From a plasmid: a stretch of 64,000 nt of DNA. Under the pieces are notes generated by a model, which saw only the letters and a program-made list of their open reading frames with translations, did not search any database and had not been told where the DNA came from. The position numbers and the translations under genes are program-made. The stretch is taken from the sequence record NC_009705.1, one strand, 5' to 3'. Below are positions 1-64,000 of the stretch, piece after piece; positions within the stretch are counted from its first letter, which is position 1; the number at the start of each line of letters is the position of its first letter.

Positions 1-112
1 TCTAAAGTGACAAAGAGTTAAAGTCAAGAATCATTTGTTTAATGGATTTTTATTTATATATAGTTCCCCGACGACTGCACAGGAAGGCTCAGTCTTGTGC
101 TTCCAGACCATG

Positions 113-198
113 CGTCCGCTCTTGGCACAGAGCTGCCTGTCAGATTAGGTTAAGCTCTGTATCGTGACAATGCCAGAGCAAGTCTGAGCTAATACATA
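113..198. repeat. ~85-bp direct repeat, copy A (copy B at 5702-5786, ~94% identical, same orientation)
   Basis: Shared string tggcacagagctgcctgtcagattaggttaagctct.tatcgtgacaatgccaga.caagtctga.ctaataca read at both sites. Confidence 0.8.
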
Positions 199-253
199 TT
201 AGCTTTACAGAAGCTTGGTAATGTCTGCACACTTCACTCAAATCAAATTAGAA

Positions 254-278
254 ATGCCACTTAGTGTGGCATTTTTTC
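254..278 (+). terminator. Rho-independent terminator-like hairpin (atgccacttagtgtggcat + T-run) just after repeat copy A
   Basis: 9-bp perfect stem, 1-nt loop, followed by TTTTTT. Confidence 0.5.
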
Positions 279-389
279 GTATGGCTTCCACAAAAATCAG
301 TGCTTACCCTATCCTTTCGGGCCAAACTAGCTTCTTACTAAGCATCTGTCCCAACAAATATCAGACCTAACGTTTCCTCCATTAAAGCG

Positions 390-776
390 TTAGACTTTGA
401 TGAACCCATAGAAAACAAAAGCATTTGCAAGAAATAAAATAAAACCCGTTAATAAAAGTGAAAACTCTACCTTAATCCAACGCACCTTATCCTTGGGTTG
501 ATTCCTGATAAAATAATAATGATCTTGATTCATCTTTCTAACAAAAATGCTTTTTATATTGAAAATCAATGGCCGTAGAAAATAAATGTCCTTTTGAAAA
601 GTGAAGAAGATCCCTCCAGCTTGAGAAATAACCACTTCATCAGGCAAGCATCCGAATTCCTTATAAAACTCGTCGCAGAGTAACTTATGCTGCTTTTTGT
701 GCAATGTGGAGTAAGCAAAGGCACCAAATATCGCCAGTACGCATAGTGGAGTCAGGATCATAAAAATAAGTATCAT
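390..776 (-). CDS. Small polytopic membrane protein, candidate immunity protein for the upstream glycine-zipper toxin
   Basis: 128 aa with about 3 predicted TM helices. Start is 2 bp after the toxin stop (operon arrangement). Confidence 0.45.
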   Translation of the reverse strand: MILIFMILTPLCVLAIFGAFAYSTLHKKQHKLLCDEFYKEFGCLPDEVVISQAGGIFFTFQKDIYFLRPLIFNIKSIFVRKMNQDHYYFIRNQPKDKVRWIKVEFSLLLTGFILFLANAFVFYGFIKV

Positions 777-777
777 G

Positions 778-2190
778 TTATTTACCTATGGTCTCGTAAA
801 TAACGTCACCAAAATACTCACCAAAGGATGATACCGTTTCACTACCTACATAACCGCCAGCACCACCGAGTATAACCCCACACGCGAGTACTCCCGCCCC
901 TCCCGCTGCCATAGTTGCTGCGCCTAAAGCGACCGTACAAACACCCATGCCAATCGCGCCTCCGGCCAGCCCTCCGGCTATACTTCCTGTGAAACTTCCC
1001 GTTTCTGTATATTTCTTCTTAGAACACTCATCCTCTCTACCCACTGAACATGCTTCGTTAACTTCATTGATAGAATGAAATGCACTAAATCCAATGCCCA
1101 CATATCCGGCATACTTCATTAACTTAACGTATTTAGCTGCACGTTCTATGTGAGTCGCATAACCGTCAATATCATTTATTCCGGTCTTATTCCACTCATG
1201 AGTAATAGATTTTGATGATAGCCCAAGCGCATCTTTTATTTTTGCATACTCGCCGAACTTCATTCCTTTATTCAAAAAACCAACTTTTAATACGGTATTA
1301 AGTTCCTTGAATAACTGACTACGCCTGACGTAAAACTGCTCTCCAATTAATGCCCCCCGTGTTAAGTAAGCATTTTTATAAGTGTCTTGGATCTCACTTA
1401 GGATTTTTTGAATGTTCTCAAAATACTTACCAACAGGATCAGCAGCAAGACCTATCCCTTTGTCAGCAAAGCTACTGAAGTTGGCGATAGTAGCGTAATG
1501 CTGATGCAAGAAATTTGCTTCTTCGTGGGATAAAGGGGCTAACGCAGCATCTATTCGCTCTTTAGCAGCTTGCATGTGGGCAATTTGCATGCTGTTTTGC
1601 TTGTCCGGATCAACCAGCAGCATAATTGAACCCGCCTTAAACTCATTGCCACTTCCATTCAATGATCGGTAGAGTTCTCGCGTCCCAGCGGGAGGTTCCT
1701 TGTTAAACAACCACGGTTCATACGATTCAGTCACCGAACCATAAGGGAGTACACAAAATCCGGCATCAACGGGTTCACGCTCTGATTGATGTGGTTTTGA
1801 ATCTTGTTGAGTGGGTGCATCCTGTGCTGGCTTCTTGGCAGCTTGTGCATGTTGCTCTGGCTCCGCTACTGTCGATGATGCAACTGGTGCCGCTTTTGCA
1901 ACATTGCCCTGATAAGGGCCATGAGAGGCCCACGTCTGCGAGGGTATAAAAAAAGCCTTACATGGACACGTCGAACGGCTATACAGCGTACTAGCCACAT
2001 AATGGCCATGCACGGATTCACCCGGATGTGCTCCCCCCACGCTGTACATACCAGAGTGTTTTCCACAAGAAACCTTACTGCCATTCACCGCCACGGGATT
2101 ACCCGCGAACTGTCTTTCTGGCATACCCTCATGAACTAACCCACCACAACTTGTCTTATCGCCCTTCACTATCCAGTATCCTATCGCCAT
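778..2190 (-). CDS. Polymorphic toxin: N-terminal PAAR-like domain, C-terminal glycine-zipper membrane-disrupting domain
   Basis: N-terminus IVKGDKTSCGGLVHEG...NPVAVNGSKVSCGKHSG is PAAR-like. C-terminus GSIAGGLAGGAIGMGVCTVALGAATMAAGGAGVLACGVILGGAGGYVG is a glycine-zipper 2-TM motif typical of pore-forming effectors. Confidence 0.5.
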   Translation of the reverse strand: MAIGYWIVKGDKTSCGGLVHEGMPERQFAGNPVAVNGSKVSCGKHSGMYSVGGAHPGESVHGHYVASTLYSRSTCPCKAFFIPSQTWASHGPYQGNVAKAAPVASSTVAEPEQHAQAAKKPAQDAPTQQDSKPHQSEREPVDAGFCVLPYGSVTESYEPWLFNKEPPAGTRELYRSLNGSGNEFKAGSIMLLVDPDKQNSMQIAHMQAAKERIDAALAPLSHEEANFLHQHYATIANFSSFADKGIGLAADPVGKYFENIQKILSEIQDTYKNAYLTRGALIGEQFYVRRSQLFKELNTVLKVGFLNKGMKFGEYAKIKDALGLSSKSITHEWNKTGINDIDGYATHIERAAKYVKLMKYAGYVGIGFSAFHSINEVNEACSVGREDECSKKKYTETGSFTGSIAGGLAGGAIGMGVCTVALGAATMAAGGAGVLACGVILGGAGGYVGSETVSSFGEYFGDVIYETIGK

Positions 2191-2202
2191 TACCTTGCCC
2201 CC

Positions 2203-2805
2203 CTAACACAAGGCCGGTAACACAGGCACCAGAAAATTATCCGGCATAGGAACACTATCGCGGCTAACCAGCATCGCCATCGACTGCGGCGTACTGACGA
2301 TTTCATCGCCGTTATCAAGCACACTGCCCACCAATGCAAAAGAAACCCCATTACTATGAGTGGCAGCATCGCCTGCACCACTTATTATCCTTGCTCGTCT
2401 GCCATCAGGGTAGACAACACAGTCCCCTACCAACGCTTTATGGATTTCCGAACCATCATCCAACTGAAATGCAGCAGGGCTACTTGCGTTCACTACCACA
2501 CCACCAAGACGAGTCCGTGATCTCTCAGTCGCAAATCGCCACAAACCGTTTACTGGATGCTGCCGCGTCCATGCTTCTTGAGCCTCAATCTGCTCCCGCG
2601 ATCCCTCCGTCATTGCGGAAAGCTCTTCCGCTGAGAAGGGGGATATATCCATTGAGGCCAACAACTCCGCACTCAGTTCGTTGGTGTACTGCTTTTCCAT
2701 GCTTTTTCCTTGTACATTCGGGGGATAATGCCCCATCTTACCTGCAACGTGACTTAAGTTAAACTTATCAGAATTCAGCGCACTAGCCATCGGCTCCAAC
2801 GCCAT
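2203..2805 (-). CDS. Hypothetical protein with C-terminal PAAR-like repeat (GDCVVYPDG...GSVLDNGDEIV). Possibly a split N-terminal part of the toxin or an accessory protein.
   Basis: 200-aa ORF ending 13 bp before the toxin start. PAAR-like Gly/Asp spacing in the C-terminus. Confidence 0.35.
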   Translation of the reverse strand: MALEPMASALNSDKFNLSHVAGKMGHYPPNVQGKSMEKQYTNELSAELLASMDISPFSAEELSAMTEGSREQIEAQEAWTRQHPVNGLWRFATERSRTRLGGVVVNASSPAAFQLDDGSEIHKALVGDCVVYPDGRRARIISGAGDAATHSNGVSFALVGSVLDNGDEIVSTPQSMAMLVSRDSVPMPDNFLVPVLPALC

Positions 2806-2959
2806 TTTCTATGGCCAGTTGTAGCCATAACCGCGTAGTCAGTTCTCTTGGCCAACTAGGTCATATGATAGAATATGGAAAATCTACATTGAGGAGTTAT
2901 TAGGCCGATCACAGCTCATTTACGAGCATTCAGCGCAAACTTATAATATCGGAGGCAGT

Positions 2960-3409
2960 ATGGATTTTCTGTACAGAGGCTATAACAGCACGATGACATT
3001 TAAAGAAGCTATGACGCCTAAATCGCCTTCACCCACGCCAGAAAGTGGTGCTGAATTCGATGATGATAGGGTTGAGTGTGGTGATCCTGATTTTACGTTT
3101 GGTCTCTCAGTGAATAATACTATTCACTCGCATGAGTATGGCGGGAATGGCGAGGCAACGGCTGGTATATCAACTACTCTGCATTTTGAAATGGCTAAAA
3201 AATATGCGCTTGGACGGAGTTCATTTGCATCTGGATATGTCATTAAAATGTCAGTTTCAGCACTTCGACATTCTGGCGTAGATATACATCCGATTAAGGG
3301 TAGGTTGACTACAACAGCCATATCTGAAGACGATGAGCACTGGATTTACTTTAATGGTCACTTCCCAGAAGAAGCCGTCGTAGAACTTATAGCTGTCTTT
3401 CGGGACTAA
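2960..3409 (+). CDS. Hypothetical protein (149 aa)
   Basis: Intact ORF divergent from the toxin operon. No recognisable motif. Confidence 0.35.
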   Translation: MDFLYRGYNSTMTFKEAMTPKSPSPTPESGAEFDDDRVECGDPDFTFGLSVNNTIHSHEYGGNGEATAGISTTLHFEMAKKYALGRSSFASGYVIKMSVSALRHSGVDIHPIKGRLTTTAISEDDEHWIYFNGHFPEEAVVELIAVFRD

Positions 3410-3517
3410 AGACACTCCTGAAACCAAACTTATGCTTGGCCAACTATAACTGACATTTTTTTGCTCATAATGTCAGTTAATATTATCCCCATTTGTGCAA
3501 TTTCTTACTCTAAGTTC

Positions 3518-3700
3518 CTAGATAACTCGTAGGGTATCCACAACACTTGGATTTCTTTCTATCAGGCATAGCATTCTTAACGCAATGCCACTTGGTACAC
3601 GGCAATCAAGTTCCCAGCGTTGAACAGTTGCAGCGCTAGCACCAATCATTTTTGCAAATTCATACTGACTCATACCAACACTTTTGCGGATTGACTTCAC
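3518..3700 (-). CDS. XRE-family helix-turn-helix transcriptional regulator (60 aa)
   Basis: MSQYEFAKMIGASAATVQRWE is a canonical XRE HTH. Confidence 0.7.
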   Translation of the reverse strand: MKSIRKSVGMSQYEFAKMIGASAATVQRWELDCRVPSGIALRMLCLIERNPSVVDTLRVI

Positions 3701-3846
3701 GTTAGGTTTACACTGCTGAGTAAATCATCAAACAATTTCTTTTCCATAAATCTCCCTTCGTTATGATCTTCTTTTCCTTATTATCTATAAAGTACCGTCT
3801 GGATATTATATAATAATATATCCAGAACTCACTTTCGGGTTTTCTC

Positions 3847-4530
3847 ATGGAACTAGACGATAAAATTCTTACCAGAATAAAGAAATTGAAAGCACTATTA
3901 AGTAGCTCTAACCCTAATGAAGTTAATGCCGCAATCAAGCGAATTAATACTTTAATGCAACAATACGAGCTTACAAATAAAGATGTAGAACTTTCTGATA
4001 TCTCGGAAGAGACAGCAGAGTGGTCGCCCTCGAAATCCAAGAAAATACCCAAATATCTGGCTTTTCTGGTGACAGCGATATGCAAAAACTTTGCTGTAAA
4101 ATCAATACGCTATGGCGATGGGAGAACTTCGTTTATTGGCACAGGCGAGCGCCCCGCTATTGCGGCTTACGTGTATTCAGTTCTTGCCAGACAATTAATT
4201 ACAGCCAGAAAAGAATACATTGATAACTTACACGGCAATACTTCAAAATCAAACAAAACGCGCTATGCCGATAGCTTCGCGGAAGGTTGGACATCAGAAG
4301 TCTATAATAAAATAGTAGACTTCTCTGACGAAAATGAAATTTCAAGGATTAATGAGTGGATTACACTTAAATTTGGAAAATTGGAGGCCAGTAAAGTCCG
4401 AAAAGCAGGCGAAAGTTCGAGACGAATTGAGACAAATAAAGCGATCCATGAATATGCGGGACGTGTATCTGCTAAACATGTTGTTCTTAATCATGGTGTA
4501 GATGGAACTGAAATTGATTTACTTAACTAA
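3847..4530 (+). CDS. DUF2786-like protein (N-terminal KLKALLSSSNPNEVNAAIKRINTLMQQY motif), common on plasmids and ICEs
   Basis: N-terminal motif matches the DUF2786 signature (K..LA.S.NP.EA..A...A..LM). Divergent from the XRE gene. Confidence 0.5.
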   Translation: MELDDKILTRIKKLKALLSSSNPNEVNAAIKRINTLMQQYELTNKDVELSDISEETAEWSPSKSKKIPKYLAFLVTAICKNFAVKSIRYGDGRTSFIGTGERPAIAAYVYSVLARQLITARKEYIDNLHGNTSKSNKTRYADSFAEGWTSEVYNKIVDFSDENEISRINEWITLKFGKLEASKVRKAGESSRRIETNKAIHEYAGRVSAKHVVLNHGVDGTEIDLLN

Positions 4531-4670
4531 TATCACATCATGAATGTGATGTCGCCTATAAACTTCAAAATATGGTGTATACGCTCAGACTTGATTTGAC
4601 AGGTTTCTCTGGCAGAACGCAATCTAATCTGACAGTCTGCTTTGAGCGAGGAGCGGGCCTAATGACGGCC

Positions 4671-5564
4671 TCAATATAAACTTCCCTGTTTGTTCTGCTG
4701 CATATGCAACCAAATTTCTTCGAAAACATCCCCGTCAGCATATCCCATATAAGCTGTCGAAAACCTATCAAATATTATCCGTAAGGATTCCTTGCTTTTT
4801 AAAGAAACATTAAGAAGGTTGCGCGCTTTCTTAAGAAAAAGTTTTTTATCTTTTGAGTTCATATCGTCCCATGTCTTCCCCAACTGTTGGATAGCTTCAG
4901 CAATTAATTCTTCTTTTCTCGTCTTCAAGGTTTTTCCTTTATGGTTTTTTTGCATAGCTTCATAGAAAGCTCTATGAAACATATAATCGGCATTGTACGT
5001 ATAAATTTTAGATGGACTCAAAAGATTTGCGGAGGTTGATAGATTACCAGTTGAGAACAAATTTAAATAGAATGTATTTGTTGCACTTTCAATATCTCCA
5101 GCGCTTATTTCATCTAAAGGTGCAATGCAAAAATAAACTGGTGTGAAATTTTTAATGGTGTGATTATTATGGATAAAGTGATACCCGTGACAGGTTCCGA
5201 TAAATGATATGAGTTGGTTATTCATTAACTTATTGATTGATCTCAACTCATCTGCAAGTTCTTGCCAAGATATGGTGCTTTTATCTGGGAGTTCCATTGA
5301 AAGCGGGGAGCCATGAGCTTCAATGTGAATGATTGGAAGAAATGAAAGCTCTAATTCAGGCTTAAAGCTGTCTTTGATAGTCTGGATTATGCTTCGAAAT
5401 TCTTCTTCGTTTTGAGTTTTTATTAAGGTAACGCCACAACCTAACCCACTATCAGTTAAATTTTCACATAGCCGTCTGGCTGTTTGGTATTCATCATCGG
5501 GTAAACAGTCGATAATAATAAGTTTGTTGAATGTTAGGTTTTTATAAAATGTATTATGCTGCAT
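4671..5564 (-). CDS. Hypothetical protein with caspase/CHAT-like His-Cys dyad signature
   Basis: LSFLPIIHIEAHGSP and LISFIGTCHGY are about 52 aa apart, matching hhH.a.HG ... C spacing of caspase-like peptidases. N-terminal Rossmann-like strand KLIIIDCLPDD. Confidence 0.35.
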   Translation of the reverse strand: MQHNTFYKNLTFNKLIIIDCLPDDEYQTARRLCENLTDSGLGCGVTLIKTQNEEEFRSIIQTIKDSFKPELELSFLPIIHIEAHGSPLSMELPDKSTISWQELADELRSINKLMNNQLISFIGTCHGYHFIHNNHTIKNFTPVYFCIAPLDEISAGDIESATNTFYLNLFSTGNLSTSANLLSPSKIYTYNADYMFHRAFYEAMQKNHKGKTLKTRKEELIAEAIQQLGKTWDDMNSKDKKLFLKKARNLLNVSLKSKESLRIIFDRFSTAYMGYADGDVFEEIWLHMQQNKQGSLY

Positions 5565-5701
5565 TTTCCTTCTTCCTGTTAGAACTTGCCAAAAATTTAT
5601 ATCGATGTACTGCCAAATGTTTTAAACATATTAATGATCATTCATCGGTAGTATCTTAACATTTTTGGTAATTACTTGTCACAAACTTAAAGTTGCCGCT
5701 T

Positions 5702-5786
5702 CTGGCACAGAGCTGCCTGTCAGATTAGGTTAAGCTCTATATCGTGACAATGCCAGATCAAGTCTGAACTAATACACATAGGGTTT
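5702..5786. repeat. ~85-bp direct repeat, copy B (see 113-198)
   Basis: Near-identical to copy A with about 5 mismatches. Confidence 0.8.
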
Positions 5787-5808
5787 ATATTGAGGCTGGC
5801 TAAATCTA

Positions 5809-6030
5809 TTAATCCCGCTCTCGCTTCTTAGCTTGCTTAACAGCCTCTTCAATGATTTCTTCTTCACTTAAGCCAGTAGCATACGCTAATGCACTAACTG
5901 TAATGTCACCGCCTTCAATGCGCTCTCGGACATCATCTGGAGACATCCTATCCAAATCATCATATGCAACCGAAAGTGCATCAGCAGTACGTGATAATAG
6001 TTTTCTACTCTCAAAACTCAGTCTTGCCAT
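5809..6030 (-). CDS. Small acidic protein (73 aa), paralogue of degenerate copy at 56490-56718
   Basis: About 80% DNA identity with the second locus, including the upstream leader. Confidence 0.6.
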   Translation of the reverse strand: MARLSFESRKLLSRTADALSVAYDDLDRMSPDDVRERIEGGDITVSALAYATGLSEEEIIEEAVKQAKKRERD

Positions 6031-6128
6031 ATCAAAAACCTCTTGTAGTTAACAACTTTTAGTACCACTTTTAAAATTTTGGTAACAGTTGAATACAGGA
6101 TAAAGTTAAAACTCGCCTCCATTGGTTC

Positions 6129-6479
6129 CTATTCAGATTTTAAAAACTTTGTTACAAGTAGACCGGTTGATGTCAGTTCTAAAACAATCAACTCACCCAC
6201 CTCAAATTTTGGGATAGCTTTCATCATCCCTGTAATCTGCATGCCTATAGAGTTGCCCCAACGGACAAACTTACCGTTAGTGGTCATGATCGTGGCAGGA
6301 TGCACGTTAGCATCTGTAGTATTCTTTCTGATCAGCAACCCGTCAGTAGTGATATCAACTTGAAGTTCTTCATTCGGCTCAAACTGCCCCAGCTTACGCA
6401 GGGATGCAGGTAGCCTGAAGCCCATCACATTTCCCCACGGTAATAACTCTTTTTTAACTTTTTCAGCGACGTTAACCAC
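6129..6479 (-). CDS. AbrB/MazE-type (SpoVT-AbrB swapped-hairpin) DNA-binding protein, apparently tandem domains
   Basis: VRWGNSIGMQITGMMKAIPKFEVGELIVLELTSTGLLV and N-terminal LPWGNVMGFRLPASLRK match the MazE/AbrB fold signature. Confidence 0.5.
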   Translation of the reverse strand: MVNVAEKVKKELLPWGNVMGFRLPASLRKLGQFEPNEELQVDITTDGLLIRKNTTDANVHPATIMTTNGKFVRWGNSIGMQITGMMKAIPKFEVGELIVLELTSTGLLVTKFLKSE

Positions 6480-6526
6480 GGATATACCAACCTATTACAG
6501 TGAACGCTTAGCCTCTTCTCAGGCTT

Positions 6527-6661
6527 GGATATCCAATGAGTATACAACACTAACAGATTAAGCCATAGCCTAGCGAAACAAGCAATAAGTGTTTTTAAAT
6601 AAATAGGATACTCAATGAGTATACATTTTGATTGACAGTTAAAAACATTAAGACTAGATTT
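6527..6661. promoter_or_regulatory. Divergent control region: two 20-bp direct repeats GGATAYYCAATGAGTATACA (6527-6549, 6606-6628) plus TTGACA-17-TAGATT promoter for the 6693 operon
   Basis: Repeats and sigma70-like hexamers read directly. Region lies between the divergent AbrB-like gene and the plus-strand operon. Confidence 0.45.
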
Positions 6662-6692
6662 AGCCCATCAGTTTTAAAAAGGTGATTAGAAA

Positions 6693-7466
6693 ATGAATTC
6701 ACATACACACTGCACTTTCATTATCCCTTGCTCTTTGATGCAGGCAAACAGCGCGAAATACGCTTTAAACCTCATTAAGCGCATCGCTATGAACTCCCAG
6801 TTTTTAAAAGAATTACGTGTGCGTGAGACATCAATTTCAAATCAAATTGTAAAAGAACTCCTCAGTAATGAAGGTAGATTCTCAGAGAATCAACTTGAAA
6901 ATGCGGATCAGATACGCCGTTATTGCCTTGGTTTCAACTTTATGTCTGAAGTCATTAATACGGACAAGGTAACAGGCTTAATGTTGCGGTTTTCAGATAG
7001 TGATTCTACAGGTTCTCTTTATGCATTCTCACCGCTCAATGCGGCACTATTTACTCAGGCTGTGCTAAGTGTTTGTGGCTTAGACCACTGTGTAGAAATT
7101 ATTTATCATCAGCTAAGTTGCAACCAAGATCTTAAGGCGGGTTGTTTTACAGTAGATAAGAATGAACTAGACCACTTATCACTGACTGAGCTGTTAAACA
7201 GCGCAGGTGTAGAACGCCAATTCGATCACTACATTATTAGCTTAGCCTCACAAAACAATTTACTCCGCTCTTCTATTCTTTATCGTTGTAGTAAAAATAG
7301 TGATCCAACACGTTTTCTATCCCATGCAATAAAAAAGCATGCCTTTTTTGACTCCACAATTAAATCATTTGCAGACAGTGTTAATTTTAAAGAAAACATC
7401 TCGATGAAGAAACTCTGTATTTTTGATTACAAAATCCTTGGGAAGTATATTCCTACCATTCATTAA
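6693..7466 (+). CDS. Hypothetical protein (257 aa), first gene of 6-gene operon
   Basis: Intact ORF with tight spacing to downstream genes. Confidence 0.45.
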   Translation: MNSHTHCTFIIPCSLMQANSAKYALNLIKRIAMNSQFLKELRVRETSISNQIVKELLSNEGRFSENQLENADQIRRYCLGFNFMSEVINTDKVTGLMLRFSDSDSTGSLYAFSPLNAALFTQAVLSVCGLDHCVEIIYHQLSCNQDLKAGCFTVDKNELDHLSLTELLNSAGVERQFDHYIISLASQNNLLRSSILYRCSKNSDPTRFLSHAIKKHAFFDSTIKSFADSVNFKENISMKKLCIFDYKILGKYIPTIH

Positions 7467-7490
7467 GCTGTATTATATTCAAGGTAACAT

Positions 7491-7844
7491 ATGAATAATT
7501 CAATCGCAGTTATAGATTATGACCCCAACCTGCTCTATTTTAGTGGTGATATATTGCAAACAATTAGCTTAACATTTGCTCAATGGAAATATAGAAAAAC
7601 AATAGAAGTGACTGTCAAGGGTAATTATATCGGAATATCAGTGATCAAAACTGCATTAAAAATGGTCTATGTTGCCCTACCCCAATATAGCGAAGGTGTG
7701 GCTATGATGATTATGGTAGACCCATTAAATGGGCATAGTTTGCACAATAATGACGATGATATGAGAGGTACGCACTGGTTAGAAGACATGCTTATTTCTA
7801 GCGAAATCACCAGTTTCACTTATAAAGAAAAATCAGCATCTTAA
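7491..7844 (+). CDS. Hypothetical protein (117 aa)
   Basis: ORF in operon context. Confidence 0.4.
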   Translation: MNNSIAVIDYDPNLLYFSGDILQTISLTFAQWKYRKTIEVTVKGNYIGISVIKTALKMVYVALPQYSEGVAMMIMVDPLNGHSLHNNDDDMRGTHWLEDMLISSEITSFTYKEKSAS

Positions 7845-7893
7845 TTACGTCGTTCAATATAACCTCCAATTAACTTAGTTAGGATATAATCTA

Positions 7894-8535
7894 ATGGATC
7901 TTAAAATACCCTATGCCGAACTTGTATCTAAATGCCACTCTCTTGAAAAAAAACTCGCGGAAGAAAATACATCTCATATCAACACCATCGAACAACGCGA
8001 TTATGCACACCAATCCATTGATCACATATTCAATATTGTTTTCAGTCATAACCCTGAATGGTCTAGTGCTTACAACTACCAAAATGCAATCTCTGATATC
8101 GATCAGCAACTGTATTTTGAAAGAAACCAGCTTAAAGATATTACAACTGAAAGTACCACGTTATTAAAAAAAGCCGCTAGAGAATTATCGAATTCATGGA
8201 TAGCTAACTCCCTTCAGTTTAACATTGAGGCGTCATTGATTTACATACGAAACCATAATATTAAAGCGGCTCAAGACATATTAACCTGCGCCATAGAAAA
8301 CTTTGACCCCGCATTTTCTGAGAATGTTGATCTTAATGAATTAGACACATTTCTTGATGAACAGAAAAATGCCTTCATTTCCTATGCTGAAGCATTGGAA
8401 CGAGTTAAAGCCGATGTACCAGCAACAGCTAAAGCAATTCAACAACGAAATCATGAAATACAAGTACAAGCTGTTCTTGCTGCGGATCAAGCTAAACAGA
8501 TCCATTCTGATACTGGAGGCCAACATGAAAATTGA
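7894..8535 (+). CDS. Hypothetical coiled-coil protein (213 aa)
   Basis: ORF in operon context. Stop overlaps the next start. Confidence 0.45.
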   Translation: MDLKIPYAELVSKCHSLEKKLAEENTSHINTIEQRDYAHQSIDHIFNIVFSHNPEWSSAYNYQNAISDIDQQLYFERNQLKDITTESTTLLKKAARELSNSWIANSLQFNIEASLIYIRNHNIKAAQDILTCAIENFDPAFSENVDLNELDTFLDEQKNAFISYAEALERVKADVPATAKAIQQRNHEIQVQAVLAADQAKQIHSDTGGQHEN

Positions 8536-9049
8536 GACCAGCCAGACTGTTAAAATCTGCCTTACTGAACTTGAATGCTTAGATCCGGTTGATATCGTCG
8601 TTGATGACTATGCACTGGGGAAAGGCAAAATAACCATCGGCTGCGCGGGCAAGGCGTGGACAGCAACTTGGTATGCTATGTCCGACCGAACGGTTGCTCA
8701 GTTAATCACAGACTGTGATAGTGACTATCTTATCGGCTGTCTATCCCCTCAGTTAGACCCCTGCCTCGATGCAGACAATGAAGCTAATGTTGCCTTTGTC
8801 AAAAGTGAAATAATTAAGCTGAGACGGGACAGAGAACTATCTGAAATGGAAGCTCGTGACGCTTGGGAAGCCGCGAGTTCATCAGTTGAGGTCAAAGGTG
8901 ATGTGTGCCACTGCTCTGCCCACTCCCCCTTGCAGGGAGTACTAGGCGATGACCCCTATTATGCCAATTGGCCATCAATCAAAAACCACCACTACGCTTA
9001 TCTCAGCCGGATAGTTACGGCAGTAAAAGCAGGTCTTGCTCATGGCTAA
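8525..9049 (+). CDS. Hypothetical Cys-rich protein (174 aa; ATG at 8525 overlapping upstream stop)
   Basis: Start chosen at MKIETSQ. The track ORF 8354-9049 extends further upstream in the same frame but overlaps the previous gene. Confidence 0.4.
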   Translation: MKIETSQTVKICLTELECLDPVDIVVDDYALGKGKITIGCAGKAWTATWYAMSDRTVAQLITDCDSDYLIGCLSPQLDPCLDADNEANVAFVKSEIIKLRRDRELSEMEARDAWEAASSSVEVKGDVCHCSAHSPLQGVLGDDPYYANWPSIKNHHYAYLSRIVTAVKAGLAHG

Positions 9050-9497
9050 CCTCTCCAAAAAGAAACAACGGGAATTGCTGCGACTCAAGTTTGGTGGCAA
9101 ATGCGCCTATTGTGGCCATCCACTGCCTTTAACTGGCTGGCATGCTGACCACATAGAAGCGGTGTATCGCAACTGTGAGTGGAAATATAAGCCGAATGGC
9201 AGACGCTATCTCGGCTCCGGTACTGGCATGGCAAACCCCCATCTTGATTGTGAAACCAATCAAGTACCAGCGTGTGCGCCATGCAATCTCTTCAAATCGA
9301 CATTCAGCGTAGAACAGTTCAGAAAGAAAATAATGACCCAAGTCGATGTGACCCGCCGAGCATCCAGAAGCTTTAGAACAGCGGAAGCCTTTGGCCAACT
9401 CATTGCAACACCCACACCAGTTATTTTCTACTTTGAGCAATATTATGCTGACCAGAATAATTTAATTCAGATAGATGACATTGAGGATGCCATGTAA
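9036..9497 (+). CDS. HNH endonuclease-family protein
   Basis: CAYCG...HADHI...N...CAPCNLFK matches the HNH motif. Confidence 0.6.
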   Translation: MLMANLSKKKQRELLRLKFGGKCAYCGHPLPLTGWHADHIEAVYRNCEWKYKPNGRRYLGSGTGMANPHLDCETNQVPACAPCNLFKSTFSVEQFRKKIMTQVDVTRRASRSFRTAEAFGQLIATPTPVIFYFEQYYADQNNLIQIDDIEDAM

Positions 9498-10141
9498 TGG
9501 CTGTATTACCAGAAATTGTCCAGCGGAATAAACAAGGGAGTTGGACACACTCAAATTTTTACGTCGGCACAGACGCTCTTTTTGATCATTGGTTAGAAGA
9601 ACATAACCTTGAGCATCAGATTGCTTTTATGGACTGCGAAGATGACAACACATCCCAAACTCTGCTGGAAAAGTATCATTCAGGCTTTGCCGACTTCTCA
9701 GGATGGCAACCTGATCCACCTAAAGGTGATGACTGGTTCATTGGGTCTATTCATGACTCTGAAGAAGGCCCAGTATGTATTTGGCTTCGACCAATCACCC
9801 AGACCAACACAACGGTAACGGGAATGGATAATAAAGCTGCATTGGCGCTCCTTGCCATTCTCAATCTCGTTAAGGAACACGATGATCAAGAAATTGATGA
9901 CGGGGTTATCGAACTCAGGGGATTAGAAGATCAGAATGGTAATGACTGTGGCGCGACTCTATCAGTTACCAAGCTTGCTGCTGAAGCCCATTCAGTCATT
10001 AATGACCTCTTGCAGCGGCTCACTCACAGCCAAAAACGTGAAGCGGCACTCACCGATTACATGTTATCCAAATTTGGGAAAACAACTCACCATTTTATAG
10101 ATGAGTTATGGAACCACCTACCCCCGACGATTTTGGAATAA
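9497..10141 (+). CDS. Hypothetical acidic protein (214 aa), last gene of operon
   Basis: Start overlaps the HNH stop (ATGTAATGG). Confidence 0.45.
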   Translation: MAVLPEIVQRNKQGSWTHSNFYVGTDALFDHWLEEHNLEHQIAFMDCEDDNTSQTLLEKYHSGFADFSGWQPDPPKGDDWFIGSIHDSEEGPVCIWLRPITQTNTTVTGMDNKAALALLAILNLVKEHDDQEIDDGVIELRGLEDQNGNDCGATLSVTKLAAEAHSVINDLLQRLTHSQKREAALTDYMLSKFGKTTHHFIDELWNHLPPTILE

Positions 10142-10300
10142 CGTCACATGGCATTTATTCGGATGAATAATCCAGAACTCAAAAACGGTGTTTTACACGA
10201 TGCCAAATCACTTGCATCTGACTGCGCTCACTACGTGAGCGAGTAGTAGACATTATTCAGATGGACATGGATACTATTCTTGAAAAAATACGCAGCTTAA

Positions 10301-10699
10301 ATGGAAATGCTCATGATAAAAAAATTCACTGTCCTTTCTTTGTTATTATGCTCTTCTACCGTTGTTGCTTCTGAAAATGTGGTTTCAGATAAGATGGTTT
10401 GCAAGGCAACGATCGCAGGGTTAATGCACCAAAAACCATATCTAATAACCGTTGAAGAAATGACAGAAGATTACTTGCTATATTATACTCGAGAAATTGA
10501 TAAAACCGAGTGGACATATAAATGCAAAGTGGAAGGCAACAACGTGATATGGGGTACTGCCAGTGTTAAATATTCCAAGTTGAGATCGGCTAAAAATACG
10601 ACATTCACAGTTTCCGATGATAAAAATAAAATAATTATTATCGATAAATACGTTGACGGCTCAGAAACAAAGAAAATAATTGATATTAAAGATCTGTGA
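10301..10699 (+). CDS. Small secreted protein (signal peptide LLLCSSTVVASE)
   Basis: N-terminal signal peptide. AT-rich. Confidence 0.4.
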   Translation: MEMLMIKKFTVLSLLLCSSTVVASENVVSDKMVCKATIAGLMHQKPYLITVEEMTEDYLLYYTREIDKTEWTYKCKVEGNNVIWGTASVKYSKLRSAKNTTFTVSDDKNKIIIIDKYVDGSETKKIIDIKDL

Positions 10700-11077
10700 T
10701 TAACACAATAATTGATAAGCAGACATTTGAGATATTCGGTAGTCAGTAAGAGTGGATATATTTTCGTACAGATCACTAAATGATATTAAAAACGTATCAT
10801 TAAACACTTTATAAAATATCTGACTGATGTTGGCTCACCATCCCAACTATCAAGGGGTTGGATTTACGCATAAAGTCATAAGGTCTTGATTTACTCGGTG
10901 AACACCTGATGTAATCCATTATATTTCACACGGTTATATAACGTTAGAGACAGACACGGGGCATGTTGTGTACGTCACGCCCCGTATTTCTTAGCTTTCT
11001 CATTCCAGCACCAGAAACGACCATAATCATCGTAGCAAGCGTAACAGGAATATGGTTAAGCAGACCTCCACAAGAGA

Positions 11078-11929
11078 TCACTCGCATCCCATCTCTTGAG
11101 CCAATGTTCCCTTCTGCGACTTAATGGTTTTTGCCACCTCTTCAGGTAAGGCCGACCAGATTTTCAATTTAGGGTTTGTTTTTTCTTCAATTGTATCAAC
11201 AGTAACTTGATAATCACAAAACTTCGCCGACTTAGCCGTATCTTGTTCCATCAAAAATGCAGAGTACTGACCTTCATCTGGCCCACTACCGATAAATATC
11301 ACTTTCCAATAACCACTTGGGATCTGAACAGAAGTATCAGCCGGCAATGTCGCTAAATCATAATCATATAAAGGGCCCGTAACAGTATACACGGCCGTTA
11401 TCTCAGGGCGATTTGCCAGTAGTCGTTCCTGATCCTCAAGCCGCGCCCATGCGCCTCGATTCAAATCTGATTTTTGCGGTGTGATATTGGACAAATAGTT
11501 TAGTGTCCTCCAATCATCATGCGCCGCTAAAGAACTCAACGGTGCCTGATGGCCACGATCAACGCCTAACTCCCCATTAGCTCCACTATATGCCGCAGGA
11601 GCCAGTGTATCCGTTACAGGTAAGCTTGGATCTCGCGCCCAGTTGCGGCGACGGCCACTGGCAAGAGTATCTTGAGTCACTTTATAAGCCACCCAATTTG
11701 CGAATTTAGTGCTACTGTTATTATTCAGTGTGTAAACATTTCGAATTAGCGTTTGATCACTACCCCCAGTAGGGCAGCCAACAAGGCAGTTATCAATTGT
11801 AACAACATCGTGTTCTATTGCCGTAGGGACTAAGAGTGGAGTATTAGCATAGGAAATTCTATGTTGAAATGTACAGACAAAAGATAAGGGAATAAAAACA
11901 GGCAAAAACTTAAATAAATTGAATTTCAT
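11078..11929 (-). CDS. Secreted DNA/RNA non-specific endonuclease (Serratia NucA family, DRGH active site)
   Basis: Signal peptide plus GVDRGHQAP catalytic motif. Confidence 0.65.
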   Translation of the reverse strand: MKFNLFKFLPVFIPLSFVCTFQHRISYANTPLLVPTAIEHDVVTIDNCLVGCPTGGSDQTLIRNVYTLNNNSSTKFANWVAYKVTQDTLASGRRRNWARDPSLPVTDTLAPAAYSGANGELGVDRGHQAPLSSLAAHDDWRTLNYLSNITPQKSDLNRGAWARLEDQERLLANRPEITAVYTVTGPLYDYDLATLPADTSVQIPSGYWKVIFIGSGPDEGQYSAFLMEQDTAKSAKFCDYQVTVDTIEEKTNPKLKIWSALPEEVAKTIKSQKGTLAQEMGCE

Positions 11930-12220
11930 TATTTACATTTATTTCCATTATGAATTTAACTTCTGAAAGAAAACGATTGACCATTAATTCTATCCATAAA
12001 ATCATAACAGTGCGTCTGAAAATATAATCATGCTGCTTTGAAATAAATAGCAGGCAATGTTAATTACAAGATATATCCCTTAGGCATTCTTGCATATTTT
12101 TTAGCACACAATGGAAATATTAAACAACAATAAATGAATAAAACTCTAAAAATCAGTTTTAAATAGCAATTATAGATAAACAGGGTTGAGATTACATCAA
12201 GCAACATTGAAGAACCTAGA

Positions 12221-13051
12221 CTAGAGCGCTTTATCATTGATTTTATTGATAACTTTCAAAAATTCGTAATTCGTCATATCGCTATTTATATAGCTCTTGA
12301 TATCTTTACCCATGTTATTACATAACATTATTATTTTTTCTAACTCGCTTTCAAATAAGCCAATCGATTCATTATACTTGGATAATGCAAGAGATACGGA
12401 ATATAACTGGCGTGATAATAACTTTTTATTATCAAAAGGCCAACCTGTAAAATTTGCATTACCACACATCGCATTTAAATTATGGACAAACTCCTTGATG
12501 TCTTTATCAGTGTAACTACTTACGTTATTTATAAGGCTTTTCAATTTTCGGACATCTGAGAGCAAATATTTTGCCTGAATAATATAAATCACTCGATTAT
12601 GACCTAACAGTAAATTAATCCATTTATATTTATGTTTAAGAAGAAGCTCATCAACAGCATTAAATTTAATAGTAGTTTGTTTTGAACCGTTCTTTTTAGA
12701 GTCCGAAATATACTTGTCGGTATGGTTATCATTGATATGCTTCCAGTACATTCTTGGTTTCTCATCATCCATGCAAATAGAGACCAATAAAACAATATCA
12801 TCGATAGATTGCCAATACTTCAAATTATCTAAGCCAACGGAAACATTGGGATTATTTCCGGATGTGGTCTTTATTTGAACACCGATAAAACAACCTACAG
12901 AACGTTTGTTATCATCAAAAAACTCAACCTGAGCATCTATCCCAACATCAATACTGAGCAAACGACATGGCCACTCAAAATACCGAGAAACCCAATATGC
13001 AAAATAGTTCTCACCAGCTTGGCCTATCGAACTTTTCTTTTGATAAATCAT
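12221..13051 (-). CDS. Restriction-endonuclease-like (PD-(D/E)xK, DUF4365-like N-terminus) protein with unknown C-terminal domain, very AT-rich
   Basis: GQAGENYFAYWVSRYFEWPCRLLSIDVGIDAQVEF...GVQIKT fits G..GE...W...D.G.D..vE...QxK. Confidence 0.35.
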   Translation of the reverse strand: MIYQKKSSIGQAGENYFAYWVSRYFEWPCRLLSIDVGIDAQVEFFDDNKRSVGCFIGVQIKTTSGNNPNVSVGLDNLKYWQSIDDIVLLVSICMDDEKPRMYWKHINDNHTDKYISDSKKNGSKQTTIKFNAVDELLLKHKYKWINLLLGHNRVIYIIQAKYLLSDVRKLKSLINNVSSYTDKDIKEFVHNLNAMCGNANFTGWPFDNKKLLSRQLYSVSLALSKYNESIGLFESELEKIIMLCNNMGKDIKSYINSDMTNYEFLKVINKINDKAL

Positions 13052-13572
13052 GCAGTTGATTCCTGCTGTAAGTTACTTTATTACGGTATAATACACCGAC
13101 ATGTATTTATGCCAACAACTGAGAATTTATTGAATTCACCTTAAAGAATGTACGAAGAAGCGCCAAATCCCACTTCTTGCGTTCTAGGAGTATACCTTTT
13201 TATTGCACTTATAAATCATACTAACTGCTTTTAAACACACAAGTAATAGGAGCTATATTAGTGACCAACAACTTGTATTTTATTAACAACTCGCTAAGAT
13301 TGCATAGTGCTTTGTACTGTCAGTGGTGTCTCTGACGGGGCGTCTGATTCCTCACTGGCAGCACTGCACAACCTCTTCGACGAGGTATTTTGAAAACCAA
13401 AAAGCAGGCCATCGTTAAAAGGTGGCAAGCCAATATTGAATATGAATTACACAAACGCTTAATGCGGCTGAAATCACCAAGAACAGAGTATCTGATTACA
13501 AATTCATATGAGTAAATGCTCACTAAATTTATGCAGTGATCCTTTAGCTGGGTTACAGAAAGGAAGTTTGCT

Positions 13573-14703
13573 ATGAGCGAACTGATAAAACACAGCAGTA
13601 ACTTTTTAGCCGCGATCTCGCCGGACAACGATTGCTCTATCACAGCAACGAATGACTTCGAAGCGATGATGTCATGGCTTAATGGGTATAAAAAAAAGCC
13701 AATCAATACATCAAGAAACTACGCGAGAGAAGTTAAGCGCTACCTCATTTGGCTATCATGCCAAGGTTTAACGCTAGCTCAGGTAAAAATTGAGGACGTC
13801 TATGAGTATTTTAACCTACTAGAACGCCCAACAACTGAGTGGATCATTCCAGACAAAAAGACCGACAAAATATACCCAACTCAACTGATCAAGTATGGTG
13901 GCTTATCTAATCGCTCAATCAACTATACCCACACCGTACTTGGCCTATTTTACTCATTTCTGCAAGATGCAGGCTATTTAACGAAAAACCCGATAAATCT
14001 GGTCAAAAAAGCCAGCGCAACTACTGAAAGTGAGCAATATCGGCATTTAGACTTACCCGCTTGGCAAACTCTTTGGACTTGGATACTGGGGTACGAGAAC
14101 CGCGTAATCACAGAGGATCAACCAGCCAAGATGATAAAAAAAGCGAGTCGCTACCGATGGGTGTTTGCCTTGCTCTACCATTCTGGCATTCGCTGTGCAG
14201 AAGCGGCAAACGCGCTGATGAGTGATTTAGTTCGTAAAAACAATACATGGTCTCTGAAAGTCACGGGTAAAGGAAACAAAATGCGACTTGTGACTGTAAA
14301 CAGCCTTCTGCTGAAAGAGCTGATCCACTATAGGCGCTCCCTTCTTTTAACTGACTACCCTTCAAGTCATGATGATACCCCCTTGATCGTCTCGATACAG
14401 AAAAACAGACAAGGCTCCATGACGACAAGAACACTGTCTTCATTAATCAAAGAGGTGACAGAGCTGGTATGCGCAGATTGCCAAGATGATCAAATCACTC
14501 GTCAGATTGAAACCATGACGACTCACTGGTTACGCCACACTAACGCGACACACCGTTTTATGGCAGGAGCCAGCCTTGAAACAACCCAAGATGAGTTAGG
14601 CCATGCAGACCCAAGAACAACACGTATTTATGCCAAGACATCGAACGAAAAAAGGAAATTAGATGCCGAAAGACTGGCTGATTTATTTGATGGCATCGGT
14701 TGA
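13573..14703 (+). CDS. Tyrosine recombinase/integrase (phage integrase family)
   Basis: C-terminal HWLRHTNAT...LGHADPRTTRIYAK gives the R-H-R-Y catalytic signature. Confidence 0.75.
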   Translation: MSELIKHSSNFLAAISPDNDCSITATNDFEAMMSWLNGYKKKPINTSRNYAREVKRYLIWLSCQGLTLAQVKIEDVYEYFNLLERPTTEWIIPDKKTDKIYPTQLIKYGGLSNRSINYTHTVLGLFYSFLQDAGYLTKNPINLVKKASATTESEQYRHLDLPAWQTLWTWILGYENRVITEDQPAKMIKKASRYRWVFALLYHSGIRCAEAANALMSDLVRKNNTWSLKVTGKGNKMRLVTVNSLLLKELIHYRRSLLLTDYPSSHDDTPLIVSIQKNRQGSMTTRTLSSLIKEVTELVCADCQDDQITRQIETMTTHWLRHTNATHRFMAGASLETTQDELGHADPRTTRIYAKTSNEKRKLDAERLADLFDGIG

Positions 14704-14836
14704 TCTGAATATTTAGATAATATAATATTCATAACGTTACTCTTTGCCTAATCGTGTTTATTATGGTTTTATTCTGAGGCGTCAGAATTGAATAAACATA
14801 TTATCCGATGAGTAATGAAACATCGCCAAAAGAAAG

Positions 14837-14872
14837 AGGGCCGCAGCGAAAGCTGTGGCCCTCACCTTTTAT
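14837..14872 (+). terminator. Rho-independent terminator-like hairpin (agggccgcag...ctgtggccct + TTTT)
   Basis: 10-bp stem (9/10 paired) followed by a T-run. Confidence 0.4.
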
Positions 14873-14945
14873 ATCATTATCATTTAGGATTTACCCTATT
14901 TACTTGGCTATAACATTCATAGTAAAGGGATTTTGCTAATAGTCA

Positions 14946-15257
14946 CTATTCGTTACTTATCAAACCAGTTGGCAATTTCTTTAGATACTCTTTATTTATT
15001 TCACCAAACTTTCTTTTAAATACATCCTGCTCAATAATACCCCAATTAGATATTAAGTAGAAACCACATCCTGACTGCTGGATATATTTTATTTCCAGTC
15101 TATATTCTTTTTTAATAGACTTAAGTAGTCTCACAATACTTGTATCGGGTATACCAGTATGTTCTGATAAATCCTTTTTAGACGGTTGGTCTAAATCAGT
15201 TAAAGCATTTAGTAGTGCATACTTTCTGGCGGTATCCCGTGATAATTTGTCCATCAT
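14946..15257 (-). CDS. Small winged-helix-like DNA-binding protein downstream of ParB-like gene
   Basis: DLSEHTGIPDTSIVRLLKSIKKE is HTH-like. Confidence 0.35.
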   Translation of the reverse strand: MMDKLSRDTARKYALLNALTDLDQPSKKDLSEHTGIPDTSIVRLLKSIKKEYRLEIKYIQQSGCGFYLISNWGIIEQDVFKRKFGEINKEYLKKLPTGLISNE

Positions 15258-15311
15258 ACCGCTCTCTTAGACAAAAGGGAGCTAAAGCCCCCTCTTATCA
15301 ACTACATCGAA

Positions 15312-16469
15312 TTAAGCAGCATTAGCACTGGTCTGCTGGGCCTGTTCTGAATCATTCGTCTCAGTTTGACCACCATCTTCTAGGGGGATCGATGGATCTG
15401 TTTCAGTAACTACACCCAACGCTTTTAAATTGTCCTCATCGAACTTATCTAACATGGCTTTCATTTCACGCAACATTTCAAATTCGGCTACGGGAATAAC
15501 AACCTGTACTTCTGATGCGCCCTCCTCAACAATAATACTGTCATCATTAGTGAGGAAAGTTAATTTTGATACGCTATCATGTACTTTATCAACCATGCCT
15601 TTAGGTAAACGTTTAGGTTTTAAATCACTAGGCTTAATTAAAGCACGACGCTGCTGTTTTGGCTGGATACCGTTATCTTCAGGGGTGTTATTACTTCCAG
15701 ATTCACTTCCCTCTGTACCCTGAGTTTCGGATGTTGACTTCTCTGCTATAAGTTTGTCACGTCTTTCTGCCTGTTCTCTTTCTTTAATTGTAAGTACCGC
15801 TTCTATTTGCTGTATTGCTTTTTCAGCCCCAAACTCTCTGTAGACATCTAGAGTATTTGTCCAAGAGGTGATATTGGTAGCAATAAAATATTTCAAACGT
15901 TTTGGCAAACTCAGTAATTCTAAGATATTTTTAACTTGATTTACCGTACAACCGCGCCATTCAGCAATTCGTTTTTCGTCCCAACCATGATTCATCATTC
16001 GTTGGTATACACGCCCCTGTGCTAAAGCAGTTACCTTCAAACCATCTTGGGATGTAAGAATAAGCATATCTTGCTTTTCTTCATCACCCTTATTCTCGGT
16101 AACATGAATAAGTGAAATGTCTGTTCCCTCAGAAATAAGTTCAAGAATTGAATAAAGACGGCAATTACCGTCACGAAGGTAAGCAATTCCATCAATGACT
16201 TGAACTATTAGAGCCGGAGGGAGCAAACTGCCATCTTTATATGCTTTTTTTAAACGATTGATGTATGCTCTGTTTTCATCTAAAGCAACAAATTCTTCGA
16301 AACTATCAAAACCTTCAGCGCGAGTATTAAAGTTGGGATCAATTTTAATCAATCGAGGATCAATATAAAATCCATCATCAGTTCGCTTGGCGCGATGATC
16401 TTCAGTTTTTTTAATTTCTTTTACAAATGCAGTTAAGGATTGTGGTAATTTTTTACGTTGTTCGTTCAT
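15312..16469 (-). CDS. ParB/Spo0J-like N-terminal-domain protein (ParB-like nuclease/KorB-like)
   Basis: IKIDPNFNTR...LRDGNCRLYS fits ParB-box motifs. No cognate parA adjacent. Confidence 0.55.
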   Translation of the reverse strand: MNEQRKKLPQSLTAFVKEIKKTEDHRAKRTDDGFYIDPRLIKIDPNFNTRAEGFDSFEEFVALDENRAYINRLKKAYKDGSLLPPALIVQVIDGIAYLRDGNCRLYSILELISEGTDISLIHVTENKGDEEKQDMLILTSQDGLKVTALAQGRVYQRMMNHGWDEKRIAEWRGCTVNQVKNILELLSLPKRLKYFIATNITSWTNTLDVYREFGAEKAIQQIEAVLTIKEREQAERRDKLIAEKSTSETQGTEGSESGSNNTPEDNGIQPKQQRRALIKPSDLKPKRLPKGMVDKVHDSVSKLTFLTNDDSIIVEEGASEVQVVIPVAEFEMLREMKAMLDKFDEDNLKALGVVTETDPSIPLEDGGQTETNDSEQAQQTSANAA

Positions 16470-16650
16470 TTATTTTTCCTCGCCAAAAGAAAAGTTGTTT
16501 TAAAATAAACTCCTGCGTTGGAGTGGTCGTAGTATAACTTGCTATTACCGCAGCATGTCAAACTGTTTTTAAACTAAAATCGATTTTATTTTCAATTTCA
16601 TGATCTAGATTAGGTTAAAAACAACATTCAAACTTTGAAAACTTCCGGTG

Positions 16651-16680
16651 CCTGTTTTCAATTTATAAATTGAAAACAGG
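16651..16680. promoter_or_regulatory. Perfect 30-bp palindrome CCTGTTTTCAATTTATAAATTGAAAACAGG within a cluster of TTGAAAAC/GTTTTCAA half-sites (16580-16890)
   Basis: Palindrome read directly. At least 5 further half-site copies nearby, upstream of the ParB-like operon. Confidence 0.6.
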
Positions 16681-17193
16681 AAAGAACATAAGTTGAAAAC
16701 ATGGACAACTTAACGTCAAATGGTTTTTAACCTTATGATAAGAATGCTAATTTCTTAAATTTGATAAACTGAATAATTAAGCATTATTGATTAAGAGAGG
16801 ATTTTTAGTTTTCAATTTGACTTACTGCAACCGTTTTCCCTTCCAGACAAAGAGAATTGAATAAATTGATTTTGAAAATTGTGATGCTGTCAAACAACAA
16901 TGAATACTCCATGAGAAAAACTATACGGCGTGACAGCGAATAACTTTAATACCAGATATCAACCTTATGCCCCTGTGCGTCATTGATTTGCCATATCATG
17001 TGTAAGTCGCAAGTTGCTACAGGGCAGCTAGCACCTGCTACAGCCTGTCCTGCTGCTGCCAATTTGAGATCCAATGATGATATGTTATTCTATAGCCACT
17101 TTAGAGCATTTCAGGCATCGCCCCACCTCTTGATGTCTGGTTAATACAATCTAAAGAGTGGTGTTTAGCACCACACCCCTTTTTTACCTGCTC

Positions 17194-17228
17194 AAAACGG
17201 CGCTTCCCCAAAGCGCCGTTTTTTTTAA
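17194..17228. terminator. Bidirectional Rho-independent terminator hairpin (aaaacggcgcttccccaaagcgccgtttttttt)
   Basis: 8-bp GC-rich stem flanked by an A-run and a T-run. Confidence 0.6.
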
Positions 17229-17248
17229 TACAAAAATGATAAGTTTAA

Positions 17249-17980
17249 TTGTTATTAAAATTCTGTTTTTACCCCTCCATATCGACTACTATGTTAAAAA
17301 CAAACTTCATCTTGAGACTTGCTATGTTTAACTATTCGATTACATCTGAATTCATAAATGAAAAAGTGTCTGAAGCAATCTCGCAAAATTTCGATTCTCA
17401 TGGGAATGGCCTTCAGTCTGGTTTCATTTCACTTATGGTTTTAAAAGGCAATGAAGTTTTGAAAGATGTGCCTATCGTCTTTGAAATGTTTTCTCTTCTA
17501 GCTTATGCAACATCAAAGTTTCCTATCGCAGTCTTTGACTTTGAAAACGACGCTGAGATTGATCTGAATCAATTTAAAAACACAATAGTAGTTTCTGAAG
17601 CTAAAAATAAATTAATTTTATTGCTTACAGTAAATGCTGGTGACTTACCTTATGTTGCTCATTGGATTGCTGACTCTATTCCCAGCCAACAAGTCAAAAA
17701 CATGGCTGGATTGTTAGCCATTCCATTTTCAATTGAATTACACGCAGGAAAACCATTTATATTGCCAGAATGGTGTGCCGCATTTTATGTAAACAATAAT
17801 AGAGAGCATTGTATCCCTACAGTAACACTTCGTTCGATGGCGAATTCTAATATAGAAGCCTTTTCTGGTGACTGGATAGAGAATGCATTACATCGGCTAT
17901 CATTTTTCAATTTACCAGTAAGAGATGCGCGAGAAGCAATTAAAACCGCCCCGCATGGGGCGACTAACACAAATAAATAA
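17249..17980 (+). CDS. Hypothetical protein (243 aa; internal starts possible)
   Basis: Intact ORF. Confidence 0.4.
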   Translation: MLLKFCFYPSISTTMLKTNFILRLAMFNYSITSEFINEKVSEAISQNFDSHGNGLQSGFISLMVLKGNEVLKDVPIVFEMFSLLAYATSKFPIAVFDFENDAEIDLNQFKNTIVVSEAKNKLILLLTVNAGDLPYVAHWIADSIPSQQVKNMAGLLAIPFSIELHAGKPFILPEWCAAFYVNNNREHCIPTVTLRSMANSNIEAFSGDWIENALHRLSFFNLPVRDAREAIKTAPHGATNTNK

Positions 17981-18068
17981 AAATGTCAATTTTATACAAT
18001 ATTTTCTTGCATTTCGATTTTAAATGTCTAATCTAGAATTATTCAAACAAAACAGCGTGAGGTGAGAA

Positions 18069-18560
18069 ATGGATAATTATTATAACTCTCTTGATTTTTC
18101 ACTGAGCCAACGTGATATAGGTGAAAAAAACGGTTATCAACGTGGTATGCATGATGGCCATGCTGCTGGTATCCAAGATGGCCGTACTCAAGTCATCAAT
18201 GAAGCTAACACAACAATTCGTCAGCTCAATAAGCATGTGAGCGACCAAGATAACGAAATTGCTGAATTAAAAAAGCGGTTAGCCGCAAAGAACAATGAAC
18301 TGGCTGAACTGAAAAATAACTTCAACCGCAATGCAGTGATAATGTCTGCCGAACGTAACACCCTTGAAACCTTAGCCAGCAAGCAACCAGAACTTAAGGG
18401 CGTCATTGGTACAATATTCATGAGCAACTACAACACGCTATGTTCCGATGCCATGAGTAAGGGCCATTTCAAAGCTAACATGCTCGACGACAAAGATTAT
18501 GCTGTGATTGCACCTAAAACAGTTAACTTTTTACAAAACATGAATACCTACTCCAAATAG
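18069..18560 (+). CDS. Hypothetical coiled-coil protein (163 aa)
   Basis: Heptad-like EIAELKKRLAAKNNELAELK. Confidence 0.4.
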   Translation: MDNYYNSLDFSLSQRDIGEKNGYQRGMHDGHAAGIQDGRTQVINEANTTIRQLNKHVSDQDNEIAELKKRLAAKNNELAELKNNFNRNAVIMSAERNTLETLASKQPELKGVIGTIFMSNYNTLCSDAMSKGHFKANMLDDKDYAVIAPKTVNFLQNMNTYSK

Positions 18561-18583
18561 CTTGAACTCAGTGGGCATCAATT

Positions 18584-18612
18584 GAAAAGGGAGCCAAAGC
18601 TCCCTTTTTTAA
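18584..18612. terminator. Bidirectional terminator hairpin (aaaagggagccaaagctcccttttttaa) between convergent genes
   Basis: 7-bp stem plus flanking A and T runs. Confidence 0.55.
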
Positions 18613-21131
18613 TATTCGCCTGATCCTGCATCGGGTGTTTCACTTTGGTAAAACGTCTCATCCTTACTAATCCCGCTCGCACTTCCTCTAGAGTCAGTGC
18701 TCCTAGTATCAACTGGATTGCCAGATGAAGATGATGATGAGCTACCACGCCCAGCATGACTTGAACCACCTCCTTTACCACCACCCCCTGTATCAGGTGA
18801 ATTAGCACCGTGCGGTGAGATAACTTCAGATGAAGCAATATGTTCATCTCTTCTGATCGGTTTTTCTAACCTGCTGTCAGTTCCTCCCCCCCCACTCTTC
18901 TCTAACCCGCCACGGGAACCAATGCGCGCCAGTGGACTATTTGGTGGCAACATATCATCACGCCCAATACGCTCAAATCCTCCACGCATATTCGAACTGG
19001 CGCTGGTTTCCCCCAGATCACTGATACCAATGTTAATCCATTTCAAAACGTGATCAGGCAAGATTTGTGGCAACGAAAAACACATATACATGATGGCCAA
19101 CAGCACTACACTGAACAACATCATCCACCACCCGAAACTAAAGAATTGGCTAATTGAGCCTATAACACCCGTAGATGTACCAATAGCCGCTTGAGTATCA
19201 AGAAATGCTTGGGCAGTAAAATCGATCATTGGATCTATGACAAGAATAGCCGCAAATAAACCGATAACCGCAAGCGCTGGTCGAACAAAAAGAGCCAACA
19301 GCAGCAAGTAACCTTGAGTTTGTGAGCCAATGAATGACCGCTCAGGGGTCATATGCATCATCGCCCATAAACAGACTGCGATAACGGTTTGCAACACAGC
19401 TAAAGTCCAGCCTGCATAAACAATCATAAAAATGGTATTTGGCATGGCAGGCAGTAACACTGAGAAATACATCGCCATCGGCGTCAGAAAACGCAATATT
19501 GAGGTAAGCTGCGCAACGGGAACAGCAATAACCCAATCCCATAGAGGCGTTGTGACTTTATCCGTATCAACCCCGATCCCCATGATTTTTACTGATGAGG
19601 CAGCACCAGATAAAATCCTGACAGATGTTGTCGCAGTTTCTAATATGTAAATTGAAGTCTGAACACTGCCTGACATAACCGACAGATAATCACCGATGCA
19701 TTTCATTCTATTGACTGATCCTCCCATCTGGCCAGCAGTGCCACAGGCTAAGGATTTACTGTTACCCCCCGCATCAATCGCTGTATCAATAACCGTGCGC
19801 ATCACACCATTAGTAAAAGAAGACATCTTGTCATCCATATCCTTTTGTAACGATCCTATATCGATAGAATCAACACTTTTGGGAATGGCATTAGCAATGT
19901 CTTGAGGGACGGCAACTTTGTTACTGTAGGCATCTTTAGACTCGGCACTTTTTATAATTCGCTCAGCGACAGTATTAACCGATGAAACGAGTTGTGTTGT
20001 TCGTGCATCGACAGGCATGGCCACAAAACTGGGGGATGAAACTTTGCCTACTTGAGCAGACATCACACCGGCAATCGCTCCCCTGATTGCTCCCACCTTT
20101 TGGAACCATGCGGCAGACTCAGCCCAACCATTCTTGATAATCGTCTCAACATACATATCCATTGTTCTGCTTAGCTGATTACCCCCGGCTTCACCTTGAC
20201 CACTGGCATCAGTAGCAATTTGATTTTCAGCTTGAACAACGATTTCATTTAATTTATTAGCATCTACCTGACTCCACCCCTCATCATTTAGCGTGACTGG
20301 CCATGTAGAAACCCAAGCATTAATGCTGTTCATTACCTGTTGGGCGACTTGCTGTTTTTCCGACTGCAAAGTTTCATGTAAGGTCTCTAAGATCTGATCC
20401 GAAGCAGAAGTCTTACTGACGGCTTTATAGTGAGTCAAAGTGACGGAACCACAGAAGGGTAAACCCCCGCCCAAATTTGTCGCGGCGTTACTGTCACGAT
20501 AAACAAATGAGATATCACCATTAATGTTGTTTATTTGTTCCTGCCCGACATTGGGGGTTGTTGTGTCATCTTTAAAAATACTATTTGCAACATGGGTACA
20601 ATATGCCACAGAGATATAATTGTTAGCGAAGTCACGTAAGCCGTAATACTCTCCCGACTTATTTATCCCGCCAACGATGGCATTGGGGGATAATATCCCA
20701 ATAGAAACACCAGCTTTATATATGCCATTGGCAAATCCTACCCCCCATAATGTAATCATAAGTACAATGATCTGGATAATAGAATATCCGCTTGCGGTCG
20801 GTAACAAAACTGCGGCTCCAGAAACTAAGCGCAGAGTTGTCCAGACTGTAGACCATTGTTTGCCCATTGCTTCGCCATCGTTTGCAGTATTAGTTACACC
20901 GACAATGGCCACATAAGAAACAAGCATAGAGGCAACAATCAACAACCCGCTATTAAAGAAGCTAAACATCATTGCGAGGATATTTGAACTCGCAGCAACA
21001 CTATTAGCGTCAGTTCCAAGAACCAAGCTATCAATAACACCACCAAAAACAGCTTTTAAATGATTTACCGAAACATCAGAACATTGCCCCGCAGCATCAC
21101 TAATCTCGCACGGTGAAAATGGCATACCCAT
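18609..21131 (-). CDS. DotA/TraY-like large polytopic inner-membrane protein of I-type (T4BSS) conjugation systems
   Basis: 840 aa, N-terminal TMs, large periplasmic segment, C-terminal multi-TM block and a Gly/Ser-rich tail. Assignment supported by context with other Dot/Icm-like genes. Confidence 0.45.
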   Translation of the reverse strand: MGMPFSPCEISDAAGQCSDVSVNHLKAVFGGVIDSLVLGTDANSVAASSNILAMMFSFFNSGLLIVASMLVSYVAIVGVTNTANDGEAMGKQWSTVWTTLRLVSGAAVLLPTASGYSIIQIIVLMITLWGVGFANGIYKAGVSIGILSPNAIVGGINKSGEYYGLRDFANNYISVAYCTHVANSIFKDDTTTPNVGQEQINNINGDISFVYRDSNAATNLGGGLPFCGSVTLTHYKAVSKTSASDQILETLHETLQSEKQQVAQQVMNSINAWVSTWPVTLNDEGWSQVDANKLNEIVVQAENQIATDASGQGEAGGNQLSRTMDMYVETIIKNGWAESAAWFQKVGAIRGAIAGVMSAQVGKVSSPSFVAMPVDARTTQLVSSVNTVAERIIKSAESKDAYSNKVAVPQDIANAIPKSVDSIDIGSLQKDMDDKMSSFTNGVMRTVIDTAIDAGGNSKSLACGTAGQMGGSVNRMKCIGDYLSVMSGSVQTSIYILETATTSVRILSGAASSVKIMGIGVDTDKVTTPLWDWVIAVPVAQLTSILRFLTPMAMYFSVLLPAMPNTIFMIVYAGWTLAVLQTVIAVCLWAMMHMTPERSFIGSQTQGYLLLLALFVRPALAVIGLFAAILVIDPMIDFTAQAFLDTQAAIGTSTGVIGSISQFFSFGWWMMLFSVVLLAIMYMCFSLPQILPDHVLKWINIGISDLGETSASSNMRGGFERIGRDDMLPPNSPLARIGSRGGLEKSGGGGTDSRLEKPIRRDEHIASSEVISPHGANSPDTGGGGKGGGSSHAGRGSSSSSSSGNPVDTRSTDSRGSASGISKDETFYQSETPDAGSGEY

Positions 21132-21325
21132 GCTAATTACCTCTATGGTATTTTACGTTTATTTTTCCTGCTATTAATTTATATTACCTCACTATTGAAA
21201 TACGGCCAAAGAATAACTGAATAAAACAAACCTTTTAAAATAACCATCAATTGGTATTTTTAATGATTCTACATAATCAATAACCCTCCGGTAATAAATA
21301 GGTTAAATTAATTATTTATTTCTCA

Positions 21326-21967
21326 ATGTACGCAGATAAGCGAGATATGCCGTGTTATGATATCTGGAGAAATGAAATGACTTGTTTTAAAGGTGATGCT
21401 ATGCAGCTTTCGGTAAAAGAAGCCTCATTCGCTGTGCTCGGATCAGTAATAATGCGTGAAAATGTCGTTGCAGGAACGAATGAAAAAATTGATATTAATG
21501 AAATTCTTTCTTCTTCGATAGGGGATTATCCCCCCTTCGCTATTATACAAAAAATGATGCTTGAGAAAGGAAGAGAGGCTATCAATGAATATATTGATAT
21601 TCGCAATACTTCTAGTAGATTGTATACAACGGCAATAACAACAATACATTCAGCAGCAATGATAAGTAGGCTTCACCATCAAGCTGCCATAGATAACATT
21701 TATGCTAAAGATCAAATTCGTGATGAAATCACTAAATCATTTCATGCCATTGAGAAAATGGACAGCAATAAGAGTGTGACAGACCGCTTTGAAAAGCTTT
21801 TAAGAAAAGAGATTATTACGGCGTTTCCAATGCAACAGGCTGATTTTGTTTCATCAATTATTGACGAAGCAGAAAAAAATTATGTTAATCAAGTACAATC
21901 CGCAGTTTTAGCCAAATATAATTTAGCATCTGACCAAAAAGACGTTAATAACGATCTCGATATGTGA
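21326..21967 (+). CDS. Hypothetical protein (213 aa)
   Basis: ORF. Confidence 0.35.
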   Translation: MYADKRDMPCYDIWRNEMTCFKGDAMQLSVKEASFAVLGSVIMRENVVAGTNEKIDINEILSSSIGDYPPFAIIQKMMLEKGREAINEYIDIRNTSSRLYTTAITTIHSAAMISRLHHQAAIDNIYAKDQIRDEITKSFHAIEKMDSNKSVTDRFEKLLRKEIITAFPMQQADFVSSIIDEAEKNYVNQVQSAVLAKYNLASDQKDVNNDLDM

Positions 21968-22329
21968 GGAACCCTATGTTAGCACCTAGCGATTTTAAAG
22001 GGGTAATACAGCCGATATTTACCTCATCAGGACGTGAAAGCCTCGCATCAAGGCAATCATCTTTACGAGAGTACAGTAATGATATAAAAGCAGCATTATC
22101 AATTTTACCGCCAGATGTTGTCTCTGGCGTGTTTAAGGAATACACCACGCCTACCCCAGATATTTTGAATAACGTCATGAATGCTATGTTGACCAAAGAA
22201 TTTGTTCTTGAGAACGCAGCACAAGGAAACAACATAGACAAAACATGGCTTGATTCTGGTGAAAAGCCAAGGAAAATTGACGAATCTAATTTAAGTTCTG
22301 AAGATGAATGGAACTCATTCGGTATGTAA
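21964..22329 (+). CDS. Hypothetical protein (121 aa), translationally coupled to upstream ORF
   Basis: ATGTGA overlap. Confidence 0.35.
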   Translation: MRNPMLAPSDFKGVIQPIFTSSGRESLASRQSSLREYSNDIKAALSILPPDVVSGVFKEYTTPTPDILNNVMNAMLTKEFVLENAAQGNNIDKTWLDSGEKPRKIDESNLSSEDEWNSFGM

Positions 22330-22360
22330 GTCTAAATGCCCGATAGTCGGGCATTTACAT

Positions 22361-23245
22361 TTAATAGTAGCAAATCTGTGATGCTGCTTTCAACCGTGTT
22401 ACAAACCGATGTGTATCACTTTTGCTATTGGTTGATGCCCCGTTATCCTTGGTATCAAGGTAACTTAGCGTCACATCGCAGTTGATAGGCAAGCCCAGCC
22501 CTATTTTCGCTAATCCACTCACGCTCATCGCATTGACTCGCTTAACATCACTTAAAAATAACTGGTGATCCTTGTCAGTCTTAAATGTCATGGCCAGTGG
22601 CGACGGTATCACTTCAATGCCGTACTCAGTCCCATTAGCCGAACGGGGATAGACATTCACTCGCACTTCGCTATACGCCATAGGAGATGTCTCTCTGAGC
22701 TTAAAAGCAGGCTGAGTGCTGTAAGACAATGTGAAGTCATTGTTATTTTTTAGTGTGGTTATAACATTATGTGAAAGATCGTCCCAGTAAACCGTATTCT
22801 TATTACTGTACTCACCTGAGATTAGCTCTACTTTTTCATCATAAGGCAATCCAGCTAGCTTAAGACTATGCTGATCACTATTATAGCGAGAGCGACATTT
22901 ATCATTCATCTCCGCATTGATATTGTGACTGTCAGATTTTGCAGTAAAGAGCATATAGCTTAAACAACCATAAGTTAATTTTCGATTTAAGTAACGTTCA
23001 TTACCCTTTTGGTTCGGGAGATCTTCAGAAGTGAGTGAGTTATCAGCTACAGCTTTAGAGGCTACTACATTGTCTCCAGAACCAAATACTGAAGATAGAT
23101 ATTTACCAACAGGAGTCTCGGCCACAACTTCTGGGTTATTTGTAATTCTGACTTTGGTACTACCATCTGGCTGCTTCTGAGAAGTGACACAAGCTGAAAG
23201 TAACAAAGCCAAAAAGCCTGTCAGAACCGCGCGTCTTCCTGCCAT
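22361..23245 (-). CDS. Lipoprotein (LLSAC lipobox), possible T4BSS/exclusion lipoprotein
   Basis: Signal peptide plus lipobox LALLLSACV. Confidence 0.45.
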   Translation of the reverse strand: MAGRRAVLTGFLALLLSACVTSQKQPDGSTKVRITNNPEVVAETPVGKYLSSVFGSGDNVVASKAVADNSLTSEDLPNQKGNERYLNRKLTYGCLSYMLFTAKSDSHNINAEMNDKCRSRYNSDQHSLKLAGLPYDEKVELISGEYSNKNTVYWDDLSHNVITTLKNNNDFTLSYSTQPAFKLRETSPMAYSEVRVNVYPRSANGTEYGIEVIPSPLAMTFKTDKDHQLFLSDVKRVNAMSVSGLAKIGLGLPINCDVTLSYLDTKDNGASTNSKSDTHRFVTRLKAASQICYY

Positions 23246-23256
23246 AATTTTAATCC

Positions 23257-23823
23257 TTATAAAAAATCAATATAGTTATTTTCACTGACTCGACTGTCAT
23301 CAAATTGTGAAATTGTTTTTATGATGTTCCCTGACGATACGCATAAAGGACTTTTAATCTCCTCTCCCACTTCAACAACCTTGCCATTGACTACTTTAAC
23401 GGCAAAGCAACGCAAAAAATCCACGCTGCTCATTTGCCGTAATTTTTGCTTACTGTCTACAAGCAAGCCAATCGTTAGGGGCTTTATCTTGATATCCATG
23501 CACTCTACCCCTACTGTCGTGAAGTAGATCCTGTCATCTATTGTCACTAACTCTATTGGAAGCAAGGAGAGCCACACAGCCTCATTCGCCTGTACACCAA
23601 GGATCAGTTCATCATTATGAATACAATAGGTAAATCGCCCAGATTGGAGCGTTGAGAATAACATAATCGATGACTTGTTAGGGTGCCGCGTAACTTCGTG
23701 CTGTCCAAAGGTATTTGCCCAACGTATAAAATTGCCATACGCGGCAACTTGCACTGCTGCCTTTGACAGTCTGGCTTTATCTTTTGCGCTGATATCATCT
23801 AGAGGATTTTTTTTCTCTGCCAT
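23257..23823 (-). CDS. Hypothetical protein (188 aa) in transfer gene cluster
   Basis: ORF with tight spacing. Confidence 0.35.
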   Translation of the reverse strand: MAEKKNPLDDISAKDKARLSKAAVQVAAYGNFIRWANTFGQHEVTRHPNKSSIMLFSTLQSGRFTYCIHNDELILGVQANEAVWLSLLPIELVTIDDRIYFTTVGVECMDIKIKPLTIGLLVDSKQKLRQMSSVDFLRCFAVKVVNGKVVEVGEEIKSPLCVSSGNIIKTISQFDDSRVSENNYIDFL

Positions 23824-23837
23824 AGTAGCCTTCTATT

Positions 23838-24656
23838 TCATCGATTTTTTTTAATTAAACGTTGCTGTTTTTCTACTATATAGAAAAAATCACCGACTAC
23901 TCGATTAAGGGTATTAGCTTTCATTTCATTTAGCCTACTCGAATATTTTTCTATTTTTTCCAAGTTAGAAGGTAACAACTCAAAGTGATGAGTCGTATTT
24001 TTTATTAACCCAACCTTTTTCGCCATAAATGTCTGAGACAATAACTTATCTGAACTTTGATTTGCTAGGTTCGCTATATGGGCGACAAGTTTTGCAAATC
24101 TCCTACTGTTTATATTGAAATGCAACCTAATATCTTTTTGCTTTGCCGTTGGATTTTCTACTAACCATCGGATGACACAATCAGACAATATCGTAAGTCC
24201 CTTAATATCCTCAAGATATCTAACACCAATATCAATTGCATTCATCTCTGTACGCTTAATTTCAAACTCTTGCCTTGATAGCGTTGAAACCAACACGGCA
24301 AAATAAGCTAAAATACTAGGGCAGCTTACAATTGAAAAACTGTCATTAACCGATGAATCAAGGGACTCACCACTTATATATAAAACACTCCTATATATAT
24401 AAAATCTTGATTTCACATATAACAGACCAAGTGCTATCTCTTCACAGGAAAACAGTTTATCACTGTATTTTTTACGTTCATTGTTTATGACTCTATGCAA
24501 CGAGATAACGGGAACGGGTTTAGAGGATAAACGTATCAACTCATGAATATCTTTTATTGCAATTGAAACATCAGGAACAGTGTCTATATCGATACCACAA
24601 TAATGCTGAGAAAAGTGAGCAATCTTATTCTTTGTTAGCTGAACTATTCGCCCCAT
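23838..24656 (-). CDS. Hypothetical protein (272 aa) in transfer gene cluster
   Basis: ORF. Confidence 0.35.
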   Translation of the reverse strand: MGRIVQLTKNKIAHFSQHYCGIDIDTVPDVSIAIKDIHELIRLSSKPVPVISLHRVINNERKKYSDKLFSCEEIALGLLYVKSRFYIYRSVLYISGESLDSSVNDSFSIVSCPSILAYFAVLVSTLSRQEFEIKRTEMNAIDIGVRYLEDIKGLTILSDCVIRWLVENPTAKQKDIRLHFNINSRRFAKLVAHIANLANQSSDKLLSQTFMAKKVGLIKNTTHHFELLPSNLEKIEKYSSRLNEMKANTLNRVVGDFFYIVEKQQRLIKKNR

Positions 24657-24887
24657 TGACGGCCCCGCTATTTTCCTTGGTTAAGAATAAACTTAATATA
24701 TCAGCGACACTTTTACCATCACTTATATGCATATCAACAACACATCTAATGTTGGGCAAATTTCTGCATATATCATTTTCATTTGCATAAACAGATTCAG
24801 CAATGAATTGACCGATTGCTGAACGGTTCATAATATCTTTTGATATAGGGATTGCTAAAAAACCCCATTTGAAATTATTACTTATAT

Positions 24888-25811
24888 TCATTGTGGCGCG
24901 AAACAGCCCGTATCAGAAGTCGTACCAATATCTAACCCCATTTTTTTCAATTGCTGCTTTGTGATCTCTACTTGTTGATCTACTGCGTTACTATTTTGGG
25001 CTGGAGTATTGAGCGCATTATAAAGGTCTTGTGATGAAGGTACATTCTCAAGATAGTTACCTAAGTTGTTCTGTATAAAATCATTTGGCATTAAGACATT
25101 TTCATTTGCTGAATTGTTATTGACAGGATCGAGCATTTTGATGATTTCTACTGTCGCACCCTGAGTTGTTAATGCTGAATTTGAAACTTGAACTTTATCA
25201 TCAGAACTGTAATAGGCATGAACGACAAAGACGATAATAAAAACCAACGGGGCCACAATACTAAACGTAGACCATCGTACATATTTTTTTTCTACCGGAA
25301 TGGGTTCAGCCTTAAACTCTTCGACATGTTCCCTTCGCCCTGACTTATTGATGTAATGTGACATTGCACTAAATAATGTGTTTGATAATCCCTGATTCAA
25401 AGCATGAGAAAAATCATCTTGAGTGTAATCGCTACTCAATTGCTTATTCTTGTTAAAAACATTAAATTTTCTTTTCTTAACAGACGCCTTAGGAAGGATA
25501 AAATTAAAATTTGCTAACACTTCACATTCATTTTCATGTCCATTTTTATTAAGGTAATTATTTTTAGAATGTAATGAAAATTTACCTTTAACGGACACTT
25601 CGTTTTTACCATAATCTATCAAATTATCGACTGATGCTATGAGAGAAAATGATCCAATAGAAGCTCTGTCGAAATTGGGCAAAACCAGTGATACCACCGA
25701 CCGTTCTAGATCTTTGTTATTATTTGAATCAAAAACGATTAAGGACTGCCCCTTTTCACCTAGCGCCGAAATCAAAATTCGTGGATTGAAAGGAAAAATG
25801 CAATTTGTCAT
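24888..25811 (-). CDS. Membrane-anchored hypothetical protein (307 aa)
   Basis: Single TM segment IVAPLVFIIVFVVHAYY. Confidence 0.35.
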   Translation of the reverse strand: MTNCIFPFNPRILISALGEKGQSLIVFDSNNNKDLERSVVSLVLPNFDRASIGSFSLIASVDNLIDYGKNEVSVKGKFSLHSKNNYLNKNGHENECEVLANFNFILPKASVKKRKFNVFNKNKQLSSDYTQDDFSHALNQGLSNTLFSAMSHYINKSGRREHVEEFKAEPIPVEKKYVRWSTFSIVAPLVFIIVFVVHAYYSSDDKVQVSNSALTTQGATVEIIKMLDPVNNNSANENVLMPNDFIQNNLGNYLENVPSSQDLYNALNTPAQNSNAVDQQVEITKQQLKKMGLDIGTTSDTGCFAPQ

Positions 25812-26819
25812 TTAATTGTTTCCTATGACTAACTTTGATTTACCAAACACGTCAATTAATACTTCTGCCTCTGATATACCCATGACTAATTTGGGACGTC
25901 CTGTCCGATGATCAATCATGAATGCAGCAGGAACCCCCGCTCTTTTGATCTCAGGTCTGGCTTTGAAGGCATCCATCAAAAATGTAAAATTGGCATCCAA
26001 CTGCTTTTTTGTCTCCTCAGTAGCAACTTCAGTGACGTTATTGACATTCTTTGTCATATTCTGAGCAAAAACGTTGTAATCCTGACGCTGAATAATCGCC
26101 GCTGAAATAGGGATACCATCAGGCATATATTCATTTGCTGGGCCTAAAGCAACTGTGGGTATCCACTTTATTGTAAAACCATTTGCGATATAGCCACGGC
26201 TCCGTGCAAAAGCATTGTGGCAATGAGGACATCGAGGATCAATAAAGATGTAAACTGTGTCCCCTATTGACCCTTTCCCCTCCTTATATCCAGCTAACCC
26301 ATCGAGTACCTTCATAACTTCAGGAATAGCCCCTGTATAGCTTCCCTGCATGGCATAAGGCATTTCTTGAGTCGTTACACTACCATCAGCAGCAAATATA
26401 GCCTGAGAGCCTACAGGCGCTGGCACTGGCACTGGCACTGGCACTGGCACTGGCACTGGCGCAGATACTGTATTCTCCTTCTGCATCTCCGAAGCAGAAA
26501 CCATCTTTCCTGTCGTTGCATCCCAGATTGTTCCACTAAAAATTGCATCACCACTATTCGTAGTAAATAGAATAACTTCCCTGCCGTTACTGCTAATTAA
26601 CCACTGGGTGATATCACTACTAATTCTTTTGTGTGCTACTACATTTCCATATTTTGAAATATTTTTCTCTGCTAAGGAGATAATAGAAGACCGAGTCTGC
26701 TCATTTTTCACTAATAATTCTTCATTTAATGTCAAAGGAGCGGCACCACTACAAATGCCAATAGCAGGCATTAACATCATTAAAGATGTAATTAACTTAA
26801 CTTTAGATTTCATAAACAC
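25812..26819 (-). CDS. Periplasmic thiol:disulfide interchange protein (DsbC/TrbB-like thioredoxin fold) with (PV)n linker
   Basis: Signal peptide, CPHC active-site motif in DPRCPHCHNAF, (PV)8 linker. Confidence 0.55.
   Translation of the reverse strand: MFMKSKVKLITSLMMLMPAIGICSGAAPLTLNEELLVKNEQTRSSIISLAEKNISKYGNVVAHKRISSDITQWLISSNGREVILFTTNSGDAIFSGTIWDATTGKMVSASEMQKENTVSAPVPVPVPVPVPVPAPVGSQAIFAADGSVTTQEMPYAMQGSYTGAIPEVMKVLDGLAGYKEGKGSIGDTVYIFIDPRCPHCHNAFARSRGYIANGFTIKWIPTVALGPANEYMPDGIPISAAIIQRQDYNVFAQNMTKNVNNVTEVATEETKKQLDANFTFLMDAFKARPEIKRAGVPAAFMIDHRTGRPKLVMGISEAEVLIDVFGKSKLVIGNN
26416..26463. repeat. (GGCACT)n hexanucleotide tandem repeat (~8 units) encoding the (PV)n linker
   Basis: Read directly. 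Confidence 0.9.
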
Positions 26820-26841
26820 CTCAAGGGATAATAACTTGTTA

Positions 26842-28155
26842 TTATTTTATATCTTCTAGTTTCTTCACGTTTTTATTGTAGAGCTTAATGTCTTTGGCTT
26901 CAAATTTATATACATGTACAGCGGTAATTAATCCTTCAATCACTTTATCCAACAGTGGTTCAGGATGTCCTTCACCAATTTTAAACTCATATAAATAATG
27001 ACCTAACACCCCTGCCCCTTCTGAAAAATATGATTGCCTCCCAATATTCTGGAGAATATGCCACATTTCACGATCATAAAATTTTAACCAGCGCATTTCA
27101 GCAGGTGGAAGTACACCTAGCCGTCTCGCTTGCATAAACATCCCTACAATAATAGTTCTAACATAGGCATGCTTCCTAAACACTTCTCGGACGGTTTCGC
27201 TTGATCTATAATAATGTGATATTAGTTTTTCTGCTTCAGAAACATCTATTTCTGGGTAAAGCCAGCTATCCTCTTCTATTTTTCTCTGTTTCGGTTTTTG
27301 CTTCTTACCTTTTTCACCTTTATCCGGCGGTTTAAATTGACTCCAGCAATAACTTATCATTTTTTTGCTATCATTCATGGCATTTTTAAAATCCTCATCA
27401 TTTAGCTCTGAATTTGTTGCAGCGACTCTAGGTATTGAAATTGCCAATAGCAATATTTCCGACTTCGATAAATACTTTAAATTCTTACCTTTCCAAAGTT
27501 TACCTAGCTGCTTGGTAAATATTTCCTTAGCTTTCGCTATATTAATATTTGGAGTAAATGATTTATCTTTGTTCTCTTCCCATCCTTCAATTAAGTCATG
27601 TTGTTTACAAAATTGCCTTGATGTTAATGACATCCCATAAACAGGATCAGTTAGAGACTTTGATATTAAATCAATTTGAGAAAACATTCTTAAATGTGGA
27701 TGAAGTTCTTTCTGCTCATTAACAAACGAAGCTAAATTATGTTGTCTTGAGTACTTTAGTTTAGGATGGTTTTTATCTGCGAAAATAAATAATCTTATGC
27801 ATTTATATAGAATATATGGAAAAGCAAATAAGTTAAATATCATCGATGAATTCGTTAACCTCCCCCACTCAATTAATGAGAGATCATTCCTGCATAAGCT
27901 CAGTAATTTATTTGGATCAGGATCACACACATCAGCTAACCAATTTCTTGCGTGACTTATAATCGGAACATCTACATAAGCACCCAATAAATTAATTACA
28001 TAAAGTTCTAAATACCTCATATAGACATATACCGTAGCCACTTCGGTATGAATAGATATCCAGATTATCCATGCCAGAAGAAATGCTGCAAAACCCAATG
28101 CTACTAATAGCATTGGGTTATCGGTCAGAGATTTACCTTCTCGTTTTTGACTCAC
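26842..28155 (-). CDS. Inner-membrane protein (437 aa), possibly DotM/IcmP/TrbA-like T4BSS component
   Basis: 2-3 N-terminal TMs plus a large cytoplasmic domain. Assignment is by context only. Confidence 0.3.
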   Translation of the reverse strand: MSQKREGKSLTDNPMLLVALGFAAFLLAWIIWISIHTEVATVYVYMRYLELYVINLLGAYVDVPIISHARNWLADVCDPDPNKLLSLCRNDLSLIEWGRLTNSSMIFNLFAFPYILYKCIRLFIFADKNHPKLKYSRQHNLASFVNEQKELHPHLRMFSQIDLISKSLTDPVYGMSLTSRQFCKQHDLIEGWEENKDKSFTPNINIAKAKEIFTKQLGKLWKGKNLKYLSKSEILLLAISIPRVAATNSELNDEDFKNAMNDSKKMISYCWSQFKPPDKGEKGKKQKPKQRKIEEDSWLYPEIDVSEAEKLISHYYRSSETVREVFRKHAYVRTIIVGMFMQARRLGVLPPAEMRWLKFYDREMWHILQNIGRQSYFSEGAGVLGHYLYEFKIGEGHPEPLLDKVIEGLITAVHVYKFEAKDIKLYNKNVKKLEDIK

Positions 28156-28168
28156 ATACCACTCCCTA

Positions 28169-28762
28169 TCACCAATTTAAAACATTCTTTATCTTTTCCT
28201 TTGCTTCTTTATTTATGTCTGAATCACTATCTTTAACTTTAACTGGATCAGTAGCATCCTGTTTAGGTTCAACGACACCTTTGCTTTGATTAGGAACTGT
28301 TGTAGCAAGCTGTTCAGCCATAGACTCAGAAACCAGCTTTTGGGGCTTTTTAACCAAATTATTATGATCGCGCTGTGCAAAATCTTCACGTTCGTGGCTA
28401 CCATTACCCGTCAGAACTGGCGTAGCGTCATCTTCACCATTCTCATTCGGCTTCTGCTGATTAATTCCATTTAAATCAACAAGATCGAAGTTTGGGGGCG
28501 TGTAGTAATTCAGATAAACAAGAAAATCTTCTTCGTTTAACCCCAGTTCTGTACACAAAGAGTAAATGGCATCTTTGTAAGTATAAGACTCCCCTAACTC
28601 ACTCATTCTTTGACGAATAAGGTTATAGCCATCAGTAACATGCTTCCTGACCATAACAGATTTAGCGCTACTAGGTAGCGCTTCATATTGTTGCAAAAAA
28701 CTTTCTTCCAGCGGGAAAGCACGACGCAACTTTATCTCATAGCGTTCGAATCGATCATCCAT
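28169..28762 (-). CDS. Hypothetical acidic protein (197 aa)
   Basis: ORF overlapping the upstream stop. Confidence 0.35.
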   Translation of the reverse strand: MDDRFERYEIKLRRAFPLEESFLQQYEALPSSAKSVMVRKHVTDGYNLIRQRMSELGESYTYKDAIYSLCTELGLNEEDFLVYLNYYTPPNFDLVDLNGINQQKPNENGEDDATPVLTGNGSHEREDFAQRDHNNLVKKPQKLVSESMAEQLATTVPNQSKGVVEPKQDATDPVKVKDSDSDINKEAKEKIKNVLNW

Positions 28763-28943
28763 TTGCTCCCCCTTTATCGCTGTTTACCAATTTTTGTCTG
28801 ACAGCCAAAAATATCATGAGCTTAATCAGATTAGCTCGCTCACCGTCTTTTGGCTGATCATTTAAAAACGCAGAGACCTCTCTCTGCGCTTTATCGTCAT
28901 TTGATAGCCTAAACGTAAGTCTTTCAACGTTTTTAATTGCCAT
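28755..28943 (-). CDS. Small ribbon-helix-helix-like protein, candidate ParR-type adaptor
   Basis: N-terminal beta-strand-like RLTFRLSNDDK directly downstream of the ParM-like gene. Confidence 0.3.
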   Translation of the reverse strand: MAIKNVERLTFRLSNDDKAQREVSAFLNDQPKDGERANLIKLMIFLAVRQKLVNSDKGGANG

Positions 28944-28954
28944 ACCCTGACCTT

Positions 28955-30001
28955 CTAGTTTGACTTGGGAATATACTTAACAAGCTTCATCATTCCACGC
29001 GCATTCGCGAATTCTGGGTGTTCTGGGATGATGATACTTTTGTAGTGATCTCGCAGGTAGTCCTCAAAAACAATTGAACCGCCACCGACAAAGATTAATT
29101 TCTCGATATCTTCATCTGTACCGATAACTTCATTTATAGCCATAATGATCTGGTCAAACAAACGAGTTTTTTCAGTATTAACTATATCGCTAACATCAAT
29201 GGCTTGACGGCTAATCATAATTTTCCCTGTATTCAGGGCGCTTTCAATTTGGCGTTTCGTTATGCTACTACTGTTTATACCAAATTTTGCTGCAACCGCA
29301 GTTTTTATCCCATCATACAAATTTAAAACACCAACTTCACTTGAACCGGAACGGGTCATGTTAATGACCATCTTAGGCAACAATACTGCGCAATCCGTAG
29401 TATGGCCACCAATATCAACGACCCCTACTACACTGTTATACATTTCTTCGTATTGTTCAGTTGTATTACCATCGGCATCAAGCAGTTGATCCACATATGC
29501 CGCAACACCTTCAGAACAAACTTCATTAGCAATGATATTTGCAACTGGCAAACTTCCATCAATGCCGCAGCGCACGGGATGCATTAAGTTAGCTTTCTTT
29601 TGTTCGACTAAAGTCTGATTGATCTCTGTGCTAGGTTTGTAGTAATGACTAACTGGTAAGCCAGTATTGATATGTACATCCTTTCCAGCATAACCAGCAT
29701 TAATTAATGCGGCATGAACTAGCACACGATTTAGGTCTGAAACTGGATAGGGAATAGCAATATTTCGAGTGTCGAGTGGAGAAGGAACACTCTCATCTAC
29801 AGTGAATTTTTTATTATTATGCGTTTCGAAAATAAATGATTTATCGTTGCCTTCGATATTGATGATTGAAACATCATATGAAGCACGAGATGGGATACTA
29901 AACATCCCCCCTGCTTCAGTCACGATTTTTATTGAGAAATAGCCATCATCCACACCCAGAAATGATTTTTTGTTTTTTACAGATTCTGAAGCTGCTTTCA
30001 T
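28955..30001 (-). CDS. Actin-like ATPase (ParM/StbA family) plasmid segregation protein
   Basis: LGVDDGYFSIK (phosphate 1), DIGGHTTD (phosphate 2) and FVGGGS (adenosine) motifs. Confidence 0.55.
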   Translation of the reverse strand: MKAASESVKNKKSFLGVDDGYFSIKIVTEAGGMFSIPSRASYDVSIINIEGNDKSFIFETHNNKKFTVDESVPSPLDTRNIAIPYPVSDLNRVLVHAALINAGYAGKDVHINTGLPVSHYYKPSTEINQTLVEQKKANLMHPVRCGIDGSLPVANIIANEVCSEGVAAYVDQLLDADGNTTEQYEEMYNSVVGVVDIGGHTTDCAVLLPKMVINMTRSGSSEVGVLNLYDGIKTAVAAKFGINSSSITKRQIESALNTGKIMISRQAIDVSDIVNTEKTRLFDQIIMAINEVIGTDEDIEKLIFVGGGSIVFEDYLRDHYKSIIIPEHPEFANARGMMKLVKYIPKSN

Positions 30002-30030
30002 GCTTTTTTACCTTACCTGTTAACGTTAAA

Positions 30031-30306
30031 CTACTGGTTTAACTCTCTCACGCCACTCTTAGTTGATTTCAATCGACCTGTCAGAAAAATGTTTATCGAC
30101 CGAAAAAAACTCCCCAGCGTCAGTTTTTTATAACACTCTATATACACAAGGAATGCAGTTACCCCAATTGCAATTCCTAGAACCCAAAGGCTAGTTATAA
30201 AGAAAAACCAAACTAACCACGGGATAAATGCAACAGCACTGATTTTGAAAAATTGAGCCGAAGGCGCACATTTGCTCCAGTGAGCACGGCCAGACTCTCT
30301 ACTCAT
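30031..30306 (-). CDS. Small membrane protein (91 aa)
   Basis: Two TM helices. Confidence 0.35.
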   Translation of the reverse strand: MSRESGRAHWSKCAPSAQFFKISAVAFIPWLVWFFFITSLWVLGIAIGVTAFLVYIECYKKLTLGSFFRSINIFLTGRLKSTKSGVRELNQ

Positions 30307-30309
30307 ATA

Positions 30310-30480
30310 CTCTCCTCACTCCATGACATTATCTACATAATACACAACAAACCACCGCACAACCACTACTAAACACCAATCGATCAAAAAGAACCACTGA
30401 ATGAACACACAAACACACTACACAACCAAATTTAATACACGAAAGAACCACACAAAAACCACACATTACTTCAAAATTAC
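30310..30480. repeat. Strand-asymmetric C+A-rich low-complexity tract with repeated AACCAC(A) motifs
   Basis: Top strand is almost G-free over about 170 bp. The motif recurs at least 5 times. Confidence 0.7.
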
Positions 30481-30599
30481 TTTTTTCTTATTAAGAATCA
30501 GTATGTTATGAATTTTAGTTCAACGTTCTATTTCAAAAAATTTCTGGACGTATATTCACACCAAGTGCTACTTTGAAAGTTCATATGCTTACACAGAAA

Positions 30600-31075
30600 T
30601 CAGATTTCTTGCTGCTTGCTTGCTGCTAGATTTAACTGCCTCCGCATCATCTTGCTGCTATCTTGCAGTTAGCTTACTGCAACAATGCATATTCTTTGCG
30701 TTATCTTGCTGCAAGCTCTCTGTTACCTTCAATAATTCTTGCCGCTATCTTGCCGCTAGCTCTCTGCTAATTATAGTTCTTCATGCAGCTATCTTGCTGC
30801 AAGCTCTCTAGTAACTTCAAACATTCTTGCACTATTTGCTTAAATTCTTGTAGCTATCTAGCTGCTAGCTATCTGCTATCCTACAACACTCTTGCCGCTA
30901 TCTTGCTGCAATCATATGTACTCAACTGTTTTATCATGATTTCCGAATGGAGAACAAAGCAACCACAACTACTACGCTATAAAAAAGGGGTACACAATTT
31001 ATGAGTTATTTTACCGCAAGAAGCGACAACCTTAGCTGCAATCTAGCTGCTATCTACTAGTTTGCAGTAAGATTG
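30600..31075. repeat. Iteron array (more than 12 copies of CT(T/A)GCTGC(A/T)A-type repeats, both orientations) downstream of parG-like gene
   Basis: Copies such as cttgctgctatcttgcag, cttgctgcaagctctct and ctagctgcaatctagctgc read directly. Confidence 0.75.
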
Positions 31076-31078
31076 CAG

Positions 31079-31378
31079 CTATCTATTATTTGCCTTTTTA
31101 TATGCTTCTAACATTTCCTCGAGTAATTCTACTAACTTCAAATTTTTCTCTTCGGCAATATCCCGTAATTCAGCATCAAATTCAGGGCTGACACGTGTGG
31201 CAAATGCCAGTGTTCGATTCGTTTTACGAGCGCTACGTCCATCTCTTCTTATATAAGTAGGTTGTTCTTCTATATGAGGTGCAGGAGCCAGTTCTGGGGC
31301 ATCTAAACCAGTTGCAACTTCTTCAAGAGGTGGCGGGGTTCCTAACTTACCTTTTTTTAATCTGCTTACATCTGCCAT
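31079..31378 (-). CDS. ParG-like ribbon-helix-helix centromere-binding protein
   Basis: 99 aa with a flexible N-terminus and C-terminal RHH-like NRTLAFATRVSPEFDAELRDIAEEKNL, immediately downstream of the parA-like gene. Confidence 0.45.
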   Translation of the reverse strand: MADVSRLKKGKLGTPPPLEEVATGLDAPELAPAPHIEEQPTYIRRDGRSARKTNRTLAFATRVSPEFDAELRDIAEEKNLKLVELLEEMLEAYKKANNR

Positions 31379-31383
31379 AGTAA

Positions 31384-32013
31384 TTAGCCTCCAACCTTGT
31401 TTATCAATGCCTGAATCAACTCATCTGCTCTGGTATTAAGTCCTTTGTAGCGAGTTTCGGTAACAGCAAGCCCCCCATTTTGCGCCTGACGATAAGCAGG
31501 ACGCTCAACAAGACAGCCTGCAAGAACTTCATAGCCAGCTTCATTGATGTATTCTCGCGCATCAACTTCTTCTGCTTCAGTACCTATTCTGCTCAAAGAA
31601 AACACCAGTTTCGACTTAGGAATTCCTTCTTTAACCAAACCGTGGAAAACTTTAATTGCTGGAATCAGATCATCCAAAGATGCACCTGTTGGCTGAACTA
31701 CCAGATCTGCCACACGTGCAATCTCAGTTGTACCTTTACTTGCTCTCGCAGGGCCATCTATGATCAATAAGTCATAATCAGCAGCCGCAGACAATGCTTG
31801 TGAGGCGGTAGAAAACACTTCTATGGAAGCCGCAGGGGGTAAGCCAGCATTCAATCGCCGACGATGCCAATCAGCAGTAGTTGCTTGCTCCGTATCAAGA
31901 TCCCCTACTTTGGTCTTTAACCCACCATTCGTAGCCGCAACTGCCAAAGCTCTTGCTTTGGTACTCTTACCCACACCGCCTTTTTGTGAAACAAAAGCCA
32001 CTATCCACGCCAT
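31384..32013 (-). CDS. parA: ParA/ParF-family small Walker-type partition ATPase
   Basis: Deviant Walker A KGGVGKST and Walker B LLIIDGP, 209 aa. Confidence 0.8.
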   Translation of the reverse strand: MAWIVAFVSQKGGVGKSTKARALAVAATNGGLKTKVGDLDTEQATTADWHRRRLNAGLPPAASIEVFSTASQALSAAADYDLLIIDGPARASKGTTEIARVADLVVQPTGASLDDLIPAIKVFHGLVKEGIPKSKLVFSLSRIGTEAEEVDAREYINEAGYEVLAGCLVERPAYRQAQNGGLAVTETRYKGLNTRADELIQALINKVGG

Positions 32014-32019
32014 TTATGC

Positions 32020-32560
32020 CCCTTAATCATGCAGCAAGATAGCTGCATGATTGAATTTGAGTAAAAATTAATTGCAGCTAGATTGCCGAAACCTAGCTGC
32101 AAGATAATTAAAGCATAGATTAATGAGAAGTACAATATAGCAGCAACATGGCAGCAATCTAGCTGCAAGATTGCATTTGTTATTCTAGCTGCAATCTAGC
32201 AGCATGTTTTTGATACATAAAATTGGTCAGTTATTGCCATAATGTTATCTAGCATCAATCGAGTAGAAAGGCTGTTAAAGCATAAATTGATGATAGCTAT
32301 AATCATGCGACTATCTTGCTGCAATCTAGCAGGCAGACTGTTAGAGAGTGAATCGAAGACAGCTACAAACATGCGGCTATCTTGCGGCTATCTTGCTGCA
32401 ATCTAGCAGACAGACTATTAGAGAGTGAATCGAGGATAGCTACAAACATGCTGCTATCTTGCTGCAATCTAGCAGACAAACTGTTAGAGGGTGAATCGAG
32501 GATAGCGGCAATCATGCTGCTATCTTGCTGCAATCTAATAAATACTTAGATTTAATCTTA
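32020..32560. repeat. Iteron array upstream of parA-like gene including three ~62-bp tandem units (32310-32530) with core TATCTTGCTGCAATCTAGCAG
   Basis: Tandem units and dispersed copies read directly. Likely parS/operator. Confidence 0.75.
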
Positions 32561-32638
32561 GGGACGCATTCACATAAACTATGTGAATAATCTATGGCCA
32601 ACTACACCGTGGCACGGAACTGCATCAAGGACAGATGA

Positions 32639-33802
32639 TTACATCATGCTAAGGCGCTTAGCCACATGTCCATCGATGATCCCATCACTGTGTAACCTTT
32701 CAGCTTCAAGAGAGAAGGGATGTCCAAACTCATCAACCAGCCTACGAACTTCAGAAGCAACTTTGCCCATATCCGAAAGTGACAGTAACTGCTCACGGAT
32801 ATCAGTCGTGAAATTGAGATACTCTCTTGCTGCGACAAGATTGCCATCTGTCTTGCGCACCAGTGTTTGAGCCATTATGAATCGAGTTGTTTCAACAAGG
32901 TCATAAATAGCAGCGCCACGAACCGACTCGTCAAATCTTGAGATGAGCCGTCGCATTACCGCCGAACAGTTTTGTGAGTGAACAGTAGCAAAAACAGGAT
33001 GTCCAGTATTAGCAGCTTCAAAGGCAGACTCAATACTTTGCTTATCGCGTAACTCTCCAATCATGATTAAGTTTGGAGTACGACGTAATGCCTCTTGGTT
33101 TGCAATAGCAAAACTACTGAACTGCTCAGGGATTTGGCTTTGAGCAATGATCGAATGAGCACTTTTAATATTGTCATAGACAAACTCAATAGGATCTTCG
33201 TGCGTCAACAAATGCCCCTTGATCGGCGTATCATTCTCCATAATGTAACGGATGATTGAAGAGAATGTCGTCGATTTACCAGAAGAGGTTTTACCCGCAA
33301 CCATAACGATGCCATTGTCTGGACACATTTGATTAACCAACTCAGGAGATAGACCAATATCAGCAAGGGGGAGGGGGTCTAAAGGTATCGACCGCATAAC
33401 AATCTCGGCTGTGGTTTTACCCTGAATGTATACAGGGGATATATTGACACGATATCCAAACCGTTGCTTCTGGCCACCCGTAGTGAGTTTTGTTGGATGA
33501 AAAACCTCATATCGAGTGTTAATCAATTTTTTACTAGCCAGTTCTGTCAAAACACTACTACTGCCACTGGCCCATAGTGCTATTCGCTCAATTTCATTAA
33601 AATTTAATGTTCGCGTGCTAAGCGTACACAAAGTACCTTTAACTTTTGCAGAGATTGCTACACCTTGTTTAATGATGATATCACTGGCTTCATGTGCTAA
33701 AAATTCTAACACAGTATCCTTAAACTGAGCTTCGTGCTCAAAAGTGCTTGGATACCGGTATTCAGTTTTGAATTCGAGTATTGGAAGATGCAGTGGTTCC
33801 AT
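32639..33802 (-). CDS. PilT/VirB11-family secretion ATPase, DotB/TraJ-like
   Basis: Walker A GKTSSGKST, Asp box, His box TVHSQN. Gene order matches dotD-dotC-dotB. Confidence 0.65.
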   Translation of the reverse strand: MEPLHLPILEFKTEYRYPSTFEHEAQFKDTVLEFLAHEASDIIIKQGVAISAKVKGTLCTLSTRTLNFNEIERIALWASGSSSVLTELASKKLINTRYEVFHPTKLTTGGQKQRFGYRVNISPVYIQGKTTAEIVMRSIPLDPLPLADIGLSPELVNQMCPDNGIVMVAGKTSSGKSTTFSSIIRYIMENDTPIKGHLLTHEDPIEFVYDNIKSAHSIIAQSQIPEQFSSFAIANQEALRRTPNLIMIGELRDKQSIESAFEAANTGHPVFATVHSQNCSAVMRRLISRFDESVRGAAIYDLVETTRFIMAQTLVRKTDGNLVAAREYLNFTTDIREQLLSLSDMGKVASEVRRLVDEFGHPFSLEAERLHSDGIIDGHVAKRLSMM

Positions 33803-34650
33803 TACATATCCTTATTAAGGGTACTACGTATCGTAGCTGCATTTTTGTATTTAAGTGGCTGAGATGAAACCGTTGATTTCCAAGTTGATATTTTGCTATT
33901 AAATTCTGGCAAAGAGGTTATCCGTAACAAAGTCTCATCTACGGACATAGCATTGACATCAAGGTTAACGGGAAGATCAGCCGATGCAATAACAGGCATC
34001 GTGATTTTTCCTTCCAAAACAAATTTATGAAATAAAATCATCCCAGATAAATCACGATTCATACGATCCATATTCTGCTTTAAAATTAAATTTGCCTGTT
34101 CAACACCTTGCTTCCAACCATCATCAACAGCCATGCTCCAAATCCTCTTTTCTTCAGAGTTTTTTGGCATCAGAGCAGTATTAAGAAATGAAGCATTAAA
34201 ACCGGAGTCTGGAAAGTTTAAGTAGTCACGCCAACTAGGGGCAACTGATGAAAATTTAGCTTGAGCCACAATTTTGTAAAACGCGCCTGATAAACGTAAT
34301 GAGAAATCTCCATCTTGATTATAGAGATCACGAGCCTCTGATATAACAGGGGGTACAACACGATCTTGTATCATCAGATGACTAAAGTCATAAACAGTAT
34401 CCAAATCTCTTTCATGCTTCTTAATTGAATTATTAATATTATTCAATTGATGTGCAAGGCCAGCCTTAACACCTAAACTCAAAGCAACGTCGAAAATAGC
34501 TTGAGTCCTTGCAGAAGCAGCTTGATTCTTTTTTGATTTGATATCATCAACTAATGATTGTGAATCTGAATCCGCTTGTGTTCTAGCTACTGATTTATCA
34601 TCAAAAATATTCTGAACTTGCTGCAATGACATAGGAGGCAAGTCTGACAT
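33802..34650 (-). CDS. DotC/TraI-like T4BSS protein (by position)
   Basis: 282 aa ORF between DotD-like lipoprotein and DotB-like ATPase genes. Confidence 0.35.
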   Translation of the reverse strand: MSDLPPMSLQQVQNIFDDKSVARTQADSDSQSLVDDIKSKKNQAASARTQAIFDVALSLGVKAGLAHQLNNINNSIKKHERDLDTVYDFSHLMIQDRVVPPVISEARDLYNQDGDFSLRLSGAFYKIVAQAKFSSVAPSWRDYLNFPDSGFNASFLNTALMPKNSEEKRIWSMAVDDGWKQGVEQANLILKQNMDRMNRDLSGMILFHKFVLEGKITMPVIASADLPVNLDVNAMSVDETLLRITSLPEFNSKISTWKSTVSSQPLKYKNAATIRSTLNKDM

Positions 34651-34664
34651 AAAAACCTCTGGGC

Positions 34665-35120
34665 TTATTTATAACTCAGTCTAATAGTTTTTTGCTTCTG
34701 GTCTAATGTAACATCAGCACCTTTATCAATCTGATAACCGATATTCCGTAAAACCTCTTGCGGTGACATATTTTTGACTTTTATATTAATATTTTTAAGT
34801 GTCCTCCTTTTCCCAATTTCAATGTATCTATAGCCATATCTATACGCAAATGTTTGTAATAACTCTTGCGGGACTCCGATATAATCAATATCCACATAAT
34901 CAGAACCAAGTGAAGCCTGTTTCCTGCCTAATACCGCCTTATCATTATTAAGAAGAGCGGTATAATCTCGTTGAGCATTAGCTGCTATAGCCACTTTATC
35001 CGCTATCATTCTATCTGCAAAATCTGATGTCTCAGAAGTATTTTTTAAAACAGCCGGAGCACAACCTGATAAAATTAATGTAGTAAGTAGTGATAATGGA
35101 ATCGCAAGTTTTTTACTCAT
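34665..35120 (-). CDS. Lipoprotein, DotD/TraH-like (by lipobox and position)
   Basis: LILSGC lipobox. 151 aa is the typical DotD size. Confidence 0.4.
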   Translation of the reverse strand: MSKKLAIPLSLLTTLILSGCAPAVLKNTSETSDFADRMIADKVAIAANAQRDYTALLNNDKAVLGRKQASLGSDYVDIDYIGVPQELLQTFAYRYGYRYIEIGKRRTLKNINIKVKNMSPQEVLRNIGYQIDKGADVTLDQKQKTIRLSYK

Positions 35121-35511
35121 AAAAAAACCTTATACTCAGATGAGTTTTTTATTTTAAATCATTACTTGAAATATACCAAATGGTTAATGCCAGTTATTTT
35201 ATAAATGTTGGCATACATTAGTAAATTAATTTTTCCGAACTGACTTCACGTTAAAGTGAAAAACTTAATTATTTATTTTTTTTGCATATAGAAATAAAAT
35301 TTGTTTTTTATAAATGAAAATTAATAACTTTATTAAACCATAGAAACACACTAATAGAACATTAACATACATTGTTCGGCATTAGATAGACGACATGCAA
35401 ACACGCGAAGGCGGCACTAAACCACCAATGAACCACACAACAATCACCAATAACTAATAATACGGGTAAGCTAGAGTTTACATTAATTTAAATTGATGCC
35501 ATTTTGCACTA

Positions 35512-35672
35512 ACCACTGGTCACAAATAAACACTGGGCGTTACTCCGCAGTTACACAGTGCGGTTGAAACGTTAACTTCGATAGAAGATAACAATAGTTT
35601 CAACCGCACTGTGTAACGTAATGATGGAAACAAACACTAACAACAAAAAGGAGTAACGCCCAATGTGACCAA
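35512..35672. repeat. Large nested inverted repeat: 22-bp inner arms gcagttacacagtgcggttgaaac / gtttcaaccgcactgtgtaacg, outer arms cactgggcgttactcc / ggagtaacgcccaatgtg
   Basis: Arms read directly. Lies between the dotD-like operon and the recombinase gene. Confidence 0.8.
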
Positions 35673-35945
35673 GAAAAATTAAATTGTGACCACGCAAAAT
35701 GACCTTAATTGGCATCAAAAAGAAAAAGAGTGAGAACACACTATAATTGCTTTAATATGACAGCACACCTGTAGTGACAGCACATCTGTAATGGCAGCAT
35801 ACCTGCAATGTCGGCATATTCGAGAGAAATAATTAATTTTTAAGTGGACTCAAACAGTAGACTTTAAAAAAGTCACCATTCGAAAAATTAATTGTATGCA
35901 TGTGAAAAGCCTTAAAATGAAGTCGATTCAGTTATCGAGGGTTGA

Positions 35946-37076
35946 ATGGAAACTAAATATAAAATTGTCGCCAAAAATCAAAATCTAATCGAACGAATTG
36001 CTTTAGATGAGCATTTAAGCGTGGTAACAAAAGAGTGTTACATGAGAAACGTAAACAGAATGCTTAAGCAGTTAAGACGCACAGAGTTAAATCCAACACC
36101 CGAAGCCTTGTGCAATTATTTTAGCCAACGAATAGAAGAAAATACAATTGCCCAAGCAACTGCTCGGCTTTATAAATCATCCATTATATATTACCTCTCA
36201 ACTCTAGCTAGTAAGCGTGTAGATACAGGTGGAGGAATTGATGACTTAAACAATTTATACAGTTTTTTAGGGCGAGTGAAAACATCAAGACTTCCATTGA
36301 GGACAGACAAAACATCAAGCCCTAAGATGAAACGATTTTCAAATGAGATCATTGGACAACTTGAACACCTTGCGATGGTCAATAATAAGTTTAAAAACCT
36401 ACCTTTTGTGATCTCATTTATAAAAGCAAATTTAATTACAGGCTTAAGACCTATTGAATGGATGGGGACATCGTTTTATAACTACATTCATAAAGATACA
36501 AATAACTGTTTCATCAGAGTCGCTGCTGACAATAAGATATCTAGTTCACCTGCGTTATGTGTTAGAAATGCGAAAACAACTCATGGGCGAGGAAATGGAG
36601 AATATAGAGATATAATATTCAAAGACATTGATATAAAGTCTTTATCTCACATTGTACATTTCAAAGACTTAATTGATCGCGCTCTACATAACAATCACTC
36701 ACCTGATAAAAGAAAAGTCGCTGAGCGACTATTTCATCAAGCTCAAGAGACCTTACGTAAAGCATTAAAGAAAATTGGTTATGGCGATGATGATAAAATA
36801 CCCTCTCTATACAGTACTCGACATCAATGCGTGGCTGATGCGAAAAAGTCCGGCTTAAACCAAACAGAAATAGCCGCATTATTTGGACACTGGAGCACTG
36901 ACACTGCCAAAATTCACTATGGTAAAAAAATACATGGCAACAACAAATTAAAAATAGCACCATCAATTGAATCGGTTAACGCCGTTAAAATTAACAAATC
37001 AAAAAACACATTAGATAACAAATTATCTCCTTCAGCCAGCCATATTGATTTAGCGAAGGACTGGATAAAGAACTAA
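35946..37076 (+). CDS. Tyrosine recombinase (phage integrase family)
   Basis: C-terminal RHQCVADA...LFGHWSTDTAKIHYG (R, H, LGH-like, Y). Confidence 0.55.
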   Translation: METKYKIVAKNQNLIERIALDEHLSVVTKECYMRNVNRMLKQLRRTELNPTPEALCNYFSQRIEENTIAQATARLYKSSIIYYLSTLASKRVDTGGGIDDLNNLYSFLGRVKTSRLPLRTDKTSSPKMKRFSNEIIGQLEHLAMVNNKFKNLPFVISFIKANLITGLRPIEWMGTSFYNYIHKDTNNCFIRVAADNKISSSPALCVRNAKTTHGRGNGEYRDIIFKDIDIKSLSHIVHFKDLIDRALHNNHSPDKRKVAERLFHQAQETLRKALKKIGYGDDDKIPSLYSTRHQCVADAKKSGLNQTEIAALFGHWSTDTAKIHYGKKIHGNNKLKIAPSIESVNAVKINKSKNTLDNKLSPSASHIDLAKDWIKN

Positions 37077-37135
37077 AACTGAGGTAACCGACAAATATCT
37101 AAAACCTTAACTCTTTTGTTGCACCAAATAGATAT

Positions 37136-37444
37136 TTGATTAAAAATAGACAAAACAATTATACCCAAGAGTTTTCTATGCCACTAAATAGATCTCCTAA
37201 TTCTTCATGGGGAAACCCTACCAATGAAGTAAATGTTCGAACTTTATATAAATATAAAAACATCCTCGCTTTGCTTGAGATGATTGGTGAAAACATCTTT
37301 TATGCACTATTGATTGCTTTCATTTTTATGTTTATTTGGATGTACACAGAAACTAATTTTGAAAACATTATTTTTGACGATGGCACTTCTCACCTATGCA
37401 TTCTAGATGGTAAAACAGGAGTTATTACAAATGTCATCAGATAA
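37136..37444 (+). CDS. Small membrane protein (102 aa), first gene of plus-strand T4BSS operon
   Basis: One TM helix (YALLIAFIFMFIWMY). Confidence 0.35.
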   Translation: MIKNRQNNYTQEFSMPLNRSPNSSWGNPTNEVNVRTLYKYKNILALLEMIGENIFYALLIAFIFMFIWMYTETNFENIIFDDGTSHLCILDGKTGVITNVIR

Positions 37445-38225
37445 AGAGATAAAAGAAGAGGTATTGCCTAAAGAATTAGAAGAGAATACTGGGCACAACG
37501 ACCCCATATCTCATCAAGAAGCACTAGAACGCAAGCACGAGACGCTGGCATCCGATGTATCAGCCGATACCCCTTCAGCGGCTACATTACGGGAGGTCAA
37601 TAGGCTCCAGTTAGACAATATATTGCTAAAACGTAAGAACATACGAATCTGGGGTGCATCTGCCATTCTTGCAGCAGGTCTCATTGTCACTATCGGGATC
37701 ACCACTTTTTGGTTTCCCAAATTTAAATATATCCCCACAACAAACAACCAAGCCATATGCAGTGTTGAAGGAGCTAATGCTCCTTTAGTCACCACTGAAA
37801 CCATCATTGCTTACGCTCAGGAAGCCGTGTTGCATTCATATTCTTATGATTACGTGAACTACCGGACAAAACTAAATGAAGTCGCTAACAAATATTATAC
37901 CGACAACGGCCGCAGAGCTTTTTTCAACTCTCTGGATAAATCAAAAAATCTGGAAAAAGTTAAAGAAGGTCGCCTCATCCTCCGTTCTATGCCCGTACAA
38001 GTTGCACAATTAGAGGAAACCGGCCTTACCGCATTGAATCAGAAATACTGGATCGTACAAGCCCCTATATCAATAGAATTCTATTTAGGTGGTGAAACCA
38101 AACCACGAACTAAATCAGAATTTACTGCCGCCGTCACTGTTTTGCAAATCCCTGCAACTGCAATAAACCAAAAAGGCATTGCTATTGATTCTGTCAGCCT
38201 CGAACCGTACATACCGAGGAACTGA
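37431..38225 (+). CDS. DotI/IcmL/TraM-like bitopic T4BSS protein
   Basis: Single TM plus periplasmic domain. Start taken at internal MSSDKEIK; the track ORF starts at 37407. Confidence 0.4.
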   Translation: MSSDKEIKEEVLPKELEENTGHNDPISHQEALERKHETLASDVSADTPSAATLREVNRLQLDNILLKRKNIRIWGASAILAAGLIVTIGITTFWFPKFKYIPTTNNQAICSVEGANAPLVTTETIIAYAQEAVLHSYSYDYVNYRTKLNEVANKYYTDNGRRAFFNSLDKSKNLEKVKEGRLILRSMPVQVAQLEETGLTALNQKYWIVQAPISIEFYLGGETKPRTKSEFTAAVTVLQIPATAINQKGIAIDSVSLEPYIPRN

Positions 38226-38226
38226 A

Positions 38227-39312
38227 ATGAAATTCAGATATAAATTAATTACCCTAATAATACTCACAGCAACAACTGCCAATACCAGTGCTGCGCAGCA
38301 AAAACCAACAACGACAATAACACCCGCGCAGTCGGCAAATGTTGCCTCACAAAAAGGGGAACCTTCAACCGCACAAGCTCAGTCTGATAGCACTGACTCA
38401 AACAGTCATGTCGATGATAATTCAATTCAACCCAAAGATAGGCCACCAGAAAGCGGTTTAGGCTTGCAAGTTGCACCACCTCAAGTCGTATATCCGGCCT
38501 CTCAACAAATTGTCGAAGAGACCCTGACCGACCTTGAAAGCCTTCAGTTAACACCTGAACAGAGCAACAGGTTGAAAGAGATCAACTTAGAAAGGAGCAG
38601 ACAGAAATCGTCTCCTTATATATCACCTCCTAATCCTGTAACCAGAACATTGTTAGTCAACTTAAATGCAGGTGTAACCCCCCCGACTATACGGCTCGCA
38701 ACAGGTCAACTATCAACAATCGTCTTTTCGGACATGAATGGGCAAGCATGGAACATCAATCGTGTTTCTATTAACTGCGTTCAATTCAACAGTGCATTGG
38801 GATGTGAAAAAGAGAAGGGGACAGAACAAACCAACATCATCACCATCGAACCTAAACAGCCCACTGCTTATGGCAACATCACTGTCACATTGAATGGCTT
38901 ATCAACTCCGGTCATTTTCATTCTGACCAGTGGGCAAAAAGATGTCGATATGCGCGTTGATGCAAAACTGACTGGCCATAATCCTGACGCAGAGCAATCA
39001 ATATCCCTCACTGGCATGCCATCCATTGACAGCGAAATGACATCTTTCCTTGATGGTGTCCCACCGAAGAGTGCCAAAAGGTTAAAAGTGACAGGACTGG
39101 ATGACGTTGAAGCATGGGCATACAACGATGCCATGTACGTTCGCGCTAACGCAAATGCTCAGTATCCTGCCTACATTAGCGCCGGACGAAGCACTACAGG
39201 CATGTCTATATACAAATACGCTCAAACCTACAGCAACGTCACATTCACTACAGGCGGTAGAGCCGTAACAGTATCAATTGAAAACAGTGATACAGCTTCT
39301 TCAGATAAATAA
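38227..39312 (+). CDS. DotH/IcmK/TraN-like outer-membrane T4BSS protein
   Basis: Signal peptide MKFRYKLITLIILTATTANTSAA. Position within the Dot-like operon. Confidence 0.4.
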   Translation: MKFRYKLITLIILTATTANTSAAQQKPTTTITPAQSANVASQKGEPSTAQAQSDSTDSNSHVDDNSIQPKDRPPESGLGLQVAPPQVVYPASQQIVEETLTDLESLQLTPEQSNRLKEINLERSRQKSSPYISPPNPVTRTLLVNLNAGVTPPTIRLATGQLSTIVFSDMNGQAWNINRVSINCVQFNSALGCEKEKGTEQTNIITIEPKQPTAYGNITVTLNGLSTPVIFILTSGQKDVDMRVDAKLTGHNPDAEQSISLTGMPSIDSEMTSFLDGVPPKSAKRLKVTGLDDVEAWAYNDAMYVRANANAQYPAYISAGRSTTGMSIYKYAQTYSNVTFTTGGRAVTVSIENSDTASSDK

Positions 39313-39352
39313 ACATATATATAGATAAATAAATAAATAAATAATTTAATTA

Positions 39353-40753
39353 TTGGAGTCACACATGGCTGATGAAAACGATATTGGTGAAACTATTCCC
39401 CCAGAAAATGAAGATCATTTTGCTCCCGATTATGAAGAAGAATATCAACCTTCAGCCGCAGAAATTCAGAGAACAACCAAAGAGCGGCGTAGAGCAGAAA
39501 AAATACGAAATCTCAAATCTGTCTTTGGTAGCGGAGTAGGGCGCATATCCATCATATGTGTCGTATTTGTTGTGGTTATCTTTCTCGCGTTAGGCATCCG
39601 TAATATGCGTTCTCCACAACCTCTTGGGACATCTACAACGGTAGATGTCCCCGCTGCGCCCCAAATCAAAACAGACAATAGCCCAGTAACAGAGAGCGAA
39701 GCTGCACGTCGCAGCCAGATGAATGCAAATCAGGCGAGAGAAGCGGCCAAGCTAGGTGACTCATTTCAGCCCTCTTTTGATACCAATATCATTGCGGATC
39801 AAAAATCCAAACCCAACTACAACCAAAACAGCACCGTAATTCCTGATGCTATTAACTTCAATAACCGAAACCAAGCATCTTCAGATACGCAAAATCCCAA
39901 CACGGGATCACAAAGAAGTGATTCAAATAGTAATCAAGGAAATAGTCAAAAAAACCAAGATGGCCAACAACTACTGAAAGAATACACCACTGAGGTAAAC
40001 AAGCGCGATAAACATGTAGAAGATATGAAGAGTGAAATTATTAAGCAGTTTTCTCAGGTTCTCGATAAAGATACTTTAAATAATCAAGGTTCATACAGCA
40101 CGGTCATTTTTAATGACACTAACAAAAGCAATAACGACAGAAAACCAGAAGAGTCGGTTAAAACAGTGGCCAGCAATTCATCTGAAAAAAATGCGGCAAA
40201 GCCCCCCCTATTTAAGGCTGGTAGTACCTTATATGCCGAGACAGGCTCTGCTGCGAATACCGACAATGGTGTTGATACTTTCGCTACCGTTCGTGGGGGA
40301 AAATGGAATGGCAGTGTACTGATCGGTAAAGTCGTTCAAACAAATAATAATATCCTTTTTCAATACACTCTGCTGGCCCCTCAAGACAATAGACCATCGG
40401 TGAAAATCAACGCGATTGCACTGAGAGAGGAAGACGCCAGCCAAGGGATGGCTGATGATGTAGATCACCACATATTGATGCGCTATGGTTCATTAGGTGC
40501 GGCTTCATTGCTATCTGGTTACGGTAAATCCTATGAGAACATTGGAACAACAACCAATAATGGAAGCACGACAACTCAAACAACGAATACACCCAGTAAT
40601 AAGCAAATAATCGGTCAAGCCGTTGGTGAACTTGGTTCGAATTTTGCAAATGAGATAAAACGTGGATTTGATACACCGACCACTTATAGCACTAAAGCAA
40701 ATACTGGCTTTGCTTTATTATTTATGTCTGATGTACCTGATCCTGATAAATAA
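39353..40753 (+). CDS. DotG/IcmE/TraO-like (VirB10-like C-terminal domain) T4BSS protein
   Basis: N-terminal TM, long low-complexity Asn/Gln/Ser spacer, C-terminal beta-rich domain. Confidence 0.45.
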   Translation: MESHMADENDIGETIPPENEDHFAPDYEEEYQPSAAEIQRTTKERRRAEKIRNLKSVFGSGVGRISIICVVFVVVIFLALGIRNMRSPQPLGTSTTVDVPAAPQIKTDNSPVTESEAARRSQMNANQAREAAKLGDSFQPSFDTNIIADQKSKPNYNQNSTVIPDAINFNNRNQASSDTQNPNTGSQRSDSNSNQGNSQKNQDGQQLLKEYTTEVNKRDKHVEDMKSEIIKQFSQVLDKDTLNNQGSYSTVIFNDTNKSNNDRKPEESVKTVASNSSEKNAAKPPLFKAGSTLYAETGSAANTDNGVDTFATVRGGKWNGSVLIGKVVQTNNNILFQYTLLAPQDNRPSVKINAIALREEDASQGMADDVDHHILMRYGSLGAASLLSGYGKSYENIGTTTNNGSTTTQTTNTPSNKQIIGQAVGELGSNFANEIKRGFDTPTTYSTKANTGFALLFMSDVPDPDK

Positions 40754-40763
40754 GGAGTAGCAA

Positions 40764-41450
40764 ATGTTCAAGTTAAAAGAGTTCTTTAACTTAAAAGAAA
40801 TGTCTTTTAAGAAATTGATTCTACTGTTTATCGGTGGATTACTAACCTTTATTATTCTTGGTATCCTAATTTCCCTCTCCTTGGGAACCAACACATCATC
40901 TTCACGGCGAATTGTCAGCCTAAATACAGACTCAAGCCAAACAAAAAATCAAGAAAACCCAACCTCGCAATCAACTCAAAATGTGGATCGTAGCAATAGA
41001 GATATCTTATCAATACAACTTAGCAACAGAAATGAAGAGTTAAGCAGTATGACGAAAGAAAAGGAAGCGCTTGAAATTAAATACGTGCAACTTGTAAATA
41101 CTGTTAATGACAACTTTAAGAAATTTAACACCGACAATGAATCTTTGAACAAAAGAATATCGGCACTTGAATCTAAACTCCAAGCTACCATTAACGACAG
41201 TCAACGAGTTAACATCATTCGACTTGATAAATTGATTCAACAACAAACGATTGAAGATAACAAACTGATAAAAAACCACATTCCTTATAAATCTCCGCAA
41301 GGAATTAAAGTCAATGCCACAGTGGGCAACAGAGCATGGCTACAAACAAAAAATGGTGAAATCTCAGTGACAGAAGGTGATTACATCAATAATAGATCAG
41401 TTATCAAATCAGTCGATTCCCAGAAACACACTGTTATGATCATTCAATAA
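40764..41450 (+). CDS. Bitopic coiled-coil membrane protein (DotF/TraP-like)
   Basis: TM helix plus coiled coil. Confidence 0.35.
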   Translation: MFKLKEFFNLKEMSFKKLILLFIGGLLTFIILGILISLSLGTNTSSSRRIVSLNTDSSQTKNQENPTSQSTQNVDRSNRDILSIQLSNRNEELSSMTKEKEALEIKYVQLVNTVNDNFKKFNTDNESLNKRISALESKLQATINDSQRVNIIRLDKLIQQQTIEDNKLIKNHIPYKSPQGIKVNATVGNRAWLQTKNGEISVTEGDYINNRSVIKSVDSQKHTVMIIQ

Positions 41451-41460
41451 AGGCAAAAGA

Positions 41461-42042
41461 ATGGACAAATTCCCTGATTTAATGACACTGGCTATTAACT
41501 TCGGCAAAATAATGCCTCCATTTATTATGCTCCTGCAAGGTATCTGTGGGATTATTGGTATGTGGCTGTTCGTGACTGGGTTAACAGATGTCGTCGGCGT
41601 ATCCAACCCTAACATGGATAAATACATTGCGAGCAGATCTAAATACTCTGTGTCTGGGGCAATAGTAAAAATGGTCATAGGTTCATTTTTTGTTGGTATG
41701 GCAACATTACAATTAGTGGGCATATTATCACGATCTCTAACTGGCGATTATGCTAACTCCAGAATGCTCTCATATTCTTCAGCAGGAACAACCCTTGAAC
41801 AACAAGCCCAACTTGCAACGCTGGGTTTATTAAGCGTTGTTCAAGCCGTTGGCTTTGTAGCATTAATGAAAGGTCTATTTACATTAGTCGGACGATTTAA
41901 TGGAGAGAACAATGCCAACCTTGGAACTGCTTCTACTGTAATAATAGGGGGAGTATTAGCATGGAATTTCAAATGGTTTGCAGATGTTATTAACAATCAG
42001 TTTGGATATAATATAATTGGATTGTTCGGCGCGTGGAATTAA
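41461..42042 (+). CDS. Polytopic membrane protein (DotE/IcmC/TraQ-like)
   Basis: Four hydrophobic helices, 193 aa. Confidence 0.35.
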   Translation: MDKFPDLMTLAINFGKIMPPFIMLLQGICGIIGMWLFVTGLTDVVGVSNPNMDKYIASRSKYSVSGAIVKMVIGSFFVGMATLQLVGILSRSLTGDYANSRMLSYSSAGTTLEQQAQLATLGLLSVVQAVGFVALMKGLFTLVGRFNGENNANLGTASTVIIGGVLAWNFKWFADVINNQFGYNIIGLFGAWN

Positions 42043-42102
42043 CATAGAATACCAACAACAAACTTTATTAAAAAAACTTTCACATCTTCGACAGGAGTAA
42101 AA

Positions 42103-42477
42103 ATGAAAACTTTTTCATTTTTAATTAAGAATAGAATTAATAAATTAAATGTAATGCTCTACTCAATTCCTTTTTTATCAACAAACGTTTTTGCTATTGA
42201 TAAGACAGACCTCACGCAGGATATGTCAGGAGGGAAGGATATTGGACAGGTATTTACAAATATGGATAACATTGGCAAGCAATTTGTGACATTGCTTCTC
42301 GGACTCTGTGTGGTTGCCGGAGCATGCCTAGTCGCAATATCGCTGGCTTCACTTTATAAAGCGTCAAAAGAAGAACGCGAGAAACCCACATCCGCCATCG
42401 TTGGTCTAATCATCGGCGGATTATTAACTGCTGTTCCCGTAATCTTATGGATATCGAGCAATTCACTTCTGAAATAA
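42103..42477 (+). CDS. Small membrane protein (DotP/IcmD/TraR-like)
   Basis: Signal peptide/TM plus second TM, 124 aa. Confidence 0.35.
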   Translation: MKTFSFLIKNRINKLNVMLYSIPFLSTNVFAIDKTDLTQDMSGGKDIGQVFTNMDNIGKQFVTLLLGLCVVAGACLVAISLASLYKASKEEREKPTSAIVGLIIGGLLTAVPVILWISSNSLLK

Positions 42478-42541
42478 ATTTAATAATTATGGAGAGCATC
42501 ACTCTCATTTTTTGCTCTCCAAATATATTTAGGTCATCAAA

Positions 42542-43261
42542 ATGATCACCTCAAGTAAAAACATTGATCGACGCCAATGCCAACCCATCATTGGCGTTAA
42601 AAGAAAGGTTTGGCGTCAAGATGATGAACATGCTGATGAATTTGATACTGAATTTCAAGAAGTCAGAACCTCAGTACTAAAACGAGATAACCATACTTGC
42701 AAATTCTGTTTTTTCAAATCATTACACTATCAGGAGGTTCATCATATTAATGATGACCACTCCAATAACAGTCCTACCAATTTAGTAACAGTATGTCCTT
42801 TATGTCATCAGGTTCACCATCTCGGTATGGTAGCAATCAAAGGTTCTGGTTTTATTTCCTATATTCCAGAACTGACTCAAACAGAAGTGAATTGGGTTGT
42901 CAGAACCCTTTTTATGCTACTGCATAATCTAAAAAAAGATGACCCAGTGATTAACCAACTCCATAGCCTTTACTCCGTATTTCAAGAAAGGGGAGCGGAT
43001 ACGTTAAAAAATGTTTTTTATCATGGAGAGAAATCAGTCATTAACTTAAGTTCTCCAATCGTTCTGGCCCAATATCTCTCGCTCTGTGACGATAAGTTAT
43101 TTGAAGACAGAATTAACAGTTTAGCGGGTTTAGTTGTCGTCCCTACAATTCAAGCGTTTCAGCCAAAACAGCTTGAGGCATATTTTCACGCTCAAGGTGC
43201 GGCAAATAATAAAAAAGAGTCATACGAAGCATTATTCAACAATCTAATTTCAAATCTATAA
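42542..43261 (+). CDS. Cys-rich zinc-binding protein with HNH-like motif (possible DotN/IcmJ-like)
   Basis: CKFCFF...EVHHI...N...NLVTVCPLCHQVHH. Confidence 0.4.
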   Translation: MITSSKNIDRRQCQPIIGVKRKVWRQDDEHADEFDTEFQEVRTSVLKRDNHTCKFCFFKSLHYQEVHHINDDHSNNSPTNLVTVCPLCHQVHHLGMVAIKGSGFISYIPELTQTEVNWVVRTLFMLLHNLKKDDPVINQLHSLYSVFQERGADTLKNVFYHGEKSVINLSSPIVLAQYLSLCDDKLFEDRINSLAGLVVVPTIQAFQPKQLEAYFHAQGAANNKKESYEALFNNLISNL

Positions 43262-43273
43262 TACGAGGTTTCA

Positions 43274-44467
43274 ATGAAATGTGGTGTAGTTATGTTTGAC
43301 TTACCGGAACACCTCTTTGGTAAAAGAGATGTCGTTTCATTGGAATCATGTTGGTCGGCGGTAGCCGGAGAACCCGCCCGTAGATTGAAATCGATTCACG
43401 AACTTCGCACAGATGTTGTTTGGTTAACTAACATCAATAGCGATGTATTCCGTTCCCTTGGCTTATTTAAGCTCCCGAACCTCAGAACAGAGACATGGCT
43501 ACGAACCAGATTTACACAAATACAGCAAGAGCTAGGGCTTGATGAGTCATGTGTGACTCCCAACATCGTTGTTGAAACGATGTCTCTCATTGTGCAACGA
43601 GTCATAGATTACGCGGAAAAGCATTATGCAGTCACACCCCGTTCAGACTCCTTCAATGCTGATTTTGCACGGGTATTCAATGCCCCTGTAAGCAAGCTCC
43701 CAGACCGATTCTATAGCCTCTTTACTCCCATAGTTCAACATTCACTTGTCTTTGTCGTGAACTCTACACAACGAGCTTCTACATCCTCATATTTGACGGT
43801 TAAACCGAACCGCCTTCGGCATGCCCGCGAAATATTGTCCACGCCAGTCCCCTCCGATGCTGGGTGGGAATTAGCCACAAAGATTCCCTCCATAAAAATT
43901 GACCAATGGCTTGAAGGGTTGAAAACTCCATTTTTAATAAAAATGTCCTTCAAAAACATTAATCCAGATCTTGCCGAGTTGCTGTCATGGGGCGCTGGAT
44001 CTAATGTATCCAGAGAATGGATGACAGATGTAGAGTGGAAAGTCATAAGAGAGTTTGCTGATATCGAAGTAAAAGAAGTTTTAATCTGCCCTCATGAAGC
44101 TAAAATATTAAATGAATTAAATATTCTCCCTTCAGGGAATTTTGATGAGCTATCTTACAGTTGTGGATTAATTGCTGAATTAATGTGGACATCGTTTACG
44201 ACTAAAGTCACCAAACAGCAAATAAATAATAACAAGAACTATACTGCGGCCTCGGCATGGCTACGAGCTGCCGACAGAATGATCATGTTTAAGCATGCCC
44301 AACGCCTATATTCAGATAATTGCAATATTGGCATGTATGGCGCAGGAATGATAAGCATGAACTATCCAGAAGGGGCATTGAGACATTATTTATTATCCTC
44401 TACTGAAAATGGCTTAATGCCTCCGTCATCTAAATTTCAAGAATTAAAAAGAACCCTCGAGAGATAG
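43274..44467 (+). CDS. Hypothetical T4BSS-associated protein (397 aa)
   Basis: ORF within the transfer operon. Confidence 0.35.
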   Translation: MKCGVVMFDLPEHLFGKRDVVSLESCWSAVAGEPARRLKSIHELRTDVVWLTNINSDVFRSLGLFKLPNLRTETWLRTRFTQIQQELGLDESCVTPNIVVETMSLIVQRVIDYAEKHYAVTPRSDSFNADFARVFNAPVSKLPDRFYSLFTPIVQHSLVFVVNSTQRASTSSYLTVKPNRLRHAREILSTPVPSDAGWELATKIPSIKIDQWLEGLKTPFLIKMSFKNINPDLAELLSWGAGSNVSREWMTDVEWKVIREFADIEVKEVLICPHEAKILNELNILPSGNFDELSYSCGLIAELMWTSFTTKVTKQQINNNKNYTAASAWLRAADRMIMFKHAQRLYSDNCNIGMYGAGMISMNYPEGALRHYLLSSTENGLMPPSSKFQELKRTLER

Positions 44468-44664
44468 AAATGGAACAACCACAATCTCCCTTATTTAGTA
44501 TTGAAGCATTTATTAGAAGTGAGGGTGTTAGCGCAGACATCCTTATATTAGATGCCATTATTATTGAGTTTGATTTATCCGAATCGGAGAAATCACAAAA
44601 GATAAGCGCACTCATCGACATTATAAGAGCCAGAAACGTCTAACCTTTAAAGTGAGAATATAAA

Positions 44665-47600
44665 ATGAGCGGTAAGATTGAAGCGATATTAATGCATATT
44701 TTAACCTCTTTAAAAAATGACGTCACAGACTACTGCGACATAGAAACTGTCGATGCCAACAACAGTATTGTCATGATGGATGGTTCACTGGGAACTATTG
44801 TGCGCTTTAACGGCAGAAAGAATGTGCTAGGACGCAGTGAATACAGTTCATTTATCAGAAAACTGTCTTCATCAATTGGCGTTTTTTTCAAAGGAACTGG
44901 CCACCAAATTCAATTTATCTTTTATAAAGATTTGGATTCAAAAGCGCTGTTAGAAAGGGCGGTAAGAAGCCAACGAGTCTCTGCGGATAGGCTTAATTTA
45001 AACTTGGAAGACCTCATTGATGAAACCGTAGAAAAGAATGCAGGTTACGTCTATCTCGAAGAGTGCTACATGGTCTTTTGGTCTAGACCCTCTTTGCTAG
45101 ATCCTATTGAAAGCAAAATTTCTCAGGATGAAAAAAATAGATTTAGGAAAGAGAACAATTGGCCGTCAACGGCAAATGCACAAAATCTATTGCGACCAAT
45201 ATCCTATCTTATGGACAGACATGAGTCTTTTGTCTCAAAAATAGTCAGTGATCTCTCTTCTAAACAATTTGGCTGTTCAGTAGAAGTACTTAACGTATCG
45301 AATGCGCTTAAAGAAATTAAGCGCCGTGTTTATCCAGAGTACACCTCAGATAAGTGGAAACCCGCAATTCCATTCCAAGAAATATTAACGGGTGAGCTAA
45401 ACGGAATCCCTCCTCGATGGAAGAATAATACTAACGACACCGATAAATCTGAAATACTTTATCCCAATATTGCTGGGCAGATAATGGTATCAACATCTGA
45501 AATTGGTAAACGTGATGCCAATAGAACAGCATATGACCCTTTAAACGATCCGACTATCATCAGAGTAGGTGCGCGTTTTTATGCACCGCTATTAATAAAA
45601 ACACCACCCAGCAAAGAAGAAAACTTCGCTAATTTGTTCGCCAGCCTGAATGGTGTTGAAACCAGAAATAATAACCAGAGAAAATCAATTCCTTACTCAG
45701 TATCATTTATGATCGAATCAGATGGTCTGGGAGGAACAGCTTTTAAAAGCATATTTGCAAACATTCTCTCTATCACCAGTGAAATCAATAAAAATATCAA
45801 TTTGGCGCTGAAAGCACTGAGAGAACGTAAGCGGGATGGTGAGGTTATTACAAAACTTCGCATGTCTGTAATGACGTGGGCTGATTGGAACAATGCTGAA
45901 CAATTAGTATTACGAAAATCAAAACTATGGAAAGTCATTGAAGCATGGGGGGATACCTCCCTCATGGAGAAATCGGGCAACCCCATGACAGCATTTCAAA
46001 CCAACTGCATGGGATTAACAACCAAACACATTGGCCCAGCCTGCCCAGCGCCGCTGGAGGAAGCACTAGAGTTAATGCCACTAACACGGCCAGCATCACC
46101 TTACATCAATGCATCAACAATCTATCGAAGCCTTGACGGTAAGTTGATGCCTTGGGAAATATTCTCTGAAATCCAATCACACTGGCTAACACTCATTTCA
46201 GGAAAGCCCGGCAGCGGTAAATCCGCAACCATCAACAGCAGGCACATAGATGCCTGCTTATTGGGTGGTGTAGAGCGAATACCGTGGCTCGGTATTATTG
46301 ATATTGGCATTTCCTGTGAAGGATCGACTAATGCTATCAGTGATGCACTGCCTGATCATCTTAAACACCTTGTTCTTTATGCTCGATTACAGAACACCGA
46401 AAGCAACTGTATCAACCCGATGGACGTTCATCTTGGGGCAAGATACCCCCTTCCAAAGTGGAGAGAGTTTATTGTTAATTTTATAACTTTACTCATTACC
46501 CCTGTTGAGCGGCAAGGTAAACCCTACGAGGGCATGACCTCGCTCGTCGGTTCTATTGTTGATGAAGCATACAAGCTAAAAGACACGCTCGAAAAAGGTC
46601 AGCCTAATACTTATTCAGAAGGGGAGGATTTATTTGTAGATAAAGCCATTAAAGAAGCAGGACTCAATGTTGTAGAAAATAATACCCCATATTACGACAT
46701 CGTAGATATGCTCTTCGATAAAGGTTTTATTTATGAAGCCGAACGTGCGCAGCGTTATGCCGTTCCTCGCTTGAGTGACCTTGCAACCGTACTTAATACA
46801 CCAGAGTTACAAGCCAAGTTTGGCAATTTCACCTCTGAAAATAATAAAATATTAGAAGCATTCAATTTTGGCTTATTGACTGCCTCAAACGAATACATGA
46901 TTTTTAACTCCTCAACCAAATTCGATATTGGCAGTGCGCGTATCATTGCGCTAGACCTACAAGATGTCGTCGTGAAAGGCAGCTCTCCCGCGCAACAGCA
47001 AAAAACCGCACTCATGTACATGATTGCCCGTCAGAGCTTTATGAAGAAAGTGGCCTTCCATACGGATGATCTACCACAAATCAACAGCAGATACCTTGAC
47101 TATTACCGTAAGCTAATCAATGAATTAATTGATGAAAACAAAACATTTTGTATGGATGAATTTCACAATACGGGTGGGATACCTCAGCTTACAGACCAGA
47201 TATTCGCGGATAGCCGCGAGTCACGAAAATGGAAAATGGAAATCATTCTGCTTAGTCAAAAACCAGAAGATTTTGGCACATTGTCTGATATTGCGACCAC
47301 CATCATAGTGATGGACTCTGGAACAGAAAACACCAGAGCCTACTTGCGGGAAAATATATCACTCTCTCCTGTCGCAGAATCAGCCCTGATAAATCATTGT
47401 AATGGAGCAAACGCTGATGGCTGTACATTCCTAGCCATGATTAAAACGAAATCAGGTGATTTTACGCAGCTATTTACTGCGACACTTGGCCCTAAACGTC
47501 TATGGCGCTTATCTACCACCGCAGAAGACCGTAAATTGCGGACATTACTCTTTAATCAAATGCCAAGACCTCAAGCAATCAATTTATTAGCAAATAAATT

Positions 47601-47760
47601 CCCACAAGGTGGCTGTAAAGCCGCTGTCGATATGCTTAAGCAAAATCAAGAGAAAACCAATAAAGTATTTAATGATGATGAAATTCTAGACTCCGTTATT
47701 GAAGGACTCGCAAATCAAATAATAAAAGAGCACCAAACATTAATGACATCCAACATGTGA
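44665..47760 (+). CDS. Large T4SS ATPase, IcmB/DotO/TraU-like (VirB4-class)
   Basis: 1031 aa with Walker A GKPGSGKSAT. Size and position typical of DotO. Confidence 0.55.
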   Translation: MSGKIEAILMHILTSLKNDVTDYCDIETVDANNSIVMMDGSLGTIVRFNGRKNVLGRSEYSSFIRKLSSSIGVFFKGTGHQIQFIFYKDLDSKALLERAVRSQRVSADRLNLNLEDLIDETVEKNAGYVYLEECYMVFWSRPSLLDPIESKISQDEKNRFRKENNWPSTANAQNLLRPISYLMDRHESFVSKIVSDLSSKQFGCSVEVLNVSNALKEIKRRVYPEYTSDKWKPAIPFQEILTGELNGIPPRWKNNTNDTDKSEILYPNIAGQIMVSTSEIGKRDANRTAYDPLNDPTIIRVGARFYAPLLIKTPPSKEENFANLFASLNGVETRNNNQRKSIPYSVSFMIESDGLGGTAFKSIFANILSITSEINKNINLALKALRERKRDGEVITKLRMSVMTWADWNNAEQLVLRKSKLWKVIEAWGDTSLMEKSGNPMTAFQTNCMGLTTKHIGPACPAPLEEALELMPLTRPASPYINASTIYRSLDGKLMPWEIFSEIQSHWLTLISGKPGSGKSATINSRHIDACLLGGVERIPWLGIIDIGISCEGSTNAISDALPDHLKHLVLYARLQNTESNCINPMDVHLGARYPLPKWREFIVNFITLLITPVERQGKPYEGMTSLVGSIVDEAYKLKDTLEKGQPNTYSEGEDLFVDKAIKEAGLNVVENNTPYYDIVDMLFDKGFIYEAERAQRYAVPRLSDLATVLNTPELQAKFGNFTSENNKILEAFNFGLLTASNEYMIFNSSTKFDIGSARIIALDLQDVVVKGSSPAQQQKTALMYMIARQSFMKKVAFHTDDLPQINSRYLDYYRKLINELIDENKTFCMDEFHNTGGIPQLTDQIFADSRESRKWKMEIILLSQKPEDFGTLSDIATTIIVMDSGTENTRAYLRENISLSPVAESALINHCNGANADGCTFLAMIKTKSGDFTQLFTATLGPKRLWRLSTTAEDRKLRTLLFNQMPRPQAINLLANKFPQGGCKAAVDMLKQNQEKTNKVFNDDEILDSVIEGLANQIIKEHQTLMTSNM

Positions 47761-47803
47761 TTATAAAAATCCTTCAATTTATTAATTGAGTCTTAGGTAA
47801 TGT

Positions 47804-50608
47804 ATGGCTAATTTTAAAGGTGCTTCCAGAAAGTTTGAAGTCAAGACGTCACGCAGACGTAAAGACTTACGACCGATGGGGCAAAAATTAAAAGATTACT
47901 TTCTTTCTGGTGAAGGCGTCATAACCGGTATAATAGCCATACCAGTAATATCACTCGTGCTTATTCGTGTGCCGTTCTCAGCAGAATTAATACTACTGGG
48001 GATTGGGATATATCGACGGAAATATCTTGATTTTAAAAAAATAGCTTTTGACTTTCCTTATAGAGTCCCTGTTCAAGCCAAAGTATTAGATGGTTCAACA
48101 ACGGGGGGGAAAAGTCTGGGGAAGGGAGTTACTCTTGTCGGCACGGATATTGAGTATAAAGAACAGATCTATGCGGGAGACAGTGACCTCCGTACTCATG
48201 CTCTTGTATTAGGGACTACAGGTTCAGGTAAAACAGAATTCTTGCTGGGCCTCGTATTTAATGCCTTAGTCCAAAATACAGGCTTTATTTATGTCGATGG
48301 TAAAGGTGATCCAAAGTTACAGAAAGACGTCTTTAGGCTAGCCCGATATTTAGGCAGAGAAGAAGACCTGCTAATAGTCAACTTCATCACTTCTGGCCGA
48401 GACTTTGTTGAGAAACAAGCTGATAAAGTCACAAATAACATGAACATTATGGGAAACACCTCATCTGGCATGTTAATTGAACTCATTGTCGCGTTAATGG
48501 ATGACAGTGGCGGCGGCGGGGACATGTGGAAAGGCCGCGCTATTTCATTCGTCGCCGCGCTAACACGGCCTCTAACCTATTTAAGGGACAAAGGATTTAT
48601 CGGCCTGTCACCAGAGGATTATTTAAGTTACTTCGAACTACATATTATTGAAGAATTAGTTTTTGAGCATGGCGGCAAGTATGGAGATAACTTTGACGTC
48701 ATTGTTGCGCCATTGAAATCCTATTTGAAAACATTGCCGGGTTATCAGGATAAAAACAGAAAAAAACAAGAAACAAAAACACTAGAGCAGCACGGTTTTA
48801 TCATCATGCAGCTCACCCGTATTTTCAACGACCTAACCTTCAACTATGGCCACATCTTTAAAACAAAGGTAGGGGACGTCGATTTCTTTGACGTGGTAGT
48901 AAACCGCCGATTGCTTACCGTACTTCTGCCTGCGTTAGAACGTGCACCAGACAGCATGAGAATGCTCGGCAAAATGATTGTTGGATCGATAAAACAAATG
49001 ATGGCGGGGTGCCTTGGTAACAAAGTTGAGGGCGTCGTTCGTGAAATCATTGATAGCCGTCCTACAAACGCAGATTTTCCGTTTTACACCATACTAGACG
49101 AATATGGCTACTATGCTGTGATTGGCTTTGCTGTAGCCCCTGCACAGGCCCGTAGTTTAGGCTTTTCGGTAATCTTTGCGGCTCAAGACTTCTCTAGCCT
49201 GAAAAAAAGCTCCGCTGAAGAAGCAGATGCTACATGGGAAAACACCAACATCCGTGCTATCGGACGTATCACCTCTGGTGAAAAATCAGAAACATGGGAA
49301 CGCATCATCGGCGCAGCAAGTGATTCTACTGAGGCTGAACTCTCTGGCTTTGAACGCATTACTGGGGCAGTAAACGATCGCTTTTCCCAACAAAATAATA
49401 TCAGTCTAACGACTAAACGCCGTCTGCATTACGATGATCTCGCCCGTCAGGAGAACGGAGAGTTTACATTCTTAATTGGCAAGAAAGAGAATTCAGGTCA
49501 GGATGGTGGTGTCCGTGTTATCAGAGGTATGGGGTTCTATACTGCGGGTAAGACAATGAAAGAAATGAGAATAAATGATTTCATCCCCGTGGAATCACCA
49601 GAACCTCGTGATCTGCCTGAAACTAAACTTCAACTTCAATCTCTTGTCGATATGATCGCGTCAGGTAAATTACCGACCAACTTAAAAAAAGCGGCTGACG
49701 CAAGTCCGGTGCTCAAGCAATTCTCTGACATTTACGATTTAAATACCTATCTAAAAGGCCACAATCACTCAGCTTCACTCACCGAACGAGACATCACCAA
49801 TGCCACGATAGGCTATTACCTATCAGGGAAAATTGAAGATTCGCCATTTAAGTTCACAGCACCAATAGTCACTATTGCCGAGAATTTCACAGAAAATGCA
49901 GCTAACGACAAGACATTAGAACCCATTGAAAATAGTGAAGAAATAGCATCTGAACTTGAATATGAATCTGAATACCTCAGCGAAGAAGACTTTGACTTAA
50001 CGGTTGTATCTCAACGGGAAGACCCAGAAACCAAAATGGATGTTTTGGATAGCCAAAAGGGTGATTTTGATAGATTATCAGGTTCACGATTAACGGAGGC
50101 ATTACTGGCTATTGCCATGAATAATGAAGCAGTAGCTACCAATATTACACAAACCACATACGATAATAAACAGGACAATGACGAAGAACATACTCTACAT
50201 CACATTAACAGCGAACAAGATTTTTTAAGTGAAATTAGCCAACGTGACGTCGATGGTTTTGAAAAAAACATAAAAGTCTTTTTCGACTTCTCTGATGATG
50301 AAGAGACTGAACATGAAATTGATTTATCAGACAGATTAATAAATAAACAAGAGAATAACCGTCAATTAATGACGGCCATGTACCACGCACAGTTGATGCT
50401 ATTATTCAGTCGAGGCGAAAAACCCAGCGCTCAGAAGATAAGGGATATTAAAGATGATGTTGAAAATGAGTATCAGAAACTATTGAATAGCACCTCCTAC
50501 CTAAACGGACAAGAACCTCAAAAAGTCGATGCTGCAACAATGAGACAATCGATATCATTGCTGGGTGCAGAGTGTGGTAAGTTCGTCAAGATGAACTTAA
50601 CAAAATAA
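47804..50608 (+). CDS. Type IV coupling protein-like ATPase (DotL/IcmO/TrbC-like)
   Basis: Two N-terminal TMs, Walker A GTTGSGKTE, Walker B-like VIFAAQD, acidic C-terminal tail. Confidence 0.5.
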   Translation: MANFKGASRKFEVKTSRRRKDLRPMGQKLKDYFLSGEGVITGIIAIPVISLVLIRVPFSAELILLGIGIYRRKYLDFKKIAFDFPYRVPVQAKVLDGSTTGGKSLGKGVTLVGTDIEYKEQIYAGDSDLRTHALVLGTTGSGKTEFLLGLVFNALVQNTGFIYVDGKGDPKLQKDVFRLARYLGREEDLLIVNFITSGRDFVEKQADKVTNNMNIMGNTSSGMLIELIVALMDDSGGGGDMWKGRAISFVAALTRPLTYLRDKGFIGLSPEDYLSYFELHIIEELVFEHGGKYGDNFDVIVAPLKSYLKTLPGYQDKNRKKQETKTLEQHGFIIMQLTRIFNDLTFNYGHIFKTKVGDVDFFDVVVNRRLLTVLLPALERAPDSMRMLGKMIVGSIKQMMAGCLGNKVEGVVREIIDSRPTNADFPFYTILDEYGYYAVIGFAVAPAQARSLGFSVIFAAQDFSSLKKSSAEEADATWENTNIRAIGRITSGEKSETWERIIGAASDSTEAELSGFERITGAVNDRFSQQNNISLTTKRRLHYDDLARQENGEFTFLIGKKENSGQDGGVRVIRGMGFYTAGKTMKEMRINDFIPVESPEPRDLPETKLQLQSLVDMIASGKLPTNLKKAADASPVLKQFSDIYDLNTYLKGHNHSASLTERDITNATIGYYLSGKIEDSPFKFTAPIVTIAENFTENAANDKTLEPIENSEEIASELEYESEYLSEEDFDLTVVSQREDPETKMDVLDSQKGDFDRLSGSRLTEALLAIAMNNEAVATNITQTTYDNKQDNDEEHTLHHINSEQDFLSEISQRDVDGFEKNIKVFFDFSDDEETEHEIDLSDRLINKQENNRQLMTAMYHAQLMLLFSRGEKPSAQKIRDIKDDVENEYQKLLNSTSYLNGQEPQKVDAATMRQSISLLGAECGKFVKMNLTK

Positions 50609-50705
50609 CCAGCTATCATAATAAGTTAGCGTTTGTATAAAGACAGTGCAACAGGCTTAAATACTTTTAATTTTCAACGAGTAAGGCTTATACAAGAGGT
50701 AATAA

Positions 50706-51131
50706 ATGAGCGAAGACACTCTAAAATTAATCAACAACTTGCGCAGTTTACGTGCGTTTGCCAAGGAACTCGACATAGACTCTTTACGTGAGTTCCAAGA
50801 AAAATTGAATACGGTTATTCAAGAAAGAGAAAAAGAAGAAGAAGAAGCAAAACAAGAAGAACTTAAAAAAAGAGAGACACTTGAGCGCTTCCGCAATCAA
50901 ATAACTGAGGCAGGTATTAACCCAGAAGAAGTTGCGAACTTTTTAACAAACACCAAAACTGTGAATAAAGTTAAAAGTGTCCGCAAAAAACGAACGCCTA
51001 AATATGAATATTTAGACAGTAATGGAGAGGTTCGCCAATGGACAGGGCAGGGACGACATCCTCAACCTATTAGCGAAGCAATTAAAAACGAAGGTAAAAA
51101 ATTAGAGGACTTTTTAATAAAAAAAAGATAA
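50706..51131 (+). CDS. hns: H-NS family nucleoid-associated protein (plasmid-borne)
   Basis: N-terminus MSEDTLKLINNLRSLRA. C-terminus KYEYLDSNGEVRQWTGQGRHPQPI...GKKLEDFLIKK matches the H-NS DNA-binding motif. Confidence 0.85.
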   Translation: MSEDTLKLINNLRSLRAFAKELDIDSLREFQEKLNTVIQEREKEEEEAKQEELKKRETLERFRNQITEAGINPEEVANFLTNTKTVNKVKSVRKKRTPKYEYLDSNGEVRQWTGQGRHPQPISEAIKNEGKKLEDFLIKKR

Positions 51132-51170
51132 CACTTCTTCTTCTGAGTAAAATGAATAATAATTAGATAA

Positions 51171-51200
51171 AACAGGTGTCGTAATGACACTTGTTTTATT
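51171..51200 (+). terminator. Terminator-like hairpin after hns
   Basis: acaggtgtc...gacacttgt stem followed by TTTTATT. Confidence 0.35.
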
Positions 51201-51225
51201 AACCTCTTTACTGGATTACAAATAA

Positions 51226-51855
51226 ATGAAAATATTCAAAGCTGCCAAGAAAGTTGGCAAGTTTACTTTTATTACCATTCCATTATCTCTTTTCAGTTTT
51301 CATCAATTAAAAATAGGCAACAGTGTCATAAAATCATTATGGCAAAGTATTAACAGCCCTGTCTGTCCTCATTGTGATAAAGGGATACTAGAAGAGAGTG
51401 ACTCCATTGATATTGAGAAATTATTTATTGATACTAACGACAAGATTCAACACCACAACCCACACTTAAATAAATATTACTGTACTAAATGTGATTTTAG
51501 TTTAATTACCTCTAATAATGAATTAACATTACAAATAATGTCTTACAGGAAAATGCGATTCCAAAAAGAAATCACTGAGTCCGGCAGAAGCAAAGAAAGA
51601 AACACTTTAATTAGGCAACACACACATTCGTCTAGAATATTATTTTTTGTCTCTCTATTATGTTTTTTTGGTTTTCTATATTTAATAGTGAGTGGCTCAT
51701 CTATCATCATTGCAGCAAATTGGTTTTGTATTGCAGCCACACTCAGCATCCTTGCTATGAAAAAAAGCTACCGAGCTTGGCAGGTTGAAACGGGTAATAT
51801 CTTCATCAAGGGTGCATTTATTCATTGGCTTACTTATGGGAGATGGTTTATCTGA
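51226..51855 (+). CDS. Membrane protein with N-terminal zinc-ribbon (CPHC...CTKC) and C-terminal TMs
   Basis: Cys pairs plus 2 TM helices. Confidence 0.4.
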   Translation: MKIFKAAKKVGKFTFITIPLSLFSFHQLKIGNSVIKSLWQSINSPVCPHCDKGILEESDSIDIEKLFIDTNDKIQHHNPHLNKYYCTKCDFSLITSNNELTLQIMSYRKMRFQKEITESGRSKERNTLIRQHTHSSRILFFVSLLCFFGFLYLIVSGSSIIIAANWFCIAATLSILAMKKSYRAWQVETGNIFIKGAFIHWLTYGRWFI

Positions 51856-51856
51856 T

Positions 51857-52387
51857 ATGAAAATAATGGTTATTATCACTTTTTCTTTAATCACAATCAG
51901 CCATAATTTGAAAGCCGAAATACCTGCAATCAACAATACCAACTTTTATAGTTACCGACCTGCATCCATTGAGTGTGTTATTGAAGCGGCAAGACGGCAG
52001 GGTGTACCTGCAAATATTCTTTTATCTCTTGCCAGCCTAGAGTCTGGCAAAAATGGGCAAAGAGTCACTAATACTAATGGCTCTACTGATATAGGCCATT
52101 TTCAAATTAATACGATTAATTGGAATGATGGGAAATTTGCAGGTCTCCTTGAAATATCAGAGAACGATGTCGCTTTACGCGGTTGCTATAACGCTGAGTT
52201 AGCCGCATGGATTTTAAAATCTAGAATCAATGAAAGTAACGGACAAGACTTTTGGACGAAAGTCGCAAACTATCATAGTAAAACAAAAAAATATAATGAC
52301 ATCTACAAAGCCAAATTAATGCCTTTAGCTGTTCGCTGGGGAAATTGGTTAGAAAAGCGCGGTGAATACACCGTAACCTATCGTTAG
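51857..52387 (+). CDS. Lytic transglycosylase (SLT domain), T4SS-associated
   Basis: LESGKNG...DIGHFQIN catalytic motif. Signal peptide from MKIMVIITF; the track ORF starts earlier at 51785. Confidence 0.7.
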   Translation: MKIMVIITFSLITISHNLKAEIPAINNTNFYSYRPASIECVIEAARRQGVPANILLSLASLESGKNGQRVTNTNGSTDIGHFQINTINWNDGKFAGLLEISENDVALRGCYNAELAAWILKSRINESNGQDFWTKVANYHSKTKKYNDIYKAKLMPLAVRWGNWLEKRGEYTVTYR

Positions 52388-52405
52388 TTAACAAGAGAGA
52401 AATCT

Positions 52406-52921
52406 ATGTTTGCACACAACAATGTCACGTTAATCGGTAATCTGGGTGGTGATCGCAAGATCAAAACCAACGAACATACTGGAGAGATCGTAGGACTTAC
52501 CCTCTCTTTAGGTGTTTCGAAGCGAATCCCTGATCCCAATAATGAAGGCCAGTGGATTGATGGAGCCGATTGGTTCCAATTATTCATCAGTAGCAAAAAT
52601 CGGTCATTCGAGTTTTTAAAAAAACATGCCTTAAAAGGGACAATGATCACGGTCGCAGGTTACTTACGCCGTGAAACATGGGACTCAAAAACCCGTAAAG
52701 ATGAAAACGGCAACCCTATGCAGGATTCACGCTTAGATGTCGCTCCAACTGATATTAAAATTCTAAGATTTGCCAAGGTTCAGGATAACGAAACACCACC
52801 TGTAGATCCTGCGGAAGAGGAAACTGCAAGCGATGGCCAACAGCATGGGGATGCTGGCCTACCCACTCAATCACCTGAAGAACAGAATCAGGCTGATGAG
52901 CACTACAGCCAGAACCTTTAA
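52406..52921 (+). CDS. ssb: Single-stranded DNA-binding protein (SSB, OB-fold)
   Basis: NNVTLIGNLGGDRKIK and W/F-rich OB core with an acidic C-terminal tail. Confidence 0.75.
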   Translation: MFAHNNVTLIGNLGGDRKIKTNEHTGEIVGLTLSLGVSKRIPDPNNEGQWIDGADWFQLFISSKNRSFEFLKKHALKGTMITVAGYLRRETWDSKTRKDENGNPMQDSRLDVAPTDIKILRFAKVQDNETPPVDPAEEETASDGQQHGDAGLPTQSPEEQNQADEHYSQNL

Positions 52922-52947
52922 GTCTTGCCACACAATCAGGTAAAACA

Positions 52948-52973
52948 GGGGGAGCCACAGGCTTCCCTTTTTT
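52948..52973 (+). terminator. Terminator-like hairpin after ssb
   Basis: ggggagcc...gcttccc stem followed by TTTTTT. Confidence 0.4.
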
Positions 52974-53090
52974 ATCGGATATTTTTTCAGCATAAAAATG
53001 ATGCCCTCGGGGATGAGCTGTTTTCATTTCCGCCCCTGCCGCCTCCAGCACAGCGGCTTAGACAAATTCACTACTAACAAGGAAAAGATA

Positions 53091-53474
53091 ATGGGTCATG
53101 ACATAAAGAAATTGGCACAGCAGTTACCCACAAGCCATATGGCACTGACTCCGAAAACACCTGATGAGCGTAGTACTCTGACCATGCTAAAAGCCATTAA
53201 TGGTATGATGCTGGATATGCTAGCGGCTATTGCTCGTAAAGATTACAGTGACAGACGTTGACGCCAGCAAGAAGGGATAACCAAAGCCAAAGCAGCAGGA
53301 AAATTTAGGGGACGACAAGCTGACAGACTTCTGAATGCGAAAATAATAGAGCTACGTATTAAAAATGGCCAAAGTATTCGCGATACTGCCAGACTCACTG
53401 GTGTATCTGAAAGAACGGTTATACGGATAGAGAATAAAGCAAAAGTGGCTGTTGAAAGCAATGAAATTAAATAG
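53091..53474 (+). pseudogene. Serine recombinase (resolvase/invertase) remnant: N-terminally truncated, in-frame TGA at 53259
   Basis: MLDMLAAIARKDYSDRR-stop-RQQEGITKAKAAGKFRGR...QSIRDTARLTGVSERTV matches the resolvase E-helix and HTH. Catalytic Ser domain absent. Confidence 0.5.
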
Positions 53475-53670
53475 GTGATCGGTCATTTTCAAAAGAGGGT
53501 AAATTTAGGGAGTTTTCCGGTAAAAGGGAGTAATACCTAATGTGCTGCACTGACAGGCAAGGGCTGAACGTCCCCGGACCGCCTCCCCCGACAGCGCCAA
53601 ACACAACATCCAGTAGTGGTCCCGCTGATAGAGCACAAAATGCAGGGCAGGGGGCGCGATTAGGGTGTCT

Positions 53671-53686
53671 TAGGGTAAAGACGAAT
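53671..53686 (+). repeat. GGTAAAGCC-box, degenerate copy
   Basis: tagggtaaagacgaat. Confidence 0.4.
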
Positions 53687-54012
53687 ATTTGAAAAATAAT
53701 GGCATATCCACTCCAGAATACTCAAATAGTAAATTTTCGTTGAGCTTTTAATGATATCGTTTACGTTTCAATGGGACTGGAGCTAGGGTTATGACACCTA
53801 TATTAGAAGAGAAAATAAGAGATGCTTTTCGGCAATTTAAAAGAAATAAAAAGACTGAAACAGATATACAACCGTTAATGGATATACTGGATAAAACATT
53901 CGGATCAGGTCACTATTCCGCCAACCCTACAACAATCACAAATGCAATGGAACATCTTAACGGCTATTGAATATCTATTCAGGATAATAATATATTCTTT
54001 CCAAAACCTTCA

Positions 54013-54852
54013 GTGTTTAAAATTAAGGACACCACATTTAATTCATGGGGTGAGTCGTTAAATGAGGCGGAAACCATTCTTCCTGCATATTTTTCTTTCG
54101 GTGAAATAATTCCTATCATCAGTAGAATTTATGATGCTGATAATAAATCGGATAAAATACAGAGAGGAAATGAAGCATTGGGGAAATTATTTCCCCCACA
54201 AACTCTGGCTCTTCTTTCTGTTGATTTATACCCCAAGTTTTCTGCTCTCAGTGATTCACATGCACAGATAAGGGAAACCGTAGAGGCTTACTGCTTGGGC
54301 CATTACCGCGCAGCAATAACAACCCTACTCCCTTGTATTGAGCATGCCATAAAAGCATTAGGTGTAAGACTAGACATAGCTGAACCAGAGAATATAAGTA
54401 CGAAGTTTCTGTTGGAAATAATAAAAAAATCTCTAAAAAGTTACATCTGCGATTATGTTTACAGAGATTATGATTGGGTTCCTCAAGAGGTTAGCAATAA
54501 TGATTTTTTCAATAACTTTGATGAACGATATCAAATAATATCAAACGGTCGGAATTATATTCAAAACCATCTTTATCAAAATACGGGTAAATATATCGGC
54601 ATCTCGCAGTTAAACCGACATAGTATCTTACATGGATTTATGACAAAGTATCATGAACAATCCAATTATCTCAGGCTGATAAACTTATTGAATAATATAT
54701 GTTTTATGTTGACCATGTCTGGAGAGGCCGTGTCACTAATGCTACGAGAAGAAACAAGTAATTGTTCGGCATTTAATAGATATCTGCTAATGTTAGAAAG
54801 AGTAGGAAGTATCAGAGCTAAGTATCTTGATCTACATGGAATATGCCGTTAA
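54013..54852 (+). CDS. Hypothetical protein with HEPN-like Rx4H motif (NRHSILHG); possible Abi-like
   Basis: Single Rx4H motif near the C-terminal third. AT-rich gene. Confidence 0.3.
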   Translation: MFKIKDTTFNSWGESLNEAETILPAYFSFGEIIPIISRIYDADNKSDKIQRGNEALGKLFPPQTLALLSVDLYPKFSALSDSHAQIRETVEAYCLGHYRAAITTLLPCIEHAIKALGVRLDIAEPENISTKFLLEIIKKSLKSYICDYVYRDYDWVPQEVSNNDFFNNFDERYQIISNGRNYIQNHLYQNTGKYIGISQLNRHSILHGFMTKYHEQSNYLRLINLLNNICFMLTMSGEAVSLMLREETSNCSAFNRYLLMLERVGSIRAKYLDLHGICR

Positions 54853-54878
54853 CTCCATAAAAGTGAGACTTTGATGAT

Positions 54879-54918
54879 TAGGTAGTTTTAGGGTAAAGCC
54901 AAGATGGATTGGCAGAAG
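54879..54918 (+). repeat. GGTAAAGCC-box copy (taggtagttttagggtaaagccaagatggattggcagaag)
   Basis: About 80% identical to the copy at 57114. Confidence 0.7.
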
Positions 54919-54968
54919 ACAAACGGTGCTGAAAAAGAGGAGACTGACGAACGTCAGTCCTCAGAACA

Positions 54969-55289
54969 TCAAATATAATAGTGACTATTTATGGTTGTCA
55001 TATTTTTTTCAACCGCAACATCTTTGTCCATCTGAGTAATGACTGGACTTATTTCTTTAATAAACCACTCCCACGAATTAAGGTTACTCTCTTCTGGGGT
55101 GATGGTTTTTTTTATTCGTGAACGACGCAAAAGCATACCACCCGTTGAGCGCTTAATTTCTTTGAGTCCACATAAACGCAACAGTTCGTTAGCTTCGAGT
55201 TCCCAAGAGGAGCGTTCGGTGCTATCGCATGGAGAAAAACCAGAGATTTCTTTAAGACGTTTAACTACAAGAACTTTATTAACTGGCAT
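54969..55289 (-). CDS. Hypothetical protein (106 aa)
   Basis: ORF. Confidence 0.3.
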   Translation of the reverse strand: MPVNKVLVVKRLKEISGFSPCDSTERSSWELEANELLRLCGLKEIKRSTGGMLLRRSRIKKTITPEESNLNSWEWFIKEISPVITQMDKDVAVEKNMTTINSHYYI

Positions 55290-55501
55290 AGTAAGTATCC
55301 ATCCTTAATGAGAAAGGATGCACTATAAACAACAATATAAGTACTGTCAAATAAAATTAACCTAATTATATAATACTTCAATCTACCTGCTCAAGCAAGT
55401 AATTTTTAATGTTGTTTATCCTGTTGTTTTTTATAGATAAAATTTAATTGGCATTCGCAAAGTTAAAATTGCCACTTACTTACATAGTGATTACAGATAT
55501 T

Positions 55502-55536
55502 GGTACTCTGCGGGTAAAGCCAAGGACAAGCAATGG
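55502..55536 (+). repeat. GGTAAAGCC-box copy (ggtactctgcgggtaaagccaaggacaagcaatgg)
   Basis: Motif read directly. Confidence 0.6.
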
Positions 55537-55608
55537 TGCATAACGCCCTTGCACGCACTGCATTATTGCAGTACATTAAATGAAGACATCGGGCGCAGGG
55601 GAAAGGCA

Positions 55609-56451
55609 ATGGCAACGATTACGGTACGTATTGATGATGAATTAAAACAGAGCTTTGATGATGTGCTCAGTGAATTGAGACTATCACAAACAGAGGTGAT
55701 TATTAACACCTGTAAATATATTGTCCAGAATAAAAAACTGCCTTTTGTTGTTATCGAGAAACTGAAAACACCAGAAGAGTTGAGACGCGAAATTCTTGAT
55801 AAATTTAATCTTGCCTATTTTGTTATTAGAGATTTGGCGAGCAACCAAAAAAATAACAACCCAATATATCCCAATCACTGTAGAATTATTATCTCTACAT
55901 TGCGCGGCTTCACTGATTTGTTTAATCGTTTCGATGAGGCTATCGAAAATGCTATCCCCCGCGATGAATATAAGTCTCTATTAGCGGCCTGTGGGGATGC
56001 CTTATATATCGCCAATAGATTAGACCATAGTGTTAACTATTCTGGCGCAGAATATGTTTTGCTAAATGAATTGACCACCTATATCAATATCGCGGTCATA
56101 TCGTTCGGACGGGTATTAAGTATTGGGAAAGACATTATCCGTCATTTTCAGGTTAAATTGATTGAAAATAATATAGCAATTAAGCATTGGGACACCTTTG
56201 AGGCTCGTCTCACAGAAGCACTTGAGGAAGGAACTTTATTCCAGTCGGCAGTCATTAATCTAGTCATGACAGGCCGTAAACAGGGGATTCGACTCAGAGT
56301 AAGGGACAATAGCCAGAGCCTTGATGCGGAAACCTTGCATCATGCGTTAATACCCTTTGGATTCTCGCGTGAACAGGCAGAAAGCATCATCAATAACTGC
56401 CAAACCGATATACCTGACTCCCTTAATAAGGAAATACAAAATCATGACTAA
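55609..56451 (+). CDS. RelB/DinJ-like ribbon-helix-helix N-terminus fused to ~230-aa domain of unknown function
   Basis: MATITVRIDDELKQSFDDVLSELRLSQTEVIINTCKYIVQNKKLPF resembles the DinJ antitoxin fold. Alternative upstream start at 55549. Confidence 0.45.
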   Translation: MATITVRIDDELKQSFDDVLSELRLSQTEVIINTCKYIVQNKKLPFVVIEKLKTPEELRREILDKFNLAYFVIRDLASNQKNNNPIYPNHCRIIISTLRGFTDLFNRFDEAIENAIPRDEYKSLLAACGDALYIANRLDHSVNYSGAEYVLLNELTTYINIAVISFGRVLSIGKDIIRHFQVKLIENNIAIKHWDTFEARLTEALEEGTLFQSAVINLVMTGRKQGIRLRVRDNSQSLDAETLHHALIPFGFSREQAESIINNCQTDIPDSLNKEIQNHD

Positions 56452-56489
56452 TATATGTCACAACCCACGATTAACAAGAGGGTCTAAAG

Positions 56490-56718
56490 ATAGCAAGACT
56501 GAGTTTTGAGAGAAAAAAATTACTGTACCGTACCGCTGATGCGCTTTCTGTTGCCTATGATAATTTGGAATTTCTATCCTCCGATGAAGTGAGGGAGTTT
56601 ATCGAAGGTGGTGACATTACCGTTGCTGCACTGGCGTATATTACTGGTTTACAAGAAGATGAAATCATTGAAGAGGCCGTTAAACAAGCTAAAAAACGAG
56701 AGCTTAAGCAGGGTTAAT
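56490..56718 (+). pseudogene. Paralogue of 5809-6030 gene with ATG to ATA start-codon change (no alternative start in frame)
   Basis: IARLSFERKKLLYRTADALSVAYDNLEF...DITVAALAYITGL...EEAVKQAKKRE aligns with the 73-aa protein. In-frame stop lies 15 nt upstream. Confidence 0.5.
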
Positions 56719-56765
56719 CGATAAAGATAAGTTACACGGTTATCATAATACAAAGCACCATAACG

Positions 56766-56787
56766 CCCCGTAAGGGGCTTTTCTTTG
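56766..56787 (+). terminator. Rho-independent terminator (gcccc gtaa ggggc + TTTTCTTT)
   Basis: Hairpin plus T-run. Confidence 0.5.
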
Positions 56788-56814
56788 CCCGTTCGCTAGA
56801 TTGGCTGCGATTTG

Positions 56815-56868
56815 GCAGTCTAAGGGTAAAGCCAAGGGCAGCAAGAAAGGGTAAAGCAGGGCAACGGC
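56815..56868 (+). repeat. GGTAAAGCC-box copy with partial second unit (ctaagggtaaagccaagggcagcaagaaagggtaaagcagggcaacgg)
   Basis: Motif read directly. Confidence 0.6.
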
Positions 56869-56890
56869 TGGCGAACCAGCCAGTTCGAAG

Positions 56891-57058
56891 TTATTGAGGT
56901 TTCGCTTGTTCTACATTAAAATGATACATAACGGCTTCATGCTCGAGTTTGGTCAGTTTGACATTAACATCGGCTTTCCCTGAACTGGCTCCCTGCTTTA
57001 AAGCGTCATTAACTTTTGTTAACCCTGATGTTAGAGCTTTATCTTTCGATGAAATCAT
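56891..57058 (-). CDS. Small protein (55 aa) with strong RBS (GGAAGGAG-7-ATG); not in the ORF track (below size cut-off)
   Basis: MISSKDKALTSGLTKVNDALKQGASSGKADVNVKLTKLEHEAVMYHFNVEQAKPQ. AAGGAG lies 7 nt upstream of ATG. Confidence 0.45.
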   Translation of the reverse strand: MISSKDKALTSGLTKVNDALKQGASSGKADVNVKLTKLEHEAVMYHFNVEQAKPQ

Positions 57059-57113
57059 TATTATCTCCTTCCATATTATTAATCTAGATTAATACTAAAT
57101 CAGTATACAGCAT

Positions 57114-57150
57114 TAGGTAGTTTCTGCGTAAAGCCGAATGCGGCAAAAAG
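57114..57150 (+). repeat. GGTAAAGCC-box copy (taggtagtttctgcgtaaagccgaatgcggcaaaaag)
   Basis: Motif read directly. Confidence 0.65.
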
Positions 57151-57465
57151 CAAAACAGAACTAAGCCATATCATATGACAATCATTCGCATCTAATGTAT
57201 TTGTGCTATTTATGTTCCCACTGTATAGTGGCGGCATAAATCGTTATTTTTGGTAGATCGCGGATTAAGAAAATGGGCAGCTAAAATAAATCCCATTTTA
57301 ATCTACCCGCTATTATCACCGAAGTAGTCGCATGACAAATATTGACAATACGGCGGCGGGGCCGTTTATTTTGAGCGTCAAAAACAGTTTTTAATTTAGT
57401 GTATAATCATCCTGTTCGTTAATTTCAGTTAAAGGGAAGCCATGCCAAAAGACTAAGCCACTATC

Positions 57466-57855
57466 GTGAGACCACGAAAATCACAACGGCCATTTCAATT
57501 TATGTCATTTAATAATGAGGGTATTCTTTTGCTTATTAATCATAACGCCGTACTAGAAGTCGCTCCCTGTCCTGAAGCCCCAACAGAAGACGACTGGAAG
57601 CCTATCGGGATAACATACAGCGTAGTGCAGGATAGAAATACTGGAATTATCTGCGGTGAAGGGGAGGTCAGTAAAAAATGGGCGGATAATTTTTATCGTT
57701 ATTATGCACAACAACTATCTGAAAACGGCAGGACATGGCTACGTGTAAATGATGATTTATTCCGGGTTAACCTCTATATCAACATAATCTCGACGCACAA
57801 TAACTTGACTGTCTTTACATTTAAACTTATCGGCATCCCCCACCCCAGTTTGTGA
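57466..57855 (+). CDS. Hypothetical protein (129 aa; alternative start MSFNNEG at 57502)
   Basis: ORF. Confidence 0.35.
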   Translation: MRPRKSQRPFQFMSFNNEGILLLINHNAVLEVAPCPEAPTEDDWKPIGITYSVVQDRNTGIICGEGEVSKKWADNFYRYYAQQLSENGRTWLRVNDDLFRVNLYINIISTHNNLTVFTFKLIGIPHPSL

Positions 57856-58256
57856 TAATAAAGAGGTCGGCAGACATGACATTAGACACCCTGAAAAGTT
57901 ATTTAGAAATGGATACCCCGTCATATACCCAACAATGTGATCATATCGCCTCACTGAACGCCGCCCGTGCTGATTTTGCTATACCACTGAAAGAGATCAG
58001 GTTGGCACCGACTGGCGGTATGCTTTTACCACGTTCGCGATACCGTGCTCCCCCCGGACACGCCGATAAAGCCGCTTGGACGCATATCACAAACCAGATA
58101 CAAGAATGGGTGGCTCTGATTGAGCGTCATGAGCAGCATCATACCGTCTCTTGGCCCCAACGCTGCCTGAAATGGGCAAAAAGGCCCTTATATTCAATAA
58201 TAACGTCTGTGATCGGGGCCGGGGTGATGCATTATCTGGGGTGGGACCAAGGGTGA
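57852..58256 (+). CDS. Hypothetical protein (134 aa), start overlaps upstream stop (ATGA)
   Basis: Translationally coupled pair. Confidence 0.35.
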   Translation: MIIKRSADMTLDTLKSYLEMDTPSYTQQCDHIASLNAARADFAIPLKEIRLAPTGGMLLPRSRYRAPPGHADKAAWTHITNQIQEWVALIERHEQHHTVSWPQRCLKWAKRPLYSIITSVIGAGVMHYLGWDQG

Positions 58257-58398
58257 CCGAATTATCCGTTTTAGTGTTGCAGGTAGCCACTTTCGGGTGG
58301 CCCCCCTCACATTGTGAGGTAGTTTGGGGAGAAAACCGAATAAGGTCGAGCTGAAGAGGGGACAACTGTCCCCGTTGTGTTTTTATCTGCTAAGCGGG

Positions 58399-58839
58399 TT
58401 AGATCTTTAACTCAACATGATAGTTTTGCAATGTTGAGAAACAGTAGGATTTTAGTTTATTTTTATCGTGTTGTTTAACTGCTTCTATGTACCGAACGAC
58501 ATATTTCGTAAACTGCGTGGTGATAAAGAAAGATTTTTTTTGAATAATAATAAATTCTTCATCAGGAATTTTAAACGGAACATCGGATATGTATTCATCT
58601 TTCATCAATAAGACAGCTTTTGAGTAATCCAGAGCCTTATTCCCTGAAAAATTATAGCATTGCTTATGGTTAGCATTCGATCTTAAAGGAATTCCAAAGC
58701 GCAAACCGACTATTTCAACGAGAACAATGCCATACCCTCTTGTTTTGTCGCTAGTCCACGCATTGCCTCTTTTGTCCAACACCTCGACTAAGTGCTTGTT
58801 TTCAATGTAAAAAGCATCCTCAAGTTTTTTAATTTCCAC
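58399..58839 (-). CDS. toxN: ToxN/AbiQ-family endoribonuclease toxin (type III toxin-antitoxin)
   Basis: FYIENKHLVEVL...RGYGIVLVEIVGLRFGIPLRSNA aligns with ToxN FYTISSKYIEYL...IGIVLEIQGHKYLAPLTS. Confidence 0.6.
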   Translation of the reverse strand: MEIKKLEDAFYIENKHLVEVLDKRGNAWTSDKTRGYGIVLVEIVGLRFGIPLRSNANHKQCYNFSGNKALDYSKAVLLMKDEYISDVPFKIPDEEFIIIQKKSFFITTQFTKYVVRYIEAVKQHDKNKLKSYCFSTLQNYHVELKI

Positions 58840-58876
58840 AAATCATGCCCTGTCTTGCCATCGGCTTTGGCCACAA

Positions 58877-58906
58877 ACAAAAAAACCTCCCGTTAGGAGG
58901 TTTTTT
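58877..58906 (-). terminator. Rho-independent terminator between RNA repeats and toxN (cctcctaacgggagg + U-run on minus strand)
   Basis: Hairpin flanked by A and T runs. Position is canonical for type III TA. Confidence 0.65.
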
Positions 58907-58914
58907 CTTTCGTT

Positions 58915-59013
58915 GAACACTTCTTTTTTTAACGTGGGGCTGTTCTTCCACCACATCTTTCTGCTTGGATGCTTCTTTTTTTTACGTGGGGAACATCCTT
59001 CCACCACATCTAA
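58915..59013 (-). ncRNA. toxI: ToxI-like antitoxin RNA: two ~47-nt direct repeats
   Basis: gaacacttctttttttaacgtggggctgttcttccaccacatcttt / ggatgcttctttttttttacgtggggaacatccttccaccacatcta. Confidence 0.55.
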
Positions 59014-59018
59014 CTATT

Positions 59019-59048
59019 ACAATAGTGATATTTTTGTGTTTTGTCAAC
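59019..59048 (-). promoter_or_regulatory. Sigma70-like promoter (TTGACA-18-TATTGT on minus strand) driving repeats and toxN
   Basis: Hexamers read on the reverse complement. Confidence 0.5.
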
Positions 59049-59978
59049 ACCACGCACCTTCAATGAATTGAGCTGCGGTGCCATCAAATCAGGGTTTTAT
59101 GCGCAAAGGCGAAATCGGAAAATTGTCCGTACACATGTTGATACCACCTAAAAAACCCGATAAGGAATATCCGAACATACAATATCTAGAAAATATTCAA
59201 TATCTGTTTTTTCTTCTCGCCGACGGCAATATTATCTATAAGGATAGTTGGAACGGTATGGCTACAGCGTAGTTGTGTAAAGAGTGTCAAGGTATTGGCA
59301 CTCTACTGCTACAACAGGTCTTAAACCTACCAAATATTTATGTGAGAACAGCATATATTTCGTTTCCCTACAAACCTCTATATGAATTAACCCAAATCAA
59401 TGATCCATAAGGATCAATCCAACTCCCCCCTGTCCTGCTAGACCAGTCTTTTATCGTTGCTGGAAGTACCACAGAGGCTTTGTTCGCAACATGCCGTTGC
59501 GAAACCTTACTTACTGATTATTGAGCTACCTTAGCTTTCCTGCTTTGTTATTTTGCATGGCCATCTGTAAGCAATCAGATGGCCTCTTATAAAAAGTATC
59601 ATATTTTTTATTTTTACCAACTGGTTCCAGTTGTAGCAAAAACGTGGCTTAGCACTGACTCCGTGCCGTACCAGCAGATCCGGATGGCATCCTATCTGAA
59701 GGTATTCCGGTAGCTGACATTTTACTCGAACAACTGGATGTAGAAGAAACAGCACTACGTGACCCAAAAGAATGTGTTCACGAGTGCGCTAATTAGCCAG
59801 CATGGAAGAAACGTAGTGATGTACATGCCAATTTTGATGATCGTGTAGCTCTTTACGTTAACAAATATTAGTGGTTTTAGCTCTGCCCTTTGTATTAGGG
59901 CATCGGTAAGCTCATTACTATAAAGGTACAAAATACGATTACCTCTAAAATTCACCTGTCAAAACTCAGAGCACAAAA

Positions 59979-60157
59979 ATGACACCAGAAGAAGTAAGAG
60001 AGCTACGCCTACTGCTGGCCTAAGTGAAGAGGCCACGGCTCAGCTATTTGGATACAAGAACAAATATGCATGGCGACGTAGGGAATACCCGCAGTTAGCA
60101 CTAATTACCGTAAAATTAAGGTCGCTGAATACAATACCTTGCTACAATTGGCGGTGA
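59979..60157 (+). pseudogene. XRE/MqsA-like HTH gene interrupted by -1 frameshift (MTPEEVRELRLLLA / LSEEATAQLFGYKNKYAWRRREYPQLALITVKLRSL)
   Basis: Two consecutive frames together give a canonical HTH antitoxin-like protein. Stop at 60021 in frame 1. Confidence 0.4.
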
Positions 60158-60420
60158 AAAAACGGGTTGAGCGTGAATCTGGCTACATGGAGAGCGATTT
60201 ATCTCCATTGAATAATGACCTTCAAACCTACTGGGACGAATACCTGAAGTCGAAGGAAAATACTCAGCAAGATCAGTTGAAGGAAAAAACCGTTAAGCTT
60301 GGCTGTCCTAATAATCTTGATCTTGCACGTTATGTTGAAAGCTTAGAAGTTCAAGTGAGAGAAATGAGTGCTCAACTTGAGAAGCTGGGACAACGGAAAA
60401 AAGTGTCTCACCTGATCTAA
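60139..60420 (+). CDS. Hypothetical protein (93 aa; TTG start)
   Basis: ORF. Low confidence, overlaps the end of the frameshifted HTH. Confidence 0.25.
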   Translation: MLQLAVKKRVERESGYMESDLSPLNNDLQTYWDEYLKSKENTQQDQLKEKTVKLGCPNNLDLARYVESLEVQVREMSAQLEKLGQRKKVSHLI

Positions 60421-60780
60421 AGATCCCGCAGATGATCCCATTATTGATCGCGTGATCCAACAGAGATCTCTATGAAGATCATCAAAGATAAAGAATATTT
60501 ACTCTCTACCAAATATCTTCCCTGTACCGCTCTTTAAGCAGTTTTGTAATCTAACCTAGTCGGTATAGGGATAAGTGTAAAAATCCTCACATAATCGATT
60601 TCAGCGCGTTTTAGACCATCCCTAGCACCCGATCATCATCATTAACGATTGGATCTTAAGACAAAATATCAAACAGCTTGCTGTGCGATTAGCTCGTTTT
60701 TTTTTAGATCTAATTCTCTTTTACTTCTGTTTATTTCCCTGAAGACAATCCATTGAATTATATATTATTTTTACGGTTCA

Positions 60781-61500
60781 GGTGAGGTAATTTGGGTACA
60801 TAGGTGAGGGGTTTTGGGTACTCAAGTGAGGAATTTTGGGTACATAGGTGAGAGGATTTGGGGTTAATAACTTGATTATTCGTAAAATTTTTATAGGTGA
60901 GGGAATTTGGGGTGGATAACTCTTTAACCCCTTATCTATAGGTGAGAGAATTTGGGTACGATAAGTGAGTGATTTTGGGCATCAAAGGTGAGGGAATTTG
61001 GGTTAGGTAAAATCAATACCTATTAATGGATAAATTCAGGTTTTCCGGTAAGTTAGCGGGGTTTGGTATTCTCAGGTGAGAGAATTTGGGCACCATAGGT
61101 GAGGGATTTTGGGTATCATAGGTGAGGGATTTTGGGCACCATAGGTGAGGGAATTTGGGCACCACAGGTGAGAGAATTTGGGCACCATAGGTGAGGGATT
61201 TTGGGCGTCATAGGTGAGAGATTTTGGGCACCATAGGTGAGGGATTTTGGGTATCAATAGGCTTTCGTGACGGTTTAATGTTCAAAAGTGACACTGTATT
61301 GCTCAAAAGTGACACTGTAATTAAATAATTCAATTTTCAGGTGAGTGATTTTGGGTATCACCCGTCATTTTTAGCCGGATTGGCTCTGATGAGCATGGCT
61401 TGGGATCGTCAGTAAATAATTTATAGGTGAGTGATTTTGGGCATCAGTGTGATGTGAATCAACTTCACAACAATAGGTGAGAAAAAACTTTTATTTCTCA
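60781..61500. repeat. oriV iteron region: at least 18 copies of ~23-bp ATAGGTGAGGGATTTTGGGCACC, 8 in perfect tandem (61068-61258); DnaA-box-like GTGGATAAC at 60907; two 18-bp repeats CAAAAGTGACACTGTA (61281-61320)
   Basis: All read directly. Immediately upstream of the rep gene. Confidence 0.85.
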
Positions 61501-61546
61501 CTTATAGTGCTACTATTAAACCCTAACTCATTAATCAACTTTCAAT

Positions 61547-62575
61547 TTGATGACTATGCTTACAATGAACTTACCCGCACCGCAACCGGCGCTGAATGGC
61601 GTTGTAGTTCAGTCAAACTCTCTGATTGACGCGGCATACAGCCTGACTATCGATGAAATGCGCCTTGTTTACATCGCTATGTTGAAAATCGATAGCAAAG
61701 TTAAATTAGAGAATGGGTTAATGCCTGAAATCAATGTCACCACATTAGAATTCAGGGAAGCATTCAATATCAAGTCGCACACCATGTACAATCGATTGAA
61801 TCAGCTAGGTGACGCCCTACTGGTCAAACCCATTATTACTTTTGAGTACGACGAAGAAAAGCAGGAAACAGTAAAGAGAAAGCGGGTGTGGTTTACGAGT
61901 GTTAGCTATGTTGATGATCAAGAATCCAAAGCCATTAATTTACGTTTCTCACCTGAACTGCTGCCATTCCTCTACGCGCTAAAAGATAACTTCACCAAAG
62001 TTGACTTCACTTATCTGGCTGAACTGGATAGCCCCTTTGCTATGCGTCTCTACCAGTGGCTGCAAAAATATAGAAGAATGAAGAAGTACAACAAAGGTGA
62101 TGGGCTGGTCGAAACCGAACCCTTTAGTTTAGAAGAAATTAAAAACAGAACAGGGCTGAGTTCTAAGTACCCAGAGTACAAAATTTTTAAACGCGACGTA
62201 CTTGATCCTGCGATCCATAAAATAAACCGAGTCACCGATATCTCTGTGACTTACAAGCCCGTAAAAAAAGGGAAGACAATCATCGCGATTATCTTTGCCT
62301 ATGTAGAAGAACAGGGCGGCGTGTCATCTAAACCTTGCCGTGCAAGACTGCCGACCCGACCAAAAGTGACAGTAGGATCTAATGCTGAAGGTGAATGGGC
62401 CAAACGCTGCATTCACATTATGGAGAGTTTCAGAAAAGCACTGCTTGAGTATGATCCCAATGAAAAGCTGCCAATGCCTGACCTCAAGAAATTACTGAGC
62501 TACTACGAAATCGTGGGTGACTCGCATAAAGCCAGCAAAGTGAAAGCAGAGATCGCTAGCCGGACTGGGAAATAA
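61547..62575 (+). CDS. repA: Rep_3-family (RepB/RepA-like) iteron-binding replication initiator
   Basis: N-terminus VVQSNSLIDAAYSLTIDEMRLVYIAMLKI is a Rep_3 winged-helix signature. Located next to iterons. Confidence 0.65.
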   Translation: MMTMLTMNLPAPQPALNGVVVQSNSLIDAAYSLTIDEMRLVYIAMLKIDSKVKLENGLMPEINVTTLEFREAFNIKSHTMYNRLNQLGDALLVKPIITFEYDEEKQETVKRKRVWFTSVSYVDDQESKAINLRFSPELLPFLYALKDNFTKVDFTYLAELDSPFAMRLYQWLQKYRRMKKYNKGDGLVETEPFSLEEIKNRTGLSSKYPEYKIFKRDVLDPAIHKINRVTDISVTYKPVKKGKTIIAIIFAYVEEQGGVSSKPCRARLPTRPKVTVGSNAEGEWAKRCIHIMESFRKALLEYDPNEKLPMPDLKKLLSYYEIVGDSHKASKVKAEIASRTGK

Positions 62576-63875
62576 GATACTCAAATCGTTCCTGAGTCCT
62601 CGTATCACCGATTTTTCTGCAATAATTTACAATGAGCTGAAGATCCTCTCTCTTCAGCTCAAGCCTACTATCAAACCTTTTCAATTCCTCCCGATAATAA
62701 ATCAATTTAGATCTATTCGTCCTCGCCCATTCACCCTCTTCATGGCTACCCGACACAACATGTGGCCGTTTTAATAATGCGGGCCTCTCAGGACGGAATC
62801 GTTTTGGATCATTGTCCGTTCCCGTTAGCGTGTTCTTCACCAATCTGGCTATATGATTCACTTTATTCCTGATGCTACCGGAAAACACGGGCGCTAAAGG
62901 TTTGTCATCAGTAATCGTGCTGTTGACGGTATTGATCCACTGAACATCTGGCTCTACGGCCATTGGTTTTGGTATGGCTTCTGGTGGCAATTCTTGGGAA
63001 TATACCTGCTGTGGAGGCTGCTCTGCTTCTGCTTCGGATTCAATTACTTCCTCCATAAGTGGCAGGACTTCCTCTTCCGTTGCAGGATTACGGCGGCTTA
63101 AATTTCTGAACCTAAAATGGGTGATCTGATTGCCCTTCATACAATCCTTGAGCAATTCAATAGTAATTTTGACACCAGTATTTTGCTCAATCAATTTGGC
63201 AAGTGATTTCAATCGCTTAGAGATTTCACAGATCTGATCATAGGTTTTAGAACTGAAATTGAAAAAATCTTTAATGATATCAACAGAGTAAAATCCTTGT
63301 TTGCTTCCAGTTTTAAATTTATCTCTGAGAGCAATACAGAAGAGTTTGATCTGACTGACTGAAGTACATTTCATCAAAATGTCATAAGGTAACTCAACGT
63401 AATTACCGGTAAGCCCGTATAAAAAAGGCTTGGTATCATAATTGACCGTGATTTCTATATTGCCACTTTGATGAAACTCTTCACTATCCGCTTTAACGGG
63501 ATAACTAAACTCTGAAATTAAATTAGTGTGTTTGACTCGCTTAATATCTTCTTCAGGAGTAATCCATTCTATTACAGCATTCTTTAACGCGATGATTAAT
63601 CCACGGGTCGTTTGCACATTTATCGCTGATTGCTGCTTAATGAAACTGTGTATTTTCCCTTTATAATTCATTAATTTCCCAAGCTCGTTAACTGAACGAG
63701 CAGAAAAAGTACGATTCTTTTTAGAGACGAAATGATCCACTCCATCTAAAACAGAGTGCCGTCTGAAAGTTATTCCCGCCAAAGTAGTTAAATAAAGACG
63801 ATATCCTATCAAATTCATTCTTGAGCTAAATAGATATTCGACAAACTCATTAGCAATGCGGATGGTTTTATTCAT
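62556..63875 (-). CDS. Second Rep_3-family replication initiator, convergent with and overlapping (20 bp) the first
   Basis: LIGYRLYLTTLAGI N-terminus, middle KPFLYGLTGNYVELPYDILMKCTSVSQIKLFCIALRDKF, C-terminal HEEGEWAR paralogous to EGEWAKR of the first Rep. Confidence 0.5.
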   Translation of the reverse strand: MNKTIRIANEFVEYLFSSRMNLIGYRLYLTTLAGITFRRHSVLDGVDHFVSKKNRTFSARSVNELGKLMNYKGKIHSFIKQQSAINVQTTRGLIIALKNAVIEWITPEEDIKRVKHTNLISEFSYPVKADSEEFHQSGNIEITVNYDTKPFLYGLTGNYVELPYDILMKCTSVSQIKLFCIALRDKFKTGSKQGFYSVDIIKDFFNFSSKTYDQICEISKRLKSLAKLIEQNTGVKITIELLKDCMKGNQITHFRFRNLSRRNPATEEEVLPLMEEVIESEAEAEQPPQQVYSQELPPEAIPKPMAVEPDVQWINTVNSTITDDKPLAPVFSGSIRNKVNHIARLVKNTLTGTDNDPKRFRPERPALLKRPHVVSGSHEEGEWARTNRSKLIYYREELKRFDSRLELKREDLQLIVNYCRKIGDTRTQERFEYLISQSG

Positions 63876-64000
63876 AAAAATCAGTTACCTAGAAATGATT
63901 TAGGCATAACAATCACTTTCTATATTTTCCAAAGACTATTTGGTAATTACTTTACTTAAAATTTAAAAAGGATCAACTTTTAATTAAATGGATCTTACTG

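Follow-up and report, generated by a model that had tools for sequence, protein, structure and literature searches.

Copies of a P2-type inverted repeat on a Yersinia-type conjugative plasmid as candidate ends of mobile cassette carriers

Three copies of one repeat (A, B and C; Table 1) in the 64,000-nucleotide stretch of plasmid DNA analyzed here (the window) are probably the ends of mobile cassette carriers, with predicted site-specific crossover cores. Judged by sequence similarity, they are members of the inverted-repeat family of the Z/fun region of phage P2. With less confidence, we propose that these repeats belong to a natural two-site cassette system, not characterized mechanistically, in which heterospecific T1 and T2 sites would be served by a putative trans-acting recombinase and borne by a transposon-like carrier. 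The same tentative reading makes the system common to P2-like phages (both hotspots), conjugative plasmids and elements, and tRNA-linked islands, with Enterobacterales and some marine gammaproteobacteria as hosts. The window itself adds only modestly to this, with one single-gene unit that looks intact and one half unit, carried on a Yersinia-type conjugative plasmid, and with no small RNA (sRNA).

Family membership and the units in the window

The copies match features annotated in GenBank as "left/right inverted repeat" in the P2-EC Z regions (AJ512677-AJ512683, 2004) and in P2, where they sit between the tail fibre assembly gene G and the sheath gene FI. A profile built from the copies gave 86, 76 and 80 bits for A, B and C and 78 and 48 bits for the P2 copies. 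Family matches were found in 98 plasmids, 35 E. coli genomes and 48 species-representative genome loci, and in more than 120 viral contigs. The family spans plasmids, P2-like phages and genomic islands; copies occur in both orientations relative to neighboring genes. A complete unit consists of two inverted ends, each about 85 to 95 bp, and the ends run (-) then (+) in 21/21 pairs from genomes and plasmids and in all 62 adjacent full-end pairs of an independent viral set, which is also the geometry of copies B(-) and C(+) around the open reading frame (ORF) at 4671-5564. The outer ~60 bp of the ends contain repeated TGTCAGAT motifs and finish in ...CTAATACA. The most conserved part is the inner palindrome and not the tip, and a terminal-motif pattern would recover only about a quarter of the known copies.

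We interpret the B-C unit as a one-gene carrier whose insertion point would lie 46 bp beyond the DUF2786 gene, on its downstream side. Over its whole length it shares 93.75% identity with a unit that occupies another site, on a Yersinia enterocolitica plasmid contig, and that counterpart has a perfect 7-bp duplication. The flanks of the window unit form an imperfect duplication, agreeing at 5/7 positions, and both of its inner arms are off consensus (GCCCGC and TGCCGC), for which reasons this copy may now be inactive. In the Yersinia plasmids compared, the insertion site of this unit was not seen in a clean, empty form. The cargo gene has its 5' region toward the T1 core and encodes a 297-aa protein with no family in Pfam, PADLOC or NCBIfam, apart from a sub-threshold match to HMG_box_2. 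Homologues stand in the order T1-gene-(12 to 13 nt)-T2 at the portal-gpA hotspot of a P2-like prophage of Serratia, on a conjugative element of Pectobacterium and on the Y. enterocolitica plasmid, and these three other contexts suggest that the cassette of the window moves between elements.

We read copy A as the right-hand T1 end of another carrier, one that begins beyond the left edge of the window. If the complete unit in plasmid pYR7 is taken as a model, its cargo and T2 partner should lie to the left of window position 1, and the TATTAGC beside it is the expected target-site duplication, its partner being off-window.

A preliminary description of this DNA had seen two same-orientation repeats bracketing a 5.6-kb cargo module. 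The two copies are real (116-207 versus 5696-5787, 90% identity over 92 nt), they share an exact 35-nt core (2 matches, against 0 expected from shuffles), and neither falls within a family-supported ORF of at least 50 aa. The repeat set is nonetheless not just two, as a minus-strand third copy (4576-4656, ~77% identity) had been overlooked. Across more than 80 related loci, every complete unit encloses 1 to 6 kb of variable cargo between two inverted ends. The recombination-boundary reading of the description was right as to the kind of element, a mobile cassette, but wrong as to geometry, the ends being an inverted T2/T1 pair and not direct repeats; the mobile unit in the window is the B-C unit, with inverted ends of different class, and not the 5.6-kb interval. 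Nor can positions 197-4575 be one self-contained module, since 3802-4532 is syntenic backbone common to Yersinia plasmids. Among the gene labels, the XRE regulator is supported by HTH_3 at 3518-3700, the PAAR-like label has matches at 778-2190 and 2203-2805 that fall below the cut-off, and DUF2786 derives from the annotation of the Yersinia orthologue. The "CHAT-like" label for the cargo gene gained no family match beyond the HMG_box_2 hit.

Table 1. Features of the repeat copies, the B-C unit and the adjacent hairpin (window coordinates)
Feature	Position	Strand	Sequence, size or basis
Copy A, T1-class end	114..196	+	Sequence, profile match, core classification
Copy A, L arm	114-122	+	GTCCGCTCT
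Copy A, spacer	123-128	+	TGGCAC
Copy A, R arm	129-137	+	AGAGCTGCC
Copy A, outer part	138-196	+	Terminus ...CTAATACA
Copy A, 7-bp outer flank	197..203	+	TATTAGC; 7-bp duplication rule from relatives
Hairpin and T-run	252..277	+	AAATGCCAC TTAGT GTGGCATTT TTT; terminator-like, outside repeat
B-C, left 7-bp flank	4569..4575	+	AATATGG; target-duplication comparison
B-C, complete unit (T2 end-one gene-T1 end)	4576..5776	.	1201 bp
Copy B, T2-class end	4576..4658	-	Outer terminus TGT at 4576-4578
Copy B, core	4635-4658	-	Minus-strand reading GCCCGCTCC TCGCTC AAAGCAGAC; L arm toward cargo
Cargo gene	4671..5564	-	297 aa; ORF list; stop 12 nt from T2 core
Copy C, T1-class end	5694..5776	+	Outer part up to terminal ACA 5774-5776
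Copy C, L arm	5694-5702	+	TGCCGCTTC
Copy C, spacer	5703-5708	+	TGGCAC
Copy C, R arm	5709-5717	+	AGAGCTGCC
B-C, right 7-bp flank	5777..5783	+	CATAGGG; target-duplication comparison

Two core classes and the putative exchange junctions

The cargo-proximal 24 bp of each end form a palindrome, GTCCGCTYY and ARAGCGGAC on either side of a 6-bp asymmetric spacer, and thus have the arm-spacer-inverted arm layout of a tyrosine-recombinase core site. The spacer is TGGCAC (T1) at one end and TCGCTC (T2) at the other, with the central dinucleotide GC common to both. All classifiable viral pairs comprised one T1 and one T2 (34/34), pairs reading TGGCAC/TCGCTC numbered 43 in the viral set and 11 in genomes, and no pair with both ends of the same class occurred among the viral and genome pairs classified. 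"Short" cores lacking the outer part lie back to back between adjacent cargo genes, T1 then T2, 16 to 18 bp apart; such cores and their junctions were seen in five loci, and in another locus (L060) a perfect 17-6-17 palindrome surrounds TCGCTC. The T1/T2 dichotomy could reflect inheritance from one ancestral element and not functional maintenance.

Where the same insertion carries different cargo, the sequence stays constant from the flank as far as the first spacer base, and it is unrelated over the two final bases of the inner arm and everything inward of them. Homology is lost at the core in nine same-site comparisons, and likewise between pYR7 and a second locus (L067). At the P2 Z/fun site, for which we compared 19 (T1) and 17 (T2) distinct cargos, the cargo side has near-maximal column entropy; the value is intermediate at arm positions 8-9 and then zero over the first spacer base and all positions outward of it. 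Sequence shared on the cargo side amounts to only ~10 to 15 bp, which is too little for RecA-type recombination, and the position of the switch from constant to variable, exactly at the arm/spacer border, suggests site-specific cassette exchange and not homologous recombination. On this comparative mapping, the crossover would lie at or in the spacer.

We hypothesize that the 24-bp cores are the places at which a site-specific recombinase carries out crossover. The arm-6 bp-arm geometry makes a tyrosine recombinase the most likely enzyme, while a serine recombinase may also be compatible with the sequence, both classes having GC as their central dinucleotide. With differing spacers, an end would recombine only with its own class, and because the T1 and T2 spacers differ a cassette would be neither inverted nor lost within its carrier; it could instead be exchanged via T1 x T1 plus T2 x T2 crossovers, or gained and lost as a circle via a single crossover, which would make the system a natural analogue of recombinase-mediated cassette exchange. 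The carrier would have reached each site by a transposition-type event, which would explain the 7-bp duplication. The search for an enzyme comprised Pfam on the interiors of large or single-ended units, all-against-all ORF clustering across 59 loci and a comparison of adjacent integrases, and it found no recombinase or transposase in or consistently beside the units. P4-type integrases adjoin units in 8 loci and are diverse (34 to 73% identity), and they probably only mark a favored target.

Target duplications and competing explanations

A 7-bp duplication abuts the outer termini, perfect in 10/15 well-defined pairs and with a 6/7 match in two more, and viral contigs add five further perfect cases; in pYR7 and L067 it reads ATTTAGT. 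The target is loosely specific, NNTNANN, with T third and A fifth in 9/10 sites each. Terminal inverted repeats together with a fixed-length duplication, as expected of a DDE transposon, are therefore found in relatives, the window unit reaching 5/7. Neither an autonomous relative nor a transposase recognizing the ends was encountered, the interiors holding diverse cargo and unrelated IS3, IS5 and IS66 insertions. Tn552 makes 6- to 7-bp duplications and has ends of more than 100 bp. A literature search on 7-bp duplications returned nothing relevant beyond Tn552, for which one article mentions a 7-bp target (PMC12486829).

These observations bear on the possibility that the ends are simply the terminal inverted repeats of a non-autonomous transposon, with cargo swapped by homologous recombination, ordinary or phage-mediated, within the ~90-bp ends and with the inner palindrome merely a binding site for a transposase or accessory protein. 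Such a transposon would account for the inverted orientation of the ends, their TGT...ACA termini and subterminal motif repeats, for the 7-bp duplications seen at many AT-rich targets that are unrelated to each other, and for the presence of the whole unit, with both ends, at two different sites. We nonetheless regard this explanation as unlikely, because the cargo-replacement junctions fall at the arm/spacer border in all same-site comparisons and are not scattered over the ends, being equally fixed in the 19 and 17 P2 alleles; because short cores without the outer part still bound cassettes in arrays; because plain transposition has no use for the strict pairing of one T1 with one T2; and because a transposase was not found. 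Much less probable still is that A and C, as same-class direct sites, bound an excisable 5.58-kb module comprising the toxin/immunity, XRE and DUF2786 genes and the B-C cassette. Both are T1, with identical spacer and R arm, and the recombinase model would itself make direct T1 repeats competent for deletion or circle formation. However, the interval between them holds two outward-facing outer termini, which lie inside a cassette in none of the related loci, it includes the backbone at 3802-4532 that is syntenic with Yersinia plasmids, and the Yersinia relatives differ in 197-3801 without such sites on the right-hand side.

We give little credence to either of the two remaining explanations. 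The preliminary description had offered copy A and the terminator after it as a ~170-nt sRNA, in which case the other copies would be paralogous RNA genes. Positions 114-280 indeed form a much more stable fold than shuffled sequence does (z = -4.2), with a strong terminator hairpin at the end, they give a weak full-length match to Rfam psRNA2 (RF02349) that includes the terminator, with a second weak match at copy C, and terminator-like hairpins lie within 150 nt outside 12/61 ends compared with 14/400 random windows. Against this, the psRNA2 scores are 21.6 and 15.5 bits versus a gathering score of 65, nothing in the whole window reached an Rfam gathering threshold, relaxed searches added only the sub-threshold psRNA2 matches, and conservation over more than 100 copies stops sharply at ...CTAATACA (...ATACA), before the terminator. 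There is no conserved promoter, the one promoter-like plus-strand site in or before copy A being at 7-34; the copies form inverted pairs with target duplications; and nested palindromes in DNA are expected to give a low folding energy. The long hairpin of the ends shows class-specific complementarity in the covariation test, but the only covarying pairs track the single T1/T2 split, which is one or two events and not RNA evidence. In the psRNA2 consensus, CUGUCAGAUCAAAUCUGAACUA, equal to the outer hairpin of the present ends, precedes a terminator. The match is far below the family threshold, and psRNA2 itself may be a family based on the end of a related element. The literature on psRNA2 yielded a single table entry, which was uninformative. 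As for the terminator, the description was right that a strong hairpin and T-run exist (an 11-bp stem on folding, also detected by a separate hairpin/T-run scan and absent from the list of a consensus terminator scan), but the hairpin is not immediate, starting 56 nt past the element end at 196, and it is not conserved beside other copies. It could also serve as the terminator of the minus-strand operon at 390-2190. It is just as improbable that the ends act at accessory-gene borders as insulators or as regulatory palindromes that bind protein or block transcription. Nested palindromes, a location at gene ends (directly after P2 gene G, for example, or after integrase genes) and the enrichment of nearby terminators would suit that role, which leaves the 7-bp duplications, the two-class rule, the short-core arrays and the sharply localized junctions unexplained.

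Relation to known systems

Recent surveys describe the defense loci of P2-like phages as replaced very fast, with near-identical systems in plasmids and islands, and they name no mechanism, finding neither transposable elements nor flanking homology (PMC13586616; PMC9122126); one of them, from 2026 and on P2/P4 hotspots, leaves open how defense genes swap between unrelated mobile elements (PMC13586616). The proposed system, if true, would explain this swapping. A 24-bp site that exists in two mutually incompatible versions, together with a mapped junction and predicted circles, makes up a testable candidate mechanism, which covers as a minimum the Z/fun hotspot and the corresponding loci of plasmids and conjugative elements. 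If confirmed, it would join integrons and dif modules as a third natural cassette system, and the interval from T2 core to T1 core would serve as a sequence tag for new accessory or defense genes.

Inverted repeats flanking the Z/fun region of P2-like coliphages were reportedly described by Nilsson, Karlsson and Haggard-Ljungquist in 2004 (Mol Biol Evol 21:1), and we know of no enzyme for them. The family described here has homologous sequence and likewise forms inverted pairs around variable ORFs in enterobacterial plasmids and islands, the difference being that the window copies are carried by a conjugative plasmid of Dot/Icm type. For the P2 arrangement, site-specific recombination had been put forward as the cause, as a later article restates (PMC8987985).

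Like integron cassettes, these are small, mostly single-gene cassettes with a palindromic site directly after the gene, they form arrays, and a circular cassette is predicted to enter by a single crossover. Unlike integrons, they are found without IntI, attI or RYYYAAC/GTTRRRY boxes at the boundaries, have two different sites per cassette and not one attC, stand in either orientation with their own upstream region and are enclosed by transposon-like carrier ends. An assignment to integron attC was rejected, as the window and most loci lack an adjacent integrase and the boundaries are GTCCGCT palindromes; the GTTAAGC in copies A and C lies in the loop region and not at a boundary.

The dif modules (pdif, XerC/XerD) of Acinetobacter plasmids are accessory-gene modules between inversely oriented sites; they share with the present family a 6-bp central region, the inverse orientation of the sites and the lack of a recombinase in the module. 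The arms here do not resemble the XerC/XerD arms (GGTGCGCATAA / TTATGTTAAAT), both arms have the same sequence, and the ends differ by spacer and not by arm order. A Xer-dependent dif module (11-6-11) was accordingly rejected against the dif consensus, the arms being GTCCGCTYY on both sides. The Rci shufflon site sfx, likewise rejected, has only 6 to 7 nt, GTGCCA(A), in common with T1. Resolvase res half-sites, single-stranded DNA promoters of plasmid leading regions, REP/RAYT elements and IS200/IS605 hairpins, all taken by their customary consensus, were rejected on sequence or geometry.

Mobile insertion cassettes, cargo-bearing MITEs and the ends of Tn552-, Mu- and Tn7-type elements resemble the carrier in their long inverted ends, TGT...ACA termini, subterminal motif repeats and target duplication with no transposase inside. 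Tn7, Mu and Tn5053 duplicate 5 bp whereas the duplication here is 7 bp, for which reason an element of that type was rejected, and neither an autonomous copy nor a cognate transposase was found for the present ends. Recombinase-mediated cassette exchange, as engineered with heterospecific lox or FRT sites, also flanks a cassette with shared arms and differing spacers, making it exchangeable but not excisable or invertible. That system is man-made and uses 8-bp spacers with Cre or FLP, whereas the repeats described here are a natural family whose activity is read from comparison and which, if confirmed, would provide a naturally heterospecific site pair for genome engineering.

Inverted ends around variable cargo

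The preliminary description reported two near-identical ~85-bp repeats (113-198 and 5702-5786), and both were recovered here as same-strand copies of a ~92-nt sequence (116-207 and 5696-5787, 90% identity), with a 35-nt stretch identical between them, more than chance would give (2 found versus 0 in 100 shuffles). The same repeat analysis, together with alignment, revealed a third copy on the opposite strand (~4576-4656) with ~77% identity to the other two. With a profile derived from numerous copies, the window's three, designated A, B, and C (see the table), reach 86, 76, and 80 bits, and no further copy was detected in the 64-kb window. Similar sequences occur in 98 plasmids of Klebsiella, Salmonella, Pantoea, Rahnella, Yersinia, and others, in 35 complete Escherichia coli genomes (there within islands beside integrases and tRNA genes), and in 30 phage records. 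Both copies in phage P2 flank Z/fun, between the tail fibre assembly gene G and the sheath gene FI, and by sequence the window's copies are new members of this P2 Z/fun repeat family. The family was already noticed in 2004, when GenBank records AJ512677-AJ512683 (Nilsson, Karlsson, and Haggard-Ljungquist) labelled copies as the "left" and "right inverted repeat" of the Z region. When a single genome from each species was scanned with a pattern, 48 loci emerged, mostly in Enterobacterales, with some in Shewanella and Pseudoalteromonas and one in a Pseudomonadales metagenome-assembled genome; the same pattern gave at least 120 matches in viral contigs, mostly of P2-like prophage size.

Neighbouring copies always run minus then plus, 1 to 6 kb apart (21 of 21 pairs from genome, plasmid, and phage loci), as do all 62 pairs of an independent viral set. 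Each end points its CCGCT side toward the cargo and its ...CTAATACA side outward. The outer termini, TGTATTAGCTCAGAC..., abut a 7-bp direct duplication. Of 15 well-defined pairs, 10 have a perfect duplication and two more have one that matches at six of seven positions; five further perfect cases were found in viral contigs. The duplicated sequence varies by site, with only a T at position 3 and an A at position 5 in common (each at nine of ten sites), and the flanks of the ten analysed sites show no conservation beyond these. We take the duplication as the mark that transposition-type insertion with a 7-bp stagger leaves behind.

Terminator-like hairpins pointing outward (in the related loci L003, L012, L026, L029, L037, and L006, and at 252-277 of the window) lie within 150 nt of the outer terminus at 12 of 61 ends, compared with 14 of 400 random windows, an excess that may reflect insertion just 3' of genes. 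About 13 of 62 ends, of both classes described below, carry an optional ~45-nt module, TGACCTGCTCCCCGTTGATTAACA...TGATGTTAGCAAC, directly on the cargo side of the inner arm (L028 1626-1668, L048 3605-3563, L037 4921-4880, L019 1295-1244 and 7849 on the minus strand, L046 2568, and others). It is sometimes present without a complete end and may represent a promoter, an additional site of binding, or some remnant.

The 24-bp core and the position of cargo exchange

The inner 24 bp of each end, next to the cargo, form a module of their own, laid out like the core site of a recombinase: an asymmetric 6-bp spacer sits between two inverted 9-bp arms (GTCCGCTYY, 6 bp, ARAGCGGAC). Two spacer classes were distinguished, TGGCAC (T1; copies A and C) and TCGCTC (T2; copy B), with 51 and 38 instances, respectively, in the first data set. 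Complete units have one end of each class: all 34 classifiable viral pairs combine T1 with T2, TGGCAC is paired with TCGCTC in 43 viral and 11 genome pairs, and no homotypic pair was found among the viral and genome pairs compared. Because the few variant pairs still combine a ...CAC with a ...CTC type, spacer position 5 may be the discriminating base; minor variants in the viral contigs (L068 onward) are TAGCAC, TTGCAC, TTGCTC, and AGGCAC. The palindrome around TCGCTC in a Serratia prophage reaches 17 perfect bp per side, leaving the central 6 bp as the sole asymmetric part. In L060, a Serratia P2-like prophage, T1 and T2 ends (3773-6063) also enclose the portal-gpA (old/tin) hotspot, and T1/T2 sites can thus occur at either of the classical P2 hotspots; P2 itself has them at Z/fun only.

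Short cores, which lack the outer ~60 bp, also lie back to back inside units between adjacent cargo genes, as a T1 core, 16 to 18 bp, and an inverted T2 core, and units can thus hold cassette arrays with each cassette between a T2 and a T1 core. Four of six such gaps end in GCTGGAG or a close variant. The 18-bp gaps end in GCTGGAG, GCTGAAG, or GCTAGAG (L046 2633-2650 and 1869-1886, L054 2960-2977, L002 6172-6189), and the 18-bp gap contains CTGAGCT, a word common to the outer terminus (TCTGAGCTAATACA) and a possible sign of a relationship between short junctions and full ends.

Several insertions recur with identical flanks and duplication but unrelated cargo (an E. coli island versus Pantoea and Enterobacter, two Pantoea/Pectobacterium plasmids, P2 versus P2-EC46, a conjugative-element site in four genera, and pYR7 versus a Yersinia enterocolitica plasmid). 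Similarity in all ten same-site comparisons spans the flank, outer part, R arm, and spacer and ends at the last 2 to 3 bases of the inner arm. Viral contigs with the P2 Z/fun site show 19 different cargo sides next to the T1 end and 17 next to the T2 end; column entropy there approaches its maximum toward the cargo, takes intermediate values at arm positions 8 and 9, and is zero from the first spacer base outward. The cargo side shares only ~10 to 15 bp, so RecA-type recombination cannot put all crossovers there, while a site-specific event at the core can account for their position. We infer from this natural variation that exchange would occur at the core, and the junction position is the strongest argument for a recombinase model.

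Units and genes of the window

Features of the window
Feature	Position	Strand	Remarks
Variable regions	1-3801, 4533-6127		vary among the Yersinia plasmids
Conserved backbone	3802-4532, 6128 onward		77-86% identity to MPF-I (Dot/Icm-type) plasmids of Y. enterocolitica and Y. ruckeri
Copy A	114-196	+	T1 end; outer terminus at 196
Outer part with psRNA2-like hairpin	138-196, 5718-5776		CUGUCAGAUCAAAUCUGAACUA
Hairpin with T-run	252-277		strong
Small protein	390-776	-	probably membrane; PAAR operon
PAAR match	778-2190	-	sub-threshold
PAAR match	2203-2805	-	sub-threshold; same operon
NarE-like match	2960-3409		weak; ADP-ribosyltransferase; beside operon
HTH_3	3518-3700		XRE-type gene
Inverted repeat	3789-3835		23 nt, 1-nt separation; AAAGTACCGTCTGGATATTATAT / ATAATATATCCAGAACTCACTTT
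DUF2786	3847-4530		from orthologue's annotation
Copy B	4576-4658	-	T2 end
297-aa gene	4671-5564	-	no family match
Copy C	5694-5776	+	T1 end
Direct repeat	6527-6546, 6606-6625		20 nt, 90% identity, 79 bp apart; GGATATCCAATGAGTATACA
257-aa gene	6693-7466

Copies B and C are the two ends of a complete one-gene unit (4576-5776) whose insertion point is 46 bp 3' of the DUF2786 gene. Five of seven positions agree between its flanks, AATATGG and CATAGGG, and both inner arms depart slightly from the consensus, so the unit may be old or inactive. Homologues of its 297-aa product occur across Enterobacterales (51 to 92% identity). One lies in the portal-to-gpA hotspot of a Serratia P2-like prophage, flanked by a full T1 end on one side and a short T2 core on the other; another, in a Pectobacterium conjugative element, is flanked by short cores, one T1 and one T2, with a back-to-back T1 coming next. 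The cores that adjoin the Cronobacter homologue are decayed, and none were seen in a Klebsiella plasmid with a homologue. Where present, the window included, the order is T1 core, ~130 nt of conserved upstream region, gene, 12 to 13 nt, and T2 core. The whole 1.2-kb unit recurs on a Y. enterocolitica plasmid contig (93.75% identity to 4577-5776), where it occupies another site and has a perfect duplication, ATTTAGT; at that same site, and with the same duplication, the same two ends in pYR7 enclose a HEPN-domain gene. The window's cassette is thus a travelling unit in its own right.

The 5.6-kb interval between A and C had been proposed as a mobile module. It contains two outward-facing termini and conserved backbone and is therefore not the unit. 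By the rule of inverted T1 and T2 ends, the cargo and T2 end belonging to copy A would lie left of the window, and A is probably one end of a unit extending there, of which pYR7 has a complete 1.28-kb equivalent. As T1 sites in direct orientation, A and C could recombine if the system is active.

The companion proposal of a small RNA formed by copy A and a terminator is not supported. The hairpin is real, but it begins 56 nt beyond the end of the conserved element, conservation ends ahead of it, and in the alignment the neighbours of other copies have no conserved equivalent. The region does fold well (z = -4.2), as expected of nested DNA palindromes, and the sole two-sided changes in the long hairpin track the T1/T2 split. 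No promoter-like site lies closely upstream, and every Rfam match stays below threshold, the weak one to psRNA2 comprising the outer hairpin and a generic terminator. The psRNA2 (RF02349) consensus contains the outer hairpin of the ends followed by a terminator, and a related element end may have been the basis of that family.

Among the earlier gene labels, XRE agrees with an HTH_3 match and DUF2786 with the orthologue's annotation; PAAR reaches only sub-threshold matches, and "CHAT-like" is not supported, as the 297-aa product matches no family. The genes at 390-3409 look like a toxin/immunity set; the examined part showed no type VI secretion genes. The inverted repeat between the divergent XRE-type and DUF2786 genes looks like an operator candidate, and the direct repeat that precedes the 257-aa gene may serve in regulation.

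Cargo, enzyme, and related systems

The cargo is diverse and often of defence type, including reverse transcriptases, HEPN proteins, a pPIWI-associated nuclease, HD and HATPase proteins, and Z/fun, and unit interiors also hold unrelated IS insertions. P4-type integrases adjoin the unit in eight loci, with a mutual identity of only 34 to 73%, and our survey found no recombinase or transposase within the units or consistently beside them. We hypothesize that cassettes are exchanged by a site-specific recombinase at the 24-bp core, the enzyme presumably acting in trans. The repeats go unmentioned in recent work on P2 hotspots, according to which it is unknown how exchange with other mobile elements works (PMC9122126; bioRxiv 10.1101/2024.10.15.618418; PMC13586616).

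Integron cassettes and Xer-dependent dif modules are closest in how such a system would work, although the units lack the defining sequence features of both attC and dif sites and have no adjacent integrase in the window or at most loci. The two-spacer design most closely resembles engineered cassette exchange with heterospecific lox or FRT sites.

Follow-up and report, generated by a model that had tools for sequence, protein, structure and literature searches.

A PAAR-toxin cassette with a candidate immunity gene and a second PAAR gene on plasmid pVM82 of Yersinia pseudotuberculosis

Plasmid pVM82 of Yersinia pseudotuberculosis is known for its Dot/Icm system and for its link to Far East scarlet-like fever. 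We analysed a stretch of 64,000 nucleotides of pVM82 from strain IP31758 (sequence record NC_009705.1; hereafter, the window), in which three closely packed genes, all on the (-) strand, form a cassette at positions 390-2805. A preliminary description, made from the sequence alone, had taken the cassette for a PAAR-like toxin with a membrane immunity protein and a second PAAR-like protein upstream. The locus raises two questions: how would a toxin of this kind leave the cell when the window holds no T6SS gene, and what purpose would a second PAAR protein serve? The answer that we favour, and consider likely, is that the cassette is an orphan specialised T6SS effector-immunity module, fired by a chromosomal T6SS and depolarising the inner membrane of the target. 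The preliminary description had proposed, with some other route as the alternative, an orphan effector of a chromosomal T6SS with membrane immunity; all of the comparative evidence fits that proposal, and from it we infer toxicity, immunity and delivery. On this reading of the cassette, pVM82 would also carry an interbacterial weapon and its antidote. The toxin itself is ordinary for T6SS biology and the Pse1 toxin family is already known; less ordinary is what our survey shows, a widespread pair of genes, encoding an N-extended PAAR and a PAAR-toxin, with swappable toxin domains and no nearby vgrG.

Gene order and the two PAAR proteins

The three open reading frames have the positions and strand given in the preliminary description (Table 1), and the proteins are identical to plasmid proteins of IP31758. 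Read from the sequence, 12 nt separate the stop codon of the small PAAR gene from the ATG of the toxin, which is preceded by its own Shine-Dalgarno, GGGGGCAAGG, and the immunity ATG follows the toxin stop after a single nt. The true start of the small PAAR is probably M36, at 2700, judging by an AAGGA Shine-Dalgarno 6 nt before that ATG (there is none before 2805), by homologues that begin at MxxQYTNEL, and by the RefSeq call of 165 aa. A terminator-like hairpin lies 116 nt past the immunity stop codon (RNA fold -12.1 kcal/mol, z = -1.98); it is not among the output of a consensus promoter/terminator scan, in which counts equalled the shuffle level and no (-) strand promoter was found upstream of 2700. 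An Rfam search gave one match, at chance level, and neither the plasmids nor the E. coli genomes searched at nucleotide level matched the cassette itself.

Table 1. Features of the cassette and its 3' flank, in window coordinates.
Feature	Position	Strand	Size or residues	Basis
Small PAAR ORF	2203-2805	(-)	200 aa; likely gene 2203-2700, 165 aa	
N-extended PAAR protein	2203..2700	(-)	165 aa	ORF, Shine-Dalgarno, homologues, RefSeq, AF2, Foldseek
PAAR-toxin	778-2190	(-)	470 aa	
Toxin PAAR domain	1912..2190	(-)	residues 1-93	Pfam, AF2, Foldseek, alignment A1
Junction motif EPEQHAQAAKK	1834..1866	(-)	residues 109-119	alignment A1
Pse1-family toxin domain	781..1767	(-)	residues 142-470	alignment A5, Pse1b homology
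Glycine-zipper hydrophobic hairpin	832..999	(-)	residues 398-453	hydropathy, Gly/GxxxG counts
Candidate cognate immunity protein	390..776	(-)	128 aa	ORF, hydropathy, homologues
Terminator-like hairpin	252..274	(-)	9-bp stem, 5-nt loop	U-rich tail

Each of the two upstream gene products is modelled as a complete PAAR fold, in agreement with the PAAR-like character first ascribed to both. In the toxin, Pfam PF05488 matches with E 3.3e-5 and 24.5 bits, below the cut-off of 27 but specific; AF2 models residues 1-93 with a pLDDT of about 89 (85-93), and the best Foldseek matches in the PDB are 4jiv_D, 4jiw_D and 6p1z_D (probability 1.0, TM 0.67-0.68, with 0.68 for 4jiv_D). Four cysteines of this domain, C15, C42, C75 and C77, are invariant in a 28-sequence alignment (A1). 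In the small protein, three N-terminal helices (residues 11-47) precede the PAAR cone (about 50-147), and the model is of high quality (pLDDT 94, pTM 0.86). Its best Foldseek match is 4jiw_D (probability 1.0, TM 0.67) and the next five are PAAR proteins too, the top matches including 4jiv_D, T4 gp5.4 and the PAAR proteins of phages P1 and phiKZ. The Pfam PAAR_motif score of the small PAAR (E 5.9e-4, 20.5 bits) is likewise under the gathering cut-off of 27, and precomputed PF05488 matches exist in most close homologues of both proteins. No Cys or His is conserved among the 31 aligned homologues of the small PAAR, all of them separate proteins of 155-180 aa.

The short gap and the presence of a PAAR motif in both open reading frames, and nothing else, speak for a single gene broken by a frameshift at 2190-2203, as the preliminary description had allowed. 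This reading is refuted, its probability being practically nil, because comparative data from dozens of genomes show two separate genes, neither of them truncated. Across many genera the 470-aa protein has full-length homologues that share its starting Met; the small gene stands apart in the 31 aligned homologues; and in 58 of 63 scanned small-PAAR loci, in genomes of other species, the gene directly downstream is a separate one encoding a PAAR_motif protein (E <= 1e-3). The complete PAAR fold of each product and the toxin's own Shine-Dalgarno also argue against a broken gene.

The toxin domain and the downstream membrane protein

By alignment, the C-terminal 330 aa of the toxin belong to the Pse1 toxin family, a domain found in 361 representative clusters. 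The domain consists of a LysM-like beta-alpha-alpha-beta unit (residues 144-192), a helical core (197-397) that contains two conserved cysteines, C381 and C389, and a hydrophobic hairpin rich in Gly. It is 35.8% identical over 332 residues to Pse1b of P. agglomerans (WP_064702971.1; E 4e-60), and the two proteins align together in the family alignment A5. The glycine-zipper C-terminus of the preliminary description is borne out by the hairpin, which holds 18 Gly, 11 Ala and 8 GxxxG motifs, compared with 5 GxxxG in the other 397 residues, and which coincides with one 55-residue hydrophobic span (399-453), the only such span in the toxin. This hairpin is the presumed membrane-inserting part, and also the least conserved stretch of the domain, with 49% mean identity versus 77% in the helical core. 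AF2 models the toxin domain poorly, with pLDDT below 50 over most of residues 233-470. Pfam gave no match on the domain among 34 members, the Colicin family included, nor on the alternative 236-aa upstream gene of P. deleyi or the Vibrio relative, and NCBIfam gave no matches. Relatives of the domain are PAAR-fused, VgrG-fused or stand-alone; among 48 longer ones, 20 have a PAAR_motif and 2 a full VgrG; in the VgrG fusion P0192 the VgrG spike protein is represented by its domains Phage_GPD, Phage_base_V and Gp5_trimer_C. PAAR- and VgrG-fused homologues had already been noted by the authors who described Pse1a (PMC9796082).

The 128-aa protein encoded downstream is a candidate immunity protein of the inner membrane, with two strong TM helices (residues 1-25 and 101-128). 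The preliminary description had credited it with three TM segments, a claim that holds for the membrane location and the two strong helices and fails for the third, since segment 41-60 is weakly hydrophobic (Kyte-Doolittle 1.0). Homologous proteins are encoded behind the toxin gene in Shimwellia (50%), Hafnia (45%), K. michiganensis (35%) and P. agglomerans (26%, E 0.007); in these four other loci the small membrane protein is thus conserved, and it co-diverges. It has no Pfam or NCBIfam family.

The closest known counterparts are Pse1a, Pse1b and Pse1c, T6SS1 effectors of P. agglomerans pv. betae, whose toxin domain is homologous, judged by Pse1b. The LysM-like start, helical core, Cys pair and Gly-rich hairpin are common to Pse1b and the Yersinia toxin, as is the small membrane protein downstream. 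The Pse1 proteins are cargo effectors without PAAR, and Pse1a lies in an hcp island (PMC9796082), whereas the Yersinia toxin is a specialised PAAR fusion, plasmid-borne, with a second PAAR gene upstream. Pore-forming colicins (E1, K, Ia, B) are alike in having a helical domain that ends in a hydrophobic helical hairpin, and a small inner-membrane immunity protein encoded next to the toxin. For Pse1a, a similarity to the pore domain of colicin B has been reported (HHpred 97.2%; PMC9796082). For the Yersinia toxin, the motif AKYxKxxGyvgIg aligns with FAKYLKITGHVSFG of colicin E1, and the profile comparisons were weak and not significant: colicin E1 at E 0.16 in an hmmsearch of the PDB with the toxin domain, and hhalign probabilities of 6-30% (10-30% over a consistent region) when a 94-sequence toxin alignment was set against a 9-sequence colicin pore-domain alignment. 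Compared with the colicins, the Yersinia hairpin is far richer in glycine, receptor-binding and translocation domains are missing, and the proposed delivery is by a PAAR spike, not by Tol/Ton import.

Among other membrane-targeting effectors, the Tme1/Tme2 family with its Tmi (DUF1240-like) immunity proteins shows a similar plan, having a membrane-targeting C-terminal domain that includes a TM segment, a multi-TM immunity protein downstream and occasional PAAR or VgrG fusions (PMC7046647). Membership was rejected: neither A1 nor A5 has a DxxK-TM-Asp motif before the hairpin (E. coli Tme has DVAK...TM...EID), hhalign gave a probability of 5.2% against the listed E. coli Tme, WP_000908051.1, and BLASTP matched the Gly-rich TM stretch only. 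Nor does the 128-aa protein fit the Tmi type, having no similarity to YkfM and no Pfam match. By description, Ssp4, Ssp6, Tse4 and Tse5-CT are alike in a predicted non-lytic depolarisation from the periplasm and a membrane immunity protein. Ssp4 is set apart, also by description, by its dependence on Hcp, its length of about 315 aa and the four TM segments of its immunity protein; the list of its family has no Yersinia and a single Hafnia entry, and consists mostly of proteins of about 310 aa (PMC12669606). The PIX effectors Pse3 and Pse4 were dismissed too, the Pantoea match of the toxin being neither.

The paired PAAR genes in other genomes

The same three-gene module occupies chromosomal loci of Hafnia, Klebsiella and Shimwellia, amid metabolic genes and without a T4BSS, and related small-PAAR/PAAR-toxin modules occur in similar loci of Serratia and Brenneria. 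An integrase or other mobile-element gene lies near the modules of Serratia, K. michiganensis and E. cloacae. Our search yielded 119 relatives of the small PAAR. The downstream PAAR-toxins carry a variety of toxin domains (Tle1-like lipase in 8, Pyocin_S in 15, Col-Pyo DNase in 3, Ntox44 in 3, Pse1-like in 18), some of which are typical of T6SS effectors. Small PAAR and partner PAAR co-diverge (Mantel r 0.74, p 5e-4), and within 6 kb of 79 related modules we found no vgrG and one hcp.

Between the PAAR and the toxin domain, within a variable Ala/Pro/Gln-rich linker (residues 94-141), stands the motif EPEQHAQAAKK, with P111 and Q116 unchanged throughout A1. We found the motif in 30 of 68 downstream PAAR-toxins; it also stands ahead of Tle1 and Pyocin_S toxin domains and, in P0192, behind a VgrG. 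As judged from these alignments, conserved PEQHAQxAKK marks the boundary of delivery domain and toxin; by analogy with VENN in CdiA, the junction might be a site of toxin swapping or processing. The motif offers a handle by which toxin domains could be found and swapped in Enterobacterales.

A VgrG trimer can be capped by one PAAR only. The second PAAR in the same cassette therefore needs explaining, and the standard model does not account for it. The 165-aa N-extended PAAR would appear to be a conserved delivery accessory of PAAR-toxins, not tied to one toxin, which might act as a chaperone or adaptor for the toxin PAAR and linker, or as an alternative tip. It might cap the VgrG-binding face of the toxin PAAR until loading, or select the spike, and could reveal a new loading step. 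In its strongest form the idea would be that small PAAR and PAAR-toxin make up an obligate, undescribed two-PAAR delivery unit, a self-contained mobile class of polymorphic toxins (Enterobacterales, Pseudomonas, Xanthomonas) always away from vgrG and hcp; we offer this tentatively and think it rather doubtful. More extreme still, such a unit might be loaded on no T6SS at all. Literature on two, tandem or dual PAAR proteins yielded no description of an N-extended PAAR and PAAR-toxin gene pair.

Two known arrangements invite comparison. Effectors of the prePAAR type (Tse6/EagT6) have an AARxxDxxxH motif, N-terminal TM domains and an adjacent Eag (DUF1795) chaperone. The cassette is similar in that its PAAR-toxin has hydrophobic helices and is directly preceded by a small accessory gene, but it is not of that type: the toxin begins MAIGYWIVKGDKTSCGG, without AARxxDxxxH, its sole hydrophobic span and its TM helices are C-terminal and part of the toxin, and the fold of the upstream protein is that of a PAAR, not Eag (DUF1795). 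IglG of Francisella is a small PAAR-like protein with a functional N-terminal helical extension, and in this extension it resembles the Yersinia small PAAR; the families differ, IglG being a DUF4280 protein of a different T6SS subtype, unpaired with a second PAAR-toxin.

Delivery of the toxin

As the preliminary description had observed, the window holds no T6SS genes: a Pfam scan of 40 ORFs outside the cassette found none, vgrG and hcp are absent from all window ORFs of at least 50 aa, and there is no adaptor gene within the window. Together with the rarity of vgrG and hcp near the related modules, this means that the link to a T6SS is made wholly by homology and by fusions. On the chromosome of IP31758 lie four complete T6SS clusters, two incomplete ones and a vgrG standing by itself (PMC3686713). 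Within the Pse1 family, T6SS-dependent secretion has been shown for Pse1b, in Pantoea only, where the protein was found in the T6SS1-dependent secretome of Pantoea agglomerans (bioRxiv 10.64898/2026.08.01.741415). The window does contain T4BSS genes, for DotM, DotB-like, DotI, DotH and DotG-like proteins and a coupling protein (Pfam matches DotM_C, T4BSS_DotI_IcmL, T4BSS_DotH_IcmK, TrbI, T2SSE, T4SS_TraI and TraG-D_C). The T4BSS part of the preliminary description, which spoke of a T4BSS conjugative plasmid, thus stands. The word 'conjugative' is unsupported, because a preprint reports neither relaxase nor oriT for pVM82 (10.1101/2024.06.14.598817); we saw no relaxase among the scanned ORFs of the 64-kb window of this 153-kb plasmid.

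Three other routes were weighed. The toxin might be a diffusible colicin- or pyocin-like bacteriocin entering via outer-membrane receptors, released by lysis or by a contact-free T6SS, with the LysM-like unit or the linker serving uptake. Contact-free action has a precedent in Tce1, a T6SS effector of Y. pseudotuberculosis, and Pyocin_S translocation domains are present in sister toxins of the same module type. The colicin-like toxin domain reported for Pse1a (PMC9796082) points the same way. We nevertheless judge this improbable, since a lysis gene is lacking, as is any domain recognisable as receptor-binding or Tol/Ton-box, and the toxin has a PAAR cone at its N-terminus and, by Pfam, no colicin domain.

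The presence of T4BSS genes in the same window, with no T6SS gene nearby, would suit export of the toxin by the plasmid's own Dot/Icm-like T4BSS, working as a bacterial killing machine like that of Pseudomonas putida IsoF. The preprint indeed places the pVM82 T4BSS closest to the IsoF system, cited as a bacterial killing system, and the missing relaxase and oriT agree with this (10.1101/2024.06.14.598817). That the same module is chromosomal without a T4BSS in Hafnia, Klebsiella and Shimwellia, with related modules likewise placed in Serratia and Brenneria, makes this route extremely unlikely, as do the nature of PAAR, a spike-tip fold of contractile systems, and the fusion of the toxin domain to VgrG in relatives. 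A contractile machine other than a T6SS would be involved if the two PAAR proteins tipped a phage-tail-like particle (tailocin, eCIS or prophage spike); their folds also match the spike tips of T4 gp5.4, P1, phiKZ and KP1, a survey reports PAAR subtypes common to eCIS and T6SS (PMC8651086), and the mobile-element genes near the Serratia, K. michiganensis and E. cloacae modules could be read in this sense. With no tail, sheath or baseplate genes beside any annotated locus inspected, and with VgrG spike domains in P0192, we hold it to be very unlikely. The T6SS dependence of Pse1b counts against both the T4BSS and the phage-tail readings (bioRxiv 10.64898/2026.08.01.741415).

Under the favoured reading, firing by a chromosomal T6SS, the N-terminal PAAR cone of the toxin would sit on the VgrG spike tip, and the loaded 470-aa protein would be shot into a neighbouring Gram-negative cell, so that its Pse1-family C-terminal domain would arrive in the target periplasm. 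There the Gly-rich helical hairpin may enter the inner membrane in colicin-like fashion and form an ion-conducting pore, with loss of the membrane potential, while in the producer and in plasmid-bearing kin the 128-aa inner-membrane protein would neutralise the toxin. Plasmid-free segregants would lose immunity and could be killed by their siblings, so the cassette is likely also to stabilise the plasmid; as cargo, it could both arm its host's chromosomal T6SS and penalise plasmid loss.

A compact cassette with two PAAR genes

The three open reading frames (ORFs) between 390 and 2805 were found as laid out in the preliminary description, and their packing is operon-like. A spacer of 12 nt, containing a G-rich Shine-Dalgarno sequence, lies between the stop codon of the upstream gene (2203-2205) and the toxin ATG (2190), and a single nucleotide separates the toxin stop codon (778-780) from the ATG of the immunity candidate (776). 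The alternative proposal, that a frameshift has split one longer gene, is refuted. A downstream hairpin (see table) may mark the end of the cassette transcript. The upstream ORF comprises 200 aa under a mechanical rule and 165 aa in the RefSeq call; the ATG at 2700 is preceded by an AAGGA box, whereas that at 2805 is not, and all homologues start at the equivalent of MxxQYTNEL. G+C content is 49.5% at the small PAAR gene (window 2001-3000) and 43.6% in the toxin gene, compared with approximately 39% across most of the window, which suggests a donor of richer G+C for the cassette, or at least for its first gene.

The 470-aa toxin and the 128-aa protein are identical to ABS45690.1 ('PAAR domain-containing protein') and ABS45714.1 of Yersinia pseudotuberculosis IP31758 in GenBank, respectively; the 200-aa ORF matches UFA64081.1 exactly and shares a 90%-identity cluster with ABS45722.1, the 195-aa deposited call. 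An NCBI annotation of the toxin as a PAAR protein already exists, and this type of fusion has been mentioned in the literature. The carrier is the large IP31758 plasmid of 153,140 bp, named pVM82 or pYpsIP31758.1 in the literature.

Locations of features in the window and in related loci (L handles) of other genomes
Feature	Location	Strand	Remarks
Hairpin, 9-bp stem and U-rich tail	window 274-252	minus	downstream of cassette
PEQHAQxAKK junction motif	window 1834-1866	minus	also L010, L005, L011, P0192 (VgrG-fused relative of the toxin domain), P0191
149-aa ORF	window 2960-3409	plus	divergent from cassette; sub-threshold match to NarE ADP-ribosyltransferase toxin
60-aa HTH_3/MqsA-like protein	window 3518-3700	minus	adjoins 149-aa ORF
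Endonuclease_NS (secreted-type DNA/RNA non-specific endonuclease, E 7e-46), DUF4365 protein, phage-type integrase	window 11078-14703		clustered
T4BSS region	window 18609-50608
236-aa protein, no Pfam family	L001 7280-7990		Pantoea deleyi; in small PAAR slot
58-aa remnant of P. deleyi-type upstream gene	L004 9718-9894		Shimwellia
Distant Pse1-family toxin locus	L002 5216-6948		V. parahaemolyticus plasmid pHLD; also ~60 other Vibrio plasmids
Four consecutive PAAR-family genes (160, 176, 177, 193 aa)	L012 8001-11816		Enterobacter cloacae complex

The toxin, its family and its immunity candidate

The PAAR-like N-terminus previously ascribed to the 470-aa protein is borne out by residues 1-93, which match Pfam PAAR slightly under threshold, are modelled by AlphaFold at pLDDT 85-93, and find their best PDB matches in three PAAR proteins, VCA0105, c1882 and phiKZ gp163.1 (probability 1.0, TM 0.67-0.68). 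Four cysteines (C15, C42, C75 and C77) are invariant across 28 toxin homologues, in keeping with a putative metal site at the tip. A variable, Ala/Pro/Gln-rich linker (94-141) bearing a conserved EPEQHAQAAKK leads into a 330-residue toxin domain beginning at D142. Residues 144-192 form a beta-alpha-alpha-beta unit resembling LysM, and a true LysM occupies this position in two distant relatives. The helical core is well conserved (77% mean identity in the 28-sequence alignment) and a Cys pair (C381, C389) is also conserved; the least conserved part (49%) is the hydrophobic stretch 398-453, where 18 glycines and 8 GxxxG motifs within 55 residues uphold the description of a glycine-zipper C-terminus.

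No Pfam model covers the toxin domain. With residues 140-470 as query, exhaustive searching by HMMER recovered 361 representative clusters, in which the domain is always C-terminal; 48 longer members include 20 with PAAR_motif, two with a complete VgrG (Phage_GPD, Phage_base_V, Gp5_trimer_C) and two with LysM, while many others stand alone at ~320-350 aa. One stand-alone member, WP_064702971.1 of P. agglomerans pv. betae (35.8% identity to the toxin, E 4e-60), has been named Pse1b, is present in the T6SS1-dependent secretome and is a homologue of the cluster-encoded Pse1 (bioRxiv 10.64898/2026.08.01.741415). A 2022 study of Pse1 itself reported an HHpred match (97.2%) to the pore-forming domain of colicin B and noted PAAR or VgrG N-termini on its homologues (PMC9796082). 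In our hands, colicin E1 was the top match of the family profile among PDB sequences (hmmsearch, E 0.16), and hhalign against colicin E1 or a nine-colicin alignment gave 10-30% probability, the aligned region being constantly the hairpin and the helix before it. Since these tests are only suggestive, we place the toxin, on sequence grounds, in the Pse1 family, and cite the colicin-like fold as the report of others, not reproduced here.

Tme toxins were considered and rejected: the defining DxxK-TM-D motif is absent from the 470-aa protein, hhalign against one listed E. coli Tme gives 5%, and the immunity proteins are unrelated to each other. Plasmids of Vibrio, among them those of shrimp-pathogen strains, commonly encode distant Pse1-family toxins (24-27% identity); a 128-aa two-TM protein is encoded downstream, and the N-terminal 130 residues of these toxins match no Pfam family.

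The 128-aa protein, which belongs to no Pfam or NCBIfam family, had been described as a membrane immunity protein with three TM segments; hydropathy supports strong hydrophobic helices at both ends, but the middle segment is only weakly hydrophobic. In other loci, the gene that immediately follows the toxin gene encodes a homologue, with identities to the Yersinia immunity candidate and toxin of 50% and 63% in Shimwellia, 45% and 64% in Hafnia, 35% and 58% in K. michiganensis, and 26% and 36% in P. agglomerans (after pse1b); across these loci, immunity proteins have diverged more rapidly than toxins. Conserved synteny, membrane location and a fast-evolving toxin hairpin are as expected of a cognate pair, and we infer that the 128-aa protein confers immunity to the toxin.

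Two-PAAR modules and a shared junction motif

The upstream ORF is PAAR-like as well: it is modelled as a PAAR cone preceded by three N-terminal helices (pLDDT 94), and PAAR proteins of T6SSs and phages take all six top places among its PDB matches. Its homologues have no conserved Cys or His. Judging by its neighbours, this small PAAR is not specific to Pse1-type toxins. One copy in Hafnia, 46% identical, is followed by a PAAR-Pyocin_S toxin that is accompanied by CdiI_5 immunity genes; one in Serratia plymuthica is followed by a PAAR-Tle1 lipase, after which comes a DUF2931 gene, and one in Brenneria by a PAAR-Pyocin_S-Cytotoxic toxin.

A survey of one genome per species recovered 119 relatives, distributed over Enterobacterales, Pseudomonas and Xanthomonas. 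A same-strand ORF lies directly downstream in 68 of the 79 loci kept (7 of the remaining 11 end at a contig edge), and 58 of 63 downstream proteins scanned contain PAAR_motif. Their C-termini are polymorphic: Pfam identified Pyocin_S (15), Cytotoxic (7), Tle1-like (8), Col-Pyo DNase (3), Ntox44 (3) and DUF3289 (2) among the 63, and our own HMM identified Pse1-like C-termini in 18 of the 68. Single-sequence phmmer, which could miss weak relatives, found vgrG within 6 kb in none of the 79 loci and hcp in one. Each small-PAAR cluster has one partner type, and small PAAR distances track those of the partner PAAR (Mantel r 0.74, p 5e-4), to which shared phylogeny contributes. Some Pse1-type PAAR toxins lack a small PAAR; Shimwellia and Pantoea deleyi carry an unrelated upstream gene or its remnant, and the P. 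deleyi protein may be an alternative accessory protein. The Enterobacter island is unusually rich in PAAR genes; the last three of its run share a C-terminal domain of ~60 aa, and a 392-aa protein without Pfam family and a 143-aa ORF follow.

In Enterobacterales, PEQHAQxAKK or a near variant stands between delivery domain and toxin, after three different PAAR subtypes and after the VgrG of P0192. It lies directly ahead of Tle1, ahead of the Pse1-like domain, and upstream of Pyocin_S, with two copies in the Hafnia toxin, and occurs in 30 of the 68 downstream toxins, those of Pseudomonas being without it. We speculate that it may be a recombination handle for swapping toxins, or a processing site. 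The literature searched contains no description of the small PAAR and PAAR-toxin gene pair, and as far as we found the conserved two-PAAR architecture and junction motif are undescribed; these lift the case above routine annotation.

Delivery and plasmid context

Most likely, the cassette encodes a T6SS effector of the Pse1 family, fused to PAAR, together with its immunity protein. The analysis shows the gene anatomy, folds, family membership, fusion partners and synteny; the mode of action that follows is inferred. The toxin PAAR would mount on a VgrG of one chromosomal T6SS; IP31758 has four complete clusters, two that are incomplete, and one isolated vgrG (PMC3686713). Acting from the periplasm, the toxin domain would enter the inner membrane through its hairpin and form a depolarising pore, which the 128-aa protein would block in the producer's membrane; the small PAAR would help loading. 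Such a plasmid-borne pair should also put cells that lose the plasmid at a disadvantage.

Pfam found no T6SS family among the large window ORFs scanned, and VgrG and Hcp queries matched none of the window ORFs of at least 50 aa in a local search, consistent with the earlier statement that T6SS genes are missing from the window. The large ORFs do include T4BSS components (DotM_C, DotB-like ATPase, T4SS_TraI, DotI/IcmL, DotH/IcmK, a TrbI/DotG-like protein and a TraG/DotL-like coupling protein), together with ParM, ParA and two Rep3 initiators. This T4BSS is reportedly closest to the bacterial-killing system of Pseudomonas putida IsoF and devoid of relaxase and oriT (preprint 10.1101/2024.06.14.598817); hence, the plasmid may carry two interbacterial weapons. 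Both points would favour delivery of the toxin by the T4BSS itself, but homologous modules occupy chromosomal loci without any T4BSS and the toxin domain is fused to T6SS spike proteins, making this route scarcely credible. A diffusible bacteriocin, for which supporting genes are lacking, is very unlikely, and a tailocin or eCIS tip formed by the PAAR proteins, lacking such genes also, is less probable still.

Elsewhere in the window, the endonuclease, DUF4365 and integrase group looks like an integrated element inside the plasmid. The 149-aa ORF (NarE match E 2e-4, 22.1 bits against a cut-off of 27) and its HTH_3/MqsA-like neighbour may be a further toxin with a regulator or antitoxin. Near window 113-203, Rfam gave an sRNA match at chance level only. 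These ~90 bp, 3' of the cassette, match unannotated DNA of three Klebsiella michiganensis plasmids at 86-88%, with a core (116-160) matching four E. coli chromosomes at 96%, and may represent a small mobile or repeated element.

Follow-up and report, generated by a model that had tools for sequence, protein, structure and literature searches.

What is the function of the short boxes that recur between small genes downstream of ssb on plasmid NC_009705.1? A first-pass annotation of 64,000 nucleotides of this record (hereafter the window) had described five copies of a ~38-bp GGTAAAGCC box and likened them to Frpo-like single-strand promoters or regulatory elements. On the evidence below, we consider it probable that the boxes are binding and crossover sites of a plasmid tyrosine recombinase, bounding small cassettes that would be swapped between Yersinia plasmids in an integron-like manner. 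We found no description of such cassette arrays in the open-access literature that we searched.

A repeated site family downstream of ssb

The region from hns to ssb (50706-52921) is backbone, 86% identical to and syntenic with Dot/Icm-type plasmids of Y. enterocolitica (Y128) and Y. ruckeri (CP099812), and Pfam matches bear out the earlier identification of hns, the SLT transglycosylase and ssb. Homology to this backbone ends just past ssb, at ~52998, and is back at ~59980. The features of the locus, in which the stretches between sites are called cassettes, are as follows:

50706-51131, plus strand: hns, backbone (Pfam)
51226-51855, plus strand: 209-aa protein with no function assigned, backbone
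51785-52387, plus strand: SLT transglycosylase, backbone (Pfam)
52406-52921, plus strand: ssb, backbone (Pfam)
53118-53474, plus strand: dead remnant of a Tn3-type serine recombinase gene (tblastn, Pfam)
53464-53541, plus strand: array leader (alignment A1, nine plasmids)
53464-53490, plus strand: leader block 1, AAATTAAATAGGTGATCGGTCA
53504-53541, plus strand: wide-spaced, putative accessory site of the leader, TTTAGGGAGTTTTCCGGTAAAAGGGAGTAATACCTAAT
53659-53688, plus strand: site 1, the leader-proximal 'first' site, ATTAGGGTGTCTTAGGGTAAAGACGAATAT (repeat search, weight matrix)
53689-54876, plus strand: cassette A, with a 59-aa ORF (53791-53970) and a 279-aa protein (54013-54852)
54877-54906, plus strand: site 2, ATTAGGTAGTTTTAGGGTAAAGCCAAGATG (repeat search, weight matrix)
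54907-55497, minus strand: cassette B, with a 106-aa gene on the minus strand (54969-55289)
55498-55527, plus strand: site 3, TATTGGTACTCTGCGGGTAAAGCCAAGGAC (repeat search, weight matrix)
55528-56809, plus strand: cassette C, with a 280-aa protein (55609-56451) and a 74-aa ORF (56493-56717)
56810-56839, plus strand: site 4, ATTTGGCAGTCTAAGGGTAAAGCCAAGGGC (repeat search, weight matrix)
56840-57111, minus strand: cassette D, with a 55-aa ORF on the minus strand (56891-57058)
57112-57141, plus strand: site 5, ATTAGGTAGTTTCTGCGTAAAGCCGAATGC (repeat search, weight matrix)
57142-58313, plus strand: cassette E, with a 129-aa ORF (57466-57855) and a 134-aa ORF (57852-58256)
58314-58343, plus strand: site 6, degenerate, GTGAGGTAGTTTGGGGAGAAAACCGAATAA (repeat family D6, weight matrix)
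58399-59047, minus strand: candidate last cassette, a type III toxin-antitoxin module

The five boxes lie on the plus strand at the positions first reported (repeat family D4: 53659, 54877, 55498, 56810 and 57112) and form a real, distinct family that punctuates small accessory genes after hns, the transglycosylase gene and ssb. Allowing one mismatch, the core GGTAAAGCCRA has nine matches against 1.9 expected, five of them clustered at this locus. A weight matrix derived from 44 unique sites at 16 loci gave exactly six matches scoring at least 10 in the 64-kb window, all on the plus strand within 53659-58343, compared with a mean of 0.04 in shuffled windows; the sixth, the degenerate copy at 58314, scored 13.7. 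The conserved block is shorter than the ~38 bp originally proposed. It comprises 26 bp, with information at positions 2-27 and none beyond, and the supposed 3' extension '...GGCA.AAG' carries at most 0.6 bit per position across the family. In this 26-bp unit, an asymmetric centre of ~8 bp is flanked by the inverted arms TTGGCAGT and AAAGCCAA (TTGGC/GCCAA). The dyad centre, positions 13-14, is the least conserved part of the site, and the dyad axis of the arms falls at position 14/15, offset from the variable dinucleotide 13/14. Each of the six window sites has a central region different from the others.

The leader is kept in nine plasmids, and 53464-53685 is 86% identical to the DNA directly upstream of the tyrosine recombinase gene of pYVe8081, making site 1 the positional homologue of a site that precedes the pYV recombinase gene by 260 bp. 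Among the cassettes, A has no DNA match in PLSDB and its 279-aa protein has a weak HEPN match; B is supplied with a promoter-like site (55350-55322) and a terminator (54960-54941) of its own; and the 280-aa protein of C has an N-terminal RelB/DinJ fold. Beyond site 6, a TenpIN-family toxin (58399-58839; NCBIfam NF047358, E 1.9e-32, 112 bits against a cutoff of 90) is accompanied by two 35-nt direct repeats (58924-59011, D11), a candidate RNA antitoxin, and by a promoter-like site at 59047-59019. This unit is possibly the last cassette of the array; there is no closing site beyond it.

Junctions within the sites and sharing of cassettes among plasmids

Comparison with other plasmids (given below by locus handle and site position) revealed more than 30 pairs of sites in which one flank is 88-100% identical and the other unrelated, with the switch inside the site and the junctions within a few bases of one another. 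The right flank of site 2, for example, is 100% identical to those of L001:8001, L002:7988 and L014:12001, with unrelated left flanks, and the left flank of site 3 is 100% identical to those of L001:8624, L002:8611 and L014:12615, with unrelated right flanks. Site 4 shares its right flank (97%) but not its left with L008:14090; site 5 is identical to L001:6037, again with only the right flank in common.

Whole cassettes are shared as well. The ~620-bp cassette B unit was found in at least three further contexts (L001, L002/L014 and L049) and in at least 13 Y. ruckeri plasmids. At L006:1164, the left flank of L002:7988 is joined exactly to the right flank of L002:8611, with cassette B precisely absent; this is an empty site. 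Cassette C is 90% identical to a cassette of pYR9 (L025) lying between sites 9920 and 11563, and cassette E is 98% identical, up to window position 58124, to L001 6032-7047 and 9792-10690. One duplication in L001 has a left boundary that lies 51-112 bp within the cassettes, off-site, which speaks against recombination at the sites.

The Y. ruckeri plasmid pLT, of 57,905 bp, matches the 60,993-bp Barren Creek plasmid of the same species at 99.98% identity. The latter is longer by exactly 3,088 bp, the segment from site 4913 to site 8001 of L001, and pLT has in its stead a hybrid site, GTTAGGTTTTCT joined to GAGGGTAAAGCCAAGATG, from which the crossover can be placed between positions 9 and 13. 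This site-to-site indel looks like a recent event. No site separates ssb from rep in the closest backbone, L024, and the array is thus accessory. We read the window locus as a probable integron-like or dif-module-like cassette array, inserted between ssb and the replication region of a Dot/Icm-type plasmid.

The recombinase gene beside the first site, and other readings of the boxes

All ten Yersinia plasmids examined (L006, L007, L009, L013, which is pYVe8081, L025, L026-L029 and L050) encode a ResD-family tyrosine recombinase and have a site 258-283 bp upstream of its gene, on the other strand; five of the ten had been chosen by protein homology alone, as a test of the prediction. Sites within an array all point the same way, and always the same way relative to the recombinase gene. 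A relative from Serratia (L031), 55% identical, has the same leader, with a site 299 bp upstream in which both arms have co-varied (ATTGGGC...GCCCAAT). The Yersinia recombinase is 46% identical to the product of the resD gene that comes after ccdA-ccdB on an F-type plasmid, and aligns with XerD and IntI4 over the stretches containing the catalytic Arg, the His-x-x-Arg motif and the Tyr nucleophile. The relatives thus have the cis-acting site beside the gene that is expected of a ResD-type system, and the window keeps the leader and the first site. No gene for a ResD-family recombinase was found in the 64-kb window or in 10 kb on each side (~84 of 138-152 kb), which counts against our reading. 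Supply in trans is plausible because strain SC09 carries both pLT, with an array, and pWKY, with a recombinase gene and site; pLT is not among the plasmids found to encode a recombinase of this clade.

A fact that argues against the tyrosine recombinase is that a serine recombinase gene, or its remnant, comes immediately before the leader both in the window and in L001, L002 and L014. The boxes could be crossover sites of this small enzyme, of the resolvase/invertase type, whose sites (hix or gix, for example) are ~26 bp long with a variable central dinucleotide, and the 26-bp block, least conserved at positions 13-14, is in keeping with that. Yet the arm axis is offset from this dinucleotide, and the enzyme has a separate res-like region upstream of its own gene, common to a 90%-identical Tn3-family tnpR from Klebsiella that has no motif in its surroundings. 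Moreover, most plasmids with an array or a single site encode the tyrosine recombinase, with no serine recombinase beside the leader, and the window gene is a pseudogene: compared by tblastn with the intact 212-215-aa recombinases of L001 and L002, it retains the C-terminal part only (62-72% identity). About 98 residues at the N terminus, the catalytic Ser among them, are missing, a stop codon interrupts the frame at 53259-53261, and Pfam matches only HTH domains. We consider it unlikely that the boxes belong to the serine recombinase. We regard as a little less likely still that no dedicated enzyme is involved, the boxes being mere conserved islands, once resolution or regulatory sites, at which homologous or illegitimate recombination breaks. 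The off-site boundary in L001, the lack of a cognate recombinase in the window and the variation of central regions between sites would fit this idea; with most tyrosine recombinases, differing centres would lower recombination between the sites, a point against our own reading. Against it, 26 bp is short for RecA-dependent exchange, the junctions of more than 30 comparisons coincide to within a few bases, the 3,088-bp indel runs exactly from site to site and leaves a clean hybrid, and each array keeps one orientation, fixed relative to the recombinase gene.

The original proposal, that the boxes are Frpo/ssi-like single-strand promoters or operators that switch on leading-region anti-defence genes early after conjugative entry, seems to us very improbable. 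The boxes are indeed intergenic, in one orientation and downstream of ssb; the cassette genes are small and mostly without known function; and a recombinase bound at the sites could also influence transcription, as F ResD affects transcription at its own promoter. However, an Frpo/ssi promoter is a long, imperfect hairpin of the transferred strand that rebuilds -35 and -10 elements upstream of the gene it drives, and the boxes do not match this: only 26 bp are conserved, and folding each copy with its flanks as single-stranded DNA gave no common structure (z-scores -0.2 to -2.4), the strongest stems being neighbouring terminators. None of the copies is overlapped by a sigma70-like match, and cassette B comes with a promoter-like site and a terminator of its own. 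While box orientation is constant, gene orientation varies, and three of the six sites (2, 4 and 6) lie between convergent 3' ends and so are not promoters or operators of a downstream gene. Nor is the position of the copies relative to genes kept in relatives, an outcome that the first-pass annotation had itself named as a refutation, and exact mosaic junctions within the site would be unexpected for an operator. A relaxase gene or oriT was identified neither in the window nor in its two backbone relatives. MOBF relatives have the array past the 3' end of the relaxase gene, which by analogy with R388 would not be the leading side.

Known systems and a proposed mechanism

One of the closest known systems is the ResD-rfsF multimer-resolution system of F, IncI1, IncR and IncFII plasmids: the Yersinia recombinase is a homologue of F-type ResD, and in both cases the site adjoins the gene. 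The rfsF site has been described as a point where one gene set gives way to another in IncI1, IncR and IncFII plasmids (PMC8004404, PMC9412624). Those plasmids are described as having one rfsF per system, or two separate systems (rfsF-resD and rfsF-rsdB) in pST1023, whereas our arrays comprise up to six or seven sites, ordered and in one orientation, that delimit small cassettes, and the site upstream of the gene comes after a ~190-bp leader. The weight matrix found no match near resD in L011 and L012, where the region (TCACAAATCATAATTATGAATTGTGA...) is unrelated to our site; because the region beside F-type resD lacks motif similarity, it is protein homology and position that link the two systems.

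Acinetobacter pdif modules are likewise small modules bounded by short tyrosine-recombinase sites. They occur in varying order in a wide range of plasmids, and many of their genes are toxin-antitoxin or accessory genes (PMC13141974, PMC9947245). Those modules use host XerC/XerD and 11-6-11 dif-like sites in alternating orientation; here all sites point one way and the candidate enzyme is plasmid-encoded. A XerC/XerD dif site was rejected, the arms being unlike dif arms on direct reading against the E. coli dif sequence. The likeness to integrons lies in a divergent tyrosine recombinase gene with an adjacent first site followed by same-orientation sites parting cassettes, in identical cassettes in different arrays, in a cassette content of toxin-antitoxin and defence flavour and, as in CALINs, in arrays that lack a recombinase gene. 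The enzyme is nevertheless no integron integrase (TIGR02249, 58.6 bits against a cutoff of 265; NF011946, 43 against 435). The sites have a 26-bp duplex-type core and no shared single-stranded fold, as opposed to the 57-141-nt imperfect palindromes of attC, which fold as hairpins, and genes lie on both strands, cassette B with its own expression signals, unlike the promoterless, mostly one-way cassettes of integrons, which a common promoter expresses. A shufflon (Rci/sfx) was also dismissed, the boxes being direct repeats outside pilV rather than inverted sfx repeats inside pilV next to rci. The window does encode a 376-aa tyrosine recombinase (13573-14703), only ~25% identical over the catalytic domain, and no repeats of this kind surround it. 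In the TnpI/IRS resolution system of Tn4430, the tyrosine recombinase gene is preceded by a core site with accessory binding motifs on one side, and core-only sites can recombine without topological selectivity. TnpI/IRS differs in recombinase clade, transposon context and its single site per element; by analogy, it offers a model for how core-only array sites might both integrate and excise.

Returning to the tyrosine-recombinase reading, we propose that a ResD-family plasmid enzyme recombines DNA at the boxes, each of them a simple core site. The basic unit would be one core site ~260 bp upstream of the recombinase gene, after a leader whose wide-spaced site may have an accessory role, and would serve as a plasmid multimer-resolution system. 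In some Yersinia plasmids this site is followed by extra core sites in the same orientation, each parting off a module of 0.3-2 kb. The window array, with six sites and five or six cassettes behind a leader that abuts the serine-recombinase remnant, lacks a recombinase gene and would therefore be either served in trans by a recombinase elsewhere in the cell or frozen. If two directly repeated sites recombine, the module between them would be released as a circle with one site, and the circle, or another plasmid, could recombine with any resident site and so insert the module. By such excision and insertion, modules would move and shuffle between unrelated plasmid backbones.

The array and its repeated sites

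The hns, SLT transglycosylase and ssb identities assigned by the first-pass annotation were borne out, and the window is part of a Dot/Icm-type (MPF_I) Yersinia plasmid. Its relatives at 83–86% identity are the plasmids of Y. enterocolitica Y128 (127 kb) and Y. ruckeri CP099812 (121 kb). Homology to both runs to the end of ssb and resumes at ~59980, continuing into replication genes, so window 52998–59980 is an accessory insertion; the corresponding interval of the Y128 plasmid holds two unrelated genes and zero sites. The array is also present at 100% identity in two NCBI assemblies, on contigs of 138–152 kb. A short-read assembly of the same plasmid (ERR3441060, locus L044) has a contig that ends inside cassette C, at the equivalent of window ~56417, which a second copy of cassette C elsewhere in that genome would explain. 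Beyond the insertion, 60770–61450 is densely packed with 22–23-bp iterons of consensus AGGTGAGGGATTTTGGGCACCAT, which form three blocks totalling at least 14 copies. They sit upstream of a pair of Rep_3-type replication genes (61547–62575, plus strand; 62556–63875, minus strand), and this region is presumably the replication origin.

The five boxes described by the first-pass annotation were found at its positions, all on the plus strand (53659, 54877, 55498, 56810 and 57112; repeat family D4), together with one further copy:

58314, plus strand: site 6, degenerate copy (repeat family D6)

The core GGTAAAGCCRA, allowing at most one mismatch, has 9 matches in the window against 1.9 expected, five of them clustered in the array. 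A weight matrix derived from 44 unique sites at 16 loci matches the 64-kb window at exactly the six sites, in a single orientation, compared with 0.04 matches in shuffled sequence. Across 37 unique sites, information is restricted to positions 2–27, with the consensus TTWGGYAsTyT-nn-GsGTAAAsCCrAg, least conserved internally at positions 13–14. Nothing is conserved outside these positions, and the '...GGCA.AAG' tail initially included in the motif is no feature of the site family. Inverted arms, TTGGC (positions 3–7) and GCCAA (positions 22–26), face each other across an axis at position 14/15. Read directly, the center (around positions 11–18, for example CTGCGGGT) is asymmetric, giving the site a direction, and centers differ among all six window sites. 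The arms come in two types, TTTGGCA...GCCAAG and TTAGGTA...GCCGAA, with hybrid sites where differing cassette types meet; four of the five window cassettes start and end with arms of matching type. Both the hybrid sites and the arm matching are suggestive hints, and only that, for the mechanism proposed below.

Modules bounded by the sites

Matches in an initial megablast search already began or ended at the boxes. A systematic comparison of 40 sites produced more than 30 site pairs in which one flank was 88–100% identical and the other unrelated, and in these pairs the homology switch always fell within the 30-nt site. The 620-bp unit carrying a 106-aa gene (window 54877–55498) also lies between sites at four other loci (L001, L002, L014 and L049), where its neighbors differ each time. 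Its left and right neighbors meet at one site at position 1164 of L006, which is therefore an empty site. At 99.98% identity, the Y. ruckeri plasmids pLT (57,905 bp) and Barren Creek (60,993 bp) are set apart by exactly 3,088 bp, which is the span between sites 4913 and 8001 of L001. pLT carries a hybrid site in which GTTAGGTTTTCT, the left part of site 4913, is followed by GAGGGTAAAGCCAAGATG, the right part of site 8001, placing the crossover between positions 9 and 13. Reading the sequences of L008:15000, L009:15734 and L002:8611 in a three-way comparison mapped one further exchange to the interval from position 14 to 22. Both placements would be compatible with crossing over at one or the other edge of an ~8-bp central region.

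L001 also contains a 1,874-bp internal duplication of three genes (6149–8022 and 9792–11665, 99.8% identity). Its right end is in a site and its left end is 51–112 bp inside the cassettes, indicating that some rearrangements in the arrays are not site-to-site.

Searches of the cassette genes gave zero matches in PADLOC, only families of unknown function in PHROGs, and only a weak HEPN match, a RelB N-terminal fold and TenpIN in Pfam and NCBIfam. The TenpIN-family toxin (146 aa; NF047358, E 1.9e-32) belongs to a module just after degenerate site 6:

58399–59047, minus strand: type III toxin-antitoxin module
58924–58958 and 58977–59011: two 35-nt direct repeats upstream of the TenpIN toxin
59047–59019: promoter-like site of the module, TTGACA-17-TATTGT

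Elsewhere, this conjugative-type plasmid encodes a 470-aa PAAR-motif protein, a non-specific DNA/RNA endonuclease (Endonuclease_NS, E 7e-46) and a DUF4365 protein:

778–2190, minus strand: PAAR gene
11078–11929, minus strand: Endonuclease_NS gene
12221–13051, minus strand: DUF4365 gene

PAAR genes are carried by arrays of relatives too, as are TssD/Hcp and CAAX-protease genes, a hint of toxin and immunity cargo.

Candidate roles and enzymes for the sites

The arrays all start with a ~190-bp leader, which in an alignment of nine plasmids holds a conserved block (..AAATnGGTGATCGGTCA..) followed by a second arm pair with ~10 bp wider spacing (window 53504–53541); the first core site comes 130–155 bp past these wide-spaced arms. 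The wide-spaced element is a candidate accessory or autoregulatory binding site. The stretch immediately upstream of the pYV recombinase gene matches window 53464–53685 at 86% identity, so the window keeps an array head with its recombinase gene replaced.

Two recombinase genes adjoin arrays, one serine and one tyrosine. The tyrosine recombinase (245–259 aa) is transcribed away from the array at five loci (L006, L007, L009, L013 in pYVe8081 and L025), with the first box 258–283 bp upstream of its start. We checked the prediction of an upstream box on five more plasmids picked by protein homology only, and found one 258–261 bp upstream in all five (pYE854, Y. massiliensis, Y. bercovieri, Y. enterocolitica Y194 and pWKY), the number of sites ranging from one in some to six in Y. 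bercovieri. The pYV virulence plasmid encodes a related recombinase and has one site. By sequence, the enzyme is a member of the ResD family. Identity is 46% to the gene after ccdA-ccdB of an F-type plasmid and rises to 57% for the IncL/M homologue; relatives occur in more than 5000 PLSDB records. Its catalytic motifs align with those of XerD and IntI4, and it scores far below the integron-integrase threshold. A Serratia homologue (55% identity) has the same leader, and both arms of its core site have changed together, to ATTGGGC...GCCCAAT, as expected if each arm is recognized by one recombinase subunit. No ResD-family recombinase is encoded in the window or the 10 kb on each side. pLT, likewise bearing an array, was not among the plasmids found to encode this clade; in strain SC09 it shares the cell with pWKY, which does encode such a recombinase.

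In L001, L002 and L014 the leader follows the small serine recombinase gene, which in the window is a dead remnant that lacks the catalytic N-terminus and has an in-frame stop. We regard this recombinase as an unlikely enzyme for the sites: upstream it carries a res-like region of its own, which a Tn3-family tnpR in Klebsiella, 90% identical to it, also has, and no box was found at that locus or in two other non-Yersinia relatives (L003–L005). Its open reading frame extends into the leader, which supplies the last 5–7 codons and the stop (window 53400–53490; L002 7700–7790; L001 4600–4700; alignment columns 100–150), and several plasmids share this fusion point. The motif GGATCATCACCTAT, repeated in the res-like region, has a reverse complement similar to the leader block ATAGGTGATCGG. 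The window's 376-aa Xer-like tyrosine recombinase (13573–14703, plus strand) was also set aside, being remotely related (~25% identity to the ResD clade over the catalytic domain), missing from the other array loci and without shufflon-like repeats nearby. A 17-nt direct repeat, ACAYGTATTTATGCCAA, occurs at 13099 and 14620.

A regulatory role for the boxes, including Frpo-like single-stranded promoters, had been suggested from the resemblance of the arrangement to plasmid leading regions. Folding the six copies as single-stranded DNA gave unrelated structures, none shared, which argues against the Frpo-like reading; z-scores spanned -0.2 to -2.4, and adjacent terminators formed the strongest stems. 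Rfam (E ≤ 1, 52900–61500) left the sites unmatched, with nothing above a gathering score, and no sigma70 promoter or terminator match overlapped a site. Sites 2, 4 and 6 are each flanked by convergent genes whose 3′ ends face the site, an arrangement that does not suit promoters or operators acting on a gene downstream. Cassette B has signals of its own:

55350–55322, minus strand: strong promoter-like site
54960–54941: terminator

Distribution and a proposed cassette-capture system

A short-query blastn search of PLSDB found the motif in Yersinia plasmids only. Scanning GTDB species representatives recovered Y. ruckeri (two sites), Y. pekkanenii (one) and Edaphovirga (one), with otherwise chance-level single hits, and a JGI metagenome scan gave single, chance-level hits only. 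When F and IncI1 relatives were examined for an rfsF-like counterpart, the region next to resD showed no similarity to the site. rfsF-ResD has already been noted as an exchange point of gene sets among IncI1, IncR and IncFII plasmids (PMC8004404, PMC9412624). Upstream of the ResD homologue of an IncL/M (pOXA-48-type) plasmid (L010, ~3820–3850), a sequence reading GGTCAGTCCGCGTAAAGGCTTG on the opposite strand looks similar to the Yersinia site, although its spacing is 2 nt shorter and its score is below threshold; it may be the IncL/M resolution site.

We lean slightly towards a reading in which, on Yersinia plasmids, a ResD-family multimer-resolution recombinase and its 26-bp core site have given rise to an integron-like cassette-capture array, with modules shared across MPF_F, MPF_T and MPF_I plasmids. 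The leader and one site would form an ordinary multimer-resolution unit, and extra core-only sites in direct orientation would delimit modules. Recombination between two sites would free a circle bearing one site, and this circle, or another plasmid, could recombine with any site and so be inserted. The modules would be self-contained, of toxin-antitoxin, HEPN, Abi or nuclease type, and identical cassettes would pass between conjugative plasmids with unrelated backbones (MPF_F, MPF_T and MPF_I). Arrays without a recombinase, the window's included, would rely on co-resident plasmids to supply the enzyme in trans.

The known cassette systems are integrons and the Acinetobacter dif modules. The Yersinia array joins the ResD family to an integron-like layout and simple duplex core sites. 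We found no paper describing such arrays in the open-access and bioRxiv literature, and as far as we found this putative platform is previously undescribed.

The 26-bp site and 256-aa recombinase make a compact pair for testing, and the cassette list, of mobile genes of unknown function, offers good candidates for defense, anti-defense or addiction. If confirmed, the system would be a third natural route, beside integrons and the Acinetobacter dif modules, for short recombinase sites to make exchangeable cassette stores out of plasmid accessory regions, and would show how an ordinary multimer-resolution system can become a device for gene capture. It would also explain the mosaic accessory regions of Yersinia plasmids, including those of the fish pathogen Y. 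ruckeri and of plasmids that may reside alongside the pYV virulence plasmid in one cell.
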